NCBI RefSeq assembly: GCF_013167455.1 | Contig: NZ_CP038328.1 | DNA from: Escherichia coli O157:H7 | GTDB taxonomy: Bacteria > Pseudomonadota > Gammaproteobacteria > Enterobacterales > Enterobacteriaceae | Length of the DNA stretch: 64,000 nt | Strand: one strand, 5' to 3' | Shown here: positions 1-64,000 of the stretch, piece after piece | Layout of the letters: each line of letters opens with the position of its first letter | Position numbering within the stretch: position 1 is the first letter of the stretch | Notes under the pieces: generated by a model | Told to the model about the DNA's origin: nothing | Database searches by the model: none | What the model saw: only the letters and a program-made list of their open reading frames with translations | Translations under genes and position numbers: made by a program

Positions 1-1537
1 CGAGTTTGTGTTTGTCGAAAACAACTCAGACGACAACTTTTTCGTCACTCCTGGCGGGGCGCTGGATCCGCGCCTGACCGGTGCCAACCGCTGGACCGGT
101 TTAAAATACAATGGTTCAGGAACCATCTATCAGCAAAGCCTCGGCTACATTGATAACGGTTACAACACCGGCCTTTATACCAACTGGAAGTTTGATATGT
201 GGCTGGAAAATTCACCAGTTTCATCTCCTTTAACTGGCTTGCGCTGCATCAACTGGTACGCTGGGTGTAATATGACCACCAGTCTTATCCTGCCGCAAAC
301 CACCGACACCAGTGGATTTTATGGCGCGACGGTGACCAGCGGCGGCGCGAAGTGGATGCACGGCATGTTGTCAGACGCGTTTTACCAGTATCTGCAACAA
401 ATGCCCGTCGGCAGCAGCTTTACAATGACCATCAATGCCTGCCAGACCTCTGTGAACTATGACGCCAGCAGCGGCGCACGCTGTAAGGATCAGGCCTCCG
501 GCAACTGGTATGTTCGCAACGTCACCCATACGAAAGCAGCAAATCTACGGTTGATAAATACCCACTCGCTGGCGGAAGTATTTATCAACAGCGACGGAGT
601 ACCGACTCTGGGCGAAGGGAACGCCGACTGCCGGACGCAAACCATCGGCAGCCGTTCAGGATTAAGTTGTAAGATGGTTAACTATACCCTGCAAACAAAC
701 GGACTCAGCAACACCTCAATCCATATATTCCCGGCGATCGCCAACTCGTCGTTAGCCTCGGCCGTCGGGGCGTACGATATGCAGTTCAGTCTGAATGGCA
801 GTTCATGGAAACCGGTGAGCAATACTGCCTATTACTACACCTTCAACGAGATGAAGAGCGCAGACTCGATCTATGTTTTCTTCTCGAGCAACTTCTTTAA
901 GCAGATGGTGAACCAGGGAATCAGCGATATCAACACCAAAGATCTATTCAACTTTCGCTTTCAGAACACCACATCACCGGAGTCTGGCTGGTATGAATTT
1001 TCTACCTCCAACACGCTGATTATCAAACCCCGTGATTTCAGCATCAGTATTATCTCCGATGAATATACTCAGACACCGTCGCGGGAGGGATATGTCGGCA
1101 GCGGCGAGTCGGCACTCGATTTCGGCTATATCGTAACCACCAGCGGTAAAACAGCTGCCGACGAAGTGCTGATCAAGGTGACCGGACCCGCGCAGGTGAT
1201 TGGCGGGCGCTCCTATTGTGTCTTCAGCTCCGATGACGGTAAGGCGAAAGTACCGTTCCCGGCGACGCTTTCCTTTATTACCCGCAACGGAGCTACAAAA
1301 ACCTACGATGCCGGGTGCGATGATAGCTGGCGGGATATGACCGATGCGCTGTGGTTGACCACACCGTGGACTGATATCTCTGGCGAAGTGGGGCAGATGG
1401 ATAAGACCACAGTCAAATTTTCGATTCCAATGGATAACGCCATTTCTCTGCGTACGGTAGATGATAACGGCTGGTTTGGCGAAGTCAGCGCTTCAGGAGA
1501 AATTCATGTTCAGGCGACGTGGCGTAACATTAACTAA
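1..1537 (+). CDS. ecpD: EcpD/YagW-like fimbrial tip adhesin of the common pilus (5' end cut by window start)
   Basis: Frame is open to the window edge; 509+ aa, Ser/Thr/Asn/Gly-rich secreted-protein composition; followed by chaperone, ykgJ, yagU, paoABCD in the conserved ecp-pao order (recalled synteny). Confidence 0.6.
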
Positions 1538-2216
1538 GGCCCTGCTGACAGCGGTCTGTATGCTGGCGGCACCTTTGACACAGGCGATTTCGGTCGGCAA
1601 TCTGACTTTTTCACTGCCGTCCGAGACTGACTTTGTCAGCAAACGTGTAGTGAATAACAACAAAAGCGCGCGGATATACCGTATTGCCATCAGTGCTATC
1701 GATAGCCCGGGCAGCAGTGAATTACGCACCCGACCGGTGGATGGTGAACTGCTTTTCGCCCCCCGCCAGCTGGCGTTGCAGGCTGGTGAGAGCGAGTATT
1801 TTAAATTTTACTATCATGGGCCACAGGATAACCGCGAGCGCTACTACCGGGTCTCATTTCGCGAGGTCCCCACTCGTAACCTGACAAAACGCAGCCCTAC
1901 CGGCGGTGAGGTTAGCACGGAGCCGGTGGTGGTGATGGATACCATTCTGGTAGTACGACCACGTCAGGTTCAGTTTAAATGGTCCTTCGATCAGGTGACC
2001 GGAACGGTAAGTAACACCGGCAACACGTGGTTTAAGCTACTGATTAAACCAGGATGTGATTCGACCGAAGAGGAAGGCGATGCCTGGTATCTACGTCCGG
2101 AAGACGTGGTTCATCAGCCTGAGTTACGTCAGCCGGGGAATCACTATCTGGTCTATAACGACAAATTCATTAAGATTAGCGATTCCTGTCCGGCTAAGCC
2201 CCCTTCGGCGGACTGA
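1506..2216 (+). CDS. ecpE: EcpE/YagV-like periplasmic pilus chaperone
   Basis: ATG at 1506 preceded by AGGAGA RBS; signal-peptide-like N-terminus ([15 protein letters not shown]); 236 aa, expected size and position after ecpD. Confidence 0.6.
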
Positions 2217-2528
2217 TACTTATCCATCGGTCGAGGGAAGAATTCCACCTCAGAGACTCAAAAATCGTTTAAATGATGTGGAAGCGATCGTCAATATCAC
2301 CTGTAACGATAGGCTTTCTCATATGCACACCACAGTGTTCAGGAGACACGGAAAGGTACCAGGCGGCCTGCTAACGAGTGGTTTCTTCACTAATTAGGAC
2401 GTAAAATCGGTAACGGCTGGAAATCATTCAATACTCACACTATCGAAAGTACACCAGCCAACCGCGATACGTCCCTGCATACGACGTACCGCAGTTCTCT
2501 TTACGATTTATAGCTGTACTGGTGAATT

Positions 2529-2858
2529 ATGAGCAATCTGAATCCATGCATGACGTGTGGTGCCTGTTGTGCATTTTTCCGCGTCTCTTTCTACTGGGCC
2601 GAAGCCGACGATGCTGGCGGCACTATTCCCGCCAGGCTCACTGAACAAATATCCCCTTTTCACCGATGCATGAGCGGAACTAATCAGAAAAACCCCCGAT
2701 GTATTGCCCTTGCAGGAACCCCGGGCAAAAATGCCTGCTGCACGATATATAAAAATCGATCGTCCACATGCAGAGAATTCGCCATGTCTGGTGAGAACGG
2801 AGTCGTCAATGAGGCTTGCAATCGTGCAAGGGCTAAATACGGGCTGACACCGTTATAA
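2529..2858 (+). CDS. ykgJ: YkgJ-like Cys-rich zinc/iron-chelating domain protein
   Basis: 109 aa with N-terminal CxxCxxCC motif ([11 protein letters not shown]); conserved position between ecp and yagU. Confidence 0.6.
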
Positions 2859-3105
2859 ATATACAATAATTATTTGCACTGCCCCGCCAGCTGTAATAGC
2901 GGGGCTTCGTTTTTCAGGGGTAACAAACCCCGATACTTCTTCTATTTGCCAGCAACAATGCCTCTCTTCTGTAGCGTTCTTCGGATCTACATCATCCTGA
3001 AGTAGCGCGATATACTCACTGACTATCTGAATCAGAATATAAAAAGCAATGTTTTTAACCTATAAAAATGGCGCTGTATTTGCGCCATTTTTATCATTCA
3101 ATGCA

Positions 3106-3720
3106 TTATCTGTTTGAGCCTAAAGGGATCTCAGGGTCTGGCTCATGAGTAATTCTGTTTCGTAAATCTCTGCGAATAATTTCAATGGACCAGAACCAGA
3201 CTAAATGTCCAAAAATTTCAGAAACATTCTCATACCACGGGAGATCAAACAGAGGTGGTGTCAGTCCCATGAGAGGGAATGAAATCATATGAACAAAAAG
3301 TTGGGCTAAAGCACCTGCCAGTAAGCCCTGCCAGAGTTTAATTTTTGGAAATACTTCTGCGACCACACAATAACCGACAGCAAACACTATCGAAAAGATA
3401 ATGTGCGTAACACCAACCCAGTTAAAGACATGCCCGGCAAAGGTATAAACAGCCGCATTGGGATCTGTCAGCCCCAGCCAGTCTCGAAGAAAAATATACG
3501 GAGGATTGAGAAAATTACGCGAGCAATCAATTTGCCCAGCAGCCCTGATTAATGATTCCGGGCCACACGCTGCATTAAACATATCCACCGGGCTACGTGG
3601 CGGCAATGGAACTTCAGCCCCCCACTTCACAAATGCGGAAACAACGCCAGCAATCAGCCCAATGAATGCAGCAAGACCATAACGTCTGCGGTTCGGTGGA
3701 GTTTGTTCAAATATATTCAT
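3106..3720 (-). CDS. yagU: YagU-like inner membrane protein (DUF1440)
   Basis: 204 aa with several hydrophobic helices; divergent from paoA as in E. coli. Confidence 0.6.
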
Positions 3721-4137
3721 ATCTACCCTGCTTGTACCATTATGTTATACACCTCTTTAGGAGTATTCATAAAACAAGGTAAATGTAAAGAACTGTATTG
3801 TTTTGTATAACAAGATGGTTGTCTAATCACCAAAGAATATAAGCACCATCATTTCTCCCTATTTTTATATTAGAAGTGACATAGATTTGCAGGGTGATGC
3901 AGAGCTGACAATCACAGGTTTCCTTATCGGTTTTTGCATCGTACAACTAAAGCAATAAACCAGCTCCCATCATCATCAACATCCCGGCGAACATGAATTT
4001 ATTAGCCGGGCTCATAGCTGCATTCGCGTTTTAAGAATAATCCTCCTGCTGTCGCCGACTATGCTTAACGTTTAAAAAAGCATCAGCACTCTCGCAACGC
4101 ACTCTTATTTTCCCCTTTAGAATACCGGAGGCCTGGT

Positions 4138-4827
4138 ATGAGCAACCAAGGCGAATACCCCGAAGATAATCGGGTTGGGAAGCATGAGCCGCACGATTTA
4201 AGTTTGACCCGTCGCGATCTGATTAAAGTGAGCGCCGCAACGGCGGCGGCCGCCGTGGTTTATCCTCATTCTACGCTTGCGGCAAGCGTTCCGGCAGCTA
4301 CACCCGCGCCTGAGATAATGCCCCTGACACTTAAGGTGAACGGCAAAACCGAGCAGCTTGAGGTGGATACCCGAACCACGCTACTGGACGCTTTGCGTGA
4401 AAATCTGCATTTGATCGGTACCAAGAAAGGTTGCGATCACGGACAGTGCGGAGCCTGTACCGTGCTGGTCAATGGTCGCAGGCTTAATGCCTGCCTGACG
4501 CTTGCAGTCATGCATCAGGGGGCCGAGATCACCACCATTGAAGGCCTGGGTTCACCAGATAATCTTCACCCCATGCAGGCGGCCTTTATCAAGCATGATG
4601 GCTTCCAGTGCGGCTACTGCACCTCCGGGCAAATTTGCTCATCAGTAGCGGTGCTAAAAGAGATTCAGGACGGCATTCCCAGTCACGTCACGGTCGATTT
4701 GGTTTCCCCTCCAGAAAGAACTGCCGATGAGATCCGTGAACGTATGAGCGGCAACATCTGTCGCTGTGGTGCATACGCTAACATCCTTGCCGCCATTGAA
4801 GACGCTGCGGGGGAGATAAAATCATGA
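4138..4827 (+). CDS. paoA: Periplasmic aldehyde oxidoreductase 2Fe-2S subunit PaoA (Tat-exported)
   Basis: Twin-arginine motif ([16 protein letters not shown]); ferredoxin cysteine clusters ([24 protein letters not shown]); 229 aa. Confidence 0.85.
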
Positions 4828-5780
4828 AGGCGTTTACCTATGAACGAGTGAACCCCCCCGCCGAGGCGGCACTTAGCGCTCAGCGCGTACCCGGCGCAAA
4901 ATTTATCGCGGGCGGGACCAATCTGCTGGACCTGATGAAGCTGGAAATTGAAACGCCCACCCACCTTATCGATGTGAACGGGCTCGGGCTCGATAAGATC
5001 GAAGTGACCGACGCGGGTGGGCTGCGCATCGGCGCACTGGTACGGAACACCGACCTGGTGGCTCACGAGCGCGTGCGTCGTGATTACGCGGTACTCTCCC
5101 GCGCCCTGCTCGCTGGCGCGTCTGGTCAGTTACGCAATCAGGCAACCACAGCAGGTAATCTGCTCCAGCGCACGCGCTGCCCCTATTTTTACGACACCAA
5201 TCAGCCCTGCAATAAGCGCCTGCCCGGGAGCGGCTGCGCGGCGCTTGAAGGCTTTAGCCGTCAGCACGCGGTGGTAGGCGTAAGCGAAGCCTGCATTGCC
5301 ACCCATCCGAGCGATATGGCGGTCGCAATGCGGTTGCTGGATGCGGTGGTGGAAACCATCACGCCGGAGGGAAAGACTCGCAGTATCACACTGGCTGATT
5401 TTTATCACCCACCGGGGAAAACGCCGCACATTGAAACCGCCCTGCTTCCCGGTGAGCTTATCGTTGCGGTGACGTTACCTCCGCCGCTCGGCGGAAAACA
5501 TATCTACCGTAAGGTGCGCGATCGCGCCTCCTACACCTTTGCCCTGGTATCGGTCGCGGCGATTATTCAGCCTGACGGCAGCGGGCGCGTCGCGCTGGGC
5601 GGAGTAGCACATAAGCCCTGGCGCATTGAGGCTGCGGATGCTCAGCTATCCCAGGGGGCGCAGGCCGTATATGACGCGCTGTTCGCCAGCGCCCATCCCA
5701 CCGCTGAAAACACCTTTAAACTCCTGTTGGCGAAGCGAACGCTTGCCTCCGTACTGGCTGAAGCGAGGGCACAAGCATGA
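4824..5780 (+). CDS. paoB: Aldehyde oxidoreductase FAD-binding subunit PaoB
   Basis: Overlapping start/stop with paoA and paoC; 318 aa CO-dehydrogenase flavoprotein-like; operon context. Confidence 0.8.
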
Positions 5781-7975
5781 AATTTGATAAACCCGCAGGG
5801 GAAAACCCGATCGATCAGCTGAAGGTTGTCGGTCGTCCCCATGACCGCATCGACGGACCGCTGAAAACTACCGGCACGGCACGCTACGCCTACGAATGGC
5901 ATGAAGAATCCCCCAACGCCGCCTATGGCTATATCGTCGGTTCCGCCATTGCCAAAGGACGCCTCACCGCCCTTGATACGGACGCCGCGCAAAAAGCGCC
6001 GGGCGTACTGCCTGTCATTACCGCCAGTAACGCCGGGGCACTCAGTAAAGGCGACAAAAACACCGCCAGGCTGTTAGGCGGCCCCACTATTGAGCACTAT
6101 CATCAGGCCATTGCTCTGGTAGTGGCCGAGACCTTCGAACAGGCGCGAGCGGCGGCCTCGCTGGTGCAGGCGCACTATCGCCGTAATAAAGGAGCTTACT
6201 CCCTGGCGGACGAAAAACAGGCCGTCAGTCAGCCGCCGGAAGACACGCCCGACAAGAACGTCGGTGACTTTGACGGGGCTTTCTCCTCCGCTGCGGTGAA
6301 GATTGATGCTACCTACACGACCCCGGACCAGAGCCATATGGCGATGGAGCCGCATGCCTCGATGGCCGTCTGGGATGGAAATAAGCTTACTCTCTGGACC
6401 TCAAATCAGATGATTGACTGGTGCCGCACCGATCTGGCAAAAACGCTGAAAGTGCCCGTGGAGAATGTGCGTATTATCTCCCCGTATATCGGCGGAGGGT
6501 TTGGCGGCAAGCTGTTCCTGAGAAGCGATGCGCTGCTGGCGGCCCTCGCCGCCCGAGCGGTGAAACGTCCGGTTAAAGTGATGCTCCCCCGCCCCTCTAT
6601 TCCCAATAACACCACGCACCGCCCCGCCACCCTTCAGCACTTGCGTATCGGTGCCGACCAGAGCGGGAAAATCACCGCTATCTCACATGAAAGCTGGTCT
6701 GGAAACCTGCCCGGCGGCACGCCGGAAACGGCGGTACAGCAAAGCGAATTACTCTACGCCGGGGCAAACCGTCATACCGGCCTGCGGCTCGCCACGCTTG
6801 ATTTGCCGGAAGGGAACGCCATGCGTGCGCCCGGCGAAGCCCCCGGTCTGATGGCGCTCGAAATCGCGATCGACGAACTGGCGGAAAAAGCGGGCATCGA
6901 TCCCGTCGAGTTTCGCATCCTGAATGACACTCAGATTGACCCCGCCGACCCGACGCGCCGCTTCTCTCGCCGTCAGCTTATCGAGTGCTTGCGCACCGGA
7001 GCGGATAAATTTGGTTGGAAGCAGCGCAACGCCACACCCGGACAGGTGCGCGACGGGGAGTGGCTAGTCGGCCACGGCGTCGCGGCGGGCTTTCGCAATA
7101 ATCTGCTGGAAAAATCGGGGGCTCGGGTTCACCTCGAACCAAACGGCACCGTTACCGTGGAAACGGACATGACCGACATTGGCACCGGCAGCTACACCAT
7201 TCTGGCCCAGACGGCAGCGGAAATGCTTGGCGTACCGCTGGAGCAGGTTGCGGTTCACCTCGGCGATTCCAGTTTCCCGGTTTCTGCGGGTTCTGGTGGA
7301 CAATGGGGCGCGAATACCTCCACCTCCGGCGTTTACGCCGCCTGTGTGAAGCTTCGCGAAATGATTGCCTCGGCAGTCGGGTTTGATCCTGAGCAGTCGC
7401 AGTTTGCCGACGGCAAGATTACCAACGGTACCCGAAGCGCCATACTACATGAGGCCACCGCAGGCGGCAGACTGACAGCGGAAGAGAGCATTGAATTCGG
7501 AACACTGAGCAAGGAGTACCAGCAGTCGACCTTTGCCGGGCATTTTGTGGAGGTCGGCGTGCATAGCGCGACGGGAGAAGTTCGGGTCCGGCGTATGCTC
7601 GCTGTGTGTGCTGCAGGACGCATCCTGAATCCGAAAACTGCACGCAGCCAAGTCATTGGCGCAATGACTATGGGCATGGGCGCGGCACTGATGGAGGAGC
7701 TGGCGGTGGATGACCGTTTGGGCTACTTCGTTAATCACGATATGGCGGGGTATGAGGTGCCGGTCCATGCGGATATCCCAAAACAGGAAGTGATTTTCCT
7801 GGATGATACCGACCCCATATCCTCCCCGATGAAGGCCAAAGGTGTCGGTGAGCTGGGCCTGTGCGGCGTGAGCGCGGCTATCGCCAACGCGGTGTATAAC
7901 GCCACCGGTATTCGGGTACGCGATTATCCCATCACTCTGGATAAGCTGCTCGATAAGCTGCCGGATGTGGTTTAA
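5777..7975 (+). CDS. paoC: Aldehyde oxidoreductase molybdopterin-binding subunit PaoC
   Basis: 732 aa xanthine-dehydrogenase-family large subunit; translationally coupled in the pao operon. Confidence 0.8.
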
Positions 7976-7984
7976 GGAGGAACA

Positions 7985-8941
7985 ATGTCATACCCGCTTT
8001 TTGATAAAGACGAACACTGGCATAAGCCAGAGCAGGCGTTTCTCACCGATGACCACCGGACCATTCTGCGCTTCGCCGTAGAGGCGCTAATGTCCGGTAA
8101 AGGAGCGGTGCTGGTGACGCTGGTGGAGATACGCGGCGGCGCGGCGCGCCCGCTCGGGGCGCAGATGGTGGTGCGCGAAGATGGTCGTTACTGCGGTTTT
8201 GTCTCTGGCGGCTGCGTGGAGGCCGCTGCCGCTTTTGAAGCGCTGGAGATGATGGGCTCAGGCTGCGATCGCGAAATTCGCTATGGCGAAGGTTCGCCGT
8301 GGTTTGACATCGTTCTGCCCTGCGGCGGTGGGATCACGCTGACGCTCCATAAACTACGCTCGGCACAGCCTCTGCTCGCCGTGCTGAACCGCCTGGAACA
8401 GAGAAAACCGGCGGGGCTGCGCTACGATCCGCAAGCACAATCGTTGGTGTGCCTGCCCACGCAAACCCGAACGGGCTGGAATCTCAATGGCTTTGAGGTG
8501 GGGTTCAGGCCATGCGTCAGGCTGATGATTTACGGACGTTCTCTTGAGGCGCAGGCAACCGCGAGTCTTGCAGCAGCCACAGGCTATGACAGCCATATCT
8601 TCGATCTTTTTCCGGCCTCAGCCAGCGCTCAGATCGATACCGATACGGCGGTCATTTTGCTGTGCCATGATCTCAACCGGGAGCTGCCAGTGTTGCAGGC
8701 CGCGCGAGAAGCAAAACCCTTTTATCTCGGCGCATTGGGCAGCTATCGAACCCACACGTTACGTCTGCAAAAGCTCCACGAGCTGGGATGGTCCAGGGAG
8801 GAGACAGCGCAAATCCGGGCACCCGTCGGGATATTCCCCAAAGCCCGGAATGCGCATACACTGGCCCTCTCCGTGCTGGCAGAAGTCGCCTCTGTACGTC
8901 TCCATCAGGAGGAGGATTCATGCCTGCCCCCGTCGTCCTGA
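7985..8941 (+). CDS. paoD: XdhC-like molybdenum cofactor insertion chaperone PaoD
   Basis: 318 aa directly after paoC with AGGAGG RBS; XdhC/CoxI-like; operon context. Confidence 0.7.
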   Translation: MSYPLFDKDEHWHKPEQAFLTDDHRTILRFAVEALMSGKGAVLVTLVEIRGGAARPLGAQMVVREDGRYCGFVSGGCVEAAAAFEALEMMGSGCDREIRYGEGSPWFDIVLPCGGGITLTLHKLRSAQPLLAVLNRLEQRKPAGLRYDPQAQSLVCLPTQTRTGWNLNGFEVGFRPCVRLMIYGRSLEAQATASLAAATGYDSHIFDLFPASASAQIDTDTAVILLCHDLNRELPVLQAAREAKPFYLGALGSYRTHTLRLQKLHELGWSREETAQIRAPVGIFPKARNAHTLALSVLAEVASVRLHQEEDSCLPPSS

Positions 8942-9119
8942 TCCTTGCGGCCGGGCGTGGAAAGCGCTTTCTCACCTCCGGGGGAAATACCATAAATTAA
9001 GAGAAAAATTTGCAGTAGCCGTTTTAGAAAATCACCTAAATCGTTTAAAAGAGCGCCCTACCCATAGTGGTTGCTCATCGCCTTGTGTAACTTTTTCAGC
9101 AACGCGCGCCCTCGCCGGA

Positions 9120-10313
9120 CTAAAGCGCACCGGCCTTCTGGCGTGCTGTAACAAAGGTCAGTACGCCCGCGCAAAGGAGCAGCACACTACTCATGGCAAA
9201 CGTACTCTGCCAGCCAAGGCGGTCAAACACGATGCCTCCTGCCGTTGATCCAAGGGCGATTGAGAGCTGAATCACCGCGACCATGAGCCCGCCTCCGGCT
9301 TCGGCGTTGTCAGGCAACGTACGCGCAATCCATGTCCACCATCCGGTTGGCGCGGCGGTGGCCAGCATGCCCCAGAGTCCTAACAGCAGCGAGACCATCC
9401 AGACGTGATGCCCGGTAAGCATCAGACCGATGGCAATGACGGCCATCAGTCCGGGTATGGCCATCAGCGTGGGGTAGAATTTTCTGTTGAGAAATATCGA
9501 AACAACCAGCGTGCCAATAAAACCGGCCACGCCGATAATCAGCAAAATCAACGACAAGCCTAAGGAATTAACCCGTGTCACCGACTCCAGAAATGGGCGC
9601 ACATAGGTGAATAGCGCAAACTGCCCCATGAAAAACAGGCCACAAGCTATCATGCCGACCACAACCATGCGGCGGCTAAATAAGCGGAATACCGCGCCAC
9701 ATGACGTGTGGCTTTTATTCGCATCCATGCTGGGCAGACTAATGCACTGCCAGATAAAGGCGACAACCGCCATGGGCACCAAGCACAAGAAAGCGCCTCG
9801 CCATCCGACCGTAGCCCCCAGATAGCTTCCCAGCGGCGCGGCCACGACCGTCGCCAGCGCATTACCGGCGTTGAAAATCGCCAGCGCACGCGTGACCTGA
9901 TGCTGCGGCACCAGACGAATCGCCGTTGCCGCTGACATCGACCAGAATCCGCCAATGGCCACACCAATCATCGCACGACCGACCATATACATCAGATAAC
10001 TGGTAGCCAGCGCAATAATAAGCCCCGATACGGCCATCAGAACCGTCATCCCCAGCAGCAGGAACTTACGATTCATCTTTCCAGCTAGCGTTGAAAGCGT
10101 CAGGCTGGTCAGAACCGCCAGCGCACCGGAGATAGCAATCCCCCGCCCTGCCAGCCCCTCCGTCACGCCCAGGTCACGGGCAATCGGCGTGAGCAGGCTG
10201 ACGGGCATAAATTCAGAAGCAATCAGCACAAACACGCACAGGGTCATGGCAAAAATACCGCCCCAGTATGCGTGCTGATGATGAGGTGATGGTGTTTGGC
10301 TTAGTGTCGACAT
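9120..10313 (-). CDS. MFS transporter (DHA1-like efflux permease)
   Basis: 397 aa, about 12 predicted transmembrane helices, MFS-type composition. Confidence 0.7.
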   Translation of the reverse strand: MSTLSQTPSPHHQHAYWGGIFAMTLCVFVLIASEFMPVSLLTPIARDLGVTEGLAGRGIAISGALAVLTSLTLSTLAGKMNRKFLLLGMTVLMAVSGLIIALATSYLMYMVGRAMIGVAIGGFWSMSAATAIRLVPQHQVTRALAIFNAGNALATVVAAPLGSYLGATVGWRGAFLCLVPMAVVAFIWQCISLPSMDANKSHTSCGAVFRLFSRRMVVVGMIACGLFFMGQFALFTYVRPFLESVTRVNSLGLSLILLIIGVAGFIGTLVVSIFLNRKFYPTLMAIPGLMAVIAIGLMLTGHHVWMVSLLLGLWGMLATAAPTGWWTWIARTLPDNAEAGGGLMVAVIQLSIALGSTAGGIVFDRLGWQSTFAMSSVLLLCAGVLTFVTARQKAGAL

Positions 10314-10388
10314 AGTGAAATTTCACAAAGATCAGGATAAAAGCCACCGGCCATAGACCGGTGGCTTTGCATCAATTCAGGGGAGGTT

Positions 10389-11546
10389 TTATTTCAGTTT
10401 GGTCTGGAAAAATTGTTCGAACTTCGCGAAAGGTATTTTTCCGGCCACGTTATCGTACAGGTCCACGTGATTTGCCCCTGGTACCACCACCAACTCTTTG
10501 TCTTTACTGCCAACCGCCTTGTAAGCATCTTCAGCAAAATAGCGTGAATGTGCTTTCTCACCGGTCACAATCAGCGTCGGAATGGTGATTTCACTGGCGT
10601 AGCTCAACAGCGGCATATTCATAAATAACAGCGGCATCGTTGCCGTCCACGCCCCGGTAGAGTTAACGGAACGTTCGTGGAAGCCGCGCGGCATGCGATA
10701 GTAGTCAAAGAACTCTTTCAGTACCGGATGAGGATTTGCCGGCAGCGTTTCTGGCAGAATGCGCTCGCCCGCACTGACCTTGCCGTTGCTATCGACATTA
10801 ATATCATGACCACCGTGAGCGAACGTTCCGCTCTGCGCATCCTTCCAGCGCTGTTCATTCAAATATTGCAGAACAGCACGACGGTCGGCGGTAGAATAAC
10901 GGTCTTCGCCATCCCCCACACCATGGCCCATCGCCCGGCTCATGTCATACATCACGCTGGTAGCAACCGCTTTAACGCGGGTATCCATCGCCGCGTCGTT
11001 CAGCGCCATGCCGCCCCAGCCACAAATACCGAGCAGCCCGATACGGTTGCGATCTACCTCTTTTTGCAGCCCTAAGAAATCCACCGCCGCGCTGAAATCT
11101 TCAGTGTTGATATCCGGTGAGGCGACATTTCGCGGATAGCCGCCGCTTTCCCCGGTGTAAGAAGGATCGAACGCCAGGGTAACAAACCCTCGTTCCGCCA
11201 GCGTCTGCGCATACAAGCCGCTGGATTGCTCTTTCACCGCGCCAAATGGCCCACTGACCGCAATCGCCGCCAGCTTGCGATCGCCACGGTCTTTAGGCAG
11301 GTAAAGATCGCCCACTAAGGTGATGCCATATCGGTTCGGGAACGAGACTTTACGGTGATCGACTTTCTGGCTCTCGGCGAACGTTTTATCCCATTTATCG
11401 GTCATGGACACAGGGGCATTAGGATTGGTTGAATCAGCATAACTCATTGTCGTGACTCCACTTAATGATGCGAAAAGCAGCATGACCGGCATCGCGGTTT
11501 TTAGCGTTCGGGTGAAGGCTTTCATAAAAATCCCCATAAAAAACAA
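10389..11546 (-). CDS. Secreted alpha/beta-fold hydrolase (dienelactone hydrolase / S15 peptidase-like)
   Basis: Signal peptide (AMPVMLLFASLSGVTTMSYA); nucleophile elbow-like GICGWGG; 385 aa. Confidence 0.55.
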   Translation of the reverse strand: MFFMGIFMKAFTRTLKTAMPVMLLFASLSGVTTMSYADSTNPNAPVSMTDKWDKTFAESQKVDHRKVSFPNRYGITLVGDLYLPKDRGDRKLAAIAVSGPFGAVKEQSSGLYAQTLAERGFVTLAFDPSYTGESGGYPRNVASPDINTEDFSAAVDFLGLQKEVDRNRIGLLGICGWGGMALNDAAMDTRVKAVATSVMYDMSRAMGHGVGDGEDRYSTADRRAVLQYLNEQRWKDAQSGTFAHGGHDINVDSNGKVSAGERILPETLPANPHPVLKEFFDYYRMPRGFHERSVNSTGAWTATMPLLFMNMPLLSYASEITIPTLIVTGEKAHSRYFAEDAYKAVGSKDKELVVVPGANHVDLYDNVAGKIPFAKFEQFFQTKLK

Positions 11547-11692
11547 CAGAGAGATACAGGTTTCCGACGGACAACGCTGCGGTGCTTTACTTTGATGGGG
11601 TCATTATAGTGAGCAGAATTAGTGCTGATTAGGGGGCGATTAATGCTAAGATTAATACCATATTGTTATAAATTAATGCTGAGATTGCCGGC

Positions 11693-12595
11693 ATGAAGGG
11701 GAATGTTTCAATGGCAAAAAGGGAGAACTACAACGAGCTATACCTGTTTATGCAGGTGGTGCGGGAAGGCAGCTTTACCGCAGCGGCTAAGCGGCTGGGT
11801 CTTGCTCAGTCAGGAGTCAGCCGTTCTGTTCGCGAGCTTGAAGAAAGGCTGGGCGTCCAGCTGCTGGTGCGCACCACGCGTAAACTGTCGCTGACGCAAG
11901 CAGGCGAGCAGCTCTACCAGAAGACGGCATCTGGATTTGAAATGTTAGATCTTGGGCTTGCCACGCTGGCGCACTATCGAGAGACGCCCTCCGGCACGGT
12001 GCGTATCAATGCCAGCCAGCACGCGATTGATAAATGCCTGCTGCCAAAGCTGGCGGTATTTAAACAGCGATATCCTGATATCCAGCTTGAACTGATAAAT
12101 GAGAGCCGGTTCGTCGATATCATCGAGGAAAGATTCGATGCAGGTGTCCGCCTGGGGCCTGAAGTCAGCCAGGGCATGGTCGCGGTACGCATCACGCCCG
12201 ATATGGAGATGGCAATTGTGGGGACTCCGGAACATTTTCGTCGCTATGGTTTTCCGCAAACCCCGGCGGATTTAAAGGCGCATCCCTGTATCGCCTATCA
12301 GTTTGCCGACGGCAGCGTATACCAGTGGGAACTCAATCAGGATGATAAAAAAATCACTCATCAACCCGAAGGACAATGGGCCTTTTCCGACAGCTATATG
12401 GAAGCAGAAGCCGCCCGGCTGGGCCTCGGGTTGGCCTATGTTCCTGTTGAACTGGTCGCGGATGATTTAGAACACGGTAAGCTTATCAGAGTGTTGCAGC
12501 GTTACAGCCTGCGAATGGAGGGATTGTTTCTCTATTACCCTCATCGCAACGTCTCCCCCGCTCTGCGGATGGTCATTGATACATTGAAAATCTGA
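11693..12595 (+). CDS. LysR-family transcriptional regulator
   Basis: N-terminal HTH (FTAAAKRLGLAQSGVSRSVRELEERLGVQLLVRTTRKLSLTQAG) plus substrate-binding domain; divergent from hydrolase gene. Confidence 0.8.
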   Translation: MKGNVSMAKRENYNELYLFMQVVREGSFTAAAKRLGLAQSGVSRSVRELEERLGVQLLVRTTRKLSLTQAGEQLYQKTASGFEMLDLGLATLAHYRETPSGTVRINASQHAIDKCLLPKLAVFKQRYPDIQLELINESRFVDIIEERFDAGVRLGPEVSQGMVAVRITPDMEMAIVGTPEHFRRYGFPQTPADLKAHPCIAYQFADGSVYQWELNQDDKKITHQPEGQWAFSDSYMEAEAARLGLGLAYVPVELVADDLEHGKLIRVLQRYSLRMEGLFLYYPHRNVSPALRMVIDTLKI

Positions 12596-13297
12596 ACGTT
12601 AACAACGACCGACTCTTCACTGTGCAATATTGTGTCAGGTAGTCACTCTGCGTTCAATTCCAGGGGCCGCTTTGAGCGAGAAAGAGCGGACTTATCTGTA
12701 CAAGGGGACTATCCAGCAATGGAGATCATCCAAAAGAAAAAACCACCTGGCTCCCCTCGACAACCTTAATCCGGGCATTTAGCCTCAATCAACATTTTCA
12801 TATCTGTCAGGTTACTTCATTATGAAAACCGATCAATACCGTTGTTTTTGTTGCAACAGTAGAATACGCGTATTTATCCCTCCATTTCTATTAATAACGG
12901 CAATAAACTGTTCATTTCACTGATATTTAAAATATGCATCCTTTTCAAGCTGTTCAGCGGCGTAAGAAAACGTATTAAATATGAATTCGACGATTTAACC
13001 ATTTCTGTCTGATTGGTAATCATCTGTGATTAATGCTGGTCTATTGATTACTCCAGCATTAACCGCTTAGGGATGTATTCTTCCTGTTGATATACAGCCC
13101 TCGAAAAAGAGAGAAAATAAAACTGTGTCCAATATTACTCTACCACTCCAGACCGAAGCATCGGTAGAATTAGCAGAACGACTGGTACAATAGATTGGGA
13201 TAGCGTCATTTGTCAGGTATTCCATTGCCTGACAAATGACAATTTTGAGTCAATAGACGTGCTTCTTGATCATGTCTTAAAAATTATACCATGAGCC

Positions 13298-13576
13298 TTA
13301 TGAAGCATCATTTTTACTGACTGGTGTTAACTTTGCTATCATATAAACTCTGTTCTTAAAAAACGCGCCCAGAATTTTATATGATTTCCCTTGTTTTTCT
13401 GCCTGTAAAGAAATTTCTTTTTCAGTGCTGTTAATGGTTGAACCGACGGCAGTAATCGTTTTGGCGACGCTACTGAATGATAATAAAGACAGTGCAACCA
13501 CAACAATTAAAGAACAGATAGTATTCACGCTAATTTCCCTGACAATTGAGAGGATGAGTTTTATATATAAAGACAT
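13298..13576 (-). CDS. Small secreted DUF1471 (YhcN/BhsA-like) stress protein (start uncertain)
   Basis: Signal peptide then about 55-aa domain ending SYKILGAFFKNRVYMIAKL, typical of DUF1471; AT-rich. Confidence 0.45.
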   Translation of the reverse strand: MSLYIKLILSIVREISVNTICSLIVVVALSLLSFSSVAKTITAVGSTINSTEKEISLQAEKQGKSYKILGAFFKNRVYMIAKLTPVSKNDAS

Positions 13577-13742
13577 TAAACATGAGTCATGTTTACTTCC
13601 TGTGAAAAATAATCTTTCTGTAATTAAACCTTCATCTCCTTCGGGGTGAGCAATACATAATGTATCTTGCTATGAAAAACACAGGGATATATAAATATTC
13701 CTTCTGACCTATTTAATAAAACGTGAATGTAAAAGTTATTCT

Positions 13743-14480
13743 TCAGTTTGCAGATGCAGTGGGTCTGATGGTAATTTCGGTTGTATCAACGCTTTCGGGA
13801 GATTCAATAATATGCCTTACAGCACGGGCAATATCCGCGGGTTGAAGTGCAACAGAACGGTAGGCGTCCATTGCCTTCATGGTTTCCACATGGGTAATGG
13901 TTGAAGCCAGTTCACTTTCGACAACGCCAGGATTTACGCAGGTCACACGGATTTTCGAGCTTTCCTGCCGTAAGCCATCAGAAATAGCCCGTACTGCAAA
14001 TTTTGATGCACAATAGACTGCGCCTGTGGGCACAACAGAAAGGGCACCAATAGAACCAAGATTGATTATCTGACCGGAACCCTGTGCTTCCATCACCGGA
14101 AGTACAGCGCCAATTCCCCACAGTACACCTTTGATATTCACGTCAATAGTGAGCGCCCATTCATCTTGTTTTCCTGCTGCAAGCGGTGAAAGCGGCATAA
14201 CGCCCGCATTATTGATAAGAACATCAACTCGCCCCCAGCTATCCAGCGCTGCTTGCACGAAATCGGCCATGGACTGTCGGTCTGTGACATCCAACTCCCG
14301 CGCTTTAGCAATTCCTCCTGCGCGGCAGATTTCGGTTGCAATGGCTTCGATACGCTCAACTCTGCGTGCTCCCAGTAAAACCTTTGCACCTGTCATTCCA
14401 AGCTCTCTGGCAATACCTTCCCCAATACCACTTGATGCGCCGGTAATTAATATGACCTTATCCATTACGTTCTCCTTCAA
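13743..14480 (-). CDS. Short-chain dehydrogenase/reductase (SDR) oxidoreductase
   Basis: TGASSGIG Rossmann motif, NNAG motif, catalytic YxxxK (YCASK); 245 aa. Confidence 0.85.
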   Translation of the reverse strand: MKENVMDKVILITGASSGIGEGIARELGMTGAKVLLGARRVERIEAIATEICRAGGIAKARELDVTDRQSMADFVQAALDSWGRVDVLINNAGVMPLSPLAAGKQDEWALTIDVNIKGVLWGIGAVLPVMEAQGSGQIINLGSIGALSVVPTGAVYCASKFAVRAISDGLRQESSKIRVTCVNPGVVESELASTITHVETMKAMDAYRSVALQPADIARAVRHIIESPESVDTTEITIRPTASAN

Positions 14481-14563
14481 ATGTGTTCGGAGAGAGAATA
14501 GAACTTTATGATTGGTTCCAGTATCCTGCTTTCAATGTACTCAGTGGTTAGCGGCATTAAACA

Positions 14564-15463
14564 ATGAAAATCGATCTTAATCTTTTACCCATTTTTATCG
14601 CGGTAGCAGAAGAGAGTAATTTTAGTAAAGCCGCCGCACGGCTGGGCGTTACCCGTTCAGCGGTCAGTCAGGGAATAAGACGCCTTGAAGATGCATTCGG
14701 GACAATGCTTGTAATGCGGACCACGCGCTCAGTTAATTTGACAGAAGCGGGAGAACGGCTGCATAAATCGCTGTCATTACCTTTATCCGGTATTGAGGCA
14801 GCGTTCGAAGAGATGGTTTCTGACCATGTGCCACGCGGACTTCTCAGAATCGCGGTGACGTCAATAGCTGAAGAATTTCTTTCAGGTCCGCTAATCGCTT
14901 CGTTTGCAGCAGCCAATCCAGCCGTTACGCTTGATATTGTTGTCACGGATGAGGAATTCGATATCGTGGCCGCAGGTTACGATGCTGGCGTAAGGCTCGG
15001 AGAGGTCATTGAAAAAGACATGATTGCTGTGCCCCTTACCGGCAGGCAGCGTGAAATGGTCGTTGCCTCTCCCTCCTATCTCGCAGCCAACAGCACACCT
15101 GTTCATCCGCGTGAACTTGTGAATCATAAGTGTATCGGCTGGCGTCAGTCCCCGGAGGTTGCGCCTTATCGCTGGCCATTTGAAGAAAACGGGAGAGCTT
15201 TCGACCTTGCGATTGAACCGCAGATTACGACTAATGATCTGCGTCTGATGTTGAGGCTGGCTCTTGCCGGCGGAGGAATAACAATTGCCACTCAGGAAAC
15301 TTTCAGGCCGTATATTGAAAGCGGTAAGCTTGTATCTCTGCTTGATGACTTTCTTCCACAATTTCCGGGCTTCTATCTGTATTTCCCACAGCGTCGCAAT
15401 ATTGCACCAAAGCTCCGCGCTCTGATTGACCACGTTAAGGAATGGCGGCAGCAATTGGCTTAA
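14564..15463 (+). CDS. LysR-family transcriptional regulator (divergent from SDR gene)
   Basis: HTH (FSKAAARLGVTRSAVSQGIRRLEDAFGTMLVMRTTRSVNLTEAG); 299 aa; classic divergent LysR-target arrangement. Confidence 0.8.
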   Translation: MKIDLNLLPIFIAVAEESNFSKAAARLGVTRSAVSQGIRRLEDAFGTMLVMRTTRSVNLTEAGERLHKSLSLPLSGIEAAFEEMVSDHVPRGLLRIAVTSIAEEFLSGPLIASFAAANPAVTLDIVVTDEEFDIVAAGYDAGVRLGEVIEKDMIAVPLTGRQREMVVASPSYLAANSTPVHPRELVNHKCIGWRQSPEVAPYRWPFEENGRAFDLAIEPQITTNDLRLMLRLALAGGGITIATQETFRPYIESGKLVSLLDDFLPQFPGFYLYFPQRRNIAPKLRALIDHVKEWRQQLA

Positions 15464-15589
15464 ATGTCTGCACCTGCATTGCCTGATGTCAGAACAGTAT
15501 TTTGATTAATTGCCAGGGTTACAATGGCACAAATGCGGCACAGGAGGAAACGTGGTGTATTTAAATATGGGGTAACTACTTGATTTAAA

Positions 15590-15608
15590 TGGTGCGATAA
15601 TAGGAACC
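15590..15608 (-). repeat. Degenerate direct repeat of the tRNA-Thr 3' end (distal att of the P4-like island)
   Basis: TGGTGCGATAATAGGAACC matches TGGTGCCGATAATAGGAGTC at 28475 with one deletion and two mismatches. Confidence 0.45.
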
Positions 15609-16138
15609 AATAATCGCCACCAACACAATGATTTTAATACATAAATTAAAATAGAAGATTTAAACTACACACACCCCTATACACATTGGTGAAGGCGTTC
15701 GCTTTCCGCGCATTCTCAAGGCAGAAAAAACTTTTTTTGGGGGAAAACTGTTCATACTACTCATTGTGTTTTTTTTCATTAATATTCAAAAAGATATGAA
15801 ATTAACGATTGATAAGAAGTGAACACTTTACTGTTCACCTTGACTGATTAATAAGTGCATAAAAACCTAATTTTTGAGCACGGAAGGTATTTGTTCCTTA
15901 CCCCATTTTTTCTCTTTAGTCCAGTACAACAAAAAATGCGCCCAACAGAAAACTGTTTTGAATTTAAATGCAATCGCTTTGTAGTGATTGTAACGTAAGT
16001 TGATTTGATGGGTGCGATTTTGTTTAGCGATAATGGTATGTTGTAAAAATCATTTCGTTGCAATAAAATTGCATCGCTACATTTTATAGACAATATCAAT
16101 TAAATTTTAATACTCATTATTAATTTTGAGGCTAACAA

Positions 16139-17095
16139 GTGACTAGTTATTCAAACTTTTCCAATCAAATAAAAGAAACCATCAATAATAAATTCGATCA
16201 TGAAATTCATGATTGGGACATTATAAAAAACTCAATCACAACTTTAATAAATAAAAATATCCATGGTGCAGGTAGAAATATCGTTGATTTTATAGATTTA
16301 GGTAACTGGGATTTTATTTCAAACTTTTCCTTTGATGACTCTACAAGAAGACTTGAATTAGAGTGGCACCCCAATGATAAATTCCATATATATATTGAGT
16401 CCGTTGTGTTTGTCGAGTTTAATGACACTATATATGCTTTCTTAAAGGGATACTATCACAATCAGTTATCTCTAAATAGAATATATAATACAAAATGCTC
16501 TTCATGTTCATTTGAAAACTCAGGTTCTTATATGGTAGACGTTTATAGAACGGTTAAAAGAGTAAATGAGACAATCCAGACCCCAAATATAAATTGCTAT
16601 ACTACATGTATTTTAACAAGGCCCGCAAATGGTCATGTTACATCTACAGGCTTCTCACGAAACCTCATGGATGCGATAAATATTTCATTAGCAGAGCACA
16701 AAATAGCCTCTTTACATAATGAAGTCATGAGTATTGAGGAATATGATCGTGATTCTTTACAAGAGAAAGGAAATACTGCCAGGAGATATTTAGAATATAT
16801 TCTCATGCTTGTTAATATTCGTATAATGCATTTAAACAACGTTCAATACCAAGAGCAAATGCTAGGTAGTTTAGTTTCTGTTATTGAGGCTCTGGACTAT
16901 GAACCATTAATGAAAAATGATGTTGAAATTACAAAGGACATCCTTAATGCTTGCAGCCACCACGGGGGGGTTAGAATTGAAAAGAAAGATGTAATTTTTT
17001 CTTTGGAAGTTATTGAAAACTTAATTAAAGCCATAAAGAAAACCGACATAAATAAATTACAACTCGATGGGATGTTTAAATCAATTCAAAAATAA
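16139..17095 (+). CDS. Hypothetical protein, very AT-rich orphan cargo gene inside the satellite island
   Basis: 318-aa ORF with GTG start, no recognisable motif, Asn/Ile/Lys-rich; lies between the distal att repeat and the primase 3' end. Confidence 0.45.
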   Translation: MTSYSNFSNQIKETINNKFDHEIHDWDIIKNSITTLINKNIHGAGRNIVDFIDLGNWDFISNFSFDDSTRRLELEWHPNDKFHIYIESVVFVEFNDTIYAFLKGYYHNQLSLNRIYNTKCSSCSFENSGSYMVDVYRTVKRVNETIQTPNINCYTTCILTRPANGHVTSTGFSRNLMDAINISLAEHKIASLHNEVMSIEEYDRDSLQEKGNTARRYLEYILMLVNIRIMHLNNVQYQEQMLGSLVSVIEALDYEPLMKNDVEITKDILNACSHHGGVRIEKKDVIFSLEVIENLIKAIKKTDINKLQLDGMFKSIQK

Positions 17096-17227
17096 ACATC
17101 ATCTAACAATGAATTAGATGCATTTTCCGCTGACGCCTTAGCATATAACTTTTAAATTTTATCGATATATATTTTGAGATAATTTCCTGTAGCGGATTTA
17201 AGACCGGCACAGCCGGTCTTAGGTCAG

Positions 17228-19618
17228 TTATTTCGCTGCAAACTCATCGCATTTTGGCAACCAGTCAGCATTGCTTTCCTCTCTTAGGGCCAGATTAGTC
17301 TGCATTCCTTGATTGGTCCGTCGTTTCTCATACTGCAGCCCATATTCCTTGAGCATTAACGGTAGCCCCTTGCCAAACATGGTCAGACTGAGCGTATTTT
17401 TATAGCCGTTAGCCTCCATGTAGACCAGATAGGCATGGTAGAGGTAAGTTCGAGGCTGACGTGGAACAATATTAGCGTTCCCCATAAACATGCCCGTGGT
17501 GTCAGGTAGGACCTCAAGGTAGCCGCAAAAATCAAAAGCTGAATCAGCATCACGTTTGATGGTGAGCGCTTCATCGGAGTTCTGCTGTGACTGAAGCAAT
17601 GTCCTGGCACTCATTGGGTCGCTGAAACGCTGCATAAGCTGGCGAACAATCACCGCTAGCTCACTGGCAATTTTCTCTTTGAGCTGGGTATCGCGTTCCT
17701 CCGGGGCTATCTGGTCGGGGAAATGCAGGATCACCCTTCGGCGTGAAACTCCACCACTACGATCAGTGAAGCGCATCGGATTATTGTTCACAGCCAGGAT
17801 GACCGCCGGGATGTGGGTTGAATAGGCGTTCTGATATTTGGGATCAACGGATACCGCATCGCCGCCAGTGATGGCTTTTAGTCCGGCCCCGTCACCGCTC
17901 CACTTTTCCTGGTCGGGAAGTCGAATCAGTGAAAAACCTATTAACGCAGCTCGTTCTCTTGGCGACTCAAGCATTTCAATGGTTGCCGAGGTCGCGTTAT
18001 CTTCACCCGCCAGCATGGTTGCTATTTCAGCAAGAATACTCTTTCCACTTCCGCCAGGGCCAGTGACCTCCAGAAACAGCTGCCAGTCATAACGGTTAGC
18101 CAGCACCATAAACAATGCAGCCAGAATAATGTCCCGTTTTTCAGGATTAAAACCTGCGGCACGATCCAGCCAGCGCCAGAATGCCGGGGCATGGGTTTCC
18201 AGTGACTCACCGTCAACGGGCTGCGTGTAATCCACCTCGCACAGCGTACGTAACCAGTGCTTCTTATCGTGCGGGCTGAACAATCCTGTCCGGGTATCGA
18301 GCACACCGTTGCGAAATCCGATAAGTTGCCGCGCCGGATTCTGCTGTTGCGGAACGATCAGTTTGAGGGTTTCCACGAGAGACGCAATTTTCGCGGATGA
18401 AAAAGGTGCGTCGAGGCGCTGAAACAGCGCAGCGACATCACGGGCAAAATCGGCGTAATAGATAACTTTCCAGGCCCCCGCCTCATAGCGTGAAAGGAGC
18501 TGCCCGTTCGGGTCTACTGCCAGTGAATTTTTATAGTGATCCACTACCCTCTGCGCTTTTTCGCTGACGCTCAGCGCGGTAAATTCAGCTTCGCTCATTG
18601 TGTCGAAGGGGCTGGCAACAGCTGGTTTTATTACTTCATGAATTGCATGCCGGGTGGCTTCTTCGCCGTTTTGCGTGAATGCATCGTTCCAGTCACCAAA
18701 CACAGGCGGGAGCGCCATTGTGCAATTGCAGGCCCCGGTAACAGCTGCGCCCCTTGTTTGCCCCGCACCGTTGAGATCGCGGTCAGCAGCAATAATTATC
18801 TGGTGCGTTGGGTACTCACTGCAGGCAATGCTCGCCAGGGAAAGGAAATTGACGGACGAAAAGGCCACCATGACAGCATCGCCAGTCAGATAGTTGATAG
18901 TAAGTGCGGTGGCATATCCTTCCGCTATCCAGAGCCGTTTGGCTGCTTTGGCAGTACCTTCAACCAGGTAAAAGGCATTCTTAACCTGACCGCCTTTAAG
19001 GAAGCATTTGCCCCCATTAGCGTTGATTAACTGCAGATTTACCAGCTCTCCATCTGCATACAATGGAACGACAAGATCTCCCGCGCGAAATGCCACACCA
19101 CCGACTTTATGCATAGCGGTTAATTCCCGGCAAGGCAGTGCAGGAAACCCTTTACTCGTCAGATAGGCATTGCCAGTGGTCTGGCGGGACTTATCAAACA
19201 AACGGGCAGCCAGCACTGCTGCAGCTTTTCTCCCGTCCTCTTTTTCAGGAGAACCAGATTCAAGCATTCCCTGAGATACTGGCAGCAGGTTTCCGATAAT
19301 GCCGTTTATTCTGTCTGCCGCTTCACTAATGCCTACATCCAGTACTTTACTTACAAGCGCCAGGCCATCACCTGCCCCGCACTGGTTACAGAACCACGTT
19401 CCCCGCCCTTCCTGGTCATCAAATCGAAAGCGGTCTTTCCCGGCACAGACCGGGCAGGGCTGGTGCCGATTTTTCAGTACATTTACGCCCAGCGCAGGTA
19501 AAATTCTTGACCAGTGACCCCGAGCTGCTTTCTCAGCCTGGCTAACTTTCATTCCTGACATTGTGCGGCCCTCCTTAGTGCAGCGCTGGTTTGTTGAGGT
19601 GACGGGAACAAAGTTCAT
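17228..19618 (-). CDS. P4 alpha-like primase/helicase (N-terminal start uncertain)
   Basis: Zinc-binding [14 protein letters not shown]...CNQCG motif, primase/Toprim region and P-loop ([11 protein letters not shown]) in a roughly 780-aa protein. Confidence 0.85.
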
Positions 19619-19898
19619 CCATGACCGTCATTCCGAGCAGTGAGAGAACCGGACAGGCTTTAAGCGGCCCCGACTCCATCAGATCCGAAAGCAACGCGCA
19701 GGCAATTTCCAGCCCTCTTTGCTGCCCATGCTGGCGCAGATAGAACCCTTCCAGCTCGCGGGCTATGGCATCTTCAAGTTCAGCGAGCGTCAGGCCGGAA
19801 TAACGTTCCTGATGATTGCTTAGAGCCAGCCAGGCACAGGCAACGGCACGGCGATACAGAGCGGCACGAAGTGCCAGAAGAGATTCACAGCATATCAT
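19575..19898 (-). CDS. Hypothetical satellite-phage protein upstream of primase
   Basis: 107-aa ORF with start overlapping the stop of the upstream ORF; left-operon position. Confidence 0.35.
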
Positions 19899-20119
19899 CA
19901 GGCCACCTCCGCATTCATCAGGTCGTCATGGCAGCGTTGCACCACTCCATCCAGTTGCTCTGTCATCAGATAAATGAGGGAAACCAGTTGTTCGCATTGG
20001 GCACCTGCTGGCTTTTCATAACAGTCCTGCAGGGCTGCCATGCCAGTTACATACTCACCCACATTGCGTAAATGTTTCAGCCTTACAACATCGTCGTAGG
20101 AAATCTCAAACTGGTTCAT
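19898..20119 (-). CDS. Hypothetical small satellite-phage protein (epsilon-like position)
   Basis: 73-aa ORF translationally coupled to downstream ORF. Confidence 0.35.
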
Positions 20120-20669
20120 AGCGTCACCTCCCCGGCAGGCAGCCGTGCAGAAAGGGAGAGTACATAATCTCGGACTAGCAAACGGCGCGCGGAACGCTCA
20201 TCGCAGGAGACAGTGCGAAGCATACAGATGCGGGGGTGAGTGTCAGCACGGCGGATTGCGGCAAACACAAAGACATATTGCGGGTGTGACGGGGTGAGGA
20301 TTGTAGCCATGATGGCAGCCTCCAATAAGTAGCGGTTATTGCTACCACCGGAAACGCCAATTTCACTGGTGGCAGCCCGAACGGGGTTGGCGTAACCGGC
20401 CTTATTGGAAACCGGCCAGCCCGAAGGCTGCCCCGCCCGGACTACCATTATCTCGATAGAACCATGGTGTAAGCATAAACACCACAGCCCTGAAAATGGT
20501 TGTGCCTGAGCTACGACGTAAAAAAAGACGCAAGGGGCGTCAATTGTCGCCAATAAGTTATACGGAACGCCAATTCCGGCTGCCGATTTTGCGACAGCGG
20601 AAAAACTATACCTGGAAATGACGACAGTAAGCAAGCCAGAATAAAGGTATTTAATGTATGCAGGTATCA

Positions 20670-20930
20670 TCATGCATCACATCCCCGCCCACGGGCGCTG
20701 ATGCGGTCCGCCATCCATGCGCTGACCTCAGACTGTGCCCAGGCGACATTTTTACCGCCAAGCGGGATCTGCTTCGGAAACGCATCGCGGCTGATCAGGT
20801 CGTAAACGGTCGAACGGGACAACCCGCATAAGTGCATCACCTCAGGCAGGCGTAAAAATCGCTCATGATGGTTCGATACAGGAAATAATGGCGCAGCAGG
20901 AGCTGGCGCAGACACAGAAATATTACGCAT
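20670..20930 (-). CDS. alpA: AlpA-family phage transcriptional regulator / excisionase-like
   Basis: [40 protein letters not shown] matches AlpA/MerR-like HTH. Confidence 0.7.
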
Positions 20931-21863
20931 TTATCTACCCTCTTTAATTTCCACAACAGTCCGGATGAATTTATCCGGGTTCAGGTAGTTCCTTATTATG
21001 TGTATATAAACCACCTGCGCACGCATTTTTTATTTAGCGTCACATATTGATTTTATGGAATTTAAAGCCCGATTAAACCATATAAAATGACATAATAAAT
21101 ACCATGCCTGCGGACTATAAATACAGGAGCATTAATAGGAACTACCATTCACCCAGGGTTTACTATCCTATGGGTCATTGCACCTGATAGTGCTAACCCC
21201 ACCGCCAATACAGCAAGGCAGTACAACTTCTACACGAGGCCTTGCATTGCAGGCCCCAATTTCCGGGCATATTTTTGAATCGCATCCAACTTATAAACAT
21301 TGGGCCTGCATAAAAACCTTGATATTAAATAACATCACCTTAAATCGTAAAATATATCCGAATGAATCCATAAAGAACCGGACAGATCTAGTTTTATAAA
21401 AATCAGTATGAAATGCAACACCATGGCCAGAGGCGAAAATGTTATTCCCCGGCAAAAACATGCAGTCTATTTATGTGCCTGTTGAATACTCCTGAATAAG
21501 GGTGAATAGTGGTGAGGAGCAAAAAACAAATAGCTACGAGGAATAAAAAAACCACCCATTATGAAAAAATACCATAAATAATTTTATTCCCATGTGAACA
21601 GTTATGAACAGTCGATGAATACTGCCATGCCAACCCTTCACCTTATAACCTTCTGTATTACCTATTTTTTTTACCTAAGTGAATAGTAGTGAATAGTTAA
21701 GGTAAGTCTGAAACAGCCTTAGTTAAACGAGGCCTTTTCTGGCTAGCCAAAAGAGGTCCGGGGCGGTTCAGTCTTTGTCTTGTCGCTCGCACAATGGCGT
21801 TCAATGGCAGCTTTGTATGCATCACAGCACAATTGACACCACGACAAACCACTAGGTGCTGAC

Positions 21864-22616
21864 ATGACAATCCCAGAACAGAACAATAACCCGATCGTTG
21901 AAATTTCTATCCCTGTTTCGACGCAACAGGCGCTTGAGAAAGTGAATGCCACCAAATCTGCATGGCTTGAAGCACGTCGTCAGCAAAAAGCGGCAGCGGA
22001 TAATATTGCGACAATCCGCCAGCGCCGCGCTGAAATGGAAGCCACGACGAACGCCCTGAATGAGGAGTGGCGCACGCTATTTCGTGAAAGTCAGGGCGTA
22101 GTCTCAAAGGAAATGAAAAAACTGCGCACGGAAATTGCGCTGGGACGAGAAACGCTTGAGGATTTTGATGAGCTGCTGGCGGCTCAGGAAAGCGAAAATG
22201 CACTTTTGCCGCAGGAGGCTGCGGAATTAGCCGGAAAGTATATCCACGCGCACGACACCCTTGTGGGTATTCGCGCAAAACAAATCTGGGAAGATTTTAT
22301 GCAGTCGCATGGAAAAGCACTAATCCAGACACTAAGCCTGCTCAAATCAACAATGGGCAGGGAAGCCAGCGCAGTTGTCGGTGTGGTGCATTCAGTTAAT
22401 GACCCGGACACACTGCTGAAAGATTTTATTCATAAACATATCACCAGACCGGCTCTGACTAACGATGCGATGCCCGAACAGGACCCCGTGTTTAAACTGG
22501 CGGGAGTTGCCCCGGATTATGCGGCCCGTCTGGATTTCAGTAATAAACTCTCTCCAGCAGCTATGCATAAAATGAAGGTTCGTCAGGAACGTGCTGAGAA
22601 GGAGAAAGCAGTATGA
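21864..22616 (+). CDS. P4 Sid-like (capsid size determination) or Psu-family helical protein
   Basis: 250-aa strongly alpha-helical protein, first gene of the rightward satellite operon; size matches Sid. Confidence 0.4.
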   Translation: MTIPEQNNNPIVEISIPVSTQQALEKVNATKSAWLEARRQQKAAADNIATIRQRRAEMEATTNALNEEWRTLFRESQGVVSKEMKKLRTEIALGRETLEDFDELLAAQESENALLPQEAAELAGKYIHAHDTLVGIRAKQIWEDFMQSHGKALIQTLSLLKSTMGREASAVVGVVHSVNDPDTLLKDFIHKHITRPALTNDAMPEQDPVFKLAGVAPDYAARLDFSNKLSPAAMHKMKVRQERAEKEKAV

Positions 22617-23164
22617 TGGCCCGAGTCACTCCAGACCAAGCGCTTATCAGTTTTAGAAATGCCCGTATTCTGTGGGCTGGACATAGTGAGAGCCGAAAAG
22701 CCGTTGAACAACAGATAGAATCACTCCTCACTGCCATGGAAAAACCAGCAGATTATGCTCGACAGCTCGAATTACAGCGGGAACATCTGGATGTGCTGAA
22801 ATGGCAAATTAACTGTGCTGCGCGCGAATGCATTTACTCGCAGCATCAACTGATGGAGGCCTGCACAGAAGACGCTCTCAGCAATTTTATGCAGGCGAAT
22901 GGAGCAGCCCTGACATCTGCACTGGCTCCGTTCCTGAAGGGGCGCGGAGGGGTTGACGTTGCGTCCCGTATATTACGCAATGCTCTGGTTCGCCAGCTGG
23001 CAATAACACCGCCTGAAATTGCCGGGGATTATCGTATGATTCTGGATGAATCCGGTGTGATGCCTGACCCCATGATGGTTCGTGATTGCCAGAGCTCTTA
23101 CACCCCTGCACAACAACTGCGCTTTCAGCAACGTCTGGATTACATTAACGGCATGCAGGAGTAA
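22613..23164 (+). CDS. P4 Psu-like (polarity suppression) protein
   Basis: 183-aa helical protein translationally coupled to preceding gene; size and position match Psu. Confidence 0.4.
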   Translation: MMARVTPDQALISFRNARILWAGHSESRKAVEQQIESLLTAMEKPADYARQLELQREHLDVLKWQINCAARECIYSQHQLMEACTEDALSNFMQANGAALTSALAPFLKGRGGVDVASRILRNALVRQLAITPPEIAGDYRMILDESGVMPDPMMVRDCQSSYTPAQQLRFQQRLDYINGMQE

Positions 23165-23169
23165 TATTA

Positions 23170-23442
23170 ATGGCACTTAAATGTCCCGAATGCGGTACGA
23201 CGGCACACGCCAGAACCTCCGCCTATGAAGCACCATCGGTTAAACGCTCATGGTATCAGTGCCAGAATCTTGAATGTTCCTACACATTTACCGCACTGGA
23301 AAGTGTGGATACGATAATCATGAAGCCCCGGCGCAATGAACAGGAATCAGAGAAAGCACAAATGCCGGAAAAACAACAGCAAACTCTCAATCGCTATGGC
23401 TCCGCGTCAAAGCTGTCAAGCCGTCAGCAAATTCCTGTCTGA
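23170..23442 (+). CDS. Ogr/Delta-family zinc-finger late transcription activator
   Basis: CPECG...AHARTS...YQCQNLECSYTF matches the Ogr/Delta C4 zinc finger. Confidence 0.8.
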   Translation: MALKCPECGTTAHARTSAYEAPSVKRSWYQCQNLECSYTFTALESVDTIIMKPRRNEQESEKAQMPEKQQQTLNRYGSASKLSSRQQIPV

Positions 23443-23462
23443 TTAGCAAAAAAAGCCCACGT

Positions 23463-23489
23463 AATCCCGGTCCAGTACTGGGATTTTTT
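23463..23489 (+). terminator. Rho-independent terminator after the ogr/delta gene
   Basis: AATCCCGGTCCAGTACTGGGATTTTTT: GC-containing palindrome followed by T6. Confidence 0.55.
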
Positions 23490-23851
23490 ACGCCTTTTCC
23501 CTGGCTGGCCTGAGAGCGCATGAGTGCATGTCTATAGCGCATGAAAACGCATGATTCTCATGCACCATTTTTGACGCGAAAGCCCTTGTGTGGTGGCTTC
23601 TGAGACGATTTGCGGAATGCATGAAAACCAGTCTGTTAAGCGAAGCGAGCAGGCGTGGGGGGCTGCGCGCGCTAAGGGGTTAGATTATAAAATATCAAAC
23701 GCCGGTGAGATCCATTATTGTGGAACCACCCGAAGGAAGTGTAGAGGCGAAAGTACCCAAAATAATTTTGCAAATTATTTAGAAATGAACTGAGCGCTCG
23801 AAACGAAATATAATTTCGAGCACCCCAATTAGCAGTTATATTTTTAATGTA

Positions 23852-24418
23852 TTAAACAGGATAAAAACCAGAGCTTCCATTCTTATTTAAGTTATGGATT
23901 TTATTTGCATCATTAATTTTTATTTGGAACGTCGGACCTTTATTCTCAAGAATTACAATCTGGAAATTATAGTCCCTTTTGATTAATGCGTGATAAAATG
24001 AATCACTGAGACTGACGCTATTAACATCCGATAGAGAACCCCCTCTATCTTTATCAAAGTGCGTCACTAATGGACTATCAAGCACAACAAATCCAATGAA
24101 TGGATTCCCTTTTCTTGATAAAAATTCCGCAAAGCAAATGGTAAATATAGCATGCATTACTGCACGGGTACCTTTACCAAACATTCCTCGGCGTTTCCCA
24201 TTGATATTAAAGTCATATGTATCTTCGTCAAATCGCACTTTGTTATCTTTAGAATTTTCAAAATTTATATCATTCAAAAAGTCTTGCATCGCTATTTCTA
24301 TATCATACAAATCAGCTACTGTTAAGGAGTCAAAGTCCTCGGCGGAGTATTTAAGTTCGTCAACATCATCTTCTTTATCTTGTAATGAAGATAGAATGCT
24401 ATGTTTTGTGTGATCCAT
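23852..24418 (-). CDS. Cargo ORF F: C-terminal ABC/SMC-like ATPase half (signature-like motif + Walker B-like)
   Basis: GKGTRAVMHAIFTICFAEFL followed by FIGFVVLDSPLVTHFD resembles ABC signature/Walker B/D-loop; start overlaps stop of ORF E (TAATG). Confidence 0.5.
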   Translation of the reverse strand: MDHTKHSILSSLQDKEDDVDELKYSAEDFDSLTVADLYDIEIAMQDFLNDINFENSKDNKVRFDEDTYDFNINGKRRGMFGKGTRAVMHAIFTICFAEFLSRKGNPFIGFVVLDSPLVTHFDKDRGGSLSDVNSVSLSDSFYHALIKRDYNFQIVILENKGPTFQIKINDANKIHNLNKNGSSGFYPV

Positions 24419-25008
24419 TAAAAGATTGTCTTTATATTCATAAAGTGATTCAAGAGATGAATGTATTGTTTTATATTTTTATCTTCTAACGTCTTAAAAT
24501 CACTTTTTTCTGATTGATAAATTTCATTAACATCATTTTTTCTTAACATAATTAATTCATGTTCGCGAACATTAGATCCGATTGATTCAATTAATCCTTT
24601 CAGCTGGCTTTTGATTTTCAATTTTTCTGCATTACACGACAAAAAACAATCATCATATGATATTTCATTTTCTTTTTTTTGCGGTGTATTACAGAACTCA
24701 CAATAAATATCTGCAAAATTATTTAAATAGAAATTCGCCTGTGATACAACATCTATTCTTTGTAGATCTATAAAGTATTGGTCTTTAAGAAGACTAAATC
24801 TTTCAATGAGTAATGATAAGTATTTTTCCCTGTCACTGATTGAATATAATTCATCACTTAACTCTTTTAATAATTGCTTCTTATCATCAAGTGCATCAAC
24901 AATACCTTTCAATATATCTTTCGATGATTCAATATCTTGCTCTACTTTCTCAAGTTCTCTTGAAACAATGACTTGATCATATTCAGGATAAATTAATTGC
25001 GCTTTCAA
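24418..25008 (-). CDS. Cargo ORF E: coiled-coil segment, likely middle part of the same ATPase
   Basis: 196 aa, K/E/L/D-rich helical composition; only TTG start; same frame as ORF D, separated by one TAA. Confidence 0.45.
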   Translation of the reverse strand: MKAQLIYPEYDQVIVSRELEKVEQDIESSKDILKGIVDALDDKKQLLKELSDELYSISDREKYLSLLIERFSLLKDQYFIDLQRIDVVSQANFYLNNFADIYCEFCNTPQKKENEISYDDCFLSCNAEKLKIKSQLKGLIESIGSNVREHELIMLRKNDVNEIYQSEKSDFKTLEDKNIKQYIHLLNHFMNIKTIF

Positions 25009-25038
25009 TTCCTCATAAATATTTGCAATTTGATTTTT

Positions 25039-25698
25039 TTAAAAATATCTTGCTTTTTTATTTGGTTTTTCTGCTAAGGAGTTAGTATCATCTCTCTGAG
25101 TTAAAAGGAATTTAAATTCAGACTTTCTTTTTGTCTCCTCGCTAGGAATATCAGAAAGAATTAACGACTTCTCAGTTAACACTCTTAATTCATCAATACA
25201 AAAAAATTCAAAAACATTATTAAGATTAAATTTATGAAGAGTATTACTTAAGTTTGTTCTTACTTTAGCCTCTTTGAAATTCAACCTACCATAAAAGTAT
25301 GATGAAAAACTCTTTTTAGACGAAGCACTTTTGGAAAAAACCATCAACAGATTAGCTTCACTAACATTTTCAATGCTCGAATCATATAATCTGTAATGGG
25401 CGCTATCCTGAAGAGACCTCTCAATTGTCATTACCCTACCTTGAAAATTAAATTCCAGATAGGCTAAATCATAACCTTGAGCATGATCGATATCTTTATT
25501 TTTTAGTTTTTCACTCCCTAATAAATATCGAATCAAATAATATATGTATGTTTTTCCAGAGTCAGAACCACCATATAAAATAGTCAATTTAGAACCAAAT
25601 TCAATTATAGCATCTAATTTATTGAATCCGGTTACCTTTATTTTTCTGAACGTAAAAAAATTGTCATTCATAATTAAATTCCATATCATATTTGCCAA
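25039..25698 (-). CDS. Cargo ORF D: N-terminal ABC/SMC-like ATPase head (Walker A)
   Basis: FRKIKVTGFNKLDAIIEFGSKLTILYGGSDSGKTYIYYL: SMC/AAA_15-like N-terminal strand plus Walker A GxxxxGKT. Confidence 0.55.
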   Translation of the reverse strand: MANMIWNLIMNDNFFTFRKIKVTGFNKLDAIIEFGSKLTILYGGSDSGKTYIYYLIRYLLGSEKLKNKDIDHAQGYDLAYLEFNFQGRVMTIERSLQDSAHYRLYDSSIENVSEANLLMVFSKSASSKKSFSSYFYGRLNFKEAKVRTNLSNTLHKFNLNNVFEFFCIDELRVLTEKSLILSDIPSEETKRKSEFKFLLTQRDDTNSLAEKPNKKARYF

Positions 25699-26137
25699 TT
25701 TTATTTTTTATAATTGATTGCAACTGCTCATCAGGAATATCACTATATAACTTAACCACCAAATTTATATTATGCTCCATCTGCGCAACATATTCATTAT
25801 GTAGAGAATTTGTAAATGCATATGTTTTTTCAGAAGCTTTATATACAAAACCACGATGTGTATAAATTTTTGAGGCTAGTTCATAGCCTTGCAACAAAGC
25901 CAATGATTCTAAAACAATCTCTCGTTTTAGGGCTAACTGAGCATCTCTACGGGGTATTGGAGGATGAAGACTAATCTCTTCAGGTAAAAAATCCTTAAGA
26001 TTTACTAAAATAAAATCAAAACAAATAAGCCGTTCAAGGCTTAATGAAGAAGGATAAATAGCGACGAGCACTTTCGCCATTCGACATGCCACTTCTAAAC
26101 TTGAATTATAAATTCTAACCATTATCTCACCGTCCAA
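25664..26137 (-). CDS. Cargo ORF C: hypothetical protein
   Basis: 157-aa ORF, AT-rich, overlaps neighbours by 16 and 35 nt; no recognisable motif. Confidence 0.4.
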   Translation of the reverse strand: MDGEIMVRIYNSSLEVACRMAKVLVAIYPSSLSLERLICFDFILVNLKDFLPEEISLHPPIPRRDAQLALKREIVLESLALLQGYELASKIYTHRGFVYKASEKTYAFTNSLHNEYVAQMEHNINLVVKLYSDIPDEQLQSIIKNKIGKYDMEFNYE

Positions 26138-26739
26138 ATTACTTCACCATCATTAACCAAATGATGGCATATTCCTTTTTTATCATTTGCTTCACATATT
26201 TTTGATAGTACTGAATGTGCAATTGGTGTCAGAACAGCCTGCTTCAAGACTGCATTACACCTAATAAATGCATAATTATGGTCTTCATAAAAGACGGGTT
26301 CAATTGAAGATGAAATGTAACATTTCAATGCTTTGAATACATCATCTTTAAATACTTCGCGGACAAAAACCTCAAGCGAAGATGCAAAATAAAAATCATT
26401 TCTACTATTATTAAAGTGTCGTCTGTATGGATCATCAAGCTCTAAGAAAGAACTATAAGTTTTATTTCCATGCTCTGAATAGGCTTGAAGCAGTGCATTA
26501 ACATATACAGACTCTTTTTTTGAATTGTATGTTGGAATTTCATTTGGAGGGATTCTCACGACATACAGCTCGTTAAAGTACTTAAAATAAAGGTGTGTAT
26601 TTGCAATATCATTTAAAATCAATGATAAGGGTAGAGAGTAAAAAATACTAAAATCAAAATCCTCAATATATTTTTTTATTTCATCATCTAATGGAATATC
26701 AATCTTTTTAGTTATTTTTTTGAAATTGCTGAATCCCAT
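26122..26739 (-). CDS. Cargo ORF B: hypothetical protein (possibly C-terminal part of a frameshifted gene with ORF A)
   Basis: 205-aa ORF overlapping ORF A by 28 nt across an A7 homopolymer. Confidence 0.4.
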   Translation of the reverse strand: MGFSNFKKITKKIDIPLDDEIKKYIEDFDFSIFYSLPLSLILNDIANTHLYFKYFNELYVVRIPPNEIPTYNSKKESVYVNALLQAYSEHGNKTYSSFLELDDPYRRHFNNSRNDFYFASSLEVFVREVFKDDVFKALKCYISSSIEPVFYEDHNYAFIRCNAVLKQAVLTPIAHSVLSKICEANDKKGICHHLVNDGEVIWTVR

Positions 26740-27017
26740 GAATCAAGGACTGCTTTTTTAAGCTCGTTTTTATTTTTCAATAAATTAGAAAATGTAGTAG
26801 ATAAATCATAGGGTGCCACAAAAAAGTACTTCTGAGGGATGGGATAATCACCATTCAGAGTAAAATAGATAAGTTTTCCAAACTCAACTACAACATCAGA
26901 GAACCCTAAACTTTTTTTGTACAGTTTGCATTGATAATTATCCCAAGAATAACCTTCTACGTTAGGATCCGATTTATATCCAACAACGTCTCTACCTTTA
27001 TCTCCAGCTCCTCCCAA
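26712..27017 (-). CDS. Cargo ORF A: Mrr-cat-like PD-(D/E)xK nuclease motif protein (no ATG start; possibly disrupted)
   Basis: GGAGDKGRDVVGY ... YQCKLYKK resembles the Mrr catalytic motifs (GDGGIDG ... QxK); frame stays open upstream to ATG GGA TGA TGA at 27087-27098. Confidence 0.4.
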   Translation of the reverse strand: MGGAGDKGRDVVGYKSDPNVEGYSWDNYQCKLYKKSLGFSDVVVEFGKLIYFTLNGDYPIPQKYFFVAPYDLSTTFSNLLKNKNELKKAVLDSWDSAISKK

Positions 27018-27130
27018 ACGTTCGCTCCACGGGTAATCATCTGATTTACAGACAATAAGCCAATCATGGACAAATACCTCCCATGTTCATCATCCCATGT
27101 CAATATTTCCGAAAGTGGTTGAGACACAAA

Positions 27131-28312
27131 TTAACTCCTTTTTAGTCTTTCAAATATCAAATTACTGTACCAGTCCATCATAGACTTCCTTCCACTAAAA
27201 TATTGAGCATGGTTATAAGTCCCCCTAATAGAATTTTTATCTACATGAGCCAACTGGATTTCAATCCAAGCACTCTCAAAACCTTGCTCATGCAGGATTG
27301 TAGAAAGGGTATGACGAAAACCATGTCCAGTGACTTTTCCTCCATACCCAATACGCTTAATGGCTTGATTTATACTCGCTTCGCTCATTGGCCTATTCGG
27401 ATCGTTCCGCCCTGGAAAAACATAACGATAGTTCCCTGTCATGATCTTGAGTTCATTGAGTAAATCTACCGCTTGAGATGATAAGGGCACAAGATGTGGC
27501 CTACGCATTTTCATCCTTTCAGCAGGAATTTCCCAAATAGCGTTATCCAGATCAAATTCTTGCCATAATGCCGCGCGTAATTCGATGGTTCTCACACCCG
27601 TAATCATCAGTAATTTCGTGGCTATCTGGACAAGCTTACTCCCGGAGTAACCCTCTAAGGCACGTAGAAAATCAGGTATCTCATCAGCTTTTAGGAATGG
27701 GAAATGATTGGATTGGTGTACTTCGAGAGCGCTGGAGAGATCAGCCGCAGGATTGTACTCCGCCCTACCCGTTGCAATTGCGTAGCGAAACACTTCGGAG
27801 CAACGCTGCCGCACTTTGCGCATTTTCTCCAACGCACCACGTTTCTCAATTTTACGCAGAACGTTCAGCAGCTCTAGCGGTTTAATCTCTCCCACAGGCC
27901 TTGTTCCGACATAAGGAAAAATGTCGTTCTTAAACGCTTCCATGATGTCTGATGCATATCCCGCCGACCATTTAGCAGATTTAAGTTGATGCCACTCTCT
28001 GGCTATCTTTTCGAAGGCGTTCTCTGACTCTGTTTGCATAGCTAGCTTTTGCTCTTTTCGAACCTCACTAGGGTTCTTTCCTTCTGCCACAAGTTTTCGA
28101 GCTTCATCACGACGGGAACGAGCATCGGCAAGGGTGATCGTTGGGTAAACACCAAGCGAGATCATTTTGGGTTTGCCGGCATAGCGATAGCGGAACCGCC
28201 AACTCTTGCTTCCATTAGGTTCTATAAGTAATGACAACCCTAGCCCATCTCCAAATGTATAGGCTTTAGCTTCAGGCTTAGCGCGGCGAATCTGCATATC
28301 GTTTAAAGGCAT
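27131..28312 (-). CDS. int: P4-type tyrosine integrase
   Basis: N-terminal P4-integrase-like region (AKAYTFGDGLGLSLLIEPNGSKSWRFRYRYAGK); C-terminal catalytic region with RxxHGFRHT..Y residues; adjacent to tRNA-derived att. Confidence 0.85.
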   Translation of the reverse strand: MPLNDMQIRRAKPEAKAYTFGDGLGLSLLIEPNGSKSWRFRYRYAGKPKMISLGVYPTITLADARSRRDEARKLVAEGKNPSEVRKEQKLAMQTESENAFEKIAREWHQLKSAKWSAGYASDIMEAFKNDIFPYVGTRPVGEIKPLELLNVLRKIEKRGALEKMRKVRQRCSEVFRYAIATGRAEYNPAADLSSALEVHQSNHFPFLKADEIPDFLRALEGYSGSKLVQIATKLLMITGVRTIELRAALWQEFDLDNAIWEIPAERMKMRRPHLVPLSSQAVDLLNELKIMTGNYRYVFPGRNDPNRPMSEASINQAIKRIGYGGKVTGHGFRHTLSTILHEQGFESAWIEIQLAHVDKNSIRGTYNHAQYFSGRKSMMDWYSNLIFERLKRS

Positions 28313-28474
28313 GTGTATAGGAATCCAGACCGAACAGGAACATATACACAATCCTATACACATTCAGTACCGGATTCTACTGGATGGTTACGGACTACTA
28401 TGGACTTAAAAGAATAAAAAATGTTATAAATCAGAGATTTTATGGACTAATACGGACGTTTGAGGAAGTTGAGA

Positions 28475-28520
28475 TGGTGCCGATAATAGGAGTCGAACCT
28501 ACGACCTTCGCATTACGAAT
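28475..28520 (-). repeat. 46-nt 3' fragment of tRNA-Thr (thrW-like): integrase-proximal att of the P4-like island, not an intact tRNA
   Basis: Reverse complement ATTCGTAATGCGAAGGTCGTAGGTTCGACTCCTATTATCGGCACCA is the anticodon-to-CCA part of tRNA-Thr(CGU) as recalled; 5' half absent. Confidence 0.7.
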
Positions 28521-28559
28521 TATAAGAATCCGCTTCTAATTCAAAGCATTACCCCATCA

Positions 28560-29273
28560 ACACTGCGCTCACACGTCCCACCACATCAAAACATGTAAAG
28601 CCTTGCAAGCCATTGCGAGGCCTTATGTGTCTCAGTTTTGTCCCACCTTGTATTACGACTTGCATAGCCAATGAAGATAAACGTGACGACAAACGGCGCA
28701 GCAGTCTTCTTTTCTTTCACGACTTCTCCAGCATGCATACCTTTCTGCCATGACTGAAGTGAATGCCTGTTATGAGCGAGGATTGGCCCAGATGAATCGC
28801 CCTGGACTGTTGCGATCGTGAAGCCATAGACTGGGCCGCAAGCACGGGAGGTTACGATAAAGCGACAGTGCAGGATGTCATGTTAGGAGCGATAGAAAAA
28901 CGCTTTGGCGATAAAGTACCGGAACAGTCCATCCAGTGGCTGACAGATAACGGTTCAGCGTATAGAGCGCATGAAACACGGCAGTTCGCCAGAGAGTTGA
29001 ATCTGGAGCCCTGCACAACGGCAATCAGCAGTCCTCAGAGTAATGGAATTGCAGAAAGGTTCGTGAAAACGATGAAGGAAGACTATATCGCGTTCATGCC
29101 GAAACCGAATGTAAGAACGGCATTGCATAATCTTGCAGTGGCGATCGAACATTACAATGAAAACCATCCGCACAGTGCGTTGGGTTATCGCTCTCCGCGA
29201 GAATATCGACGTCAGCGGGTAACGTTAACTTAAGATACACCCCCTGTCTGGAAATAAGGGGGCAAGAACAATG
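28560..29273 (+). mobile_element. 5'-truncated IS2-like (IS3 family) element with terminal inverted repeat
   Basis: OrfB C-terminus ([21 protein letters not shown]...[14 protein letters not shown]) followed by IS2-like end TGTCTGGAAATAAGGGGGCAA; left part degenerate, starts next to tRNA fragment. Confidence 0.55.
28868..29233 (+). pseudogene. IS3-family transposase OrfB C-terminal fragment
   Basis: 121-aa ORF covering only the end of the DDE integrase core; upstream frames broken. Confidence 0.6.
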
Positions 29274-29274
29274 A

Positions 29275-30027
29275 TCAGATTCCCTGGTGAGTAAGAATTT
29301 TACTTTCTGAACTCCTCTGAGAGTATTGACTTGGAGAAACACCAAAATAACGTCTAAATACATAAGTAAAGTATGAGACACTGGCATAACCACAGACCTT
29401 AGCTACTTTACTAATAGGATAACAACGAGTGCTGAGTAAATATTCAGCCATTTGCATCCTCTCATCAAGTATGATCTTACTGAATGATACCCCCTCTTCT
29501 TTCAATTTCCTCTTTAGTAAACTTTCGCTGAGATATAATCTTGATGATATATCCTTAAGACGCCATGGTGCAGATAAATCCGTATGAATAATCGTTTTAA
29601 CTTTAGCCCCTGTGCTTTTCAAACATCCAAACAGAAATACTCCAAATTGTTTTTCAGAAGAAAATGCAGAGAGACATGTAAAAGCAATAGACTCATCAAA
29701 AATTTCTATGTATTCAGCACAGTGATTAGCCCAACTAATTAATCCTTTAATTAAACTGAAGTCAGCAAAGTTTATTTTTAAATAAGATGGATATTCCCTA
29801 CAATCAGAAATATCCCTTAAGTTATTAGCTTTCAAATAGCGACTAATAAACTCAGCGCCAAAATCCGCCACTATCACTCTTTCAGGATATGTCAGGAAAA
29901 AATCTCTAGAGCTAGAGTCGACAAGTACAGATGAACCTCTCTCCAGAAACACACTCTCTTTTCCGAAATAAACATCAAAGGACTCCAAAATCAATATAAC
30001 TGAACATGTAGTTGCCATATCATCCAC
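29275..30027 (-). CDS. AraC-family transcriptional regulator (AT-rich, horizontally acquired)
   Basis: C-terminal dual HTH region (ISKVAKVCGYASVSYFTYVFRRYFGVSPSQY); 250 aa. Confidence 0.7.
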   Translation of the reverse strand: MDDMATTCSVILILESFDVYFGKESVFLERGSSVLVDSSSRDFFLTYPERVIVADFGAEFISRYLKANNLRDISDCREYPSYLKINFADFSLIKGLISWANHCAEYIEIFDESIAFTCLSAFSSEKQFGVFLFGCLKSTGAKVKTIIHTDLSAPWRLKDISSRLYLSESLLKRKLKEEGVSFSKIILDERMQMAEYLLSTRCYPISKVAKVCGYASVSYFTYVFRRYFGVSPSQYSQRSSESKILTHQGI

Positions 30028-30746
30028 CCAATTTAACTGAAACCAGGATGAAGTATATGTATATAAAGTTCACTTTGCCAAACTTCAGTATAAAAAACCA
30101 CTAAAAATAGGGTGTGATAAAAAATACCGTAACAATAAAGCAAAGGATTATAAATTCCGTTACAGTTACAAATGATACTCAAGAAACAATTCCTTAGGAA
30201 AAACTTATTTACAGCCAATAAGTAAGACACTTATATGATATCAAGTTTTCATAAAACATAACTAGGCTAAATAGCTGCGCCTAATACCGCTACACTTTTG
30301 CCAGCCCATGTTTGCCTCCGGGTATTGACCCCTTCTCTACGCAACTTCAGTTCCCACCACCAACTTTGCGGCAGCTTTGTAGGATCAATGTCTAAAAGAA
30401 TAATGGTGACCGATAAGAAAACGACTGAATAACTGCAGATTTTCGCTCGAAACCTTCCTGTCAGATCCATAGCGAATCAAGTGCTGAATGTCACAGTATC
30501 GAACAGAAAACAGTGACGATCTAACCCTTCAAGAATATTCTACGATTGTTCTGTTTAGGAAAAGCAAGGCGGGAAGTCGGGAGATAAGTCATTGATAAAG
30601 TGGCGGAGAGAGGGGGATTTGCCCCCCCGGTAGAGTTGCCCCTACTCCGGTTTTCGAGACCGGTCCAATCATCAAACGAAACATAAAATTAATTCACATT
30701 ATGAGGAAAAGTATCTTTTTTGTACTATGTAAATTCAAAGACTTAG

Positions 30747-31616
<870 letters not shown>

Positions 31617-31676
31617 GTCTTTAAGTGATAAGCATAAACCGCAGCACGATCTTCTTGCATACGACGTGCTACGGTT

Positions 31677-32231
31677 TCATTTATCTCCGACCGGAAACTT
31701 CTTATACAGTGTCGATATACCAACATCATAGATGATCGCCACCTTTTGGCGAGGAACGCCTGATGCAATTAATCGCCCGGCCTGCGCCCATTGTTCTGGT
31801 GTAAGTTTGGGACGACGTCCACCAATTCGTCCCTGTGCGCGAGCTGCTTCCAGTCCAGCTTTTGTTCGTTCAACAATCAGTTCACGCTCCATTTCAGCCA
31901 GGGCACCCATCACATGAAAGAAAAAGCGCCCCATTGGGGTACTGGTATCAATTGAATCCGTCAGACTACGAAAGTTGATGCCTCGTTCGCGCAACTCCTC
32001 CACCAGCACGACAAGATGCCGCATACTGCGCCCCAGTCGGTCCAGTTTCCAGACCACCAGCGTGTCACCTGCCGATAATGTCCTGAGCAGCTTTTTCAGT
32101 CCTGGTCTGTCGGACTTTGTACCGCTTATCTTGTCTTCAAAAATCAGCTCACATCCTGCACACTCCAGCGCATTACGCTGTAATTCCGTATTCTGGTTAT
32201 TTGTTGATACGCGGACATAGCCAATAAGCAT
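31677..32231 (-). CDS. Serine recombinase DNA invertase (Pin/Gin/Hin family)
   Basis: MLIGYVRVSTNNQNTELQ N-terminus with catalytic serine, resolvase fold, C-terminal HTH; adjacent to inverted-repeat-flanked tail-fibre segment. Confidence 0.85.
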   Translation of the reverse strand: MLIGYVRVSTNNQNTELQRNALECAGCELIFEDKISGTKSDRPGLKKLLRTLSAGDTLVVWKLDRLGRSMRHLVVLVEELRERGINFRSLTDSIDTSTPMGRFFFHVMGALAEMERELIVERTKAGLEAARAQGRIGGRRPKLTPEQWAQAGRLIASGVPRQKVAIIYDVGISTLYKKFPVGDK

Positions 32232-32258
32232 GAGCATTCCCCTGAGTAAAAACCGGGG

Positions 32259-32672
32259 ATGATGCCAGTTAGCCATAATCTCTGCATTTTCTTAAACGTT
32301 GGTTTGGGAGAAGCGGCAAAACGGGATGTGGGGACAGGGGAAAATCAGATACCGGACATGGCCTCTTTTGCCAGTGGTGATGGATGGATGAAATTACCCA
32401 ACGGGAAAATCCTGCAATATGGTCGTGGTGCGGTTACGCCGACATTATCGACGCAAACAATGAGAATTACATTCAGCATCCCTTTCTCCAAAAAAGCGGA
32501 CTGCGCCATGCTTACTCATTCTGGTGATGGCGGTGCGCCTTTAGGCGCTGGGCGAGGGTTCGTGATGACTGCAGAAGGCCCAACGTTAACCGGCTTTAAT
32601 TCTGCTTACAGAACGTCATCAACCAGCGACACGGTATCGATGAATTACAGTTGGTGGGCTGTTGGTGAGTAA
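32259..32672 (+). CDS. Alternative tail-fibre C-terminal variable cassette (silent orientation)
   Basis: ORF begins at the crossover site (…NVGLGEAAK…) and lacks its own N-terminal domain; followed by its own assembly chaperone. Confidence 0.5.
   Translation: MMPVSHNLCIFLNVGLGEAAKRDVGTGENQIPDMASFASGDGWMKLPNGKILQYGRGAVTPTLSTQTMRITFSIPFSKKADCAMLTHSGDGGAPLGAGRGFVMTAEGPTLTGFNSAYRTSSTSDTVSMNYSWWAVGE
32287..32312 (+). repeat. gix/pix-like recombination site (left inverted repeat of the invertible segment)
   Basis: TTTTCTTAAACGTTGGTTTGGGAGAA; its reverse complement matches 34178-34203 over the first 14 nt and about 20 of 26 overall. Confidence 0.6.
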
Positions 32673-32683
32673 TTTTATTCAGG

Positions 32684-33136
32684 GTGATTTATATGAATGA
32701 ATATGTTTATAGCGCAAGGCATAATGCTTTTTTCCCTGTGGATATGATTGATAAATATAAATCAGAGGGATGGGATTTATCAGACGCTAAGGAAGTAAAT
32801 CAAAATATTATCAGTGAGTTTATGGCTGAACCGCCACAAGGAAAAATCCGTATTGCCGGAGATGATGGGCTGCCTGCGTGGGCAGATATTCCTCCACCCA
32901 CGCATGAAGAACTTATTGAAATTACTGAATCAGAAAGACAGCTACTAATTAACCAGGCCAACGAATACATGAACAGTAAACAATGGCCCGGTAAAGCCGC
33001 TATTGGTCGTCTGAAAGGTGAGGAACTGGCGCAATATAATTTGTGGCTGGATTATCTGGATGCACTGGAGCTGGTTGATACCTCCAGTGCGCCAGATATT
33101 GAATGGCCTACGCCTCCGGCAGTTCAGGCCAGATGA
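32684..33136 (+). CDS. Tail fibre assembly protein (alternative cassette)
   Basis: 150 aa; conserved Tfa-like C-terminus (…DYLDALELVDTSSAPDIEWPTPP) shared with the convergent Tfa ORF. Confidence 0.6.
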   Translation: MIYMNEYVYSARHNAFFPVDMIDKYKSEGWDLSDAKEVNQNIISEFMAEPPQGKIRIAGDDGLPAWADIPPPTHEELIEITESERQLLINQANEYMNSKQWPGKAAIGRLKGEELAQYNLWLDYLDALELVDTSSAPDIEWPTPPAVQAR

Positions 33137-33710
33137 CATCCGGCGCGGTGCTGGTATCTGTTGCCGTCACCGCGTCAATGTAATCCAGCACAGCGTTAAG
33201 TCTGGTTGTTTCTGCCTGCGTCGGTTTACGTCCGGCCTGCAATTTCAGTTGAATCAGACTGATGGAAGCCATTGCTGCATCAATCAGTGACTGGCGCTGT
33301 GCTTCTGCCGCTTCTACTGCGGCACCGTGTTGTGCCTCAGTATCTGTCACCCATTTTTCACCATCCCATTTATCGAATGGCGTTAACGGGGCGATAGTGG
33401 TTGTATTTTCAGGATAATCACCCGGAGCTGTGATTTCTTTGGCGTCTCCCGTTTCGGTGTTATAGACGATTTCACCGCGATGGTCTGGCACATATTCCCA
33501 TGAGTTTAAATCCATCGAACGGCAGATAGCATAACCCGCCTTATGTATACCAGGTTCATCCAGACAGGAATATGCAGGGATACCGACACCAATGGCAAGA
33601 TATTCATTTGAAGTAGAAATATATTCCCGAGTTTTACCATCATAGTTATAGACGGTAATATTCCCCGCCTTCGTGGCAATAAGCTCGCTATTTAATACGG
33701 CGTTATCCAT
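33108..33710 (-). CDS. Tail fibre assembly protein (expressed cassette)
   Basis: 200 aa; C-terminus …LDYIDAVTATDTSTAPDVIWPELP, a paralogue of the opposite-strand Tfa. Confidence 0.65.
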   Translation of the reverse strand: MDNAVLNSELIATKAGNITVYNYDGKTREYISTSNEYLAIGVGIPAYSCLDEPGIHKAGYAICRSMDLNSWEYVPDHRGEIVYNTETGDAKEITAPGDYPENTTTIAPLTPFDKWDGEKWVTDTEAQHGAAVEAAEAQRQSLIDAAMASISLIQLKLQAGRKPTQAETTRLNAVLDYIDAVTATDTSTAPDVIWPELPEA

Positions 33711-44363: not shown

Positions 44364-44866
44364 CTGCGTCGTCGCTCAGGCTTCAGTGATTTACGTAATT
44401 CTCGCGCCAGAAAATAGCGTGTCCAGCTGCGGTTCTTTTCAAGCGTTTCCACCATAAAGTTATTACGTGGAGCCAGCCGCCAGCCGCTGCCACCGGATGC
44501 ACCACGATGATGACTACGACGACGTTTTGCTCCTCCCCGGACACCAAAAAACAGAAACGCCGGATAGAAGTCACCAGAGATCATCCGGTTCCCCTTCCCG
44601 TTGCGCTGGTTAGGGGCAATGCGTGTCATAAAACCGGCTCGCTTTTTACTGGCTCTCGGCACCATGTAACCAATCGAACGAGCCAGGCGTCCGGTCTGAT
44701 AACCGGGGTTTTCACCCGGTGCCGACCGCGCACGGCGCATCACCAGCCGACGGGCATCACGCATATGACGCTGCCCAATCGTGACAAACGCCCGCCGGAC
44801 ACGGGCGCGGTTAAAGCGCATCTCGGCGGGCTGCTGAACATCAACGTGAAAAAAGGGAGTCGCCAT
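44360..44866 (-). CDS. Phage virion morphogenesis protein (Mu G-like)
   Basis: 168 aa, basic, translationally coupled. Confidence 0.4.
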   Translation of the reverse strand: MATPFFHVDVQQPAEMRFNRARVRRAFVTIGQRHMRDARRLVMRRARSAPGENPGYQTGRLARSIGYMVPRASKKRAGFMTRIAPNQRNGKGNRMISGDFYPAFLFFGVRGGAKRRRSHHRGASGGSGWRLAPRNNFMVETLEKNRSWTRYFLARELRKSLKPERRRR

Positions 44867-45251
44867 TGCTGCCTCCGTGACTCTGCGTAAATTCGCCCAG
44901 TTCCGTACACTCCAGCAGCAGAAAGCGCCGCGCCCCGTTCAGATCGCGCTGACGTTTCACCCGGTACACACTGTCATCACAGACCACCTCATAATCAGCA
45001 GTGATCCCGCGGCGGTAGCGAATGGTGATGTAATGGGTGATGGCGTCCCCGGTCTGCGCGGTTTCCTGCCAGGTGGTGGCACTGGTCTGGATAACCTTCG
45101 CCCATGCCCGGAACGCAACCGGGTATTGAGGCTCCACGCCAAAGTTATCCGCGGGCATATCCACCCGCTGGCGGATCAGGACGCGTTTATTCAGTTCGCC
45201 GGGGTCCGGCAGTATGTAGGTTGCGCTGGTCTGCGCCTGACGAATTTTCAT
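44841..45251 (-). CDS. Head-tail joining protein
   Basis: 136 aa downstream of capsid gene. Confidence 0.4.
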   Translation of the reverse strand: MKIRQAQTSATYILPDPGELNKRVLIRQRVDMPADNFGVEPQYPVAFRAWAKVIQTSATTWQETAQTGDAITHYITIRYRRGITADYEVVCDDSVYRVKRQRDLNGARRFLLLECTELGEFTQSHGGSNGDSLFSR

Positions 45252-45616
45252 AGTGGTATAAGGCGATAAGGAGCAACCAACCAGTTAAAACTCATTGGCA
45301 ACTCCATTTTCTCAACGTCTGTAACCGTTGAGCGGTTTTCGTAGAAATGGCTGACAAGTAGCAGAAGTGCCAGCTTCACATCATCAGATATCACAAGCCC
45401 ATCAGGATCATCCGCAGGCCTGTCATCTGCGGTTGCATACAACTTACGGTTAAGGAAGTTTTCCGTACGACTCTGAGCGGCCTTACCAAGCAGTTCAAGC
45501 AACTCATCTTCATCAGAGAAATCATCATCCAGACGGAGCTGAAGCTTAATCTCTTCCATTTTTAACAGCATAAAACCTCCTGTGCCCGCCAGAACGCGGG
45601 CACAAAAAAACCGCAT
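45248..45616 (-). CDS. Head-tail connector / DNA-packaging protein
   Basis: 122 aa, acidic; gene order. Confidence 0.4.
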   Translation of the reverse strand: MRFFCARVLAGTGGFMLLKMEEIKLQLRLDDDFSDEDELLELLGKAAQSRTENFLNRKLYATADDRPADDPDGLVISDDVKLALLLLVSHFYENRSTVTDVEKMELPMSFNWLVAPYRLIPL

Positions 45617-45649
45617 TACGCGGCGTGCTGTATTACGTAAAAAGACTAA

Positions 45650-46879
45650 TCAACCACCAACGCTACCTTTCCCCACCAGCGCTTTAATGGCAGAGGTGTC
45701 TTCCAGGATACAGTCAAAACGATGGAAGGCCAGAAAACCGGTCTGATCATATTCCGCGTAACGCTCAACCAGACGTTTAAGAATCATGTATCGCACACGA
45801 CGGATAATGAAGCGATCAAAGTCACCACAGAACATGAATTTTTTACCCGCCCCGATATCATCAATTTCCTGATCAATGACATACGGTACATTCAACACTG
45901 AAGCAGGTGCCACACCAACAATATCCGGCAACCATAAAGGGCGTCCCTGACCGTCTTCCATCTCACTGATCAGTTTCAGCGTATTATCGTTAAACGCCAG
46001 GCGGAATTTCGGTCCGCGACGATATGCAGGATCAATGCTGTGTTTCAGAGCCAGAATTTCCTGCCACTTCACCGTATTTGCCGCGGCAGTCTGTGTTGTG
46101 CCGGTCACAGATGCGACCAGCCCTTTGGGTTGTTTAGGCGTACCAGCACCAGTTCCCTGAATCAGATAACGGGCTTCACCACGACCAATACGTTCAGCAA
46201 TGCGACGGGCAAGATAAGCTTCCATATCGATCGCACTGTCCTGCAGCAACTCATTAGACACACGAATTATTTTCGATGTCATTTTGAGCGCCCCAAGGCT
46301 TCCCATACCGAAATCGGTGTCTTCTTCACCGGCTTCTTCATTTTCGCCCAGCAGAACACCAACTTCGGAAGTACCATCAGCTGTTGCCCACTCCATAGTG
46401 CGACCGTCAGAAGTGGTAAGAATCTGCGCCACACTGGCGATGCCACCGTAGGATTTCATCTTCTCAACAACTTTCGCCAGGAATGTTTCTGGTACGGTAT
46501 ATCCGCCCTTTTCATCCTGAGCTACGCCCTGGGCACGAAGTTCACGCAACGCCTTTCGTTCTTCTGATGTCAGCTCACTGGCACCGTGACGCATCCACTT
46601 ATCAAAAACCTGAGCTCGTTTCTCATCCTGTTGTGGATTGTTTTCCGGATCAAGATTCTGACGCTGCTCTTCCTCATTGCTTTCAATGTACGCCTGATCC
46701 TGACGACGCAGTTCTTCTTCGCGTGCAATTCGTTCATCAAGCGCTTCCAGTTCGGATTTTGCTTTGTTCCACTCAGTGCGCTGCTCTTCCGTCCATGCGT
46801 TATCACCAATTTTTTCATTCAGGGCGCGCATGTCAGTTGCGATAGTATTACGTTTCTGTTTCAGTTCATGCAGTTTCAT
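45650..46879 (-). CDS. Major capsid protein (HK97 fold, N-terminal coiled-coil delta domain)
   Basis: 409 aa; coiled-coil N-terminus (…ELEALDERIAREEELRRQDQ…); follows protease and portal. Confidence 0.75.
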   Translation of the reverse strand: MKLHELKQKRNTIATDMRALNEKIGDNAWTEEQRTEWNKAKSELEALDERIAREEELRRQDQAYIESNEEEQRQNLDPENNPQQDEKRAQVFDKWMRHGASELTSEERKALRELRAQGVAQDEKGGYTVPETFLAKVVEKMKSYGGIASVAQILTTSDGRTMEWATADGTSEVGVLLGENEEAGEEDTDFGMGSLGALKMTSKIIRVSNELLQDSAIDMEAYLARRIAERIGRGEARYLIQGTGAGTPKQPKGLVASVTGTTQTAAANTVKWQEILALKHSIDPAYRRGPKFRLAFNDNTLKLISEMEDGQGRPLWLPDIVGVAPASVLNVPYVIDQEIDDIGAGKKFMFCGDFDRFIIRRVRYMILKRLVERYAEYDQTGFLAFHRFDCILEDTSAIKALVGKGSVGG

Positions 46880-46889
46880 GATGTTTCCT

Positions 46890-47507
46890 TTACGCGTTAA
46901 GAAGGGTCAGGACGCGTTCACGCGCCATACGTTGATTAATGGCTTTCTGTAGCGCGCCGCTGTTGCGCGCCTCCTGCCATGCTTTCATGGAGCGAACAGC
47001 CGAGTCAGCCTCCTGATAGGCAGGATATGTCACAGGACTGACATCCAGCAGACGGGAAAAGCGGGTTATCTCGCGAATAACAACCCCGTCCTCATCCTGA
47101 TACCACTCCTCGCCGTCACGGGCGACACGGAAAGCAAAAGATGACTGGTTAATATCTCCACGTTGCATCGGGGCCAGCACCAGATCACGAATGGTCTGTG
47201 TCTCCGGAGCCTGGATGTCATAGCGCAATCCGCGCTCATCAACTGAAAGATTCAGCGTGCCTGCTGCACTACGCCCAAGAATAAAATTAGGATCGTGGTT
47301 AAACAGTGCGCGTACATCATCACCAAGCACATCGTCAAAAGCGCCGGGCCGGATGATTTCGCGGAATGAACCAAATATCAGCTCAGAACGACAGTCAAAC
47401 ACCGATCCATAACCGATAATGTGCGCAGGGTTATCGTCATGCCGCTCAGCACGCACCTCACCGCTGTAACAACGGATTTCACGGTCATTCATTGGTTTTT
47501 CCCTCAT
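46890..47507 (-). CDS. Prohead protease (HK97 family)
   Basis: Position between portal and capsid; about 205 aa from internal start. Confidence 0.7.
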   Translation of the reverse strand: MREKPMNDREIRCYSGEVRAERHDDNPAHIIGYGSVFDCRSELIFGSFREIIRPGAFDDVLGDDVRALFNHDPNFILGRSAAGTLNLSVDERGLRYDIQAPETQTIRDLVLAPMQRGDINQSSFAFRVARDGEEWYQDEDGVVIREITRFSRLLDVSPVTYPAYQEADSAVRSMKAWQEARNSGALQKAINQRMARERVLTLLNA

Positions 47508-48711
47508 CATTTTTTGGGGGCTTAAAATCTCCTGCCGGGTTAGCAGCATTCACGCTTACCAGCATCTCATCCAGCCCTTCAACCGGATTCATATCCTCGA
47601 ATGCGCGGGCTTCATTACGGCTCATCCATCCATCGGTAATAGCGAAGTGATAGAATTGCGCGCGCTCCTGCGGAGTTCCGCGTAAAAGCCCCGTCAGATT
47701 GAACCTAACGTAATACCCGGCGGCTAACTCAGCGCGGGTAAACAAGCGACGGTTAAGCTCCTGCTCCCAGTTCGTTACCCACGGCATCATCGTGTAGCGG
47801 ACAAACTGAATCGCCTGCGCAGAAATATTGGAGAAGGTGGCTTTTTCGAGGTCATTAATCATGTGCGCAGGAATATTGAAAATACCGGCAATCATTGAAC
47901 GGTTCAGTTTCATCATGTCAATGATCTGAGCGTCAACTGGCGACACAGTCAGTGCCTTGTAATCCAGATCGGCTGGCAGCAGCATGGTTTTGTTTTCCTG
48001 GCTGCGTAACGCCTGCGATGCCTTCTGCCACTGATCTTTAAGCCAGCCCCAGCTGTCCTTATTGAGTCCGCTTTTAACGGATACTATCCCCGCCGGACGG
48101 GCATTACCGCTGAAGAAGCTTTCTGTGTATTTCTGACCGCTCATCCCCATGCCTATTGTTTCGGCATGTTGCATAATCGGACTCAGCCCCATCTTCTGAT
48201 TATTACCCAGCGCACGGATGTGGATCATATCGTCGGGGCTGATCGCAAACGCCCCATATTCGTTGTACAAACCGTAGGTATATCGGCCACCAGTATTCAT
48301 CAGCGTCGTTTCCCACGGCATACAGCAATCCAGGGATATGACTTCACCGCGACGATTACGTTTCACCCAGGTATACCCATTCCCCCAGCCAAGGATGTGA
48401 CGTTGCTTCAGTTCGCGCCATTTGTAACTGGTTTGCCAGGTATTGGGCTCATCATGAACCAGATAAAACGCCGGATGATCGCGTGCGGGCTCAACCTTCC
48501 CATTGTGCCTGCGCATAACATGCAACGGCATCTGGGCAAGGCTGGAAGACAGGACATAGATACAGGAATACACCGCAGCCAGTTTCATCGCAGTTTCAGG
48601 ACTGACATAAACGTCTGTCCGGAACAGCCCATCAGTATCAACGGCATCCCCGGTTATCGGGGTGGAAGGATTCTCCAGTGATTTACTTCTGAACAGAGCA
48701 TCAAGCAGCAC
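47485..48711 (-). CDS. Portal protein (HK97 family)
   Basis: 408 aa downstream of terminase large subunit. Confidence 0.7.
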   Translation of the reverse strand: MLLDALFRSKSLENPSTPITGDAVDTDGLFRTDVYVSPETAMKLAAVYSCIYVLSSSLAQMPLHVMRRHNGKVEPARDHPAFYLVHDEPNTWQTSYKWRELKQRHILGWGNGYTWVKRNRRGEVISLDCCMPWETTLMNTGGRYTYGLYNEYGAFAISPDDMIHIRALGNNQKMGLSPIMQHAETIGMGMSGQKYTESFFSGNARPAGIVSVKSGLNKDSWGWLKDQWQKASQALRSQENKTMLLPADLDYKALTVSPVDAQIIDMMKLNRSMIAGIFNIPAHMINDLEKATFSNISAQAIQFVRYTMMPWVTNWEQELNRRLFTRAELAAGYYVRFNLTGLLRGTPQERAQFYHFAITDGWMSRNEARAFEDMNPVEGLDEMLVSVNAANPAGDFKPPKNDEGKTNE

Positions 48712-48858
48712 GCGTCCCCCTTCTGGCCATAGCCAGTGCGCCCACCAGCAGTAAACCGCCGGACAGCATCAGAGCCGGAGCCATACCAAACTGCAGGTAA
48801 AACCCGCACGTAAGCAGGCCAAAACCAGCCAGCCCGATAACATCAGCAATTAGTGATT

Positions 48859-50592
48859 TCATAGAATTAAGAGAGCATCGTCCGGATCAAGAGATGAGAG
48901 GAAATCGTCGGGTTCTTTGAGCATTGCCCGACCGATCGCCATAATCAGCGCAACCGCACCATCGATTTTGTTTTCCGCCTGCTCCTTGACAGGCTTCACC
49001 ACATCATCGTTACCCGGAATGGTTTTGCCGACCACGTTGCCGATACACCAGGTCATGATGGGATTGCCGTCATGATGAAAGCGCCCCGATTCAATCGCCG
49101 CTTCCAGCTCTTTCATCGGATCGGACATGTTGGTGTAGTTCTGAATGATGGTGATGGGGTTCAGGTCTTCATCAGCAAGGTCATGCGACAGCCCGGTCGC
49201 CCCGAAGGGGTCGATGGGTGACTCACTGACCGGGCTGATTTTGTTCGCCGCTTTGGCCTCCTCGAGGATGTACCGATAATCCACCTCCGCACCAGCGGTA
49301 ACAGTCAGAACGCCCATTTCCACCCATTTCTGAAAGCGTTCGGCTGTCCGGCGATCTTCATTTTTCTCGACGCTGTACACCGTGTCATACGGTACCCAGA
49401 AACGCGGGGCCACACTGTAGTAATGCGTTTTACCGTCAATCTCGCGGGTATAAAGTCGCGCCATGCTGTTCATATCCAGCTTACGCGCCAGGTCAAAGGC
49501 CAGAATGCACGGCTGCCCCTCGAACTGCTCAAGGGTCAGTGATTTATCCTCGCAGCTCTGCCAGCTCACCAGGTTGAAATACGCCGAACGCGCCGACACC
49601 CAGATATTGAGGTGTTTTGTTTTAAAGACGTTTGCCAGACGGGCGTTATTTTTCGCACGCTGCTGCTGACTTAACAAAAATTCGCGATAAACCGACACGC
49701 CAATATTTGGATTGGCTTTTTCCAGCACCTGCGGGTCGATCCAGTCGTCACCTTCATCAACGGTATAGATGATCCCGAACAGTTCATCGTTGGGTACCGA
49801 ACCGTTGAGCATCTCGATAACTTCCCGCCGCTTGTCGTAGCACGGCCCCTCAATGTTGTACCCGGCGGTGGTGATGGCCCACATCAGTGGCTGACGTCGC
49901 GCCCCCATCCCGGTAAGCATCGTGGTATAAAGCGCATCGGTGGCGTGCTCGTGATATTCATCCACCACCGCACAGTGGGGTGATGAACCATCACCAGGGT
50001 TACCGATCAGCGGTTCAAACCGCGCACCATCCTCCGGACGGTTCATGTTTGAGGCGTTAACCTCAATCCCGAACGCTTCCGTCAGCATGGGTGTGCGTTT
50101 ACACATCAGTCGTGCCGGACGAAAGACTTCCCATGCCTGTTTCTCCGTCGTGGCACCGGAATACACTTCCGCGCCGAACTCGTTATCACAGGCAAAACAA
50201 TACAGGGCGACACCGGCAGAGATTGCCGATTTGCCGTTCTTACGGGGGATTTCGGTATACACCTCCCGGAAGCGGCGCAGCCGGGAGCCTTTATTGACCC
50301 AGCCAAACGCGCAGCAGATCACAAAGAGCTGCCACGGCTCCAGCGTGATGGGCATCCGTTTGAATGCCCACTCACCCTTGGTGTGCGGCAACAGCTGAAT
50401 AAATTTCGCGGCCCGTTCAGCCAGGTCCTTGTCGAAGCGGTAACGAAACGACTTACTTTTTTCCGCCATCAGGTCATCAAGATGGCGCTGGCAGGCCTGA
50501 ATCACAAACTGGCAGGCCACAATCTTTCCGCGCACGACATCACGGGCATACTGATTTGCAGCATTTACGTTGGGGTAAGATTTCCGGCTCAT
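48859..50592 (-). CDS. Terminase large subunit
   Basis: 577 aa; ATPase and nuclease regions; overlaps small subunit stop. Confidence 0.8.
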
Positions 50593-51092
50593 GATTCGAT
50601 AATTTTCAGAAACGGGTTAGTGGCTTTCTTCTGCCCCGCCAGGCCAATCAGACGCTGGCGGCTGCTGGGGTCGAGTCCGAGCATTGCCCCCGTACTGCTC
50701 ATCTCGGACTCCTGTTCTTTTTTGGCGGTCAGCTCCGGATTTTTGACCATGCCGCCCATTGCACCGGTGATGGTGTTGCCCTGTCTGGCAATATTTTTCA
50801 CGGCACGTCGCCAGAACTCATAGGCCACGCACCACCGCTCAAGCACCGCGAGGTCAGTCACGCACAGCAGGCCCTGACCGCAGAGTTCTTTGGTTGTCAG
50901 TTGCCACATGATCGTGGCGAGAGGGAGATCTTCTTCAGCGAACCACTCCGGTGGCTCAACACCTTTGATGGGCGTAAAAACAGGTTCATCTTTGTTCAGG
51001 GCTCGCTTGCCGGGGTTTCCGGCCAGCGCCTTGCGCGCCGTTGGCTTGGGGCGACGCCCGGAACGCCCCGCCGTTCCAGCCATATGCGGCAC
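50589..51092 (-). CDS. Terminase small subunit (P27 family-like)
   Basis: 167 aa, basic N-terminus; coupled to large subunit. Confidence 0.6.
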
Positions 51093-51208
51093 TCCTGGTT
51101 AAATTTCATTTTTCGCGGGTATAAAAAAACGATGGGGCGGGCAGTCCGGAAGACGTCAGGTCACAGGGATTTGACCCGCCCCTCCCCTCTGGCAGTGGGA
51201 ACTGGTTC

Positions 51209-51559
51209 TTACTTCAGCCGTTCACGGGCCGTCTTCGCCTTATGACACGGCCAGCACAGGCTCTGCAGATTGCTGTCGGCATCAGTGCCGCCATGCGCTT
51301 TAGGGATGATGTGGTCAACGGTTTTCGCCTCGCGCACCACACCGGCACGCAAACACAACTGACACAGGCCTTTGTCACGCTTTAGTACACGCCCCCGGAT
51401 AACATCCCATTTCGAACCATAACCGCGCTGGTGTCGGGACTGGCCTGGCTTGTATTGCTTCCAGCCCTCGCTTTTGTGGCTTTCGCAATAACCTGACGGG
51501 TCAGTCGTGGTATGGCGGCAGCCGCGAACTCGGCAGGCTTTTGGGGTTCGTGGTGGCAT
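51209..51559 (-). CDS. HNH endonuclease (packaging-associated)
   Basis: CxxC ... HIIPKAHGG ... CWPCH zinc-finger HNH motif; immediately upstream of terminase genes. Confidence 0.7.
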   Translation of the reverse strand: MPPRTPKACRVRGCRHTTTDPSGYCESHKSEGWKQYKPGQSRHQRGYGSKWDVIRGRVLKRDKGLCQLCLRAGVVREAKTVDHIIPKAHGGTDADSNLQSLCWPCHKAKTARERLK

Positions 51560-52084
51560 ATGTACTCCAATGAAGAAGCTACCGACATAGCCTCCTCCAT
51601 TCGTCGTGAAACTATTTTCATCTACCCAGTAATGAATTCTTTGAAGAGTTGTAATCAATACAACTCGCTAATGGAGAGGCTTGTCTCACACGTGAGACAA
51701 GCTTCCTGTTTGATTTACTGGACACTATAGAAGGACAGAATGCCTTCCTCACTCGAATCACATCAATTAAGGAGGTTCAACATGTTTCATTCCACAAGTC
51801 ATCAGGCTGTAATTATGGCAGCATCAGTTTGTGCCACAGACCTTTTCCGCTTCACTTTGAGCCTGATTCATTTCTACCTGACCGGCTCGCCTCTATCTTT
51901 TTAATCCCCGCTTTATCCAAATTGCATTGCCAGAATGCCGACAACAGACTGACATTCAAATCCTGACTACCTCCAATAGTCTGACCGTACACCTATATAG
52001 TTTTAATTTTCATCAATCCATTTAACTATCGTTTAATTGTTGTCACATAGGATTCTGCCGTTTTTAACAATGCAGGATAATAAG

Positions 52085-52378
52085 ATGAAAAAAATGTTAT
52101 TTTCTGCCGCTCTGGCAATGCTTATTACAGGATGTGCTCAACAGACGTTTACTGTTGGAAACAAACCGACAGCAGTAACACCAAAGGAAACCATCACCCA
52201 TCATTTCTTCGTTTCGGGAATTGGACAGGAGAAAACTGTTGATGCAGCCAAAATTTGTGGCGGCGCAGAAAATGTGGTTAAAACAGAAACCCAGCAAACA
52301 TTCGTAAATGGATTGCTCGGTTTTATTACTTTAGGCATTTATACTCCGCTGGAAGCGCGGGTGTATTGCTCACAATAA
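52085..52378 (+). CDS. bor: Bor-family outer membrane lipoprotein (serum-resistance moron)
   Basis: MKKMLFSAALAMLITGCAQ lipobox; about 97 aa; opposite strand to the lysis genes. Confidence 0.7.
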   Translation: MKKMLFSAALAMLITGCAQQTFTVGNKPTAVTPKETITHHFFVSGIGQEKTVDAAKICGGAENVVKTETQQTFVNGLLGFITLGIYTPLEARVYCSQ

Positions 52379-52409
52379 TTGCATGAGTTGCCCATCGATA
52401 TGGGCAGCG

Positions 52410-52868
52410 CTATCTGCACTGCTCATTAATATACTTCTGGGTTCCTTCCAGTTGTTTTTGCATAGTGATCAGCCTCTCTCTGAGGGTGAAATAATCCCGT
52501 TCAGCGGTGTCTGCCAGTCGGGGGGAGGCTGCATTATCCACGCCGGAGGCGGTGGTGGCTTCACGCACTGACTGACAGACTGCTTTGATGTGCAACCGAC
52601 GACGACCAGCGGCAACATCATCACGCAGAGCATCATTTTCAGCTTTCGCATCAGCTAACTCCTTCGTGTATTTTGCATCGAGCGCAGCAACATCACGCTG
52701 ACGCATCTGCATGTCAGTAATTGTCGAGTTCGCCAGCTTCAGTTCTCTGGCATTTTTGTCGCGCTGGGCTTTGTAGGTAATGGCGTTATCGCGGTAATGA
52801 TTAGCCCATGACAAGCAAACGATGATGCAGATAACCAGAGCGGAAATAATCGCGGTTACTCTGCTCAT
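52410..52868 (-). CDS. Rz i-spanin
   Basis: N-terminal TM helix then coiled-coil periplasmic domain; follows endolysin. Confidence 0.75.
52469..52651 (-). CDS. Rz1 o-spanin lipoprotein embedded in Rz (+1 frame)
   Basis: Lipobox LVVVGC followed by proline-rich [15 protein letters not shown]; entirely within Rz. Confidence 0.7.
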
Positions 52869-53341
52869 ACCTCAATCTCTCTGACCGTTCCGCCTGCTTC
52901 TTTGAATTTTGCAATCAGGCTGTCAGCCTTATGCTCGAACTGACCGTAACCAGCGCCCGGCAACGAAGCCCAGATATTGCTGCAACGGTCGATAGCCTGA
53001 CGAATATCACCACGATCAATCATCGGTAAAGCGCCACGTTCTTTAATCTGCTGCAATGCCACAGCGTCCTGGCTTTTGGGGGAGAAGTCTTTCAAACCAA
53101 GCTGTTTACGGTAAGCATCCCACCAACGTGAAAGAAGCTGGTAACGTCCGGCGGCTGTTGATTTGAGTTTGGGGTTTAGCGTGACAAGTTTGCGAGGGTG
53201 ATCGGAGTAATCAGTGAAGAGTTCACCACCGACAATAACGTCATAACCGTGGTTACGTGTCGGTTGTCGTCCGTTATCCGTTCCTTCTGACCAAGCCACC
53301 ATATCAAGGAAAGCTTTACGCTGGGAATTTAGTACCTGCAT
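52865..53341 (-). CDS. Endolysin (lambda R-like lytic transglycosylase / lysozyme)
   Basis: 158 aa with …[10 protein letters not shown]… catalytic region; between holin and Rz. Confidence 0.8.
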
Positions 53342-53344
53342 AAA

Positions 53345-53680
53345 TTACTCCTTAGAGCCACCAAATTTGTTACCGATTACTCGCATTGCAGCCCCACGAA
53401 TAGCATCGACACCGATCAGCCCCACCCCACCACCAATGGCAACAGAAAGTGATTTAGGCCATCCGACATACTCAAGAGCGGATGCAAAGGTCAGCGTCAG
53501 AGCGCCACATAGCAAAATCTCGAGCGTTTTTCGCTTCCAGCCACCACCACCGCCAAAATAGGCGATGCGCAAACCAGCCATAACGATCGACATAATCACT
53601 GCACCCAGCGGTGTGTCTCCACGCCACCAGCTCTGAAACAACTCCAGCCAGTCCGGCCAGGTATTTGGGTTATGAGGCAT
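53345..53680 (-). CDS. Holin (class I-like; start uncertain, ORF open to 53776)
   Basis: Three hydrophobic segments and charged C-terminus; immediately upstream of endolysin. Confidence 0.55.
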   Translation of the reverse strand: MPHNPNTWPDWLELFQSWWRGDTPLGAVIMSIVMAGLRIAYFGGGGGWKRKTLEILLCGALTLTFASALEYVGWPKSLSVAIGGGVGLIGVDAIRGAAMRVIGNKFGGSKE

Positions 53681-53816
53681 TTCGTCATCTCTCACCTCGC
53701 GATATTTGCGGGTGCTGTGTTGGAAATAAAAAGGCCACGCAACGTGGCCACCAGAATTATTTCCCCACCAGTTCACTTACCTCTTTCACCGTCTGATTAA
53801 ACCGCTCTGACTCAAG

Positions 53817-54131
53817 TTAAACACCTAACGCCCGACGCCCCAGCGCCATTGCTGCTTTTATTGTGGAACCGAATCCCATAAAGAAATCAGCAACCAGATC
53901 ACCAGGTCGACTACTGGCATTGATTATTTGCCTGAGCATATCCGCCGGTTTCTCGCACGGATGTTTACCCGGGTAGAACTGAACGGGCTTATGCGTCCTG
54001 ACATCGGTATAAGGCACGGAGACTGATACGGAGAAATAGCGCCGGTGAGATTTAAACTCATCCAGCAATTCAGAAGATTTGCAATTCAGTGAATCATGAG
54101 ATACCACCAACTGGTGGTAGGATTGTCTCAA
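53817..54131 (-). pseudogene. Fragment of N6-adenine DNA methyltransferase (C-terminal part only)
   Basis: HPCEKP and DFFMGFGSTIKAA resemble MTase catalytic and SAM-binding motifs; 104-aa ORF with no N-terminal domain. Confidence 0.45.
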
Positions 54132-54302
54132 CTAGTGAGCTTTATACATTTAAGTGCGATGCACAGATAATAACCACGCCAATGGAATATCACACACAAA
54201 ATTGATAGAACACTAACAATAAGCCACAAAATAATTCACAATTTATTTTTACAGTGGATAAGTAGCAAAGTAGTGAATGTGAATAACGGCTAACTAAGAT
54301 GA

Positions 54303-54330
54303 AACAAAAAGCCCCACAATATGTGGGGCT
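54303..54330 (-). terminator. Rho-independent terminator downstream of the moron genes
   Basis: Minus strand AGCCCCACATATTGTGGGGCTTTTTG hairpin plus T-run. Confidence 0.5.
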
Positions 54331-54388
54331 CCTTCGCGATTTATAGTAAAATAATCGATTCTCTAGCTGAAAAAATCTTTAAAAATTA

Positions 54389-54622
54389 TCAGCAATACGC
54401 AAGTTTTTTACCGTCATCCGGTACTAGTTTGATCACTACACCAGGATTCTTACGCTCTAACATCTGAGTTTGACTCCATGTAATACCAAAGGTTTCCATT
54501 GGAGATGCATTGCCAGCAAAGAGTTCGGCGACGACTTTAGCTGCCTCAATCTCTATCTGCTCATGATGTTTCATAAAAATCCCCTTGTTCAGCACTAAGC
54601 TGTAGTTGCTTCTTTGAAGCAT
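54389..54622 (-). CDS. Hypothetical small protein (moron; probable start at internal Met, about 61 aa)
   Basis: ORF between Q and lysis cassette, bracketed by terminators; no motif. Confidence 0.35.
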   Translation of the reverse strand: MLQRSNYSLVLNKGIFMKHHEQIEIEAAKVVAELFAGNASPMETFGITWSQTQMLERKNPGVVIKLVPDDGKKLAYC

Positions 54623-54765
54623 AAAGGCAACAAAGTTTGTTACCTGAAGATGTATAAAGTAAAGCGTAGTACATTTTGTGTGTGCTTTGTGTGGATCCAG
54701 ATTGCATCAACTAAAAGAGGTTTTCAATACTTTTGTAATGATTCTGGAGAAATTAAGAATCTAAC

Positions 54766-55308
54766 TCACACTGATTGGTTAGGTAAAACGCTCCTAAGCA
54801 CCATTGCGCAACCACCTCGTTCGTAATCAGCAATGTACTCAAAACCACTTTCAGTATAGTATCTTATTGCCCCATCAACTGGACTAACTAAAGCTATCGA
54901 ATCAATAGATTCACCCTGAAGGTTCAGAAATCGTGCATATGCAGAGAAGCAATCCAAAACGATACCAAGCATCTGATGGTCTAGGTCTTCATGTGCATCA
55001 TTACGTTTTTCCATCCAGCAAATATGCACCGCATTTTTCGGCTTACAGTAACACCCAAATGCAAATCCAATAGGCTCCCCACGATAATAAACAACTAGTT
55101 TTATCGGGTGTTCTTCCATCATATCCATAAACACTCGCGACTTTAGTCCGGGATCCCACCGCAGTTTATTGTTAGCCTTGAGGAACTCCATATCTTTTAG
55201 TACCAGCTCGTCGGCATATACGAGCCCTAACGACTTATGAGGGAAGCGCCCTTTTAAATACTCTGCAACATTTTTAAATACTGCTGTTTGGAAGGCTTGA
55301 AACATCAT
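54766..55308 (-). CDS. Hypothetical protein, possibly GNAT-fold acetyltransferase-like (moron)
   Basis: C-terminal …DGAIRYYTESGFEYIADYERGG… resembles GNAT motif B; 180 aa. Confidence 0.35.
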   Translation of the reverse strand: MMFQAFQTAVFKNVAEYLKGRFPHKSLGLVYADELVLKDMEFLKANNKLRWDPGLKSRVFMDMMEEHPIKLVVYYRGEPIGFAFGCYCKPKNAVHICWMEKRNDAHEDLDHQMLGIVLDCFSAYARFLNLQGESIDSIALVSPVDGAIRYYTESGFEYIADYERGGCAMVLRSVLPNQSV

Positions 55309-55386
55309 GTCGATCCAGACGAGACGAAAGTTTAAATTCTACCTACTCGCCGAATACCATTTCAATGCCACACATCTAAAATTCCG

Positions 55387-55414
55387 AAAAAAAACCCGCA
55401 CATCAGCGGGTTTT
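55387..55414 (-). terminator. tR'-like rho-independent terminator just downstream of Q
   Basis: Minus strand AACCCGCTGATGTGCGGGTT followed by T8. Confidence 0.6.
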
Positions 55415-55519
55415 CTACTTTTTATTAAAGCCGGACACACAATGCCTATCATTGAGAAAATATTATCCATTTTTTTTGAAAAATGCAAGCATCATGTCGC
55501 CATTTTCGTCGAAAATCAT

Positions 55520-56272
55520 TCATCTCGTCACTTTCCTCAATTGTGTCTCAGCATACGCTTCTTCCTGCCAGCACTTTGTAACCAGTTTATCAATGACATC
55601 TGCATATCCTTTGTACCACTGATAATCCGTCAGGTCTGGTACCAGCTTCTGGACATGAAGCCGCGCCAGTGTGGTTGGTAAACGGCTAAACCGGTTTCCA
55701 TTGCAACGCCCACAAACCTTATAAACAGGCGTGCCATGAAGCCTGGTTCTTTTTTCATCCAGGACAATACCTTTACCCTTACACCCTCTGCACGCTGTGC
55801 TGACTTCTCCCTTACCATGACAATGCTGACACAGTTCCTTCACCCACTCTTCCTTGATAACAGATTCCCCGCTTCTGGAGTGTTTCACCACCTCGCGCAA
55901 TACATCATGAAATCCAGTACCAGCACAATGCTCACAGCGAGCCTTACTTGCCGCAGACCTGGAATAATCAGCAAAGGCAAAATTCACAAGGTAAGGAATG
56001 ATCTGTAGCCGGGTTTCTTCACTCAATTTGTTCAATGTCGGGTTATCCAGTGCCATCGCGTAATTGAGCAGACCTTCAATCGCAAACTGAGGATCCTGAA
56101 CACCAACTTTTGCCAGGAATAAGGCAAACCCAAGCGGTGCTTTCGACTGCACCATCCCCTGCGCAGCCATTACATCCGTAATTGTTAAACCACCAGAGCC
56201 TGTCGCCGGTGCGTCATCGCTCAATTTTGGAGATTTTGGGGAGTAATATTTCGGTAAGGCTTCAAAGTTCAT
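55520..56272 (-). CDS. Q: Late antiterminator Q
   Basis: 250 aa; Cys-rich zinc-binding region (CEHCAGTG…CQHCHGKG…CRGCKGKG…CGRCNG); position before tR' and lysis genes. Confidence 0.75.
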   Translation of the reverse strand: MNFEALPKYYSPKSPKLSDDAPATGSGGLTITDVMAAQGMVQSKAPLGFALFLAKVGVQDPQFAIEGLLNYAMALDNPTLNKLSEETRLQIIPYLVNFAFADYSRSAASKARCEHCAGTGFHDVLREVVKHSRSGESVIKEEWVKELCQHCHGKGEVSTACRGCKGKGIVLDEKRTRLHGTPVYKVCGRCNGNRFSRLPTTLARLHVQKLVPDLTDYQWYKGYADVIDKLVTKCWQEEAYAETQLRKVTR

Positions 56273-56285
56273 GCTCGTTCTCCAC

Positions 56286-57281
56286 TTACGCCAGTACGCC
56301 TATTGCCAGCGCACGATCGATAAAACGAAATATCAGCTCCAGCTGGGAGCCATACTTCTCTTCAAATGCCACGGTATCCGCATGCAGCTCGTCGTGATGC
56401 TTTCTGCACAAAGGCAACACAAAGAGGTCATGCGCTTTTGTACCCATTCCTCCCTGACCGTGACCTATCAGGTGGTGGGGATCATCAGCAGGCTTTCCAC
56501 AACATGCACACGGCTGTGTCTTAACCCAGCGCGTGTACTTTTCATTAACCCAGCGGCGACGTTTTGGGCGTAACATAAAAGACTCCGGCGACTCAGGATC
56601 CACTTTCAGCGCCAGCACCTTTTTCGCTTTATCCTGGATGATGCTGGTGGCAGGAACCGAAGGCACAAGGTCACTTTCCCGGGTAACAGACGGCACAACA
56701 GGCTTCGGTAATCTAAGTGCCTTACGGGCTGCACTTTCCGGTAAGGCATCCGCCAGGTCATTACGAATCAGCCACCAGCACAGTTCCGGCATTGTCACAA
56801 CGTGACTGTCATCAAAACCGAGATCCCGACGCACAACAGACAACACCCAGCGGGCACAGTTATCCGTTGCCATTGATTCCAGCCGTTCCGTGAACTGATC
56901 GCGCAGCTGGTTATCGCAGTGCCAGCACAGACGGATTGCGCCCGGAGCGTGTCGCATTGTGGTCATGTTCTCGCTGTGCCAGTCGGAATGAGGCCACTGG
57001 CAGCCTTTTTCACGAAGTAACCAGCTTTCAAGACATTCCACGCCACCAGCACGACGGATCACTGCCTCATTGCGGAACACGGCCCGAACGGCAGGATCAT
57101 CCGCCAGCGGTTGTGATGCCGCCGGAACGGCACCACTGGCGAAAGATGAATAACGTTCCGGCTCAGGCTCCAGCAGGACACGCCCCTGCATAAACAGGGG
57201 CATCAGCTCTGAACCTGGCCTGAACAATACGATCCCCATACGCGGGGCAATTTCAGGAGTCAGTAGTGCTCTCACGGTCAC
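56286..57281 (-). CDS. DUF968-family phage protein (YdfU-like)
   Basis: 331 aa; C-terminal Cys/His cluster (CACCGKPADDPHHL…CRKHH); lambdoid Nin-region position. Confidence 0.55.
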   Translation of the reverse strand: MTVRALLTPEIAPRMGIVLFRPGSELMPLFMQGRVLLEPEPERYSSFASGAVPAASQPLADDPAVRAVFRNEAVIRRAGGVECLESWLLREKGCQWPHSDWHSENMTTMRHAPGAIRLCWHCDNQLRDQFTERLESMATDNCARWVLSVVRRDLGFDDSHVVTMPELCWWLIRNDLADALPESAARKALRLPKPVVPSVTRESDLVPSVPATSIIQDKAKKVLALKVDPESPESFMLRPKRRRWVNEKYTRWVKTQPCACCGKPADDPHHLIGHGQGGMGTKAHDLFVLPLCRKHHDELHADTVAFEEKYGSQLELIFRFIDRALAIGVLA

Positions 57282-57282
57282 C

Positions 57283-58092
57283 TCAATGAACGGTATCGAG
57301 CAGCTTTAACAGCTCAGGGAATCGGGATTCGAAGAAATGCGGCTGCGTCTCGCGCGGATTTGCGGGACTGGTGATGTTCTTGCCGAACATGCAGCCTTTC
57401 GCTGTCAGCGACCAGAATTTTTTGATGTTGTTAATCGCAGTGCGGCTGTATCGTTCACGTTGTTCAACGATCCCCAGCTTCGCCATCTGGTGATATGCCT
57501 GATTAGCTGTCAGGCGGATACCATACTGCTTCAGCAGTGCACTCAATGATAGCGTGGGGCGGCTTGAGCCATCAGGCGCGTCAGCAGGAGCATCAATGGC
57601 ATAGCGCGGTGCCAGATTCGGTAAGCCAACAGCCTCCTGGAGTTTCTGACAGGCACCAAGCACTGAAGAGTTAGACAGGTTTAACTCCCGGCGCATAAAG
57701 TCCAGCAGGATCACGCCAGCCTGCATCTTGTCAGCAGCCTGTCCGGATAATTTTTCCGGTGCGCTGGTTACCATATCGAAAGTACGGATCACCTTCAGAT
57801 GGAATGACGGGCTGATCCACATTGCATAGGCATACACCAGTTCCTTGCAGACATACGTTCCCCGTTCATTTCCCCCATGAATCACACTCACCGGGTCAAC
57901 ACCCAAATTCTGGGTGTTGGTCAATTCATGAACAAGCTCAACAGTTTGTTGGCTGGAAAGAAACTTTCCCGGCTCCTTGGTTCTGGCATTTGCACCAGAT
58001 GCTACTGCTGCGCGATGCAGATCGTTCAGGCTGTAACGCCCATAAGCATCACGACGAACTTCAATACCATCAATGACCATCAGATTATTCAT
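57283..58092 (-). CDS. KilA-N domain protein
   Basis: N-terminus MVIDGIEVRRDAYGRYSLNDLHRAAV typical of KilA-N/APSES. Confidence 0.6.
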   Translation of the reverse strand: MNNLMVIDGIEVRRDAYGRYSLNDLHRAAVASGANARTKEPGKFLSSQQTVELVHELTNTQNLGVDPVSVIHGGNERGTYVCKELVYAYAMWISPSFHLKVIRTFDMVTSAPEKLSGQAADKMQAGVILLDFMRRELNLSNSSVLGACQKLQEAVGLPNLAPRYAIDAPADAPDGSSRPTLSLSALLKQYGIRLTANQAYHQMAKLGIVEQRERYSRTAINNIKKFWSLTAKGCMFGKNITSPANPRETQPHFFESRFPELLKLLDTVH

Positions 58093-58111
58093 ACTTCGTT
58101 TCTCCTCTTAA

Positions 58112-58501
58112 TCAGGCGGCTGCACCCGCCGTTTTCTCGTACTTACTGATAGTGATCTCGACCTTCCCTTCCGGGATAACCGGTCCCCACTCCACCAGCA
58201 TTCTTTTCACCTGACTGTCGTCTTCCCACACACCCGCGTGGGTCAGGGCGTCAAACAGCGCCTTGTTATAGTTGTCCAGATCGCGGATCCGGTTATCCGG
58301 AGGAAACAACACGATCTCCACTGAAGCAGGTGCCGACGTTGGTTTCGGCAGACGACGTAACTGCTCAACTATTGCTGCGCACGCCGCGCTCTGGAATTTT
58401 CGCCCCGCCGCGCTTATCAGGCTCTTACCAGCAAACGCCCCTTTGTTGGGGTGTCGCCAGTACGTGTTCACGCTGGGCGGAAAAGGCAGGATCAGCTTCA
58501 T
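58112..58501 (-). CDS. rusA: RusA-like Holliday junction resolvase
   Basis: MKLILPFPPSVNTYW… characteristic RusA N-terminus; 129 aa. Confidence 0.8.
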   Translation of the reverse strand: MKLILPFPPSVNTYWRHPNKGAFAGKSLISAAGRKFQSAACAAIVEQLRRLPKPTSAPASVEIVLFPPDNRIRDLDNYNKALFDALTHAGVWEDDSQVKRMLVEWGPVIPEGKVEITISKYEKTAGAAA

Positions 58502-58824
58502 ACTTTCAGGTCCCTCTCATGTAACCAGTGGGTTGCACGCAGCCTTGCGTTTTCCTCACCGGCAAGCAGTGCGCGGATAATCCCGACCGCCTCGCTGTCG
58601 TCGTCCTTCACCGCGGTATGAAGCGTTATCCCCCGGGCCACGCCACGCTTTATCGTGATGACGCCTTTTTTCTCCAGTGCGCGAAGATGCTCCACCGCTG
58701 CATTCACTGAACGGTATCCCAGCATGGTTGCCACCTCCTGATTGGTTGGCGGGAAGCCACGTTCTTTCTGATAAGAAATCAGCATATCCAGCACCTGCTG
58801 CTGGCATTGAGTTAACGTCGTCAT
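58498..58824 (-). CDS. LexA-N-terminal-like winged-helix DNA-binding protein
   Basis: LTQCQQQVLDMLISYQKERGFPPTNQEVATMLGYRSVNAAVEHLRALEKKGVI resembles the LexA DNA-binding domain; no peptidase domain. Confidence 0.5.
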   Translation of the reverse strand: MTTLTQCQQQVLDMLISYQKERGFPPTNQEVATMLGYRSVNAAVEHLRALEKKGVITIKRGVARGITLHTAVKDDDSEAVGIIRALLAGEENARLRATHWLHERDLKV

Positions 58825-59474
58825 GCCGCCATCTCCCTGACCAGTTTTTCTGCCTGCTGGCGAACCTGCGCCAGAAAGGCCTCACCACATGCCTCAAGTT
58901 CATAGCGCCCGATGTAGCTGATTGCCGGTCCCTTCCAGGTCTTGTCGAAAACAGCAATAGCACCAGCGAAGAAAGCGCCTGTCGGCACCTGCTTCTCATC
59001 CTTCGGGATAAACCAGGCAGGCAGTTCAAAACCAATACGCCCGCGAATAAAAGCAATATGATCTGCATCTTCCGGCCACCACACTTCGCTGGTGGCAGCT
59101 TTGATCAGGAAAACATAGCGCCCGCCTTTATCACGCATGGCACTGGCATGCTTCATGATGTAACGCATGCCGGTGATGTATTGCCCCTCATGCTGACTGG
59201 CGCGGCTGTATGGGGGATTACCAAAGGCAGCACCTTTAAGCTCCGCAAGACGTTCTGACCAGTCATGCGCCAGCGCGTTGTCTTCCGCAGTGTAATAAGC
59301 GGCACATTTGGCGTTATCACCGTCAGTGAACAGATCCAGAACAAACGGGCCAAACAGGGTGTTAATTCCCCAGAAAATGTTGTCCGGCGTGCGCCACTGA
59401 TCGCCCACTTCCTTCAGTTCATGGGCTGGTTTGTTCCGCAGCTCCACCAGCGCCTGGCAATATTTATTACTCAT
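58821..59474 (-). CDS. Phage N6-adenine DNA methyltransferase (Dam-like)
   Basis: NPPY catalytic motif (AAFGNPPYSRA); ORF open to 59507, ATG at 59474 preferred. Confidence 0.7.
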   Translation of the reverse strand: MSNKYCQALVELRNKPAHELKEVGDQWRTPDNIFWGINTLFGPFVLDLFTDGDNAKCAAYYTAEDNALAHDWSERLAELKGAAFGNPPYSRASQHEGQYITGMRYIMKHASAMRDKGGRYVFLIKAATSEVWWPEDADHIAFIRGRIGFELPAWFIPKDEKQVPTGAFFAGAIAVFDKTWKGPAISYIGRYELEACGEAFLAQVRQQAEKLVREMAA

Positions 59475-59968
59475 TAAGCCCCCACGTAATTCCCTGACAG
59501 ATACCACTCTTCACCCGATACAGCGCGCTTGCTGCTTTTCCGTAAGCACCGCTCACGACGCGCCAGAAAATTGTTTCGTTCTGGCTGGGAGTGGCTTTCA
59601 CGGAATGCCGCCATCCACACCGTTGCAGCACGACGGTATAAGCCCCTGGACTCCAGTTCTTCAGCCTGGCGGGTCAGGCACAAAATCACCCGGGGATCGT
59701 TAGTGCCGACATAGAAATTGCGCACAGGTCTGGTTTCACGAACTGGTTGTGGTTCCGGCTCCTGCGCTCTCTCAGTCAGGCGCGGGAAATGTCTGCGTGT
59801 ATCCCCTTCACAACGGTGAGCCACACGCCCACTCTGACGTAACTTGCTTGCAGACTGCAGAACGCGCTGCCGTGAGTAACCTGCAAAAGCATCCGCAATG
59901 TCTCCGGAAGTACAGCCCGGATGGGCTTCAATGAATTTCTGAACGTCATTCAAAAGACTCATGCTCAC
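59474..59968 (-). CDS. Hypothetical phage protein
   Basis: 164 aa, basic, between replication and methylase genes. Confidence 0.35.
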   Translation of the reverse strand: MSMSLLNDVQKFIEAHPGCTSGDIADAFAGYSRQRVLQSASKLRQSGRVAHRCEGDTRRHFPRLTERAQEPEPQPVRETRPVRNFYVGTNDPRVILCLTRQAEELESRGLYRRAATVWMAAFRESHSQPERNNFLARRERCLRKSSKRAVSGEEWYLSGNYVGA

Positions 59969-60906
59969 CCCCTGAATCCTGCCGGGATCTGGCTGTAGTC
60001 CACGTTGTCGTAACTGGCTTTGAAGTACGGGTCCTCGCGTTTTTCGGTGTACGTGCTGACGGACGGCGATAAGCGCAGGGAAAGCTCATCCCATTTTTCC
60101 CGCAGCTTCGACGGGCTGAGCACGTTACGGCACCAGAACGGATCGCGACTGACGCGGCTGTACATCTCGCAGATTTGTTTATGAGTACGACCATCCTGCA
60201 CACACATCAGGCGAATTTCGTTTGCCCAGGCTGTCCAGTTCGGTTCTTTGGGACGAACCACCTCGCCGTCACATTCGGCGGCATGCTCGTACAGGGCGAT
60301 GATTTTTTTCCAGAGCCACTGTGCACAGGTCAAATCATCCTGCGTCCCCCACTGGCGCTTTTTAGGGCTGAATACAACCGCATCAGGATGGCGAGTTAAA
60401 AAATCCTGTTCATCCGTCTGCGTGTCCGGTTGCGAAGCGTCCGGACGAGAAGGTTTTTTATCTGACGGATCATGTTTTGATTTTACTGACGGATCCCCGC
60501 CAGATTCTGACGGGTGAAAACCCGCTTTTTTGCCAGATTTCGACGCATCAAATTTTGACGGGTCAGATTTTGATGCGTCAGATTTTGACGGGTCAGAATC
60601 TGACAGTTGAGAAAATGCCGCTGCCTGAAGCTTCGCAACGTTAAGCTGATAAACATTCGACGCATTGCGGTTACCCTGGCGACGCGCCTTACGCGTTAAC
60701 CAGCCTTCTGCTTCCAGCCGTGCGATAGCCGTTCTGACGGTGCTCATCCCCGCGCCAATCTGGCGGGCAATGGTTTCAATTGATGGCCAGCACACACCTT
60801 CGTCATTACTGAAATCAGCCAGGCGGGCCATAATTGCCACGCTGGATAACTTCATGCCTGACGCAGCGCAACCATCCCATACATAGCCGGTTAATTTAGT
60901 GCTCAT
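59965..60906 (-). CDS. Replication initiation protein (lambda O-like, iterons embedded)
   Basis: N-terminal winged-helix region, internal repetitive SKSD/ASKS linker encoded by DNA iterons, C-terminal domain. Confidence 0.6.
   Translation of the reverse strand: MSTKLTGYVWDGCAASGMKLSSVAIMARLADFSNDEGVCWPSIETIARQIGAGMSTVRTAIARLEAEGWLTRKARRQGNRNASNVYQLNVAKLQAAAFSQLSDSDPSKSDASKSDPSKFDASKSGKKAGFHPSESGGDPSVKSKHDPSDKKPSRPDASQPDTQTDEQDFLTRHPDAVVFSPKKRQWGTQDDLTCAQWLWKKIIALYEHAAECDGEVVRPKEPNWTAWANEIRLMCVQDGRTHKQICEMYSRVSRDPFWCRNVLSPSKLREKWDELSLRLSPSVSTYTEKREDPYFKASYDNVDYSQIPAGFRG
60450..60610 (+). repeat. Iteron array (putative phage replication origin) inside the replication gene
   Basis: About eight tandem copies of TGACGG(A/G)TCA-like units (e.g. 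GATTTTGACGGGTCAGATTTTGATGCGTCAGATTTTGACGGGTCAGAATCTGACAG). Confidence 0.55.
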
Positions 60907-60915
60907 GACCGACCT

Positions 60916-61254
60916 CTATTTCCCTGAATTTACGACGAAACTGTTCGAGCGGGCTGAAGCACTCATGCTCATAGCCTTCGCGGAGGTAGATAACCCGTTG
61001 TGTTTCCGGTTCCCAACGAATGACTCTGACGGGCACTCCGTAGTGATCTTTGAACCAGCGGTTAACTTGTCGCAAAGGACTGTCTCCTTTTGCCTGTTGA
61101 AATCACCCACAGCCCACTCTGCAAAGCTGTGGGTTACAATTTCCCTGTCACCTGGTACATTCACTGCATAGCAATACTCCACCTTCGCTTTTCCACCCGG
61201 TACAGGAAGTGCAATCAGTTGCGAGCGACGGTAGTGTGTTGTTAAACTGTTCAT
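60916..61254 (-). CDS. Hypothetical phage early protein
   Basis: 112-aa ORF between cII-position gene and replication gene; no motif. Confidence 0.3.
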
Positions 61255-61802
61255 GCGTTAGTTTCTCCACAGTCACGACACGCCACGGCGCCCGGAGCTG
61301 CACACTCGCGGGCGTCATTACTTTCTGAAATGCAAAAAATTTTGTAGACCAGTGCTGCATGCTCCTGCAGCTTCGAAATTGAGAGGTACAGCTCGTCGTT
61401 AATTGCTGTCTTCTCATGCGGTTCCACTACACCGTCTTCAATTGCTGAACGAATCTGTTTTGAATAACTGCCGATCTGTTCAATGACCTCCAGCAGGCGT
61501 TGGTTGATATCGGCGTTGTCCACATCCTCGACATCAGGAAGAGACACAAAGACGCCATTTGCAGACTGCGCCACAGCGTCAGCAATGAAGTGAGTTCCAC
61601 CAGCACGTTGCAAAATCATTGCCCATCCCAGCGGGAAAATCTGATCGCCATCGGCACGAAGGCGGTTAAATAATGCGTTCTCTGTTACATCCAGCCAGTC
61701 AGCAGCTTCAGCGTACCCCCCCGGCAACGCTGCGATAGTTTTTCTGACAGCTTTCACGTACCACTCAGGCTGTTTTTCTACTTTCCAGTGATGCTTACCC
61801 AC
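61251..61802 (-). CDS. Phage early regulatory protein (cII-position; YdaT/CII-like?)
   Basis: 183 aa directly downstream of cro-like gene with start/stop overlap. Confidence 0.35.
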
Positions 61803-62055
61803 GGTTCACCTCCTGTTCCTGTGGTTTAAACCCATTCTGGTTTTGGCTAGATTGAAAACGTGCCGGATAAAGAATCTGCATTTCGCTGACTTCACCCTTA
61901 AAAAAATTGGCTAAACGTTCTGCAAGCTCGATAGATGGAATCTGCTCCAGCCTCTCAATACGACTCAACGTCGCTGGATTGACTTGAACACCCGCAGCAA
62001 CATGCTGCAAAGTGAAACCATGCGCCTTACGCACATTTCGTAATGGTGATTGCAT
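61795..62055 (-). CDS. cro: Cro-like HTH regulator
   Basis: HTH (HGFTLQHVAAGVQVNPATLSRIERLEQIPSIELAERLANFF); divergent from cI across an operator-rich spacer. Confidence 0.6.
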   Translation of the reverse strand: MQSPLRNVRKAHGFTLQHVAAGVQVNPATLSRIERLEQIPSIELAERLANFFKGEVSEMQILYPARFQSSQNQNGFKPQEQEVNRG

Positions 62056-62152
62056 ACGCCCTCCAAATATTGCGCGTTATGCATGTTATTTCACGCAATT
62101 ATTTTGCGCAAGTTGATTTGCTTATCACGCAATAAAGAAATGTAATAAACGC
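62056..62152 (+). promoter_or_regulatory. cI/cro divergent promoter-operator region (OR-like)
   Basis: Repeated CACGCAA / TTGCGCA half-sites including palindrome TTGCGCAA and two TCACGCAAT copies. Confidence 0.5.
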
Positions 62153-62845
62153 ATGAACATAGGAAACCGAGTCAGACAACTTCGCCAAGCGAAGAACATG
62201 AAAATCGCCGATCTCGCTGAAGCGATAGGAGTAGATGCGGCGAACATCTCGCGCTTAGAAACGGGTAAGCAAAAACAATTTACCGAACAAACACTGAGTA
62301 ATATTGCCAAGAGCTTAGGTGTTGATATTGCTGATCTCTTTACCTCTGCCCACAAAAGTAATACTGTATATAAAAACAGTAATAATGAGGATGTTGCGCA
62401 GGTGAAGGATGTGTTCCGTATTGAAATGCTGGATATCAGTGCCAGTGCGGGAAATGGCCTTATCCAGGGCGGTGATGTCATTGATGTGATTCATGCCATC
62501 GAATACAGAACTGATAATGCTGTATCAATGTTCGGCGGACGACCAGCCAATCACATCAAAGTTATCAACGTTCGTGGGGACAGTATGTGTCCAACCATTG
62601 AGCCAGGAGATCTCATCTTCGTTGATGTCAGCATCAATCAGTTTGATGGTGATGGTATATATGTCTTTGGTTTTGATGACAAAATATACGTTAAAAGACT
62701 TCAAATGATTCCTGACAAACTGCTGGTGATTTCTGATAACCAGATTTACCGTGAATGGGGAATTACTAGCGAAAACGAACACCGATTCATGGTCTTTGGA
62801 AAGGTCTTAATCAGTCAGTCGCAAACCCTTAAGAGACATAATTAA
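62153..62845 (+). CDS. cI: CI-like prophage repressor (HTH + S24 LexA-like peptidase domain)
   Basis: N-terminal HTH (VRQLRQAKNMKIADLAEAIGVDAANISRLETGKQ); C-terminal S24 motifs (VRGDSMCPTIEPGDLIFVD … VKRL). Confidence 0.85.
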   Translation: MNIGNRVRQLRQAKNMKIADLAEAIGVDAANISRLETGKQKQFTEQTLSNIAKSLGVDIADLFTSAHKSNTVYKNSNNEDVAQVKDVFRIEMLDISASAGNGLIQGGDVIDVIHAIEYRTDNAVSMFGGRPANHIKVINVRGDSMCPTIEPGDLIFVDVSINQFDGDGIYVFGFDDKIYVKRLQMIPDKLLVISDNQIYREWGITSENEHRFMVFGKVLISQSQTLKRHN

Positions 62846-62863
62846 CCTCAATATCCCATCCAT

Positions 62864-62887
62864 CGGCCACCGAAAGGTGGCTTTTTA
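62864..62887 (+). terminator. Rho-independent terminator after cI
   Basis: GGCCACCGAAAGGTGGC followed by TTTTT. Confidence 0.6.
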
Positions 62888-62899
62888 TTACCTATAAAT

Positions 62900-62936
62900 T
62901 TGCATATCTCGCAAATACCACTTGCATATCTCGCAA
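62900..62936 (+). promoter_or_regulatory. Two direct repeats of TTGCATATCTCGCAA (candidate OL operators / PL promoter)
   Basis: Identical 15-mers at 62900-62914 and 62922-62936; second gives TTGCAT -35 with 17-nt spacer to TATCTT. Confidence 0.4.
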
Positions 62937-63122
62937 TTTAATTTTATCTTTTATTCCAGACCAACTACAGGATTACAACAAAATCTGGTTGCAACACGGT
63001 GCATGTGTCGTAAGCAGTCAGTAAATGTCAAAAACGAACAGGCAGGACGCCCACGAAGTAGCCGCCTGGGGCATATGAAGTCCAGGATGATTCGTTGAGT
63101 CATGTTGTGCCACTAGGCACTC

Positions 63123-63419
63123 ATGTTAAAGCAGGTGTATGAAATGAAAGTCCAGATTTTAAACAATAACTGTGAAGTCGTTTGGTCATACGACATAGCC
63201 GCCCCTGTAGATCAGAGCGGCGATAGCTGGACCAATGGGAAACATCAGATTATGGCTGGAGTTGTGTTCTCTTTACGCCGTGCTTTAGAACAGGCTGAAG
63301 TCTTTCCATCAGACCCTGAATGGAAATGGCCTTTTTCTATTTGTCCAAATTCGGAGAGTACATTTCAGAAAATTGGTCAGAAAGTCGCACTCGAAGAGCA
63401 TCAGCCAACTGTTTCCTGA
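63123..63419 (+). CDS. Hypothetical phage early-left protein
   Basis: 98-aa ORF downstream of the PL-like promoter. Confidence 0.3.
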   Translation: MLKQVYEMKVQILNNNCEVVWSYDIAAPVDQSGDSWTNGKHQIMAGVVFSLRRALEQAEVFPSDPEWKWPFSICPNSESTFQKIGQKVALEEHQPTVS

Positions 63420-63582
63420 TTTTTTCAGGTAACTCGTCGGCATCGCAGAAACAACAACGCTCGATCATGTTGAAAGCCGATTCGTAGAACTGTTTTTGCT
63501 GAGTGTCGCTGAGACAGGAAAAGAGCGACGTTACGATGATTTTATTAATTGCATTATCAAGTTCTTTTTCATCAAAAGTCAT
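63337..63582 (-). CDS. Hypothetical small acidic phage protein
   Basis: 81-aa ORF; partly overlaps the opposite-strand ORF, so at most one may be real over the overlap. Confidence 0.3.
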   Translation of the reverse strand: MTFDEKELDNAINKIIVTSLFSCLSDTQQKQFYESAFNMIERCCFCDADELPEKIRKQLADALRVRLSDQFSEMYSPNLDK

Positions 63583-63837
63583 TTGATTTTCCTTTTATGT
63601 ATACGGGCTTAAAAGGATACCACCGAGCCTGAAGTGGTGAAAAGACAGGCACATAACAGCTAAGTATTTTCAACCAGAGAGAATCCTTAGCGTTGTGGTG
63701 AATGCGGCTCAGCGCACGCGGGTTAAGGTTGAGGCTGACAGTCGACCTTCTGTGGATACCCACCCGCCTGGTGTGCAACCTTCGCCAGGCACCGGGAGGC
63801 ACCCGGCACCACAACTTTATGCTGTGTGTAGTCTTAG

Positions 63838-63885
63838 CGGTACCAGCTTGTACCCTTGCTTCCGGCTGGTACCGTCCTTTTTACA
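63838..63885 (+). terminator. Putative rho-independent terminator / structured RNA element
   Basis: CGGTACCAGC … GCTGGTACCG arms followed by TCCTTTTT. Confidence 0.35.
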
Positions 63886-64000
63886 AAACAGAGAAGAGCA
63901 TCACCGGACGACGGGCTCATAACCCAATCCATCCGGGCGGCTGCCACCGCAGGTGTTCTTCTCTGTTTTGTGGAGAAACTAACCGCCCCTACGGGGGCAT

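Follow-up and report, generated by a model that had tools for sequence, protein, structure and literature searches.

Inactivating mutations, an in-frame TAA among them, in an apparent type II Lamassu remnant of the P4-like prophage Sp2/CP-933I of Escherichia coli O157:H7

Background

In Lamassu systems, two LmuB protomers together with LmuC hold a monomer of LmuA inactive (PMC12663957; bioRxiv 10.1101/2025.03.14.643221 and 10.1101/2025.06.23.660979). When DNA ends or phage replication are sensed, LmuA is freed, tetramerises and cuts DNA, and the infection is aborted, as described in the same three sources for Lamassu subtypes other than the one considered here; these sources also report that Lamassu is toxic on expression. 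The motifs of LmuB have been defined as a Walker A, a coiled coil that may or may not bear a CxxC hook, and a Walker B of the form hhhhD[Q/S/T/E] (PMC12663957), and SbcCD is given as the origin of Lamassu in a published phylogeny. The best-studied type II Lamassu (ABC-3C) systems are DdmABC of Vibrio cholerae and LmuACB of Salmonella enterica. In P4-like satellites, the region between int and psu was defined as a defence hotspot by Rousset et al. 2022 (PMC9122126). For P4 elements it has also been reported that less than 1% of pseudogenes resemble defence genes, and argued that the systems are swapped before they decay (bioRxiv 10.64898/2026.02.27.708500).

Here we analysed an operon within a stretch of 64,000 nucleotides from E. 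coli O157:H7 (NZ_CP038328.1; the whole stretch is referred to as the window), in which the reading frame of an ATPase is interrupted by an in-frame TAA inside a homopolymer. The original prediction had named recent pseudogenisation, homopolymer sequencing errors and slippage-based phase variation of a costly defence gene as possible explanations.

Results and discussion

Operon identity and prophage setting

The minus strand of the window carries a three-gene operon of the type II Lamassu (ABC-3C) kind, with overlapping genes in the order lmuA-lmuC-lmuB, in which lmuA corresponds to an Mrr-like nuclease with CTD6, lmuC to MC2 and lmuB to an SMC-like ABC ATPase (Table 1). Gene order and overlaps are as in DdmABC and LmuACB, and the architecture of LmuB, the position of LmuC between lmuA and lmuB and the effector-CTD fusion in LmuA are those of type II Lamassu. 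LmuB resembles that of short Lamassu in its length of ~600 aa, its Walker A, its coiled coil with one CxxC hook and its deviant Walker B hhhhD[S], and the small LmuC and an LmuA with an N-terminal PD-(D/E)xK nuclease and a helical C-terminal domain are likewise shared with type II Lamassu. In contrast to the solved Lamassu, which have Cap4, CTD7 and MC3, the cassette has an Mrr-like nuclease, CTD6 and MC2, and it differs from working Lamassu in carrying four inactivating lesions in O157. Our literature search found no paper testing an Mrr/CTD6/MC2 cassette.

An intact LmuB orthologue matched the PADLOC LmuB profile at 3.4e-117 over residues 6-605. LmuB shares with Rad50/SbcC-type SMC-like ABC ATPases the N-terminal Walker A, the C-terminal Walker B and a long coiled coil that bears a CxxC hook. 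It is much shorter, however, its operon is a defence operon whose effector is sequestered, and it matches Pfam AAA_23 and AAA_15 weakly, the hits of the intact protein being sub-threshold only. None of the seven fragments had a match in NCBIfam. PF20288 (MC2) was found on lmuC orthologues; lmuC alone in the operon has kept an intact frame, and it shows a single amino-acid change.

An intact LmuA homologue matched PADLOC LmuA at E=2e-87 and Pfam CTD6 at 4e-29. Pfam alone gave only CTD6, and it took the set of homologues and a model of the structure to find the nuclease domain. Among 50 homologues, CTD6 was detected in all and Mrr_cat in 3 at E<=0.001 and in 15 at E<=0.1, and residues D43, D47, Q66 and K68 are invariant in all 50. 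The AlphaFold model has a pLDDT of 93 and its best Foldseek matches are solved LmuA chains, with a probability of 1.0 and a global TM-score of only ~0.3; phmmer searches of PDB sequences revealed no similarity of LmuA or LmuB to solved chains at E<=1.

The host element is the P4-like satellite prophage Sp2/CP-933I. A 3.4-kb query matched the O157:H7 chromosome at 100% identity, and the Sakai annotation names the locus "prophage Sp2, P4-like phage". The operon lies between the integrase and delta/psu, i.e. in the known P4 defence hotspot, and the element has sid, psu, delta, an alpha primase and the CI (C4) RNA; no tRNA attachment site was found within the window. The slot is that of the int-psu cassettes described for P4 (PMC9122126), and the same cassette occurs in P4-like elements of Pantoea, where two loci (L006 and L007) have the order int-lmuACB-delta-psu-sid. 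The inactive system synthesised from "O157:H7 FRIK944" by Rousset et al. 2022 (PMC9122126) was considered as a candidate for this locus and rejected, since the FRIK944 system is another cassette, a two-gene one with a cytidine deaminase.

Table 1. Positions in the window of the operon, its lesions and motifs, and the flanking prophage genes
Feature	Position	Strand	Remark
C4 antisense RNA (CI)	20365-20452		P4-like element
sid (21864-22616), psu (22613-23164), delta/ogr (23170-23442)	21864-23442	+	other edge of the hotspot; annotation of Sakai and EDL933
lmuB pseudogene (ORFs D + E + F)	23852-25671	-	one 606-aa SMC-like ABC ATPase in intact relatives
lmuB Walker B FVVLDS	24074-24091	-	still readable in the O157 fragments
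TAATG, stop of E overlapping ATG of F	24416-24420	-	ATG is an internal Met of intact lmuB (…DNLLMDYTKH…)
lmuB A5 run (A6 in Proteus), 1-bp deletion	24476-24480	-	real E/F frameshift; in 13/13 E. coli alleles read
lmuB zinc hook CEFC	24691-24702	-	still readable in the O157 fragments
In-frame TAA, lmuB codon 211, Leu TTA to TAA	25039-25041	-	T-to-A at 25040; T6A6 to T5A7, tract length unchanged
lmuB Walker A GGSDSGKT	25549-25572	-	still readable in the O157 fragments
lmuC (ORF C), 152 aa, ABC-3C middle component 2	25664-26122	-	RefSeq product name; PADLOC LmuC 3.3e-35 for the intact orthologue
lmuA pseudogene (ORFs A + B + short upstream ORF 26957-27127)	26122-27127	-	one 335-aa protein in intact relatives
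lmuA A7 run (coding strand), 1-bp deletion splitting A from B	26715-26721	-	in 13/13 E. coli alleles read
Predicted LmuA catalytic motifs GDKGRD (26988-27005) and YQCK (26925-26936)	26925-27005	-	residues invariant in homologues
lmuA 1-bp deletion, coding strand GAACAATGG to GAACATGG	27083-27085 (~27084)	-	from alignment with Sakai, EDL933 and all other alleles read
intS, P4-type tyrosine integrase	27131-28363	-	directly upstream of the operon; one edge of the int-psu hotspot

Fragments of single genes

Intact relatives of the operon in Proteus mirabilis and Pantoea encode proteins of 335, 152 and 606 aa, the first with an Mrr-like PD-(D/E)xK nuclease domain and the ABC-3C CTD6. The closest full-length lmuB products are from P. 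mirabilis (606 aa, 85% identity, 100% coverage) and Pantoea (73%), and 24 more full-length LmuB proteins of 594-612 aa were found; these 26 homologues span 97-100% of D+E+F. DNA alignment with five intact loci revealed single-base differences only at the breaks, and D+E+F and A+B are each collinear with one ORF of the intact homologues, a pattern that is not random. On this comparison, D, E and F clearly appear to be fragments of one lmuB, and A and B of one lmuA. The 335-codon lmuA is a single ORF in three of the loci (L005, L007 and L008) and its frame is open in the other two (L004 and L006). Gene calls of 145 and 201 aa in NCBI assemblies of Proteus and Pantoea had the look of further lmuA breaks but are differences in gene calling, since the frame in these assemblies is open over all 335 codons.

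Lesions in lmuB and lmuA

ORFs D (25039-25698) and E (24418-25008) share one minus-strand frame and are parted only by the TAA, reading ...KKARYF*KNQIANIYEELKAQ, which agrees with the original prediction, as does the setting of the stop in T7 (25034-25040) and A5 (25041-25045) of the plus strand, i.e. T5A7 of the coding strand. Frame E is indeed free of stops, for 206 codons after the TAA; the 196 codons first given are counted from its first start candidate, a TTG located 10 codons past the TAA. Codon 211 is TTA in Proteus, O55:H7, LSU61 and 493/89 and CTG in Pantoea, and in 493/89 D and E form one ORF of 417 aa. The TAA is a product of substitution and not of slippage, and because the tract length was left unchanged, slippage cannot revert it. 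The homopolymer around the stop is no more than chance would give, because the operon has a G+C content of 31% and 13.7 homopolymers of at least 5 nt per kb (45 in 3.28 kb; the remainder of the window has 4.6 per kb); eight of its runs reach at least 7 nt. We read the break in the ATPase frame as a real and fixed nonsense mutation in an ordinary pseudogene, in an operon that was broken already.

E and F had been described as joined by TAATG in different frames. The motif and the change of frame are there, but the break itself is a 1-bp deletion ~60 nt upstream, in the A5 run: upstream of the ATG of F, from 24478 on, frame F has no stop and its translation agrees with the intact protein (KYK.IH..LESLYEYKDNLL). 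The TAATG overlap is a by-product of this frameshift.

In lmuA, the A/B overlap does cross a 7-nt homopolymer, although its coordinates are 26715-26721 and the earlier 26716-26722 was off by one; the site reads AAT AAA A or AAG AAA A in intact relatives. Upstream of ORF A, the frame is closed at ATG GGA TGA TGA (27087-27098) as noted before, but the absence of a start is not a matter of homopolymers: ORF A has none because of the 1-bp deletion at ~27084, which removes the GTG start and the first 14 codons and sits in a dinucleotide, not in a long run. Among the 30 matches listed, this deletion was confined to the window and the four records identical to it, and the corresponding RefSeq CDS in ECP19-598 is marked "frameshifted".

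Base-by-base alignment thus counts four lesions in the window (~27084, 26715-26721, 25039-25041 and 24476-24480). The operon is not intact, with one frameshift in lmuA (two in the window) and a frameshift plus the TAA in lmuB, and the O157 locus clearly appears to be a remnant of a Lamassu member and not a functional one.

Distribution in E. coli and order of decay

We searched 5,426 complete E. coli genomes for the locus and found 308 carriers, the only ones, all at an identity of at least 99%. Thirteen alleles were read base by base and the other carriers were classed by BLAST scores and lengths; TAA and TTA were told apart with a query of 161 nt that had the ancestral allele. Both frameshifts, in the A7 run of lmuA and the A5 run of lmuB, were present in 13/13 alleles read, and none of the 308 carriers had an allele better than the Sakai type when compared with the repaired query. 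TTA was retained in exactly 10 of the 308 records (eight O55:H7-type, 493/89 and LSU61), which are early-branching genomes, and TAA is fixed in typical O157:H7, so that the split tracks the known lineage order exactly.

The decay in the O55:H7/O157:H7 lineage proceeded in three steps. First, at a time preceding the last common ancestor of the alleles read, lmuA (26715-26721) and lmuB (24476-24480) were each frameshifted by a 1-bp deletion in an A run. After 493/89 (sorbitol-fermenting O157) and LSU61 had split off, the T-to-A change turned Leu211 from TTA into TAA, which was then fixed in typical O157:H7. Subsequently, separate sublineages gained homopolymer indels, an IS1203 insertion, a deletion of ~670 bp and the ~27084 deletion of the window. 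The indels comprise -1 in DEC5D and +1 in LSU61 in the A6 run at 24504-24509, +1 in DEC5B in the A6 run at 24536-24542, -1 in the TW14359/272/CEC01302 clade in the A8 run at 24673-24680 and -1 in OkiPb01699 in the T7 run at 25654-25660. The +1 of LSU61, which lies upstream of the shared -1, was examined as a restorer of the frame and rejected, as the shifted 29-nt segment contains stops. The first inactivation may have been selected for through the toxicity of Lamassu to its host, or may have been neutral.

The repaired O157 allele gave a dN/dS of ~0.1 against Proteus and Pantoea, and changes within E. coli were 10 non-synonymous (one of them the nonsense mutation) to 3 synonymous (Fisher p=0.007 vs 131:219). 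Together with the existence of intact 606-aa and 335-aa orthologues, these values bear out the suggestion of a recent pseudogenisation of a defence gene. We consider it very probable, as one joint judgement on the whole explanation, that the TAA belongs to a set of inactivating mutations that left a type II ("short", Mrr-effector) Lamassu/ABC-3C operon of the Sp2/CP-933I int-psu hotspot dead, that D, E, F, A and B are pseudogene fragments and not separate genes, and that the homopolymers act as hotspots of mutation in DNA of 31% GC and not as a switch.

The surviving fragments and lmuC keep open frames of 100-220 codons, which could be read as retention; such frames fit neutrality because few mutations have occurred in a young clone.

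Alternative explanations

Programmed recoding at A AAA AAA TAA of the coding strand (26712-26721), by slippage of either the ribosome or RNA polymerase, could give a full-length LmuA, or the surviving pieces, namely intact LmuC, the CTD6 fragment of LmuA and the head fragments of LmuB, could have acquired a new role, e.g. in interfering with the Lamassu of a competing element. Frame A ends in ...TCA AAA AAA TAA, and a -1 shift would yield ...SKK followed by ITKKIDIPL, collinear with intact LmuA (SAISKKISKKVDIPL in Pantoea); the preserved and almost unchanged lmuC would suit a salvaged function. We nevertheless hold both ideas to be very unlikely. The ORFs of the homologues are uninterrupted at all three sites and have no slippery tract at the lmuA site, which is therefore not conserved, the E/F site GAT AAA AAT does not fit the canonical heptamer X XXY YYZ, and LmuB, needed for DNA sensing and restraint of LmuA, has two or three lesions including the TAA. 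Moreover, the substitutions in E. coli look unconstrained, and sublineages keep gaining lesions, an IS element and a deletion. Very little probability also attaches to a remnant that would not be inert, either through unrestrained full-length LmuA made by -1 slippage at 26712-26721 or through LmuC and the CTD6 fragment acting as decoys that poison an incoming Lamassu; if true, such a remnant would give the satellite an anti-defence or interference function derived from a decayed defence operon.

A phase-variable contingency locus, in which homopolymer slippage would turn Lamassu on and off within the population, is exceedingly improbable. Of the four lesions of the window, three are found within A/T runs or next to them, run lengths differ among lineages (DEC5D, LSU61, DEC5B, the TW14359 clade and OkiPb01699), and a switch would be biologically sensible for a system that is toxic when expressed. 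However, no ON allele was found in 308 carriers, and each length change seen adds a lesion to a broken gene and none restores the frame. Furthermore, a switch would need the joint reversion of two or more independent frameshifts, located in two genes, the TAA is beyond the reach of slippage, and the lmuA site of intact orthologues (AAT AAAA or AAG AAAA) is not a pure tract. The proposal of slippage-based phase variation thus finds no support.

Homopolymer miscalls in genes that are truly intact have next to no probability. The lesions do lie in or adjoin homopolymers, the ~27084 deletion occurs in only four records among those listed, and the TW14359 record has an extra 1-bp change in its A8 run, but two frameshifts common to every allele read, with no carrier closer to the repaired query than the Sakai type, and a strictly lineage-sorted TAA/TTA codon refute sequencing error as the cause. 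The A8-to-A7 change recurs in US, UK and Japanese assemblies that are independent of one another, and the ~27084 deletion sits in a dinucleotide in four assemblies.

It is likewise scarcely conceivable that D, E, F, A and B are truly separate small genes of a multi-subunit system with a split ATPase: RefSeq PGAP lists separate CDSs in most O157 genomes and the TAATG overlap looks like translational coupling, but 26/26 full-length homologues and every intact locus have a single, uninterrupted LmuB of 594-612 aa and LmuA of 335 aa instead of the same ORF boundaries, the split architecture was not found in distant lineages, the fragment edges coincide with single-base lesions, ORF E has no proper start, and the Sakai RefSeq record calls the D-F span a pseudogene.

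Implications

The main value of the analysis is a clean negative, in which a striking stop in a homopolymer comes down to ordinary gene decay. The Sakai RefSeq record already flags the D-F span as a pseudogene, ECs_0293, "AAA family ATPase". For most O157:H7 genomes the PGAP annotation is corrected, the five genes named "hypothetical protein" or "AAA family ATPase" being fragments, and in counts of defence systems of O157:H7 the Lamassu at this locus should not be scored as functional. In addition, the lesions provide ordered lineage markers, with two frameshifts in all O55:H7/O157 alleles read, the TAA in typical O157:H7 and later clade-specific indels. Unlike what was claimed for P4 hotspots (bioRxiv 10.64898/2026.02.27.708500), the decayed system was inherited vertically through the history from O55:H7 to O157:H7, and the locus is a documented counter-example to swapping before decay.

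Identity and setting of the interrupted operon

The in-frame TAA between ORFs D and E is real but ordinary: a P4-like satellite prophage carries a decayed Lamassu operon here, and the TAA is a nonsense SNP in it. Of the explanations first proposed, it is pseudogenisation of a defence gene that holds. As originally predicted, D and E lie in one frame with the TAA alone between them, inside a plus-strand T7 run (25034-25040) followed by A5 (25041-25045); TAATG (24416-24420) links ORFs E and F of different frames, and the ORF A frame is closed upstream by ATG GGA TGA TGA (27087-27098). The frame of ORF D stays open for 206 further codons past the TAA, reaching 24418, the 196 codons first reported for E being counted from its first TTG (25006-25008). 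ORFs A and B do overlap across a 7-nt run, the position of which had been one base off. The operon stretch of 3.28 kb has a G+C content of 31% and contains 45 homopolymer runs of at least 5 nt (13.7/kb vs 4.6/kb in the rest of the window); the homopolymer setting of the lesions is in itself unremarkable.

A search with the joined D+E+F protein yielded 26 full-length homologues (594-612 aa, query coverage 97-100%), the best from Proteus mirabilis (606 aa, 85% identity) and Pantoea alhagi (606 aa, 73%). Their loci consist of three overlapping genes encoding proteins of 335 aa (Pfam CTD6), 152 aa (Pfam MC2) and 606 aa, and PADLOC models identified the three proteins as LmuA (2e-87), LmuC (3e-35) and LmuB (3e-117). 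The operon is a type II Lamassu, alias ABC-3C, system, with A and B as fragments of lmuA, C as lmuC and D, E and F as fragments of lmuB. Residues D43, D47, Q66 and K68 of LmuA are invariant across homologues, of which 3/50 matched Pfam Mrr_cat at E<=0.001 and 15/50 at E<=0.1. The AlphaFold model of intact LmuA (pLDDT 93) had the solved LmuA chains 9nxx, 9hqx and 9uxh as top PDB matches (probability 1.0, TM-score ~0.3), followed by the PD-(D/E)xK nucleases MspJI, Cap4 and FokI. In the LmuB fragments a Walker A motif (GGSDSGKT), a CEFC hook and a Walker B motif (FVVLDS) are readable, the last fitting the deviant hhhhD[S] form reported for short Lamassu.

Over its 3.4 kb the region matches E. coli O157:H7 chromosomes at 100% identity, and it is annotated in Sakai as 'prophage Sp2, P4-like phage', named CP-933I in EDL933. 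The operon lies between the integrase gene intS and the genes delta/ogr, psu and sid, and the int-psu interval is a defence hotspot of P4-like satellites (PMC9122126). In Pantoea, too, the cassette is found between int and delta-psu-sid in a P4-like element, whereas the closest intact lmuACB cassette (P. mirabilis loci L004 and L005, 6543-9821, 89% nucleotide identity) lies outside any P4-like element, in another island adjacent to smpB that also has a DUF927 primase-like gene and a different integrase; thus the cassette moves between unrelated mobile elements. With its C4 and isrK RNAs, the satellite appears to keep an RNA-based immunity module despite its dead defence cargo. ARAGORN found no tRNA gene in the whole window, so the attachment-site tRNA of the satellite is not adjacent here.

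Lamassu systems and the hotspot were already known, and the Sakai RefSeq record already lists the D-F span as a pseudogene (ECs_0293, 'AAA family ATPase'); most PGAP annotations give the pieces as separate CDSs. Our modest additions are an order of the lesions in the lineage from O55:H7 to O157:H7, a correction of annotations and defence-system counts that treat the fragments as genes, and a case in which a defence cassette has stayed in a P4 hotspot as a pseudogene, a situation reported as rare in a recent survey (bioRxiv 10.64898/2026.02.27.708500).

Features of the window and changes in related alleles
Feature	Position	Strand	Details
IS009 RNA family match	2901-3100	minus	Rfam, 191 bits; far from the TAA
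C4 antisense RNA	20365-20452	minus	Rfam, 84 bits; CI-type RNA of the satellite, P4-like immunity region
isrK Hfq-binding sRNA	20521-20598	minus	Rfam, 72 bits; P4-like immunity region
lmuB E/F frameshift	24476-24480	minus	1-bp loss; A5 in E. coli, A6 in Proteus
Later change, A6 run	24504-24509		-1 in DEC5D, +1 in LSU61
Later change, A6 run	24536-24542		+1 in DEC5B
Later change, A8 to A7 (T8 on plus strand)	24673-24680		Clade including TW14359, UK strain 272, Japanese strain CEC01302
ORF D	25039-25698	minus	Terminates in TAA, 25039-25041
Nonsense change	25040	minus	lmuB codon 211: TTA (Leu) in Proteus, CTG in Pantoea, TAA here
~670-bp deletion	25040-25709		One sequenced isolate, Logan run SRR7251010 (locus L018)
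Later change, T7 to T6	25654-25660		OkiPb01699
IS1203 (IS3-family) insertion	N-terminal lmuB fragment		O157:H7 strain M1300706002 (locus L011)
lmuA frameshift	26715-26721	minus	1-bp loss; A7 in E. coli, AAT AAAA in Proteus, AAG AAAA in Pantoea
1-bp loss in AA dinucleotide	~27084	minus	Window vs Sakai, EDL933 and every other allele read
Truncated IS3-family transposase (ISEc48 partial, rve core domain)	28384-29233		Just past the P4 integrase

Lesions and population history

When five intact loci were aligned base by base to the window and to Sakai, the length differences were of single bases only. One such loss divides lmuA into A and B. The E/F break, first placed at TAATG, is a true frameshift ~60 nt upstream of it, from which the F frame is open and homologous (KYKTIHSSLESLYEYKDNLLMD…). 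At the stop T6A6 became T5A7 with tract length unchanged, hence a T-to-A substitution and not slippage.

Among 5,426 complete E. coli genomes, 308 carry the locus, with at least 99% identity in every copy, and the organism names among the matches listed are O157:H7, O157 or O55:H7 without exception. Both frameshifts occur in 13/13 E. coli alleles aligned, including O55:H7 DEC5B and DEC5D, LSU61 and 493/89. The ancestral TTA is retained in exactly 10 records of the census, seven labelled O55:H7 (RM12579, USDA5905, DEC5A, DEC5B, DEC5D, DEC5E and TB182A) plus FDAARGOS_946 (a name without serotype), LSU61 and the sorbitol-fermenting O157 strain 493/89, in which D+E form a single ORF of 417 aa; TAA is present in all typical O157:H7 genomes. 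Thus the TAA is a clade-defining SNP in an already dead gene. The later changes, the IS1203 insertion and the ~670-bp deletion are independent further lesions. The A8 to A7 change shortens fragment E to 129 aa (WP_000647286.1) and could act as a clade marker. The ~670-bp deletion has one endpoint in each of two A-rich microhomologies, ATAAAAAAT close to the 3' end of lmuC and the T5A7 tract; fragment D is lost, and lmuC and fragment E become an in-frame fusion that encodes a 344-aa protein (P0027).

Slippage-based phase variation of the defence locus, as also suggested originally, is not supported: an ON allele was not found among the carrier genomes of the census, where none scored better than the Sakai type against the conceptually repaired operon; each tract change seen adds damage, two genes are hit, and slippage cannot revert the TAA. 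That the remnant has some retained or new function is very improbable. In O157 the sequence at the lmuA break is A AAA AAA TAA, where slippage by -1 would yield a protein collinear with intact LmuA, but this would not restore the system since LmuB is destroyed. Homopolymer sequencing errors are excluded as the source of the stops and frameshifts, because the lesions are reproducible across the alleles read and the TAA vs TTA distribution is coherent by lineage. Conserved programmed recoding is excluded by the plain ORFs of the homologues.

Selection and timing of inactivation

The repaired O157 genes have dN/dS values of 0.06-0.12 against Proteus and Pantoea orthologues; purifying selection acted on the allele through most of its past. 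Within E. coli alleles 10/13 substitutions are non-synonymous or nonsense, a ratio near neutral expectation that departs from the earlier 131:219 (Fisher p=0.007). Compared with the divergence from the Proteus allele, the inactivation is a recent event, but it predates the last common ancestor of the alleles read from O55:H7 and O157:H7.

Cryo-EM of the V. cholerae and S. enterica systems has shown that monomeric LmuA is sequestered in an LmuB2-LmuC-LmuA complex, that its release is triggered by DNA ends or phage replication, that freed LmuA forms a nuclease-active tetramer leading to death of the infected cell, and that Lamassu expression is frequently toxic in E. coli (PMC12663957; bioRxiv 10.1101/2025.03.14.643221; 10.1101/2025.06.23.660979). 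By analogy, intact Mrr/CTD6/MC2 orthologues would follow the same sequester-release logic. The O157 copy is unable to work this way because full-length LmuA and LmuB are both absent. The first loss may have been either favoured by the cost of autoimmunity or neutral.

Decay has continued in the window strain, where the loss at ~27084 cuts the GTG start and first 14 codons from ORF A, which therefore seemed to lack a start. Four records among the 30 matches listed are identical to the window, and in one of them, ECP19-598, PGAP marks the CDS as 'frameshifted'. The partial ISEc48 transposase marks the boundary with the lambda-like prophage Sp1. At this Sp1/Sp2 junction the window strain differs from Sakai and EDL933 by four SNPs (28778, 29086, 29239 and 30026), two of which break C-runs (CCCCCCC to CACCCCC and CCCCCC to CACCC); the four SNPs and the 27084 deletion group the window with ECP19-598, 17B6-2, G5295 and FRIK1989.

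Follow-up and report, generated by a model that had tools for sequence, protein, structure and literature searches.

An ISEc48 remnant in a phage-borne cassette beside the thrW attachment site of Escherichia coli O157:H7

Positions 28797-29270 of a 64,000-nt stretch of DNA from Escherichia coli O157:H7 (contig NZ_CP038328.1 of assembly GCF_013167455.1), which we refer to as the window, are very probably what is left of the 3′ part of insertion sequence ISEc48, an inert stub with the phage-cassette history proposed below. The comparisons presented here establish the identity of this stub, its extent, its truncation point, its context and its distribution. In itself the stub matters little, being a dead IS fragment that is an already known feature, annotated in strain Sakai as partial ISEc48. 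It is, in addition, a stable marker of a cassette that appears to encode the EHEC acid-resistance regulator PatE and that moves among temperate phages with different integration sites. The features of the region are listed in Table 1.

Table 1. Features of the region surrounding the ISEc48 stub, in window coordinates.
Feature	Position	Strand	Description
P4-like integrase of Sp2	27131..28363	-	Pfam Arm-DNA-bind_3, Phage_int_M and Phage_integrase; reads away from thrW′
thrW′, 3′ 46 nt of tRNA-Thr(CGU)	28475..28520	-	exact match to FRIK944 thrW
att-proximal non-coding module of lambdoid phages (end of Sp1-type prophage)	28521..28782	+	262 nt, delimited by alignments
Junction filler TTGGCCCAGATGAA	28783..28796	.	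14 nt between phage module and IS breakpoint
orfB frame remnant	28796..29233	+	145 codons and stop; preceded by in-frame TGA at 28793-28795
ISEc48 remnant (IS3 family, IS2 group)	28797..29270	+	positions 863-1336 of the 1336-bp element
Intact right inverted repeat (IRR) of ISEc48	29244..29270	+	ends ...GGGGGCAAGAACA, terminal CA; from IRL/IRR and IS2-end comparison
AraC-family regulator gene (probable patE; Z0321/ECs_0287)	29275..30027	-	Pfam HTH_AraC and HTH_18
Right end of cassette: 278 nt of yodB-serU intergenic DNA and 3′ 66 nt of tRNA-Ser(CGA) serU	30323..30666	-	97% identity

As full-length reference for ISEc48 we used the 1336-bp copy present on plasmid pRHB38-C24_2 (L002:1639-2974). 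Blastn against this copy gave one gap-free match (96.8% identity, E=0) that covers the stub completely, and further plasmid copies of ISEc48 displayed 97-98.9% nucleotide identity to it. PGAP names the transposase of the full-length plasmid copies 'IS3-like element ISEc48 family transposase'. When the stub was compared with IS2A of K-12, the identity was 69.8% over 474 nt (blastn, E 3e-55). IS species are usually delimited in ISfinder practice at a nucleotide identity of about 95% or more. The stub lies above this boundary with respect to ISEc48 and below it with respect to IS2, and by its sequence it is assigned to the former. Protein comparisons agree with this: in frame 28796-29230, 145 aa align with OrfB of ISEc48 at 96.6% identity (tblastn, E 1e-106), and the identity to InsD of IS2 is 70.2%. 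In the orfB remnant Pfam detected rve (E 1.1e-11, model positions 29-102 of 102) and rve_3 (E 1.1e-16), the best NCBIfam model was 'IS2 transposase TnpB' (positions 149-289 of 301, E 4.8e-68), and the NCBIfam model for IS3 family transposases matched as well (E 1.4e-31). The homology of both transposase and terminal repeat points to descent from an element of the IS3 family, IS2 group. The preliminary description of this DNA had called the element IS2-like, to be checked by alignment to IS2 and abandoned if no significant similarity to IS3-family elements emerged; family and group were correct, but the species is ISEc48, to which IS2 is only about 70% identical.

The parental, full-length ISEc48 has TG...CA ends (left end TGAGCTGGCCCCC..., right end ...GGGGGCAAGAACA), encodes an HTH_Tnp_1 domain in OrfA and HTH_21, rve and rve_3 domains in OrfB, and is modelled by PGAP with a CDS of 1208 nt, not a multiple of three, that covers both frames. 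The catalytic triad of its OrfB consists of D1 at residue 133 (WCSDG), D2 at residue 199 (LTDNGS) and E at residue 235, with a D2-E spacing of 35 residues and a K seven residues past E. The stub retains 474 of the 1336 nt, the left 862 bp being gone. In agreement with the preliminary description, the element was truncated at its 5′ side by deletion and what survives of its proteins is limited to the C-terminal region of OrfB. The orfB remnant starts at about residue 150, so that D2 (LTDNGS) and E (NGIAERF) are kept with their 35-residue spacing preserved, and the triad is incomplete by the loss of D1. Complete IS3-family elements measure about 1.2-1.55 kb and have an imperfect inverted repeat at either terminus; of these two repeats the right one, ending CA, is present; it contains, at 29245-29265, the string TGTCTGGAAATAAGGGGGCAA that had been recognized earlier as an IS2-like terminal repeat. 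The element ends at 29270 (...GAACA), not at 29273 as described before, and is followed by ATGATCAG.... Neither orfA nor the N-terminus of orfB was detected by tblastn upstream of 28796, and the family's organization, with overlapping orfA and orfB joined through a programmed -1 frameshift, is lacking. Missing from the stub are IRL, orfA, the frameshift region and the orfB N-terminus with the HTH_21 region. No second ISEc48 sequence was found elsewhere in the window by blastn, and in the sampled O157 records ISEc48 occupied one place each. Deprived of its left end, of orfA and of D1, the stub is an immobile remnant, unable to transpose, and as none of the sampled O157 records contains a second ISEc48 copy, it has no cognate transposase at its disposal.

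The Sakai RefSeq record NC_002695.2 contains a repeat_region at 309849-310318, 'ISEc48 Family: IS3 partial', located inside 'prophage Sp1'; the left limit of the stub determined here extends 4 nt past this repeat_region. PGAP annotates the same stretch as a pseudogene for an N-terminally truncated 'integrase core domain-containing protein'. Many E. coli O157:H7 chromosomes contain window region 28400-29400 at 100% identity, and region 15000-32000 is collinear with Sakai over 17 kb at 99.5% identity. The PLSDB entry NZ_CP044147.1 (pAR-0428-2), a linear sequence of 46.9 kb filed as a plasmid, contains the chromosomal Sp2/Sp1 junction and the IS stub at 99.6% identity, so that in all probability a contig of the chromosome was misassigned here.

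The right end of the stub lies 4 nt from the stop codon of an AraC-family gene. This ORF comprises 250 codons, the PGAP call is 247 aa, and its best NCBIfam matches are YdeO and GadX. PatE has been described as z0321, an AraC/XylS-type regulator located on O-island 8 (OI-8) (PMC10877973), and Z0321 as 'putative regulator (prophage CP-933H)' (PMC2907692). On Sp1 of Sakai, ECs_0287 is the sole gene of AraC type, and it adjoins ECs_0288, annotated 'transposase'. This correspondence of locus tags and island, taken from the reviews, leads us to identify the gene as the probable patE. A 200-nt probe spanning the junction revealed that the IS end is attached at the same position in 655 of the 657 E. 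coli genomes that contain the 3′ end of the gene. The identity was at least 99% in 658 of 659 records, which marks the copies as very recent relatives. A chimeric query did not detect, in any of 5426 complete E. coli genomes, an ISEc48 sequence beside patE that reaches to the left of element position 846.

The stub and the AraC-family gene form, together with a serU fragment, a cassette of 1.87 kb. The cassette (28797-30662) is present at 99% identity in the viable lambdoid phages ev099 and mEp332, where it is located between the tail-fibre genes and the region containing lambda attP, int and xis, and the combination of stub and AraC gene was also found in prophages integrated at att-lambda and at argW. 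This distribution indicates that the stub arrived as phage cargo, and not as an older island edge at thrW. The truncation to position 846 at least, as seen in ev099, mEp332 and the att-lambda prophages, did not occur at the thrW locus.

Comparison of the left borders of the stub distinguished four nested truncation classes, which are possible lineage markers for tracing the spread of the cassette. Class A starts at ISEc48 position 846 and is represented by ev099, mEp332 and the att-lambda prophages; its left neighbor is the left tip, TGAATCGCCACGGG..., of a truncated IS3-family element in inverse orientation, here named ISx, before which stand the final codons of an integrase gene of the intS type. 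Class B starts at position 863, is that of this window and of at least 319 genomes, lacks ISx and has the 14-nt filler at its left. Class C starts at about position 1086 (about 213 nt left), was found in strain 103605, also at thrW, and has a variant att-proximal module as left neighbor. Class D, starting at about position 1275 (62 nt left), was found at argW in strain 673, and is preceded by a complete intS gene followed by the same ISx fragment and tip. In classes A and D the intS/ISx junction and the ISx tip are the same, letter for letter, but the tip meets ISEc48 at different positions. Such a pattern would be the outcome of adjacent deletion mediated by the IS end, or of recombination within ISx. 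Class B could be derived from an A-like ancestor. Its junction string GGATTGGCCCAGATGAA, formed by the filler with the preceding GGA, resembles the 3′ end of intS, GGATTGGCTTGATGAA, which lies to the left of the stub in the other lineages; this likeness is suggestive of an A-like ancestor, without proving it.

ISx is a second IS3-family element, with IRL TGAATCGCCACGGGTTTAACAGACACC and an OrfA beginning MSGKRYPEEFKTEAVKQVV... (MSGKRYPEEFK...), truncated to about 210 nt. Its fragments were found in loci of other genomes (L010:4422-4640, L017:2280-2486 and L021:5775-5984), and NCBIfam places the N-terminus of its OrfA in the IS3 family; matches to annotated plasmids were uninformative as to its name and permitted no finer assignment than this family. 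The full-length ISEc48 of pRHB38-C24_2 is flanked by a 15-nt direct repeat, CTGTATGAATCGCCA (L002:1624-1638 and 2975-2989), part of which is the outermost 10 nt of the left end of ISx. The target duplication of IS2 is 5 bp. That the flanking repeat is far longer than this suggests that ISEc48 inserted at or into an ISx end in that plasmid, or that a more complex event took place.

At its other end the cassette carries DNA from the serU region, which matches the serU locus of nearly every E. coli at 97% identity and sits in the prophage between patE and a GIY-YIG gene. The tRNA piece has two T-loop mismatches and breaks off at the 5′ edge of the anticodon stem. When 28300-30900 was scanned against Rfam, sub-threshold tRNA-like matches on this fragment were the only result. 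The serU piece looks like an attR with its host flank captured by aberrant excision of a phage integrated at serU. It is conceivable, though on balance doubtful, that the entire cassette is a fossil of specialised transduction, in which a serU phage took up patE together with ISEc48 and the block became a moron. If so, this moron would now circulate among lambdoid phages whose integration modules are of the thrW, att-lambda and argW types, and the IS stub with its retained IRR hairpin would form the fixed 3′ end of patE. None of the 5426 complete E. coli genomes contains the cassette contiguous with an intact serU-mtfA region. This architecture, with an IS stub at one end and a serU 3′ fragment plus 278 nt of chromosome at the other, is the only thread of the analysis that is mildly novel.

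The right end of ISEc48 was probably kept everywhere because further deletion would damage patE, 4 nt away, and be selected against. Alternatively, the CCCCCT/AGGGGG hairpin contained in IRR (GCCCCCU...AGGGGGU on the patE strand) would have been taken over by patE as its 3′ end, with a function as terminator or stabiliser of the transcript. The hairpin has 7 G+C-rich base pairs and begins 12 nt past the patE stop codon, it is retained even in the shortest stub, the 62 nt of strain 673, and the junction between IS end and patE is nearly always kept, as described above. Recent common descent and the proximity of patE explain this universal retention equally well, however, and a terminator scan did not call the hairpin, which has an 11-nt loop and no clean U tract. 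Also, the stability predicted for the folded region does not exceed that of shuffled sequence (z = 0.61). Because of the negative scan and the unexceptional fold we consider co-option unlikely, a minor rival to retention through the neighborhood of patE.

We now turn to the DNA between the stub and the tRNA fragment. In line with the preliminary description, which had recognized a tRNA-derived att, thrW′ is identical to the 3′ 46 nt of thrW. This sequence is a shared att, being attR of a 38-kb Sp1-type prophage and attL of the P4-like element Sp2. The layout of the window matches that of strain FRIK944. The order in FRIK944 is proA, thrW, the tailed prophage of about 38 kb, the 46-nt thrW fragment, the 12.9-kb P4-like Sp2 and the chromosome on the yagP side, and the + strand of the window runs in reverse of this order. 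Full thrW and the prophage integrase lie, in FRIK944, outside the window; ARAGORN found no complete tRNA in the window because full thrW is beyond its right end. The thrW 3′ end recurs a third time, in degenerate form (TGGTGCGATAATAGGA, with one base missing), at about 15588-15606; this copy marks the distal end of Sp2 and agrees with the Sp2 end coordinate 323514 of Sakai. The Sakai annotation contains Sp1 (lambda-like) and Sp2 (P4-like), with the boundary inside the thrW fragment, and names the Sp2 integrase gene intS ('prophage Sp2, P4-like phage'); Sp1 and Sp2 have been placed together at thrW before (PMC8190617). With repeated tRNA ends and integrases of their own, these are tandem integrative elements at thrW. 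The serial accretion of elements at this tRNA that had been proposed is hence real, with the 38-kb prophage and Sp2 as its products, although the IS stub does nothing to demonstrate it. In Sp2, the region at about 23850-27130 (minus strand), between the integrase gene and psu/sid-like genes, encodes proteins that PGAP names 'ABC-three component system' together with an AAA ATPase. This region is probably a hotspot of anti-phage defence, and in Sakai one part of it is annotated as pseudogene (ECs_0293).

IS homology begins sharply at 28797, 276 nt past the tRNA fragment. In region 28400-28796 blastn with word size 7 gave nothing beyond chance matches of at most 12-13 nt to ISEc48 or IS2, tblastn with all long frames of both elements as queries gave E values above 0.08 throughout, and no ORF of at least 30 aa matched a Pfam family. 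The module next to thrW′ (28521-28782) is 93% identical to the DNA beside the same 46-nt thrW fragment in an IS-free prophage of strain 2009C-3133, which carries other cargo. It is 88% identical in phage phi458, where it occurs together with the thrW fragment, and 87.6% identical in the int-att record of phage 21 and in lambda-like phages, situated past int by a few hundred nt. In a four-way alignment the sequences agree through ...TTATGAGCGAGGA (28782), after which each diverges into its own cargo. An identity of 87-93% to att-proximal DNA of prophages and phages that lack the IS means that this DNA is conserved, not degenerate, and to judge from these alignments it is the att-proximal end module of the prophage and not derived from an IS. 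Among the loci compared, the exact string of the 14-nt filler that follows it was confined to O157-type sequences.

The possibility that the 276-nt spacer is an integrase pseudogene was rejected, as it has no Pfam match, is non-coding in relatives and displays indels that are not multiples of three; the likeness to the intS 3′ end is limited to the 14-17 nt at the junction. The module is shared by lambdoid phages whose integrases differ (thrW-type, lambda-type and phage 21), and conservation is highest in its core, a terminator-like hairpin at 28600-28621 on the + strand. In the circular phage this hairpin would be situated just downstream of int across attP, and it may act as a retroregulator of the sib/tI type. 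The phi458 record (OP434518.1) contains, adjoining the thrW fragment, 482 nt (L018:73-554) matching the host chromosome at 97% identity (window 15125-15605, yagP side) and including an ORF labelled 'tail assembly protein'; this 'complete genome' apparently includes host flank from a prophage-derived assembly.

These results bear directly on a reading according to which an IS remnant of about 28560-29273, decayed beyond recognition in its upstream part and starting some 40 nt after the att, marks an older, eroded island boundary that predates the present elements at thrW. The stub is indeed only 276 nt away from a thrW-derived att, and elements are truly stacked at this tRNA. The supposed degenerate part, 28560-28796, resembles ISEc48 or IS2 neither in nucleotide nor in protein sequence, however, and consists of conserved phage att-arm DNA through 28782, which makes the fragment 237 nt shorter than claimed. 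Moreover, the cassette of stub and patE is present in viable phages and at att-lambda and argW, and Sakai has the stub inside Sp1, not at a separate boundary. The reading of an older boundary is therefore largely refuted and has very little probability left.

The results are instead consistent with the following history of the ISEc48 stub as phage cargo. A complete ISEc48 would once have inserted 4 bp downstream of the stop codon of the prophage AraC gene, probably patE. The left part of the element would then have been removed; in the visible lineages a second IS3-family element would have inserted into it, followed by deletions. All that would remain is IRR and the last 145 codons of orfB. 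From then on the stub would travel passively in the cassette, in the b-region of lambdoid phages between tail-fibre genes and attP. In this window the cassette would have come to lie in the Sp1-type prophage at thrW, with the 262-nt module and the filler separating it from the thrW att. We infer the order of these events, as well as the reason for the retention of the stub, and the original insertion is inferred rather than observed because no genome with full-length ISEc48 beside patE was found.

In Sakai, ECs_0288 corresponds to the ATG-started portion (28880-29233) of the orfB remnant, and compared with the L002 copy the remnant has four non-synonymous and ten synonymous codon differences. 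A function of the 145-codon truncated product is thus formally allowed for by its open, CDS-annotated frame. That ECs_0288 (117-145 aa) is a functional truncated transposase, kept as regulator or inhibitor of related IS2-group elements, is nevertheless extremely improbable. In its favor are the 145 codons free of stops and the CDS annotation in Sakai, ev099 and mEp332. The product has lost, however, its DNA-binding N-terminus together with D1, and a scan of the + strand revealed no promoter-like site immediately ahead of the frame. Lineages whose stub is cut back to about 213 nt or 62 nt still retain patE, which argues against selection on the ORF. The synonymous excess of 10 versus 4, being measured against active copies, reflects history before the truncation.

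Placed beside known systems, the stub resembles full-length ISEc48 in its right inverted repeat and orfB C-terminus, which have the identical layout, and differs from it by being without IRL, orfA and the first catalytic Asp. With IS2 of K-12 (IS2A, insC/insD) it shares family and group and is collinear across orfB, and the right ends are similar (TGTCTGGAAATATAGGGGCAAATCCA for IS2 and TGTCTGGAAATAAGGGGGCAAGAACA for the stub); the left end of IS2 begins with TA and that of ISEc48 with TG, as befits different IS species of about 70% identity. The serU 3′ fragment with its host flank at the right, tail-fibre-proximal end of the cassette is reminiscent of captured host DNA of the lambda-bio type, from which it differs in that the donor, patE beside intact serU, is absent from the 5426 genomes, the capture history being deduced. 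Finally, the position of the cassette in ev099 and mEp332, between the tail-fibre genes and attP/int/xis, corresponds to that of the cargo ('moron') slot in the lambda b-region.

Follow-up and report, generated by a model that had tools for sequence, protein, structure and literature searches.

The window, by which we mean the whole 64,000-nucleotide stretch of Escherichia coli O157:H7 DNA analysed here, very probably carries an intact phage Dam-family gene in the early region of a prophage, together with a late M.EcoGI/GII-type methyltransferase relic that was cut by the exchange of a cassette. O157:H7 chromosomes match the window at 100% identity, and its gene order agrees gene for gene with that of SfV; the element is an SfV-like myovirus prophage at thrW/proA, encoded on the minus strand (Table 1). 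The original prediction had paired an intact methylase with a methylase fragment. Beyond this, the two loci belong to unrelated methylase families (PF05869 early, beta-class PF01555 late), the parent of the relic is of the M.EcoGII type and opens the late operon as its first cargo gene, and the cassette is a self-contained two-gene unit. Neither the intact gene nor the relic is unusual, and public annotation already flags both.

Table 1. Prophage features discussed in the text, with their positions in the window.
Position	Strand	Feature	Evidence or remark
53345..53680	-	Lambda-family holin S, first lysis gene 3' of the remnant	PF05106, PGAP
53733..53749	-	Terminator-like hairpin separating remnant from holin gene	Kept from the SfV-type arrangement
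53757..54126	-	Full methylase-derived DNA: SfV orf48 codon ~229 to natural stop, ~M.EcoGII residues 227-349	blastn, alignment, tblastn
53817..54131	-	Methyltransferase remnant, 104 codons from TTG, no upstream Shine-Dalgarno	PF01555; PGAP pseudogene
53817..53819	-	Premature TAA; GAA/GAG (Glu) in all intact alleles and in the Ec-050/CE0011b remnants	Alignment
53871..53873	-	TTC (Phe) for conserved TCC (Ser) in motif I, FFMGSGST to FFMGFGST	Alignment
54127..55387	-	Moron-like replacement cassette, 1261 bp, 39% GC	Breakpoints by blastn against SfV, mEp460
54306..54334	-	Strong intrinsic-terminator-like hairpin, 13-bp stem then T run, closing the cassette	Hairpin call
54389..54574	-	61-aa gene, WP_000680348.1, phrog_11292, conserved partner of the GNAT-fold gene	PGAP, phrog
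54766..55308	-	180-aa gene, WP_021519681.1, phrog_11949, predicted GNAT (acyl-CoA N-acyltransferase) fold	AF2, Foldseek
55336..55365	-	Sigma-70 promoter-like site TTGAAA-18-TAGAAT (10/12), just inside the cassette, 5' of the 180-aa gene	Consensus match
55391..55414	.	Hairpin 3' of Q, candidate tR'; left breakpoint of the cassette at its end	Matches terminator annotated there in SfV
55520..56272	-	Antiterminator Q gene, marking the start of the late region	PF03589, E=8e-53
58498..58824	-	LexA-DNA-binding-domain gene, downstream of the Dam-like gene	Start overlaps Dam stop (ATGA)
58821..59474	-	Intact orphan phage N6-adenine DNA methyltransferase gene, 217 aa, WP_001303054.1, SfV dam / K-12 yfdM type	PF05869, TIGR01712, PGAP
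59208..59219	-	NPPY codons, catalytic motif IV, aa 86-89	Invariant in alignment with T1 Dam and M.EcoVT2Dam
59474..59968	-	PerC-like (yfdN) gene, upstream of the Dam-like gene	Stop overlaps Dam ATG (TAATG)

The Early Methyltransferase Gene

The early gene had been predicted to encode an N6-adenine methyltransferase with an NPPY motif, and this was borne out: the protein matches Pfam PF05869 at E=5e-45 (153.6 bits against a cut-off of 28.1; profile positions 3-167 of 169) and NCBIfam TIGR01712 'phage_N6A_met' at 253 bits (cut-off 97; positions 1-165 of 165), retains the DxWxTP, LD, NPPYS and GRxxF positions in alignment, and is named 'phage N-6-adenine-methyltransferase' by PGAP. Its start was taken as the ATG at 59474 used by PGAP and in SfV, while the mechanical open reading frame reaches a GTG at 59507. 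The protein is 99% identical to SfV Dam and to the Dam of phage 1720a-02 and has the same length, which indicates that the gene is intact. Membership of the classical Dam group (EcoKDam and T4 Dam; alpha class, PF02086, with an N-terminal FxGxG and a C-terminal DPPY) was rejected, as the protein has no PF02086 match and matches PF05869 only; "Dam-like" is right as a family name and by probable target, but the protein falls outside the E. coli Dam family.

The overlap between the stop of the Dam-like gene and the start of the LexA-domain gene implies that the two share one operon. No restriction-enzyme-like gene was found among the neighbours, which are PerC-like, LexA-domain, RusA, KilA-N and DUF968 genes, and a PADLOC scan returned methylase models only; the enzyme is an orphan in that no cognate restriction endonuclease adjoins it. 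The gene is present in 2119 of 5426 E. coli genomes (39% of complete genomes), at full length in 1724 of them.

By analogy with characterised relatives, the target of the enzyme is probably GATC. M.EcoVT2Dam (VT2-Sakai orf32) and T1 Dam (M.EcoT1Dam) are GATC enzymes of PF05869 like the window protein, have the DxWxTP, LD, NPPYS, SxxW and GRxxF positions in common with it, and are likewise orphan, phage-borne and located in the early or nin region. Identity to them is however low (31% to M.EcoVT2Dam and 24% to T1 Dam), the window protein has a subfamily-specific insertion after NPPYS and a longer C-terminus, and the neighbourhood of motif I reads LDLFTD as against LD[AS]AAS, so that GATC specificity cannot be transferred to it with confidence. 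A target other than GATC, meaning a different or relaxed specificity in the 217-aa subfamily, is accordingly worth considering though on the whole unlikely: M.Btr190III, a relative of T1 Dam, methylates GATC with marked off-target activity, and a related prophage has a non-homologous PF02086 methylase in the slot of the Dam-like gene, but the characterised PF05869 members that we found all target GATC (M.EcoVT2Dam, PMC6602927; M.EcoT1Dam and M.Btr190III, PMC4996451) and every family-invariant position is retained in the window protein. Methylomes of STEC and ST131 report no extra motif (PMC6602927; PMC4659465), although these genes are usually silent in lysogens and the strains concerned may not carry the 217-aa gene. 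Were the target not GATC, the enzyme would add a new methylation pattern rather than copy that of the host Dam. The frequency of GATC in the prophage equals expectation and is uninformative on the target. GATC methylation by the phage enzyme would be masked by host Dam in methylomes.

The Dam-like gene lies in the early region of nin type, with the replication genes on one side and Q on the other. As judged by this gene order, it would be silent during lysogeny and, once the prophage is induced, transcribed as part of the delayed-early operon. By means of S-adenosylmethionine and its NPPY motif, the enzyme would then methylate adenine in replicating phage DNA, most likely within GATC, and progeny DNA would be fully modified. 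The promoter annotated in SfV 5' of dam is weak, and its -35 differs in the window.

The Late Methyltransferase Relic

The second locus had been described as a 104-aa fragment with C-terminal methylase motifs only, to be checked by profile searches. These found methylase homology far beyond chance: PF01555 (N6_N4_Mtase) matched at E=7.3e-18 over C-terminal profile positions 156-209 of 221 only, PADLOC PDLC03265 at 4e-39 and phrog_6952 at 8e-54. DNA homology to the intact gene begins at 54126 and extends past the premature stop as far as the natural one (53757-53759), and tblastn with SfV Orf48 residues 235-350 gave 91% identity; no second Orf48 match that could represent the N-terminal part was found by tblastn anywhere in the window. 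From the remnant it is 137 bp downstream to the holin start called by PGAP (53680).

On the domain map of M.EcoGII (catalytic core 1-134 and 260-349, target-recognition domain (TRD) 160-237; PMC11551740), the relic coding span keeps parent residues ~229-329, including motif I (FxGxG). DPPY (motif IV) is absent, only the last few residues of the TRD are left, the breakpoint falling at codon ~229, and the uninterrupted frame of ~350 codons is gone. With residues 1-228 missing and a stop codon in its frame, the window copy cannot be an enzyme. The decay that had been proposed for the fragment is visible in the GAA to TAA nonsense change, 20 codons short of the natural stop, and in the Ser to Phe substitution in motif I; all four lineage-specific substitutions alter the protein, and pN/pS is 0.46 between the window relic and SfV against 0.12 for the intact SfV-mEp460 pair, values drawn from few sites (four of them lineage-specific).

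It is highly improbable that the 104-codon remnant yields a functional small protein, such as a SAM-binding domain or a poison subunit of competitors' dimeric beta-class methylases. Methylases of this class do act as dimers (PMC7544214), FxGxG is formally intact in spite of the Ser to Phe change, and the remnant is conserved in 97 genomes, but it has neither an ATG nor a Shine-Dalgarno before its TTG, has lost one half of its Rossmann core (M.EcoGII residues 1-134; PMC11551740), has changed its protein with every lineage-specific substitution, and is labelled a pseudogene by PGAP ('DNA methyltransferase, incomplete, missing N-terminus'). Moreover, the premature stop and the motif I substitution are both absent from the sister lineage, which indicates that the remnant sequence has not been held constant. 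The relic is a dead descendant of the M.EcoGI/GII subfamily and not a functional member of it.

The parent of the relic is a 350-aa beta-class adenine methyltransferase (SfV Orf48, mEp460 gp53) of the M.EcoGII type, predicted to be non-specific like M.EcoGII. SfV Orf48 and M.EcoGII are identical at 280 of 349 residues (~80%), a figure that is approximate, the M.EcoGII sequence having been machine-read from the PMC11551740 supplement with reading errors. SfV Orf48 is also 81% identical to the 1720a-02 methylase, which Murray et al. found very similar to M.EcoGII (PMC5778455). Of 5426 E. coli genomes, 1143 have a full-length methylase of the parent type, as against about 100 with the relic.

Cassette Exchange and Later Crossover

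Module exchange, the other process put forward in the original prediction, could be traced to its ends. Comparison with SfV and mEp460 by blastn placed the breakpoints at 55388/55387 and 54127/54126; between them 1145 bp of SfV DNA, comprising the end of the terminator 3' of Q, orf47 and the first 683 nt of orf48, have been swapped for 1261 bp of unrelated DNA with a GC content of 39% against about 48-54%. The notion that the remnant arose by plain internal deletion or decay, without any exchange, deserves hardly any credence: prophage genes most commonly end in deletion, and the relic does show decay by point mutation, but the resident DNA was replaced by a stretch of different composition, and the two conserved genes of the cassette occupy the same post-Q position in other genera without the methylase, so that breakpoints and methylase-free pairs together refute it.

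The 180-aa cassette protein is predicted to adopt a GNAT fold. Its AF2 model (pLDDT 86, pTM 0.84) gave Foldseek matches that were all GNATs among the best 50 in the PDB and almost all acetyltransferases in BFVD (E~1e-6, TM ~0.5). The sequence had no match in Pfam, NCBIfam or PADLOC, and the canonical Q/RxxGxG/A acetyl-CoA loop is absent, the loop after strand 4 being KRNDAHEDLDHQ, which is family-invariant and without glycines. The GNAT-fold gene and its 61-aa partner are conserved as a pair in Proteus and other prophages, right after Q and without the methylase relic. The promoter proposed for the cassette is a consensus match without statistical support, promoter-like sites being no more numerous in this region than expected from shuffled sequence.

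The cassette was found in 97 of 5426 E. coli genomes, in every one of which the relic adjoins it at an identical junction, and the same junction is present in phage vB_EcoM-689R6; one junction shared by all 97 genomes points to a single exchange event. In other E. coli strains there is a crossover inside the relic, where all 11 informative sites are of the window type to 54076 and of the mEp460 type from 54046, with 100% identity to mEp460 3' of it. This crossover took place later than the exchange and linked the cassette with another lysis module.

The exchange reading suggests the following history. An ancestor would have carried a 350-aa M.EcoGI/GII-family enzyme as the first cargo of its late operon, directly after Q, as in SfV and mEp460. 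One recombination would have put the 1.26-kb AT-rich two-gene cassette in the place of orf47 and of the initial two thirds of the methylase, including DPPY and the TRD, leaving a third that held only the AdoMet-binding motif I region and had no start codon with a ribosome-binding site. In the lineage of the window the relic would then have gained its nonsense codon and three more amino-acid-changing substitutions, the motif I Ser to Phe change among them. It persists as linker DNA, as the crossover inside it shows.

Relation to Known Systems

The Dam-like protein is essentially that of SfV dam (orf41) and of 1720a-02, from which it differs by 2-3 amino acids. These genes and K-12 yfdM (in CPS-53), a truncated copy with 41% of the gene, form one type, with a PerC-like gene upstream and LexA-domain and RusA genes downstream as in the window; a published specificity was found for none of the three. 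That the product is instead a PAPS reductase-like enzyme with no role in DNA methylation, as the RefSeq product name of SfVp41 and of several phage records and the name of phrog_33262 ('phosphoadenosine phosphosulfate reductase') would have it, has practically no chance of being right: the phrog_33262 match spans only positions 283-492 of 495, where the methylase of a fusion family lies, while the curated PF05869 and TIGR01712 models cover the whole protein with its NPPY, and the label was most likely passed on in annotation from fused proteins.

M.EcoGI and M.EcoGII, which come from prophages of E. coli O104:H4, are beta-class adenine methyltransferases without sequence specificity (PMC5778455), and both silence in lysogens and an anti-restriction role have been reported for genes of this type (PMC5778455; PMC4659465). 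The general point made at the outset, that orphan phage methylases can protect against restriction, agrees with this literature on the relic's parent family (PMC5778455). SfV Orf48 has the order DPPY - TRD - FxGxG and the prophage setting in common with M.EcoGII, and non-specificity is predicted for the SfV/mEp460 allele. The relic is 70% identical to M.EcoGII residues 227-330, whereas residues 1-228 (DPPY, dimer interface and TRD) are missing in the window copy. Its closest counterparts are the 3' thirds of SfV orf48, mEp460 gp53 and the DNA methylase gene of phage cdtI (88-89% identity in protein, ~92-95% in DNA). These genes lie between Q and the holin gene as the relic does, and the SfV-type terminator before S has been kept, but they are full length (1053 bp) where the relic is a 3' third.

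The cassette differs from phage morons, which are promoter-gene-terminator insertions (PMC3594210), in that it displaced resident DNA rather than simply being added, and its promoter is a consensus match only. It resembles them in its distinct GC content, its promoter-like site and its strong terminator, and it occupies the Q-proximal cargo site between two phage modules at which Stx phages carry stx.

Prophage setting

The window matches E. coli O157:H7 chromosomes (e.g., NZ_CP066753.1) at 100% identity, and the prophage within it (see table) combines a Mu/SfV-type contractile tail and an HK97-type head with lambdoid regulation. Over the stretch that runs from replication to lysis genes, Shigella phage SfV is a gene-for-gene match, the common order being PerC-like orf40, dam, LexA-domain orf42, RusA, KilA-N, DUF968 and Q, the antiterminator gene which starts the late region. 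After Q, SfV continues with orf47, orf48 (a DNA methyltransferase), S, R, and Rz. DNA identity to SfV is about 95% on either side of a single break.

Several other features were recorded. A P4-like satellite at 16100-28400 carries an alpha primase-helicase, an Icd-like gene, psu, ogr/delta and its own integrase; the block at 25039-26739, annotated as an "ABC-three component system" with an AAA ATPase, could plausibly be a defence system carried as cargo in the variable region of the satellite. The segment 30843-33797, with a pinE-type invertase and alternative tail-fibre and tail-fibre-assembly genes, is an invertible host-range segment, and a LEM-3-like GIY-YIG nuclease gene lies in the same region at the prophage end. 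Just beyond the lysis genes, on the opposite strand, is the iss/bor serum-resistance lipoprotein gene (52085-52378, +), while an Rz1-type lipoprotein ORF (52469-52651, -) sits out of frame within Rz. A 15-bp unit is repeated 4.3 times at 60534-60597, within a 313-aa HTH replication gene (59965-60906); by analogy with the lambda O gene these repeats are candidate origin iterons, and they also yield the repetitive peptide SDPSKSDASKS.

Positions of the Dam-like gene, the methylase relic with its lesions and the replacement cassette in the window
Feature	Position	Strand	Remarks
Prophage	right half of window	genes on -	integrated at tRNA-Thr next to proA
Dam-like gene	58821-59474	-	217 aa
NPPY motif	59219-59208	-	residues 86-89 of the Dam-like protein
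Insert between homology blocks	55387-54127		1261 bp; 1145 bp in SfV
Promoter-like site of cassette	55365-55336	-	gene strand
180-aa gene	55308-54766	-	
61-aa gene	54574-54389	-	
Strong terminator hairpin	54334-54306	-	
Methylase relic	53817-54131	-	
TCC to TTC (Ser to Phe)	53872	-	inside motif I; lineage-specific
Nonsense GAA to TAA	53819-53817	-	lineage-specific

A methylase relic of M.EcoGII-family descent

The original prediction described the fragment beside the lysis genes as keeping C-terminal methylase-like motifs only, a reading that a lack of methylase homology in profile searches would have refuted. Methylase homology was indeed found: the relic matches PF01555 (N6_N4_Mtase; E = 7e-18) at profile positions 156-209 of 221 only, with strong methylase matches in PADLOC and PHROG as well, and PGAP annotates it as a pseudogene with a missing N-terminus. 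In its intact counterparts, SfV Orf48 and mEp460 gp53, both beta-class enzymes of 350 aa, TDPPYF occupies residues 33-38 and FFMGSGST lies close to the C-terminus. The DNA becomes homologous to these genes at 54126 (about codon 229) and stays so past the stop of the relic, as far as the natural stop at 53757-53759. In addition to the nonsense codon and the Ser to Phe change, two more amino-acid changes are unique to the window's lineage of the relic, such that all four lineage-unique substitutions alter the protein. No ribosome-binding site was found before the relic's TTG, and a search across the whole window did not find the N-terminal two thirds of the gene. Given these lesions, the lack of a ribosome-binding site and the missing N-terminal two thirds, the relic is non-functional, with the motif I region alone being kept.

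SfV Orf48 shares 81% identity with the methylase from phage 1720a-02, an enzyme that Murray et al. describe as very similar to M.EcoGII (PMC5778455). The identity of Orf48 to M.EcoGII itself is approximately 80% (280/349 residues), a figure to be read as approximate since the M.EcoGII sequence was machine-read from the supplement of PMC11551740 and contains reading errors. M.EcoGI and M.EcoGII are prophage-borne, non-specific adenine methylases, silent in lysogens, which are thought to shield phage DNA against many restriction systems (PMC5778455; PMC4659465). The relic aligns with M.EcoGII residues 227-330. By the published domain limits (PMC11551740) it therefore lacks the dimer interface and the four-helix TRD, along with the first half of the Rossmann core. 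Of 5426 E. coli genomes, 1143 have a full-length gene of the SfV Orf48 type. M.EcoGII is now in wide use as a non-specific m6A tool. Given this descent of the relic, phages of its lineage would be without blanket adenine methylation and should be less well protected against restriction on entering new hosts.

The replacement cassette

What separates this late region from that of SfV is an insert between the homology blocks with a GC content of 39%, against 48-54% in the flanks. Where it lies, SfV has the last part of the terminator behind Q, then orf47 and the initial 683 nt of orf48. The earlier suggestion that the fragment records module exchange or decay is borne out on both counts, by this replacement of 1145 bp with 1261 bp and by the nonsense codon and Ser to Phe change in the relic.

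Neither of the two cassette proteins has a match in PADLOC, Pfam or NCBIfam, and their PHROGs families are described only as of "unknown function." An AlphaFold model of the 180-aa protein (24 homologues, pLDDT 86) matched GNAT acetyltransferases throughout the PDB match list and in almost all of the viral-structure list. The acetyl-CoA pyrophosphate loop of GNATs is replaced in this family by an invariant glycine-free KRNDAHEDLD segment, and on this model the protein is predicted to be a divergent GNAT-fold protein with a non-canonical cofactor loop. From this loop, acetyl-CoA would be expected to bind weakly or not at all. Reading the cassette as a type II GNAT toxin-antitoxin pair was rejected as unsupported: instead of preceding and overlapping its partner, the small gene follows it at a distance of about 190 bp, and no antitoxin-type domain was detected in its 61-aa product, which matches nothing in Pfam, NCBIfam or PADLOC.

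The gene pair is kept at 46-83% identity in prophages of Proteus and other enterobacteria, e.g., at 6001-6898 of L015 and 6001-6921 of L017, two prophage loci, with a partner protein of 61-63 aa. There it is found directly after Q (of two different Q families) and ahead of the lysis genes, which marks the cassette as a cargo unit well established in the post-Q slot, the first cargo position after Q. No methylase relic accompanies the pair in other genera; the association of cassette and relic is therefore specific to an event in E. coli, in which the cassette recombined into a methylase-bearing late region. The post-Q slot is confirmed as an exchange site at which the GNAT-fold pair alternates with a methylase. 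Because this slot otherwise holds an M.EcoGII-type anti-restriction methylase or stx, the pair could conceivably substitute for blanket DNA methylation as a so far uncharacterised module of phage-host conflict, acting in anti-defence, superinfection exclusion or lysogenic conversion, although we consider this rather unlikely.

A single event followed by reshuffling

The cassette was found in 97 of 5426 genomes, in one copy each and always adjoining the relic at the identical junction, as well as in the deposited phage genome vB_EcoM-689R6. The junction is the product of one event, which was followed by reshuffling. In strains CE0011b and Ec-050 the relic is without the nonsense codon, retains GSGST and has another lysis module, essD/rrrD, downstream of it. 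Site-by-site comparison showed that the first 56 nt of this relic are window-type (11/11 informative sites), while from nt 86 on it is mEp460-type, with the downstream sequence being 100% mEp460-like; the late genes of another phage therefore came to follow the cassette through a crossover within the relic. The dead gene fragment persists as homology for the swapping of neighbouring modules. The nonsense codon and the Ser to Phe change postdate the truncation and arose in the SfV-type lineage that includes O157:H7. The first 56 nt of the relic at the junction (54076-54131) hold 11 substitutions, amounting to seven amino-acid changes, with respect to the intact alleles. Their density is much higher than elsewhere in the relic, and both relic lineages have them; the cause may be damage where cassette and relic meet, or descent from an older, divergent allele.

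The Dam-like methyltransferase

The Dam-like gene had been predicted to be an intact methyltransferase with an NPPY motif, and this holds. The protein covers nearly the entire PF05869 "Dam" profile (E = 5e-45) and matches TIGR01712 "phage N-6-adenine-methyltransferase" over its full length (253 bits; cut-off 97). Alignment with T1 Dam and M.EcoVT2Dam showed that the family-invariant DxWxTP, LD, NxxC, NPPYS, SxxW, and GRxxF are all kept. The gene is judged intact because the Dam proteins of SfV and of the Stx2 phage 1720a-02 are 99% identical and of equal length. The gene shares bases with both neighbours, its ATG with the stop codon of the PerC-like gene (TAATG) and its own stop with the start codon of the gene that follows (ATGA), which places it inside the early right operon. 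The promoter annotated for SfV dam (TTGCGC/TACGGA) is weak, with TGGCGC as the -35 here, and was not relied on. The "PAPS reductase" label on SfV dam in RefSeq is an annotation artefact, the phrog_33262 match being confined to the C-terminal part of a profile for fusion proteins. Profile searches and the PGAP annotation of the neighbourhood identified no nuclease partner, and the enzyme is thus an orphan. A sequence search of the PDB gave no meaningful match.

Of 5426 complete E. coli genomes, 2119 carry the gene, 1724 of them at full length; it is among the commonest prophage genes of the species. K-12 yfdM (CPS-53, NZ_CP064680.1 2465598-2465864) is a copy cut to 41% of its length, so this methylase too exists as a relic in other strains. 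Both the Dam-like gene and the methylase relic are ordinary and already known, being named in the RefSeq annotation, and their significance is slight beyond careful bookkeeping.

Characterised members of PF05869 target GATC, namely M.EcoVT2Dam (PMC6602927) and M.EcoT1Dam (PMC4996451), and M.Btr190III, a relative of the latter, shows GATC plus off-target activity (PMC4996451). The window protein is only 31% identical to M.EcoVT2Dam and 24% to M.EcoT1Dam, and GATC is no more than our best guess for its target. The prophage contains 126 GATC sites against 125 expected, a count that gives no clue to specificity. The protein falls outside the classical E. coli Dam family, there being no PF02086 match in the profile search. 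In the related prophage locus L017 a 585-aa PF02086 methylase (747-2504) lies upstream of a LexA-domain gene and RusA. That prophage thus has a non-homologous methylase in the slot where the window has the PF05869 enzyme, and the presence of two non-homologous enzymes at the same position suggests that some adenine methylase is favoured there.

Follow-up and report, generated by a model that had tools for sequence, protein, structure and literature searches.

Between the late-gene antiterminator gene Q and the lysis genes of an SfV-like prophage in the window, i.e., the 64,000-nucleotide stretch of Escherichia coli O157:H7 DNA analysed here, lies a foreign cassette of two genes, A and B, whose anatomy and joints are well defined and whose homologues have moved as a pair between the cargo slots of temperate phages. 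A is predicted to be a very divergent GNAT-fold protein and B a small partner of it. What is such a pair for? The reading favoured here, tentatively, sees the cassette as a moron and its product as an acyltransferase, controlled by a partner, for conflict between phage and host, or between phage and phage. The A-B complex, the catalytic activity and the kind of target are parts of that reading that we infer, as is, from location only, the role in conflict.

The cassette and its joints

Read along the minus strand, the elements are Q, the tR' hairpin with its T8 tract, a sigma-70-like promoter, A, a spacer, B, a terminator, a methylase remnant and the holin (Table 1). Q belongs to the Qin/SfV type, has a Cys-rich region like that of DnaJ and shares 95% DNA identity with the Q of SfV. 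It is the upstream neighbour of the cassette, lying outside it. In blastn comparisons, homology to SfV and mEp460 stops at 55388 and restarts at 54126, and so the left joint is inside the T-tract of tR' and the right end of the foreign segment, 54127, is beyond the second terminator. The GC content of the segment, 40.1%, is quite a contrast to that of Q (47.8%), the lysis genes (50.8%), the window (49.5%) and the flanks (48–51%). In SfV the equivalent slot is occupied by orf47 and an intact methylase gene (350 aa). What is left of the latter in the window matches the 3' ends of its mEp460 and SfV counterparts at 92–94% identity. Evidently the cassette entered an SfV-like prophage in place of orf47 and of two thirds of the methylase gene, counted from its 5' end, and that replacement is the apparent cause of the truncation.

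The original prediction of a two-gene moron in the Q-to-S interval is borne out by this insertion between genes that lie side by side in related phages, by a predicted promoter and terminator of its own and by the deviant base composition, and so are its component readings of a strong terminator after Q, a 180-aa ORF, a second terminator, and a methylase fragment followed by the holin. It had also been proposed that the cassette is insulated by its own terminators. That stands for the downstream one, but the upstream one is by alignment part of the recipient phage's Q-tR' region rather than cargo, as SfV homology spans tR' to 55388 and the SfV annotation has a terminator at the equivalent position. 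None of 200 shuffles folded as well as the tR' hairpin, and in the 3.1-kb region there are 11 terminator-like sites where 2.6 are expected. The cassette is a clean case of moron exchange with joints at terminators.

The candidate late promoter PR' was missed by the promoter scan because its −35 hexamer matches at only 3/6 positions. The leader has a weak isrK-like Rfam match (E 0.49), and Rfam matches on 53300–56400 were sub-threshold only. The 64-kb window has no tRNAs, and therefore the slot has no tRNA cargo of the kind carried by Stx phages. The cassette promoter, PA, is predicted to be sigma-70-like and looks constitutive; its CATTGAAA-N17-GGTA(G/A)A(A/C)T pattern holds its position in six diverged variants, in which the sequence on either side has drifted apart. 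A terminator is present downstream of B in every variant.

Table 1. Features of the cassette and of the prophage on either side of it, in coordinates of the window
Feature	Coordinates	Strand	Basis
Q (late-gene antiterminator), 250 aa	55520..56272	-	ORF list; PGAP 'antitermination protein'
Candidate late promoter PR', TTGCAT-17-TAATAT	55460..55488	-	By-eye reading, between Q stop and tR'
tR' intrinsic terminator, 11-bp stem + T8	55387..55416	-	Folding: -15.9 kcal/mol, z -4.1
Foreign cassette (moron), 1261 bp	54127..55387	-	blastn vs SfV and mEp460
Predicted cassette promoter PA, TTGAAA-18-TAGAAT	55336..55365	-	10/12 consensus matches
Gene A, 180 aa (or 179 aa), WP_021519681, phrog_11949	54766..55308	-	ORF list; PGAP
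Conserved spacer block, TTGAAA-N17-CAATCTG	54698..54727	-	Alignment of variants
Spacer hairpin, AGGUAACAA/UUGUUGCCU	54625..54645	-	-9.2 kcal/mol, z -3.6
B Shine-Dalgarno, AAGGGG	54586..54581	-	Sequence
Gene B, 61 aa, WP_000680348, phrog_11292	54389..54574	-	ORF list; PGAP
Cassette terminator, GC-rich stem + T-run	54301..54334 (hairpin 54334..54306)	-	-20.2 kcal/mol, z -5.1
DNA methyltransferase (methylase) 3' remnant, ~105 codons	53817..54126 (PGAP 53817..54131)	-	PGAP pseudogene 'missing N-terminus'
Terminator before holin	53749..53733	-	Folding; also annotated in SfV
Lambda-family holin, first lysis-cassette gene	53680..53345	-	PGAP

Two linked genes and their products

Both genes are labelled hypothetical in RefSeq and both fall in PHROGs families of unknown function. 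Neither product has a Pfam, NCBIfam or PADLOC match: A does not match the Pfam GNAT profiles even at E 10, PADLOC-DB v2 has no family for either at E ≤ 1, and PDB sequence searches with the A and B profiles gave chance matches only. With 15 B sequences there was no Pfam match at E ≤ 0.001 (two weak DUF matches had E ~0.01–0.02), and no DUF1778/RHH, HTH or other DNA-binding signature was detected in B by sequence. The small ORF, earlier put at about 61–77 aa, is the 61-aa form and not the 77-aa one, since its homologues all start at that Met, the AAGGGG Shine-Dalgarno precedes it and PGAP calls it so. That Shine-Dalgarno is stronger than the one of A.

For A, it is the structure prediction that is informative. 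The AlphaFold model (pLDDT 86, pTM 0.84) has the order beta1-alpha1-alpha2-beta2-4-alpha3-beta5-alpha4-beta6-7, which is that of GNATs, and structural matches to GNATs, the top ones being protein N-terminal acetyltransferases; TacT and AtaT are no closer than dozens of others, RimI and Naa50 included. The GNAT fold that the original prediction proposed to look for, with its mixed beta-sheet splayed in a V at beta4-beta5 and its helices alpha1–alpha4, is present in the model, and the GNAT-like C-terminal motif it pointed to corresponds to GNAT motif B, A-x-x-x-Y-x-x-x-G-F of alpha4, with its general-acid tyrosine. Alignment of the A family to RimI by hhalign, at 3.8% probability, covered motif B alone, i.e., motif A is not alignable by sequence, and it set GAIRYYTESGF of A against AAIALYESLGF of RimI with the invariant Y151 on RimI Y115. 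Y151 and F156 do not vary among 28 sequences, and E100, R102 and A105 are among the other invariant residues; A keeps the P-loop arginine, the beta-4 glutamate and the motif-B tyrosine. At 102–107, however, a placement taken from predicted secondary structure, it has R-N-D-A-H-E and not the Q/R-x-x-G-x-G/A of motif A. The predicted CoA loop is thus unusual, being acidic and His-rich, and with such a loop A may be incapable of binding acetyl-CoA. L043 and L050, the branch farthest from the rest, have neither the EKRNDAH loop nor the tyrosine of motif B.

A and B are strictly linked, with B downstream, in 47 of 47 distinct loci, very distant homologues included. In all 40 loci found from A, B is 3' of it on the same strand, likewise for three remote A homologues, and the remote B homologues of Vibrio, Aeromonas and Citrobacter have an A-like ORF upstream; as a partner of A, B is conserved down to ~20% identity. 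By sequence comparison both are under strong purifying selection, with dN/dS far below 1 (0.04–0.12 for A, 0.04–0.30 for B) at saturating synonymous divergence. B is modelled as a three-helix protein. When A and B are tethered, in a linker-fused model built on 15 paired sequences, AlphaFold gives pTM 0.81, with residues of B reaching pLDDT 91–95, and compared with the A-only model confidence in A rises at residues 21–30 and 101–120, the site of the family-specific invariant residues. This suggests that the two may bind each other.

The spacer between them, 191 nt in the window copy and 80–232 nt across loci, is 64–74% identical where synonymous sites are only 27–43% identical. Within its conserved block, 8 variants share TTG.AA and GCAATCTG without change, and the block could be a weak B promoter or an operator. 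Compensatory changes in relatives accompany the hairpin, and direct reading finds a true terminator in the spacer in Pragia, Limnobaculum, Photorhabdus, L028 and L006. A conserved RNA structure over the whole spacer is not supported (RNAalifold, −0.44 kcal/mol); spacers of close relatives have a local hairpin only, plus possible pairing of the 5' end with the Shine-Dalgarno. As for a hidden small ORF, none conserved in length or sequence was found on either strand.

Cargo slots and the possible role of the pair

At ≥99% identity the cassette is in 97 of the 5,426 complete E. coli genomes searched and, among the 25 matching records listed, these are mostly O157:H7 and cattle isolates. The family as a whole is rare (36 cluster representatives among 1.84 billion proteins, and 1 of 72,556 plasmid records), and it is confined to temperate-phage cargo slots. 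These are Q-to-S intervals with four different Q types, int-proximal prophage ends and, for three lineages of distant homologues only (L045; L048/L049 of Vibrio; L050/L051 of Aeromonas), the P2 gpA-portal hotspot, whereas the window copy is in a lambdoid, SfV-like prophage. The pair is therefore mobile between slots. The P2 gpA-portal is a documented anti-phage hotspot (PMC9122126), and the accessible text of Rousset 2022 (PMC9122126) does not mention the A-B pair. Literature searches by accession and by GNAT, prophage and defence terms gave no description of it either. The slots also hold non-defence genes, such as partition systems and the cdt toxin, and in Xenorhabdus a Tad2-like anti-defence gene; with cargo so mixed, location is not decisive between defence, counter-defence and host fitness.

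That Tad2-like gene has displaced an A-B cassette from the Xenorhabdus Q-to-S slot. An alternative pairing of B-like proteins with DUF7823/Tad2-like enzymes there was rejected as a recombination scar, because a 113-bp internal B fragment alone survives, behind a copy of B's own terminator. HicB-like genes adjoin the cassette in L028 and L038, and a chloramphenicol acetyltransferase gene adjoins it in Photorhabdus australis.

How might a partner-controlled acyltransferase be deployed? In a lysogen, PR' transcripts would end at tR', and PA, directly after it, would transcribe A and probably B until the cassette terminator halted transcription before the holin and so shielded the lysis genes. After induction, Q-modified polymerase would pass all the terminators and, because of that read-through, A and B would also be made late. 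B would be translated from the stronger ribosome site, possibly with a promoter of its own, and probably binds A directly, either to keep it inactive or to direct it to its target. A in turn would acylate this target, for which a protein is likelier than tRNA, and the acylation, through exclusion or a response resembling abortive infection, would favour the lysogen or prophage in conflicts with mobile elements or other phages. As A and B always travel together among temperate phages, they are a candidate new two-gene conflict system. Set against this are the lack of PADLOC, NCBIfam and Pfam matches to A, the non-canonical motif A with its acidic loop, the loss of loop and tyrosine in L043 and L050, the linker fusion and 15 paired sequences behind the complex model, and the non-defence cargo of the slots. 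A more specific proposal, that the pair is an unrecognised immunity or abortive-infection system in which B, from its own promoter, restrains A until infection releases it to acylate a phage or host protein, is possible but on the doubtful side; if true, it would be a new GNAT toxin-antitoxin or defence architecture whose partner and gene order are unrelated to those of TacAT/AtaRT.

Is the pair then strictly a toxin and its antitoxin? A would be a growth-arresting GNAT toxin acting on charged tRNA or another essential target and B a labile antitoxin, in a toxin-first arrangement with a separate antitoxin promoter (cf. higBA, hicAB) that would serve prophage stabilisation or abortive infection. 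A is never without B at the 47 loci, only fragments of B are seen without A, a conserved block that resembles a promoter precedes B, whose Shine-Dalgarno is the stronger of the two, binding is predicted by the tethered model, and the neighbours in L028 and L038 are HicB-like; all of this is as expected. Nevertheless we think it unlikely. Known GNAT pairs have an upstream RHH/DUF1778 antitoxin, whereas B is downstream by 80–232 nt, often behind a terminator, and has no DNA-binding or DUF1778 signature. The motif A of A is non-canonical, and in structure A resembles RimI and Naa50 no less than TacT or AtaT. Moreover tRNA-binding toxins are basic, and A is acidic to neutral (pI 5.95). Together with the promoter-like and hairpin or terminator elements of the spacer and the absence of a GNAT profile match to A, these features speak against the tRNA-acetylating module of TacAT/AtaRT kind that had been suggested earlier.

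Two further proposals keep the acetyltransferase and change its target. In one, quite unlikely in our estimation, A serves host fitness by acetylating a small cation such as an aminoglycoside, a streptothricin-like compound, a polyamine or a microcin-type toxin, with B a regulator or accessory subunit. The acidic, His-rich substrate and cofactor loops of A would suit a cationic substrate, the promoter looks constitutive and the neighbour in Photorhabdus australis is a chloramphenicol acetyltransferase gene, but detoxification does not call for an obligate partner of 61 aa that is conserved to ~20% identity, a family so rare and limited to temperate-phage cargo slots is unlike resistance genes, and the closest structural matches are enzymes that acetylate protein N termini. 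Those same matches would suit the other, counter-defence, in which A acetylates and inactivates a host immune protein with B as adaptor. There is precedent in AcrVA5, a GNAT anti-CRISPR acting on Cas12a, and a Tad2-like gene occupies the same Q-to-S slot in Xenorhabdus where it has displaced the cassette. However, early expression is the norm for counter-defence genes, transcription of the Q-to-S interval is late or constitutive, and three lineages are in the P2 hotspot with its mostly defence cargo, so that this role is very unlikely. The hypothetical labels and missing family matches might be cited for cargo that is decaying and without function, or for ORFs called in error, but such a reading is scarcely credible, being already contradicted by dN/dS far below 1 for both genes, by conservation of the architecture and of the predicted promoter and terminators across Gammaproteobacteria orders, and by confident structure models.

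Should the partner-controlled acyltransferase prove to be a working system, it would be a new enzyme-plus-partner architecture traded between temperate-phage cargo slots, and the first such module to combine a GNAT fold with a B-type partner. Since most of the matching records listed are O157:H7 and cattle isolates, a lysogenic-conversion phenotype, e.g., phage exclusion or stress tolerance, would bear on pathogen ecology, and as it is short (1.26 kb) and self-contained, the hypotheses are directly testable by cloning.

Comparison with known systems

To our knowledge, all GNAT toxin-antitoxin pairs characterised so far are tight operons in which an RHH/DUF1778 antitoxin gene comes first. In TacAT, AtaRT, KacAT and ItaRT the partner is upstream, with an RHH/DUF1778 domain and in an overlapping operon, whereas B is downstream, lacks such a domain and is separated from A by a long structured spacer; no RHH/DUF1778 antitoxin gene overlaps or abuts A on its upstream side. 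Unlike the toxins of those systems, A has no GNAT sequence-profile match, is not basic, being mildly acidic, and has a non-canonical CoA loop; it is neither recognisable as a GNAT by sequence nor specifically related to TacT/AtaT. From RimI, Naa50, Naa20 and Ard1 it differs in just 11–19% identity, in an extra N-terminal helix, in an invariant R-N-D-A-H-E-D-L-D-H in place of their Q/R-x-x-G-x-G/A, and in being phage-borne with a dedicated 61-aa partner. The order of enzyme or toxin first and small partner second, with a possible internal promoter here, is shared with higBA, hicAB and mqsRA, but the proteins here belong to unrelated families, a much longer spacer separates the genes and no HTH is detected in B by sequence. 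Distant A-B pairs occupy the same P2 gpA-portal slot as old, tin and retrons, though the window copy is not in a P2 phage.

The term moron was reportedly defined by Juhala in 2000, and classical lambdoid examples, some of them in the Q-to-S interval, are stx, bor/iss, lom and the cspB/cspF of Qin. Like them, the cassette appears to be an autonomous promoter-gene-terminator unit of deviant GC placed between genes that are adjacent in relatives, and it would likewise be expressed from the prophage; unlike them, it brings a new two-gene cargo, has its joints at terminators and truncated a methylase gene on insertion.

The segment between Q and the holin

The layout that the original prediction had described from Q, the late-gene antiterminator gene, to the holin is confirmed by gene order together with terminator folding (see table). 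The larger of its two ORFs is here termed A and the smaller B. A 77-aa version of the latter had also been entertained and is wrong, since in all homologues the second Met is the start and an AAGGGG ribosome-binding site is present there.

Features of the Q-to-holin region, in order of transcription
Feature	Coordinates	Strand	Remarks
Q, 250 aa	56272..55520	minus	
First intrinsic terminator (tR')	55416..55387	minus	11-bp stem + T8, -15.9 kcal/mol, z -4.1
ORF A, 180 aa	55308..54766	minus	
A-B spacer, 191 nt	54575-54765	minus	
ORF B, 61 aa	54574..54389	minus	
Second terminator, strong	54334..54306	minus	-20.2 kcal/mol, z -5.1
DNA methyltransferase gene remnant, 3' 105 codons		minus	after second terminator; PGAP: pseudogene, N-terminus missing
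Third terminator, then holin, endolysin, Rz/Rz1		minus	after methyltransferase remnant

What marks A and B as foreign? Their host is an SfV-like myovirus prophage whose early and late regulatory region is lambdoid, and in blastn comparison with the related phages SfV and mEp460 identity is 94-95% from Q through the tR' hairpin up to 55388, is lost between 55388 and 54126, and picks up at 54126 within the methylase gene. In the same slot SfV has orf47 and a complete 350-aa methylase, and mEp460 two other small genes and a methylase. The replacement, 55387..54127, is 1261 bp with a GC content of 40%, whereas Q has 48% and the lysis genes have 51%, and its joints show the A-B unit to be an inserted cassette. 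Its last ~180 nt (54127-54305), from the cassette terminator to the methylase remnant, are AT-rich with neither similarity to SfV or mEp460 nor a convincing ORF, and were presumably brought along from the donor. The left joint is within the T-tract of tR' (55387-55416), and a Citrobacter variant (L024:4790-4909), which differs in its Q, shares the terminator stem, AAACCCGC/GCGGGTTT, though not the loop, so that terminators may serve as recombination joints in moron exchange.

Next after tR' comes TTGAAA-18-TAGAAT, a sigma-70-like promoter with matches at 10 of 12 positions; six variants keep CATTGAAA-N17-GGTA(G/A)A(A/C)T at a constant distance from the start codon of A even though the sequence around it has diverged. 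With a promoter-like site and terminator of its own, deviant GC and insertion, the cassette was rightly called a moron. In the lysogen it would be transcribed from its own promoter, without run-on into the holin; on induction Q-modified polymerase, whose reading through terminators is established lambda biology, would, we infer, pass all three terminators. Right after Rz and on the opposite strand is an iss/bor-type serum-survival lipoprotein gene (52085-52378, plus strand), i.e., a second, classical moron of the same prophage.

The window is collinear with E. coli O157:H7 strain ECP19-598 at 99.99% identity, as is the remainder of its first 49 kb once an invertible tail-fibre segment (32294-34196), opposite in orientation to that strain and adjoined by pinE (31677-32231), is set aside; this is a Pin/Gin-type host-range switch in its other state. 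Also present is a P4-like satellite (17228-28312) with primase-helicase, Icd-like, Psu, Delta and integrase genes, whose integrase-proximal hotspot (23852-27127) has 'ABC-three component system' genes, an AAA ATPase gene and two hypothetical genes, and may be a defence locus.

Linkage, selection and movement of the pair

In all 40 loci found via A, representing 25 distinct module sequences with A as low as 45% identity, B is downstream on the same strand. Three A homologues that are more remote still (E 1e-11 to 1e-32) again have a small ORF downstream, recognisably B-like in two, and an A-like ORF of 176-188 aa always lies upstream of remote B homologues from Vibrio, Aeromonas and Citrobacter. 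With synonymous divergence near saturation, A has a dN/dS of 0.04-0.12 and B one of 0.04-0.30, which points to strong purifying selection on both.

The pair occurs in the Q-to-S interval, i.e., from Q to the lysis genes, behind four types of Q (that of the window, that of Citrobacter and L026, that of L028 and that of Proteus), being inverted and adjoining umuDC in L043/L044. It also occurs at the int-proximal prophage end (Siccibacter, L031/L033, Citrobacter L052-L054), after the lysis genes (Pragia), in tail-gene regions (L030, L006), and, in P2-like prophages of three lineages (L045, Vibrio L048/L049, Aeromonas L050/L051), in the slot from gpA to the portal gene. That last slot is a hotspot documented in PMC9122126, where the cargo described includes old, tin, retrons and other anti-phage systems, and also partition systems and the cdt toxin. 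In Xenorhabdus bovienii (L056-L059) the Q-to-S slot has either a DUF7823 gene or one fused to a Tad2-like gene, followed by a copy of the terminator of B and a 113-bp internal B fragment 90-92% identical to Photorhabdus B (e.g., L056:3395-4150, L059:3211-4162), the scar of a cassette replacement and a sign of cargo turnover. By location, A-B is exchangeable conflict or accessory cargo; since the slots also hold non-defence and other cargo, location fits defence, counter-defence and host fitness alike.

Just downstream of the pair in Photorhabdus australis is a type-A chloramphenicol acetyltransferase gene (L038:5370-6008). A HicB-like gene is upstream of the pair there, and one adjoins it in L028.

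Predicted proteins and the spacer between their genes

The one family matched by A is PHROG 11949, whose function is unknown; Pfam, NCBIfam, PADLOC and PDB sequences gave no match. Relatives of A are very few: 5.8 billion proteins yielded 28 clusters, and 1.84 billion yielded 36 representatives. Family members turned up in 1 of 50,697 phage records, in 1 of 72,556 plasmid records and, with the patterns used, in 4 of 100,044 species-representative genomes. The plasmid homologue (CP044351.1:39590-40100, 67% identity) matches in three pieces, which may reflect a frameshift; the record may be that of a phage-plasmid.

The AlphaFold model of A (28-sequence alignment; pLDDT 86, pTM 0.84) has the complete GNAT element order with an extra helix N-terminal to it, and AFDB labels an identical protein 'GNAT family N-acetyltransferase'. 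Outside the family, the closest structures belong to uncharacterised proteins of ~180 aa (TM 0.7-0.8, 15-20% identity). Only motif B is alignable in sequence with RimI (GAIRYYTESGF / AAIALYESLGF), placing invariant Y151 on RimI Y115. At the level of modelling the GNAT fold is thus established, and the GNAT suggestion for this ORF was right. Where the CoA pyrophosphate motif (Q/R-x-x-G-x-G/A) is expected, the loop, unusual and acidic, reads R102-N-D-A105-H-E, then D-L-D-H-Q, nearly all invariant. Catalytic residues E100, Y151 and R102 are plausibly present, and we infer acyltransferase activity.

For B the match is PHROG 11292, its function likewise unknown, and no relatives were found in Pfam or PDB; a profile search gave 49 clusters from Enterobacterales, Vibrio and Aeromonas, all stand-alone and of 48-88 aa. 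A linker-fused A+B model (15 paired sequences) has pTM 0.81 versus 0.84 for A alone, with B residues reaching pLDDT 91-95. In it B forms three helices (residues 3-18, 25-29, 33-42), then a brief extended stretch and a flexible tail that often contains Cys, and model confidence for A goes up at residues 21-30 and 101-120, where there are family-specific invariant residues. The prediction is that B binds A directly, close to the unusual CoA loop, though the tether may bias the model.

Is the spacer itself under constraint? Across variants it is 80-232 nt with no conserved ORF, and its identity between the E. coli variant and those of Citrobacter and L026 is 74% and 64%, versus 43% and 27% at synonymous sites in the same pairs; it is thus constrained, being more conserved than those sites. 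After the A stop codon eight variants share an invariant block, TTGAAA-N17-CAATCTG (54727..54698), with promoter geometry and a weak -10 hexamer; 3' of it is a hairpin (54645..54625) with compensatory changes, and it is possible that the 5' end of the spacer pairs with the B ribosome-binding site. A true terminator is present within the spacer of Pragia, Limnobaculum, Photorhabdus, L028 and L006. Given the constraint, the promoter-like block, the hairpin and these terminators, B is probably expressed at least partly independently; an own promoter for B, an attenuator and an operator are candidates for the regulatory logic of the spacer.

Relation to known systems

A-B is, then, a compact, mobile and selectively maintained two-gene cassette, with A modelled as an orphan GNAT-fold enzyme and B its obligate three-helix partner, probably binding it. 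No known defence model in PADLOC matches the pair, and no description of it was found in the literature searched. Among named systems the nearest analogue is the GNAT/RHH toxin-antitoxin family (TacAT, AtaRT, KacAT), from which A-B differs in that there is neither an upstream DUF1778 antitoxin nor a tight operon, and A is not recognisable by sequence as GNAT, nor specifically TacT-related. With these features absent and a pI for A of 5.95, i.e., not basic, the proposal of a tRNA-acetylating toxin is unsupported. Toxin-first gene order is known from higBA and hicAB, and by analogy A-B may function in the manner of a toxin-antitoxin or abortive-infection module of that order. As to type, it falls within enzyme-plus-partner prophage cargo, as a variant.

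Follow-up and report, generated by a model that had tools for sequence, protein, structure and literature searches.

Why should a gene that RefSeq labels only as encoding a 'helix-turn-helix domain-containing protein' carry a cluster of short repeats in the middle of its coding sequence? The gene lies in a lambdoid prophage of Escherichia coli O157:H7, which extends from about 46 kb to past 63 kb of the 64-kb stretch of contig NZ_CP038328.1 that was analyzed (the window; all coordinates refer to it). In-gene repeat origins in O-type genes are textbook knowledge for lambda, phi80 and P22, and the original prediction for this locus was that the repeats are iterons embedded in a replication initiator gene and that they mark a candidate prophage origin. 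We examined the gene, the repeats and their relatives in other phages.

The repeats lie in an O-like initiator gene

The replication region of the prophage is 98–99% identical at the nucleotide level to those of the Shigella phages SfII and SfIV. Its early-right operon reads leftward through cro, a cII-like gene, small ORFs, the initiator gene and the genes for a PerC-like regulator, Dam, a LexA-like protein, RusA, KilA-N, DUF968 and Q, after which lysis and terminase genes follow. The relevant features are:

58821–59507, minus strand: phage Dam methylase gene, one gene downstream of the initiator (Pfam Dam, E 5e-45)
59965–60906, minus strand: 'O-like' replication initiator gene, 313 aa (ORF list, PHROG, Pfam, lambda O alignment)
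59968–60009, minus strand: C-terminal tail, ...DNVDYSQIPAGFRG, which corresponds to the last residues of E. coli DnaT, ...EPDSQIPPGFRG
60067–60411, minus strand: C-terminal helical domain, aa 166–280, homologous to the lambda O C-terminal domain and phi80 gp15 (AlphaFold2 pLDDT 86–97)
60412–60612, minus strand: disordered linker, aa 99–165, containing the entire array (AlphaFold2 pLDDT <50 for residues 103–163)
60613–60906, minus strand: coding region of the N-terminal winged-helix DNA-binding domain, aa 1–98
61251–61802, minus strand: cII-like gene (Pfam Phage_CP76; SfII annotation)
61795–62055, minus strand: cro (Pfam HTH_3; SfII annotation)
62153–62845, plus strand: cI (Pfam Peptidase_S24 with HTH; SfII annotation)

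The encoded protein matched PHROG 391 ('replication initiation O-like', E 4e-135), its N-terminal winged-helix domain matched Pfam HTH_36 (E 4e-11) and its residues 70–277 aligned with residues 78–270 of lambda O (BLASTP, E 6e-26), bearing out the claim that the repeats are located in a replication initiator gene. When the C-terminal domain was compared by tblastn, it was 39% identical to the O proteins of lambda, 21 and 933W and 35% identical to phi80 gene 15. The N-terminal domain is of a different family: the protein matched HTH_36 and not PF04492 (Phage_rep_O), whereas lambda O, used as a control, matched PF04492 with an E value of 6e-36. Sequence-based comparison with solved structures returned no homologue except weak MarR matches, and the winged helix resembles those of GntR, MarR and CRP type transcription regulators. 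An AlphaFold2 model, for which a 60-sequence alignment served as input, was confident for residues 1–98 and 166–280 and disordered for the array-encoded residues 103–163. A profile search of the genes between cro and the terminase genes detected no P, DnaC, DnaB or primase homologue. In most of the relatives examined, a gene for Dam or another adenine methylase lies beside or near the initiator gene.

Eight dyad units form a bipartite array

About eight TGACGG(A/G)TCA-like units had been predicted within the coding region, and eight were found at 60463–60610. Each is a 10-nt dyad of the form TGAC-NN-GTCA with a conserved core TGA-N4-TCA. The units and the elements that they make up are:

60463–60472: distal, last unit, TGACGGATCA (coding strand TGATCCGTCA), carrying the second GATC, at 60466, 24 nt from the first, at 60490
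60484–60495: invariant 12-nt element GATCCGTCAGTA (coding strand), a unit with a Dam site, with codon identity across lineages
60487–60496: unit TGACGGATCC (plus-strand sequence)
60508–60517: unit TGACGGGTGA, standing alone at 33 nt from the block (coding strand TCACCCGTCA; encodes FHPSE)
60541–60550: unit CGACGCATCA (plus-strand sequence)
60556–60565 and again 60586–60595: unit TGACGGGTCA (plus-strand sequence)
60571–60580: unit TGATGCGTCA (plus-strand sequence)
60601–60610: eighth unit, degenerate, TGACAGTTGA (plus-strand sequence)
60541–60610: proximal block, in which five TGAC-NN-GTCA units, including a degenerate one at the outer end, repeat strictly every 15 nt; copy number depends on the allele

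The start-to-start distances between the units are 24, 21, 33, 15, 15, 15 and 15 nt. The description of the array as tandem is therefore correct for the five units with the 15-nt period but not for the other three, which are dispersed at 33, 21 and 24 nt. The layout is bipartite, with a variable 15-nt-period block and invariant distal units bearing GATC. Tandem Repeats Finder independently reported periods of 15 (4.3 copies) and 30 at 60534–60597, in agreement with the predicted repeat. The array occupies offsets 297–444 of the gene, between the regions coding for the N-terminal and C-terminal domains. All of the spacings are multiples of 3 and all of the units stand in a single reading frame, indicating that the similarity within the array arose in part from duplication and slippage. 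The translation, ...SDSDPSKSDASKSDPSKFDASKSGKKAGFHPSESGGDPSVKSKHDPSD..., is a peptide of the SDPSK/SDASK type, so that the units do encode, in frame, the repetitive linker that had been proposed, and it is this linker that AlphaFold2 models as disordered.

When matches to the unit with at most two mismatches were counted, seven fell within 133 nt on the plus strand. The window as a whole contained 120 unit matches on both strands versus 88 expected from shuffles, and a Poisson estimate based on the shuffle expectation gave a probability of about 1e-11 for the clustering of seven matches in 133 nt. CRISPR arrays consist of identical repeats of 24–48 nt separated by unique spacers of similar length and are non-coding, whereas this array has 10-nt units, 5-nt gaps and no unique spacers and is in frame within a conserved CDS; we rejected a CRISPR assignment, as the original prediction had done. 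A promoter scan revealed nothing notable in the array, and an Rfam search of the region returned a single sub-threshold match to a miRNA hairpin, caused by the tandem palindromes. The single strand of the array folds well (z −4.7), as that of any palindrome array would, and we propose no RNA element.

Codon choice within the array is conserved across lineages

To distinguish constraint on the DNA from constraint on the peptide, we compared the gene from 14–15 lineages of phages and prophages (E. coli, Shigella, Klebsiella, Citrobacter, Yersinia, Pantoea and Rahnella) with N-terminal domain identities of 55–89%, the diverged sequences being obtained by tblastn on phage records and encoding contigs. 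Relatives on viral contigs yielded only alleles of about 100% identity, which are informative on copy number and not on divergence. Synonymous sites in the N-terminal domain are saturated: between lineages the same codon is used at 29–58% of identical residues, and none of 29 invariant degenerate residues keeps one codon across 14 lineages. In the element GATCCGTCAGTA, the codons GAT CCG TCA GTA are identical in 12 of the 12 lineages having DPSV. Among 55 units from seven diverged lineages, the serine codon of the unit is TCA in 50 of 53 cases versus 18 of the 137 serines that these genes encode outside the units. The codon before the unit has T at its third position in 43 of the 55 units, across twelve amino acids including S, F, I, H, T, P, R, Y and A, and the central codon is unconstrained (P, A, T, G, Q, L or C). 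The linker peptide differs between lineages (SDPSK, SDTSK, FEGSK, VDPSN, SEPSK and SEHSE), while the DNA retains T-GA-N4-TCA. When the peptides were recoded synonymously with the genes' own codon usage, the observed motif count had P ≤5e-5 in 6 of 7 lineages.

Conservation of the 55 units is dyad-symmetric, with T in 43, G in 47 and A in 55 at positions 1–3 and T in 53, C in 55 and A in 52 at positions 8–10. Such a symmetric core is predicted by a dimeric DNA-binding protein and by no constraint on the peptide. Position 6 is also conserved (C in 45 of 55) but is not dyad-symmetric, and its conservation may reflect a constraint at the peptide level rather than at the DNA level. The spacing pattern, n × 15 followed by 33, 21 and 24 nt, is retained across lineages: the 15-nt period is conserved in 15 lineages, the +33 spacing in the Klebsiella, Citrobacter, Yersinia, Pantoea and E. 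coli lineages, and a GATC pair 21–24 nt apart in the distal units in 13 of 14. Differences among 80 near-identical alleles involved whole 15-nt units (giving proteins of 308, 313, 318 and 323 aa) or mostly the central dinucleotide. Because synonymous positions are conserved, the repeat is a DNA element and not just a repetitive peptide, and these codon comparisons indicate that the array units are constrained as DNA, beyond the peptide that they encode.

The array is linked to the DNA-binding domain

The N-terminal domain and the array behave as one module that is joined to three unrelated types of C-terminal domain, namely lambda-O, Phg_2220_C and P27, the last being followed by DnaC and helicase genes. 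In lineage P0094, the putative recognition helix is changed (STVIGLINELVRDGW) and the units read TGGACGTCCA / TGAACGTCCA, with an unchanged 15/33 spacing; the distal units bearing GATC are unchanged despite the altered array units and helix. Among HTH_36 initiators that are less closely related, different dyad repeats occupy this position of the gene: GGGCAGGAGCTGCCC in three copies in Min27 and GGTCAAATTCCGACC in a Vibrio phage. These three patterns lend indirect support to a specific binding of the units by the N-terminal domain. Downstream of relatives of the initiator gene come either lambda P or genes of the DnaC-like or helicase type, which ties the initiator family to replication. At 7 nt, the distance between the half-sites of the dyad is unusually short for the dimer of a winged-helix protein.

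The distal end of the array coincides with a region of low duplex stability

A nearest-neighbour stability scan of 2.7 kb around the gene identified the following candidate element:

60448–60487 (gene offsets 420–459): candidate DNA-unwinding element, located at the array's distal end; lowest stability of all 40-mers scanned, 70% A+T

This 40-mer ranked first in the scan (z 2.8), and the equivalent position also ranked first in Klebsiella 1 LV-2017, phiNP and Flotzy. Run on lambda as a control, the scan ranked the AT-rich element known there (O offset 437–476) joint first for instability. The candidate element is modest, with 70% A+T versus 78% in lambda, and a second, equally unstable 40-mer is present about 430 nt upstream of the gene (offset −446 to −407).

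Comparison with lambda and other replicons

Considering that the original prediction rested on an analogy with lambda, we compared the two loci part by part. In lambda, four iterons of 19–20 nt are followed by an AT-rich element (PMC7466680); in our control, the iterons were located at O offsets 349–435, after the Phage_rep_O domain (aa 22–115). Lambda and the present prophage both carry their repeats within the initiator gene, in the interval that immediately follows the DNA-binding domain and precedes the C-terminal domain, and in both the repeats are dyads that encode a flexible linker, to which extra repeats add residues (PMC7466680). In both cases an AT-rich, melting-prone stretch is found on the distal side and the initiator gene is located in the early-right operon after cII, and the C-terminal domains are homologous (31–39% identity). 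The order of parts in the window thus matches that of lambda, running with identical polarity from the binding domain through the iterons and the unstable DNA to the C-terminal domain. The likeness holds for location and layout but does not extend to the components themselves. The N-terminal domain is Phage_rep_O in lambda and HTH_36 here; lambda has four 19-mers at 20–24 nt, whereas the array has 10-nt units at 15 or 21–33 nt, and the two sets of repeats have no sequence similarity. By contrast with lambda, which has a P gene and in which O has an ending of its own, the window phage has no P gene and its initiator has a DnaT-like tail.

In gene 18 of P22 and of phage L, the origin is inferred from imprecise short repeats within an O-type gene; phage L has six copies of an 11-bp unit, whose sequence differs with each binding specificity (PMC8022706). 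Gene 18 of P22 and L resembles the present gene in having short in-gene repeats, but the initiator family, the repeat sequence and the partner differ, P22 and L encoding gp12, a helicase of the DnaB type. The Rac replication region (oriJ; ydaU–ydaV) belongs to a lambdoid prophage for which an active origin has been reported (PMC3945230). Rac-like prophages in other strains encode an HTH_36 homologue that is 59% identical to the initiator, with the same units and a DnaT-like tail, and that is followed by a DnaC-like gene. In K-12 Rac, YdaU ends in IPPGFRG and its gene has four AGATGTTCAA-like repeats at offset 353–444; it differs in having a DUF1376 N-terminal domain and other repeats, and the window phage is without a ydaV-like gene. 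The 'P27' of PMC7466680, whose O and iterons are those of the lambda type, was uninformative for the phiP27 L17 homologue.

Iteron plasmids (RepA, pi and RepE) share with this locus a winged-helix initiator, multiple sites and an adjoining AT-rich region. Plasmid iterons are direct repeats of 17–22 bp, bound by monomers, phased at about 22 bp and located outside the rep gene; the units described here are 10-nt dyads with a 15-nt period inside the gene and are not iterons of the plasmid type.

The initiator ends in a DnaT-like peptide

The C-terminal tail of the initiator reads SQIPAGFRG and that of DnaT SQIPPGFRG, and relatives end in EPDTEIPPGFRG where DnaT has EPDSQIPPGFRG. A GFR-type ending was present in 58 of 60 full-length homologues. 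Three homologues with other endings were examined, and each is followed by a Phage_lambda_P gene. Behind tail-bearing initiators, by contrast, there is either no loader gene or a gene of the DnaC-like kind, and in some relatives the order of an initiator gene and a dnaC-like gene is that of the host dnaT–dnaC operon. This pattern of tails and loader genes suggests that the tail may recruit DnaC–DnaB. PMC13377028 describes the mechanism of DnaB/DnaC recruitment by DnaT itself as unknown. Some phage records annotate the initiator as DnaT, an identity that we rejected: the protein had no PF17948 match even at E ≤1, and hhalign aligned only the C-terminal 21 residues.

A candidate prophage origin and its possible mode of action

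As far as sequence analysis goes, the reading of the array as a candidate prophage origin is supported. We consider it probable that the units are iterons, that is, predicted binding sites, of the initiator encoded by the gene in which they lie, and that together with the AT-rich stretch they constitute the replication origin of the prophage. Such an origin would be of the lambda type, and in-gene repeat origins as a class are already known; the SfII/SfIV-type replicon appears to be undescribed. In the searchable literature we found no experimental binding, unwinding or firing data and no origin description for this replicon type, and nothing specific on the repeat sequence, the SfII/SfIV origin or the tail motif.

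If the initiator works as lambda O does at ori-lambda, dimers of its N-terminal domain would bind the TGA-N4-TCA dyads (e.g. TGACCCGTCA) and form a nucleoprotein complex. The duplex would then open at about 60448–60487, aided by rightward transcription across the gene, and the host DnaB helicase would be loaded after opening. Since the phage encodes no helicase loader, the loading step is one that we infer: it could proceed through the DnaT-like C-terminal peptide (SQIPAGFRG) of the initiator together with the host DnaC–DnaB complex. It is also conceivable, as a speculation, that the two invariant GATC-bearing distal units render firing sensitive to Dam methylation. Assembling these elements, we tentatively propose, as a possibility well short of an expectation, a P-independent lambdoid replicon with a bipartite origin, in which the 15-nt-period block co-evolves with the winged helix, an invariant, Dam-methylatable GATCCGTCAG pair lies in the unwinding element and DnaC–DnaB is recruited by the portable DnaT peptide IPxGFRG.

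Sites for the initiator could serve other purposes. The units might act in autoregulation, in copy control or as a transcription roadblock, with duplex opening and helicase loading taking place elsewhere, for example at the upstream AT-rich stretch. Such a role would suit both the equally unstable 40-mer at offset −446 to −407 and the kinship of the winged helix with GntR, MarR and CRP regulators. However, the unstable stretch at the distal end of the array keeps its position across lineages and fits the lambda layout, and the N-terminal domain and the array are kept together beside replication-type C-terminal domains and loader genes; we regard a purely regulatory role as unlikely. We consider it quite improbable that another protein, such as a host factor, SeqA/Dam or one of the PerC-like or LexA-like phage regulators encoded downstream, binds the units as a whole or the invariant GATCCGTCAGTA pair among them. 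In its favour, the distal GATC units are invariant even in P0094, and Dam genes accompany the initiator. On the other side, these units share their TCA half-site and reading frame with the units of the array, neighbouring genes besides Dam differ between lineages and nothing independent points to another binder.

The repeat could finally be a slippage-prone, low-complexity peptide linker (SKSD/DPS), its DNA similarity being a by-product of duplication or concerted evolution. Spacings in multiples of 3 with one frame, copy number that shifts by whole units and predicted disorder are all what one would expect of a linker selected as peptide. Yet it is the peptide that diverges between lineages, whereas the dyad core and the synonymous bases stay; the three dispersed, non-tandem units are the most conserved as DNA; the TGA and TCA half-sites are conserved with dyad symmetry; and the recoding test gave P ≤5e-5 in 6 of 7 lineages. 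We consider that the synonymous-site data largely refute a peptide-only origin of the repeat, which we regard as very improbable.

If the array is indeed an origin recognized by its own initiator, it would define a candidate origin for a very common type of replicon whose initiator gene is nonetheless annotated only as an HTH protein. With the origin defined, a minimal replicon could be put to the test, studies of prophage induction would gain a marker, and lambdoid prophages could be typed by replicon. The observation on the tail bears on replication restart, since initiators without P end in the DnaT peptide and those followed by P do not. If the proposed role of the tail is true, IPxGFRG would be the long-sought element of the DnaT hand-over to DnaB/DnaC, and phages would swap the DnaT peptide for a lambda-O-type ending according to the presence of P. 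The segment comprising the N-terminal domain and the array was present in 2,106 of 5,426 complete E. coli genomes, and it was also found in the Shigella serotype-converting phages SfII and SfIV and in prophages of Klebsiella, Citrobacter, Yersinia, Pantoea and Rahnella.

Replication module and C-terminal tail of the initiator

The early-right operon of the prophage holds a single-gene replication module, and homologues of P, DnaC, DnaB or primase were absent from cro to Q, that is, from the whole operon (window 55520-62055, minus strand). The C-terminal tail of the 313-aa O-like initiator encoded there matches the extreme C-terminus of host DnaT. Such a DnaT-like tail was found on 58 of the 60 full-length initiator homologues, and K-12 Rac YdaU also bears one. 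A lambda P gene followed each of the three examined homologues without the tail. Tail-bearing initiators were accompanied either by no loader gene or by a DnaC-like gene. Together, the match to DnaT and the distribution of tails and loader genes among related loci suggest that the tail may be a portable peptide recruiting DnaC/DnaB.

Tail and loci compared for tail and loader gene
59968-60009, minus strand: initiator C-terminal tail, SQIPAGFRG (window)
L095 2979-3518
L102 3001-4701
L098, L100 and L101: gene from 2501 onward

Annotation of the initiator is inconsistent between records. It is carried (window 60400-60906) by 2,106 of 5,426 complete E. coli genomes, in which its RefSeq/PGAP name is only 'helix-turn-helix domain-containing protein'; phage records call it 'replication protein O', 'primosomal protein' or 'GntR family regulator'.

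Two overlapping ORFs, read in different frames, lie immediately upstream of the initiator (window 60896-61254, minus strand). Either a short gene has lost its stop or one gene call is in error.

60896-61075, minus strand: 59-aa DUF4222 protein, TTG start, PHROG 1343
60916-61254, minus strand: 112-aa ORF, PHROG 1170; over the initial 63 aa it matches a different family, PHROG 20047

Conserved and variable elements of the array

A 12-nt element of the array, GATCCGTCAGTA, was identical in 12 diverged lineages of the gene. Most lineages have a gene for Dam or another adenine methylase beside or near the initiator.

60484-60495: GATCCGTCAGTA
60463-60472: second GATC unit, 24 nt from GATCCGTCAGTA, within the least stable DNA
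58821-59507: Dam gene

The invariant element, the second GATC unit in the least stable DNA and the nearby methylase gene hint that origin opening could be methylation-sensitive. The E. coli lineage P0094 (L096 2813-2920) has a different recognition helix, its array units are TGGACGTCCA and TGAACGTCCA, and its array peptide is quite different (SGRPE, TERPE). It keeps the 15/33-nt spacing of the other lineages and, despite the altered units, retains GATCCGTCAGTA. Other initiator types have dyad repeats of their own at the equivalent relative position in the gene.

L091 2227-2292: Stx phage Min27 'O', GGGCAGGAGCTGCCC, three copies
L093 2314-2367: Vibrio phage Va_PF430-3_p42, GGTCAAATTCCGACC
L103 2972-3063: K-12 Rac YdaU (DUF1376 N-domain), four AGATGTTCAA-like copies

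Within the array, the strand antisense to the initiator gene carries a small G+C hairpin with a T-run after it (CGGGTGAAAACCCG CTTTTTTGCC; window 60511-60524, plus strand). This terminator-like feature may be due to chance; the region has six sites of this kind, where 2.6 would be expected.

Follow-up and report, generated by a model that had tools for sequence, protein, structure and literature searches.

A shared 15-bp operator motif on both sides of cI in the probable immunity switch of an SfII-type prophage of Escherichia coli O157:H7

Results

Genes and relatives of the immunity region

We analyzed a region in a 64,000-nucleotide stretch of Escherichia coli O157:H7 DNA (termed the window) that contains two divergent regulatory genes, cro and cI, separated by a 97-bp spacer as in the layout of a lambdoid switch. 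The cro-like gene (61795-62055, minus strand) is an 86 aa open reading frame that matches Pfam HTH_3 (E 5e-10), and it is preceded by a Shine-Dalgarno sequence, GGAGGG, at 62060-62065 on the same strand. A YmfL/CP76-type cII-like gene is located beyond cro. The cI repressor gene (62153-62845, plus strand) codes for a 230 aa protein with an N-terminal HTH (Pfam HTH_3, E 1e-11) and a C-terminal LexA-like S24 self-cleaving domain (Pfam Peptidase_S24, E 6e-19). The Ala99-Gly100 cleavage site and the Ser144 and Lys181 catalytic pair of this protein are unchanged across the homologues aligned, HK022 CI included, so that CI has both the N-terminal HTH and the self-cleaving domain, with its Ala-Gly site and Ser/Lys pair, of a lambdoid switch repressor. 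Directly after cI is an intrinsic terminator (62865-62890, plus strand) composed of the hairpin GGCCACC-GAAA-GGTGGCT (stem 62865-62882) followed by a T-run. This terminator is annotated in Shigella phage SfII, and relatives have other hairpins with T-runs at the same place. In SfII, the plus-strand genes downstream of it continue to xis/int.

The segment from 61790 to 63130 exhibits 99.3% identity to the cI/cro region of SfII, where both genes are annotated as such, and ~90% nucleotide identity across cro, cI and OL to coliphage mEp460 and several Stx2-converting phages (Stx2a_1447, phiSTEC1575-Stx2k). The CI protein is 100% identical to SfII CI and 42% identical to HK022 CI. Positions 62040-63010 match a chromosomal site of E. 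coli O157:H7 FRIK2455 at 100% identity, and 1039 of 5426 complete E. coli genomes (~19%) contain close copies of this segment. For the comparisons described below we used a set of 87 related prophage loci.

Two identical 15-mers and a predicted promoter beyond cI

An initial annotation had reported two identical 15-mers past the cI terminator, and these are indeed present at 62900-62914 (OL1) and 62922-62936 (OL2), each with the sequence TTGCATATCTCGCAA. There are exactly two copies of this 15-mer, 22 nt apart from start to start, with the first copy beginning 18 nt past the stem of the terminator. The -35/-10 pair that had been proposed to overlap them is likewise found, located at the second copy. 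This predicted promoter, PL (62922-62950, plus strand), has a -35 of TTGCAT (62922-62927), a 17-nt spacer and a -10 of TATCTT (62945-62950), with agreement to the consensus at 7/12 bases. Transcription from PL would start near 62957 and proceed toward the early-left genes and xis/int. OL2 covers the PL -35 and part of its spacer, and OL1 lies upstream of the -35.

An alternative to a PL operator is that the OL sites are mainly a distal anchor for looping to OR, where they would tune PR and PRM. This would fit with the weak consensus match of PL, with the failure of our promoter scan to call it, and with the looping of OL to OR by HK022 CI across a similar distance (PMC8053113). However, the -35/-10 layout of PL is the same in Kp4871-1, Eeyore and ST64B, a promoter is required at this point for the early-left genes on the plus strand, up to xis/int, and in ST64B and Eeyore a conserved leader RNA starts a few tens of bases past PL. 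We consider a role mainly as an anchor to be unlikely, and note that an anchor and a PL operator are not mutually exclusive.

One motif is common to OR and OL

A search of the window for TTGCATATCTCGCAA with up to 3 mismatches returned four matches, the two OL copies and two sites in the 97-bp cI/cro spacer. Specifically, site C (62118-62132, TTGCTTATCACGCAA) is identical to the OL sequence at 13/15 positions (2 mismatches), and site A (62070-62084, TTGCGCGTTATGCAT on the plus strand), which adjoins cro, is identical at 12/15 (3 mismatches). Chance would supply ~2.45 such 15-mer matches in the whole window and ~0.004 in 97 bp, and a chance origin of the OR matches is ruled out by the confinement of all non-self matches to the spacer. 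A repeat finder independently clustered 62118-62132 with both OL copies (family D1), and WTGCR-N5-YGCAW has three exact matches in the window, each of them within this region. We also scanned the window with a weight matrix that was trained on 40 site alleles from relatives only, with the window's own alleles left out. Sites A, C, OL1 and OL2, each in both orientations, gave the top 8 scores among ~128,000 positions. Matches to TTGC-N7-GCAW at 62070, 62118, 62900 and 62922 are the only strong ones in the 64 kb, indicating that the motif is common to OR and OL. All four clear sites, taken as putative operators, fit the one 15-bp pattern TTGC-N7-GCA(A/T), and the simple and most likely reading is that one CI repressor binds both the OL and OR clusters.

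This result bears on a difference that the initial annotation had drawn between OL and OR, namely that the OL 15-mers are unlike the OR half-sites. The half-sites that it listed in the spacer do exist, with CACGCAA at 62091-62097 and 62126-62132 and TTGCGCA at 62104-62110, as does the palindrome TTGCGCAA at 62104-62111. The claimed difference is nevertheless contradicted by the 13/15 and 12/15 matches in OR and by the shared motif that tops the matrix scan. The apparent anomaly arose because half-sites were paired in the wrong register, with CACGCAA at 62091 joined to TTGCGCA at 62104. We dropped this joined pair as an OR unit since ST64B, Kp4871-1 and Eeyore do not retain its left arm. What is left at 62091-62098 is an orphan right half-site, CACGCAA, that has no good left partner, resembles the right half of OL2 (family D7), is kept in the E. 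coli group and is absent from those same three relatives.

It can still be asked if OL and OR carry different motifs, with each side controlled by its own protein or by a separate binding mode of one repressor. The center of OR does hold the opposite half-site arrangement, CGCAA-N5-TTGCG (62094-62108), a layout that OL lacks and that could be recognized in another way, for instance by Cro. However, the left arm of this inverted arrangement is again not conserved in ST64B, Kp4871-1 and Eeyore, and OR has two full TTGC-N7-GCAW sites that resemble OL as closely, and score as highly, as described above. We regard separate motifs on the two sides as very improbable, and retain the reading that one CI would bind both clusters. 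With cI and cro divergent, operators between them and a second cluster with a promoter past the terminator, the labels OR and OL/PL given in the initial annotation are reasonable and its assignment of a prophage immunity region is supported.

Operator ends are fixed and operator cores vary among relatives

Comparison of sites A, C, OL1 and OL2 across the 87 loci reveals almost no change in the outer TTGC and GCA(A/T), with one OL1 of Kp4871-1 that ends in GCAC as the exception, and variation at positions 5-11. Distinct alleles among the relatives number 9 for A, 7 for C, 12 for OL1 and 19 for OL2. In the 40 alleles from relatives, positions 1-4 and 12-14 are invariant and positions 5-11 are variable, which is the design of 434-type operators. 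For example, site A in relatives has fixed TTGCG and GCAT ends around a variable core. Within the SfII-type group only 1/32 operator end positions is variable.

The repressor also bears on this pattern. ST64B and Kp4871-1, with CI identities of 83% and 71%, respectively, retain both the recognition helix VDAANISRLETGKQKQ and the same operator motif. ENT47670, with a CI identity of 50%, has a different recognition helix and the motif ATGCG-N5-CGCAT at OR and OL alike. Repressor and operators thus change together on both sides, as is expected if one protein binds both clusters. The spacing of OL1 and OL2 among relatives is 22, 23 or 24 bp, and the two sites are identical in only 4/87 loci, therefore their exact identity in the window is peculiar to this allele. 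These last two observations lead us to reject tandem duplication as a general origin of the pair. That the 15-mers are a recent local duplication, as their identity in the window might suggest, or are sites for an unrelated factor, is barely credible given that elsewhere the ends are kept as the cores differ, that the motif recurs at OR, and that in ENT47670 the altered recognition helix is accompanied by an altered motif in both clusters.

Predicted promoters and additional sites at OR

The predicted PR (62083-62111, minus strand) has a -35 of TTGCGC (62111 to 62106), a 17-nt spacer and a -10 of TAACAT (62088 to 62083), with a start near 62077. Its -10 is TAATAT in mEp460-type phages and Eeyore and TATTAT in ENT47670, and its -35 is unchanged in all relatives. 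Site A covers the edge of this -10 and the predicted start, and would have the role of lambda OR1. The predicted PRM (62118-62146, plus strand) has a -35 of TTGCTT (62118-62123), which is the left half of site C, followed by a 17-nt spacer and a -10 of TGTAAT (62141-62146), and site C would have the role of lambda OR3. In four lineages (E. coli, ST64B, Kp4871-1 and Eeyore) TGTAAT is found 6 nt ahead of the cI start codon, ATG, and a Shine-Dalgarno sequence is lacking upstream of cI. We infer that PRM transcription starts at the A of the cI ATG (62153), which would yield a leaderless cI mRNA.

A feature common to the three predicted promoters (PR, PRM and PL) is that the -35 is an operator half-site, TTGCnn, with -10 elements that are conserved. 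The conserved -35/-10 pairs that overlap A, B2 (a candidate site described below) and OL2 are weak consensus matches (7/12). Note that the promoter scan called none in OR or OL at its threshold, so these promoter assignments rest on manual reading of the sequence and on conservation.

Between sites A and C is a candidate middle site, B2 (62104-62118, TTGCGCAAGTTGATT), that has a good left half and a weak right half. It overlaps the PR -35, and its center at -42 from the cI start is the position of lambda OR2, a role that it may have here. B2 shows zero variation in either E. coli group. The corresponding sequence is TTGCGCAAGTTGCTT in Kp4871-1 and Eeyore and ATGCGCAAGGCGCTT in ENT47670, and 9/10 half-site bases are present in all three (with ENT47670 judged by its own motif). 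B2 also overlaps site C by one base, with centers 14 bp apart. Its matrix score is low (1.4), and its assignment as an OR site is therefore tentative; a symmetric element centered on TTGCGCAA (repeat-finder pair I4) is an alternative to it. OR thus has two clear sites (A and C) and one unvarying but degenerate candidate. By consensus match the best OR site is site C, and if affinity tracked consensus then PRM would be shut first, which is the reverse of lambda.

An operator-like site is also present inside cro (62020-62034, ATGCGCCTTACGCAC), located 50 bp from site A and ranked 10 of ~128,000 positions in the matrix scan. In the diverged relatives this site reads ATGCGATTTCCGCAA (ST64B), ATGCGATTTTCGCAA (Kp4871-1) and TTGCGATTTTCGCAA (Eeyore, a perfect TTGCG-N5-CGCAA), remaining operator-like despite changes in the encoded residues. 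This makes 62020-62034 a candidate for an extra repressor site downstream of PR.

OL cores are highly polymorphic

A separate observation concerns the variability of OL among 20 distinct SfII-type sequences (>=98% identity over 1230 bp). In this sample, 11/14 core positions of OL1 and OL2 and 4/7 OL spacer positions are variable, in contrast to 6/231 third-codon positions of cI and 0/14 core positions of sites A and C. The OL cores have a nucleotide diversity of 0.155, versus 0.005 at cI third positions (Fisher test p ~5e-15), such that they are ~30x more polymorphic than the cI synonymous sites. Diversity peaks at a 37-bp OL segment that has 17 haplotypes, versus a median of 2 for segments of equal size. 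Six loci with a 693-nt cI identical to that studied here carry five different OL haplotypes.

This variability could come from selection on repression strength, from a mutational hotspot or from copying between sites. A possible, though rather doubtful, reading is that the inner bases and spacer of OL are a hotspot of rapid and possibly selected change that tunes or evades repression among prophages with the same repressor, with the TTGC/GCAA contacts and all of OR frozen and with occasional copying between OL1 and OL2. Such copying would explain the identical OL pair in the window.

A conserved structured RNA in the predicted PL leader

A second separate observation is a conserved structured RNA of 66 nt (63033-63098, plus strand), ~75 nt past the predicted PL start, that scores 91 bits with a covariance model and has the 18-nt core GCCCACGAAGUAGCCGCC. 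This RNA is common to SfV, SfIV, ST64B and phages of Yersinia, Pantoea, Pectobacterium, Klebsiella and Providencia. Two of its helices, the outer helix and the second hairpin, exhibit abundant compensatory change, with 97.6% of cells paired versus 76% in shuffles and 19-53% in slid controls, and with 95 cells changed on both sides. Note that the 18-nt core, GCCCACGAAGTAGCCGCC, served as the exact-match seed for collecting these loci, so its invariance, and that of a third short helix that never varies, is partly by construction.

By the covariance model the window contains a single copy, and there is none in mEp460, Stx2a_1447, Kp4871-1, ENT47670, HK022 or HK639. In other phages the RNA lies directly after strong sigma-70 promoters and in some is then followed by a boxA-like GCTCTTTAACAA; in ENT47670 there is an N-like gene at the equivalent position. 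Here it follows PL in a phage without N, which is a put-like position. An identity with the put elements of HK022 (putL/putR) was considered and rejected, given that the model has no match downstream of cI in HK022 or HK639 and that the helix layout differs by eye. Rfam returned nothing in the PL leader and only a sub-threshold STnc100 match further right, and a literature search gave no match for the RNA core sequence. A second copy of the 18-nt core, as for a P4-style antisense target, is absent from both strands of the window. A crude scan for a terminator-like hairpin after the RNA found one in only 2/106 loci, leaving an arrangement of element and then terminator unsupported. A reasonable guess is that the leader RNA acts in processive antitermination.

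Discussion

The region described here is very probably the ordinary immunity switch of an SfII-type lambdoid prophage in E. coli O157:H7, with a single CI and one 15-bp operator family. We propose that CI dimers would bind this family, TTGC(R)-N5-(Y)GCA(A/T), at both ends of the region. On the cro side, occupancy of site A would cover the -10 edge and start of PR, B2 would cover the PR -35, and site C would cover the -35 of PRM, from which transcription probably begins at the cI ATG to give a leaderless mRNA. On the other side, OL2 would cover the -35 of the leftward early promoter PL, and OL1, two helical turns upstream, probably assists by cooperative binding. In a lysogen, both PR and PL would be closed by CI, which would also adjust its own abundance via B2 and C, and looping between OL and OR across ~800 bp is plausible. 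Upon DNA damage, self-cleavage of CI would release PR and PL. In this scheme we infer the binding protein, its cooperativity, the looping and the site affinities. A BLASTP comparison of the CI N-terminal domain with Cro gave no alignment, so that recognition of the same sites by Cro is only an assumption.

The finding of the 15-mers in itself matters little, as they belong to a standard repressor-operator switch, and the two side observations, OL variability and the leader RNA, are more interesting. Each may merit its own follow-up: the OL cores are strongly hypervariable beside a cI gene that hardly changes, and the widespread, strongly covarying RNA, which lacks an Rfam match, is located where early transcripts begin in phages without N.

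The region would work like the lambda switch and most resembles that of HK022. As in lambda, cI and cro diverge from an operator cluster that overlaps the predicted PR and PRM, and beyond cI is a second cluster that overlaps the predicted PL. Also shared are a single motif at OL and OR, a CI with an HTH and a LexA-like self-cleaving domain and, probably, a leaderless cI mRNA. There are also several differences. The operators here are 15 bp (TTGC-N7-GCAA) as opposed to 17 bp in lambda; OL has two clear sites rather than three, and OR has two clear sites plus a degenerate one, with center spacings of 34 and 14 bp versus 24 and 23 in lambda. Furthermore, cI stands alone with its own terminator and without rexAB, as a result of which OL and OR are ~800 bp apart instead of 2.3 kb, and no N gene follows PL.

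The resemblance to HK022 begins with the homologous CI. The HK022 cI/cro spacer also contains a 15-bp sequence, TGAACTTATGGTTCA (TGAAC-N5-GTTCA), twice, once near cro and once near cI, and HK022 likewise lacks N and has an RNA element just past PL. In HK022, CI binds cooperatively and loops OL to OR in vivo over ~700 bp, and there is an extra operator downstream of OR (PMC8053113). In contrast to these similarities, the two repressors show no sequence relationship in their DNA-binding domains, and the half-sites are different. Furthermore, the candidate extra site lies inside cro at ~50 bp from site A as opposed to 300 bp away in HK022, and the leader RNA has no match to the HK022 put regions.

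A further likeness is to phage 434 (ACAA-N6-TTGT), which shares the pattern of four fixed outer bases per half-site around a center that varies by site and allele. In 434 operators the central bases are not contacted and yet tune affinity. The N-terminal domain of CI is weakly similar to a 434-derived HTH chain (1sq8, E 4e-4). The site here differs from that of 434 in being 15 rather than 14 bp and in its half-site sequence. SfV, one of the phages that carry the leader RNA, is said to have a termination-based immunity, reportedly described by Roberts et al. in 2007.

SfII, mEp460 and several Stx2 phages have the same immunity type as the prophage studied here, with no difference in kind. The genome paper on SfII and SfIV mentions only the existence of an operator/promoter and of cI/Cro (PMC3851460), and we found no description of the operators of this immunity type in the literature searched. 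The operator definition may therefore be new for a kind of system that is already known. As such, TTGC-N7-GCA(A/T) is a usable definition for an immunity type that is present in about one fifth of complete E. coli genomes, in Shigella phage SfII and in several Stx2 phages, and it could help to predict mutual immunity among prophages as well as Stx phage induction.

A structured RNA in the PL leader

The leader of PL, the predicted early promoter at 62922-62950 (+), holds a conserved structured RNA at 63033-63098 (+) in which both the outer helix and the hairpin carry many compensatory changes. This RNA is found widely among temperate phages of enterobacteria; in other phages it is located after strong promoters and sometimes has a boxA-like sequence downstream of it. 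Note that its 18-nt core, GCCCACGAAGUAGCCGCC, was the exact seed of the search, and the invariance of this core among the matches is thus by construction. There was no match to the RNA in Rfam or in the put regions of HK022 and HK639. The RNA may act in antitermination or as some other kind of leader element.

A mosaic junction was also observed at 63000-63030 when the window was compared with the mEp460-type phages (loci L002-L005 of our collection of related prophages). From cro and cI through OL/PL and some 70 nt into the PL leader, the window prophage and these phages are alike, and near 63005-63025 they diverge completely; the mEp460-type phages are without the PL leader RNA.

Between PL and the early-left genes there are two small overlapping ORFs, one at 63123-63419 (+) and the other at 63337-63582 (-), neither of which has a Pfam match. 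Part of the latter is annotated in Shigella phage SfII as SfII_36; a promoter-like site at 63582-63553 accompanies this ORF, as do hairpins resembling terminators. Further along, 63662-63884 (+) resembles STnc100, an sRNA family in Rfam; the match spans the full length of the model with a score of 43 bits, slightly below the gathering score of 47 (E 3e-7), and overlaps an ORF annotated in SfII as hypothetical protein SfII_35.

Separately, the replication-protein gene contains a run of short CAAAATCTGAC-like repeats at 60531-60605 that may be origin iterons. An Rfam microRNA match drawn by these repeats is spurious.

Variation in operator sequences

In the left operators OL1 and OL2 (62900-62936) the inner bases are hypervariable, and so is the intervening spacer; this holds at the same place in loci L001 and L011-L032 as well. 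Among 20 near-identical sequences, 15 of the 21 positions in the OL cores and spacer are variable, as compared with 6 of 231 third-codon positions in cI and none of the 14 OR core positions. Five OL haplotypes are present among six loci whose cI DNA is identical.

In one relative, locus L083, the cI/cro spacer has two copies of TTGCGCAAGT at a distance of 14 bp; they occupy the central part of OR, immediately ahead of operator site C, giving three TTGC starts at 14-bp steps.

Finally, the cro coding region contains an operator-like site, ATGCGCCTTACGCAC, at 62020-62034, 50 bp from site A of OR. The operator pattern at this site is retained or even improved in diverged relatives despite changed amino acids. 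Phage HK022 has an extra operator downstream of OR (PMC8053113), to which the site within cro may be a parallel.
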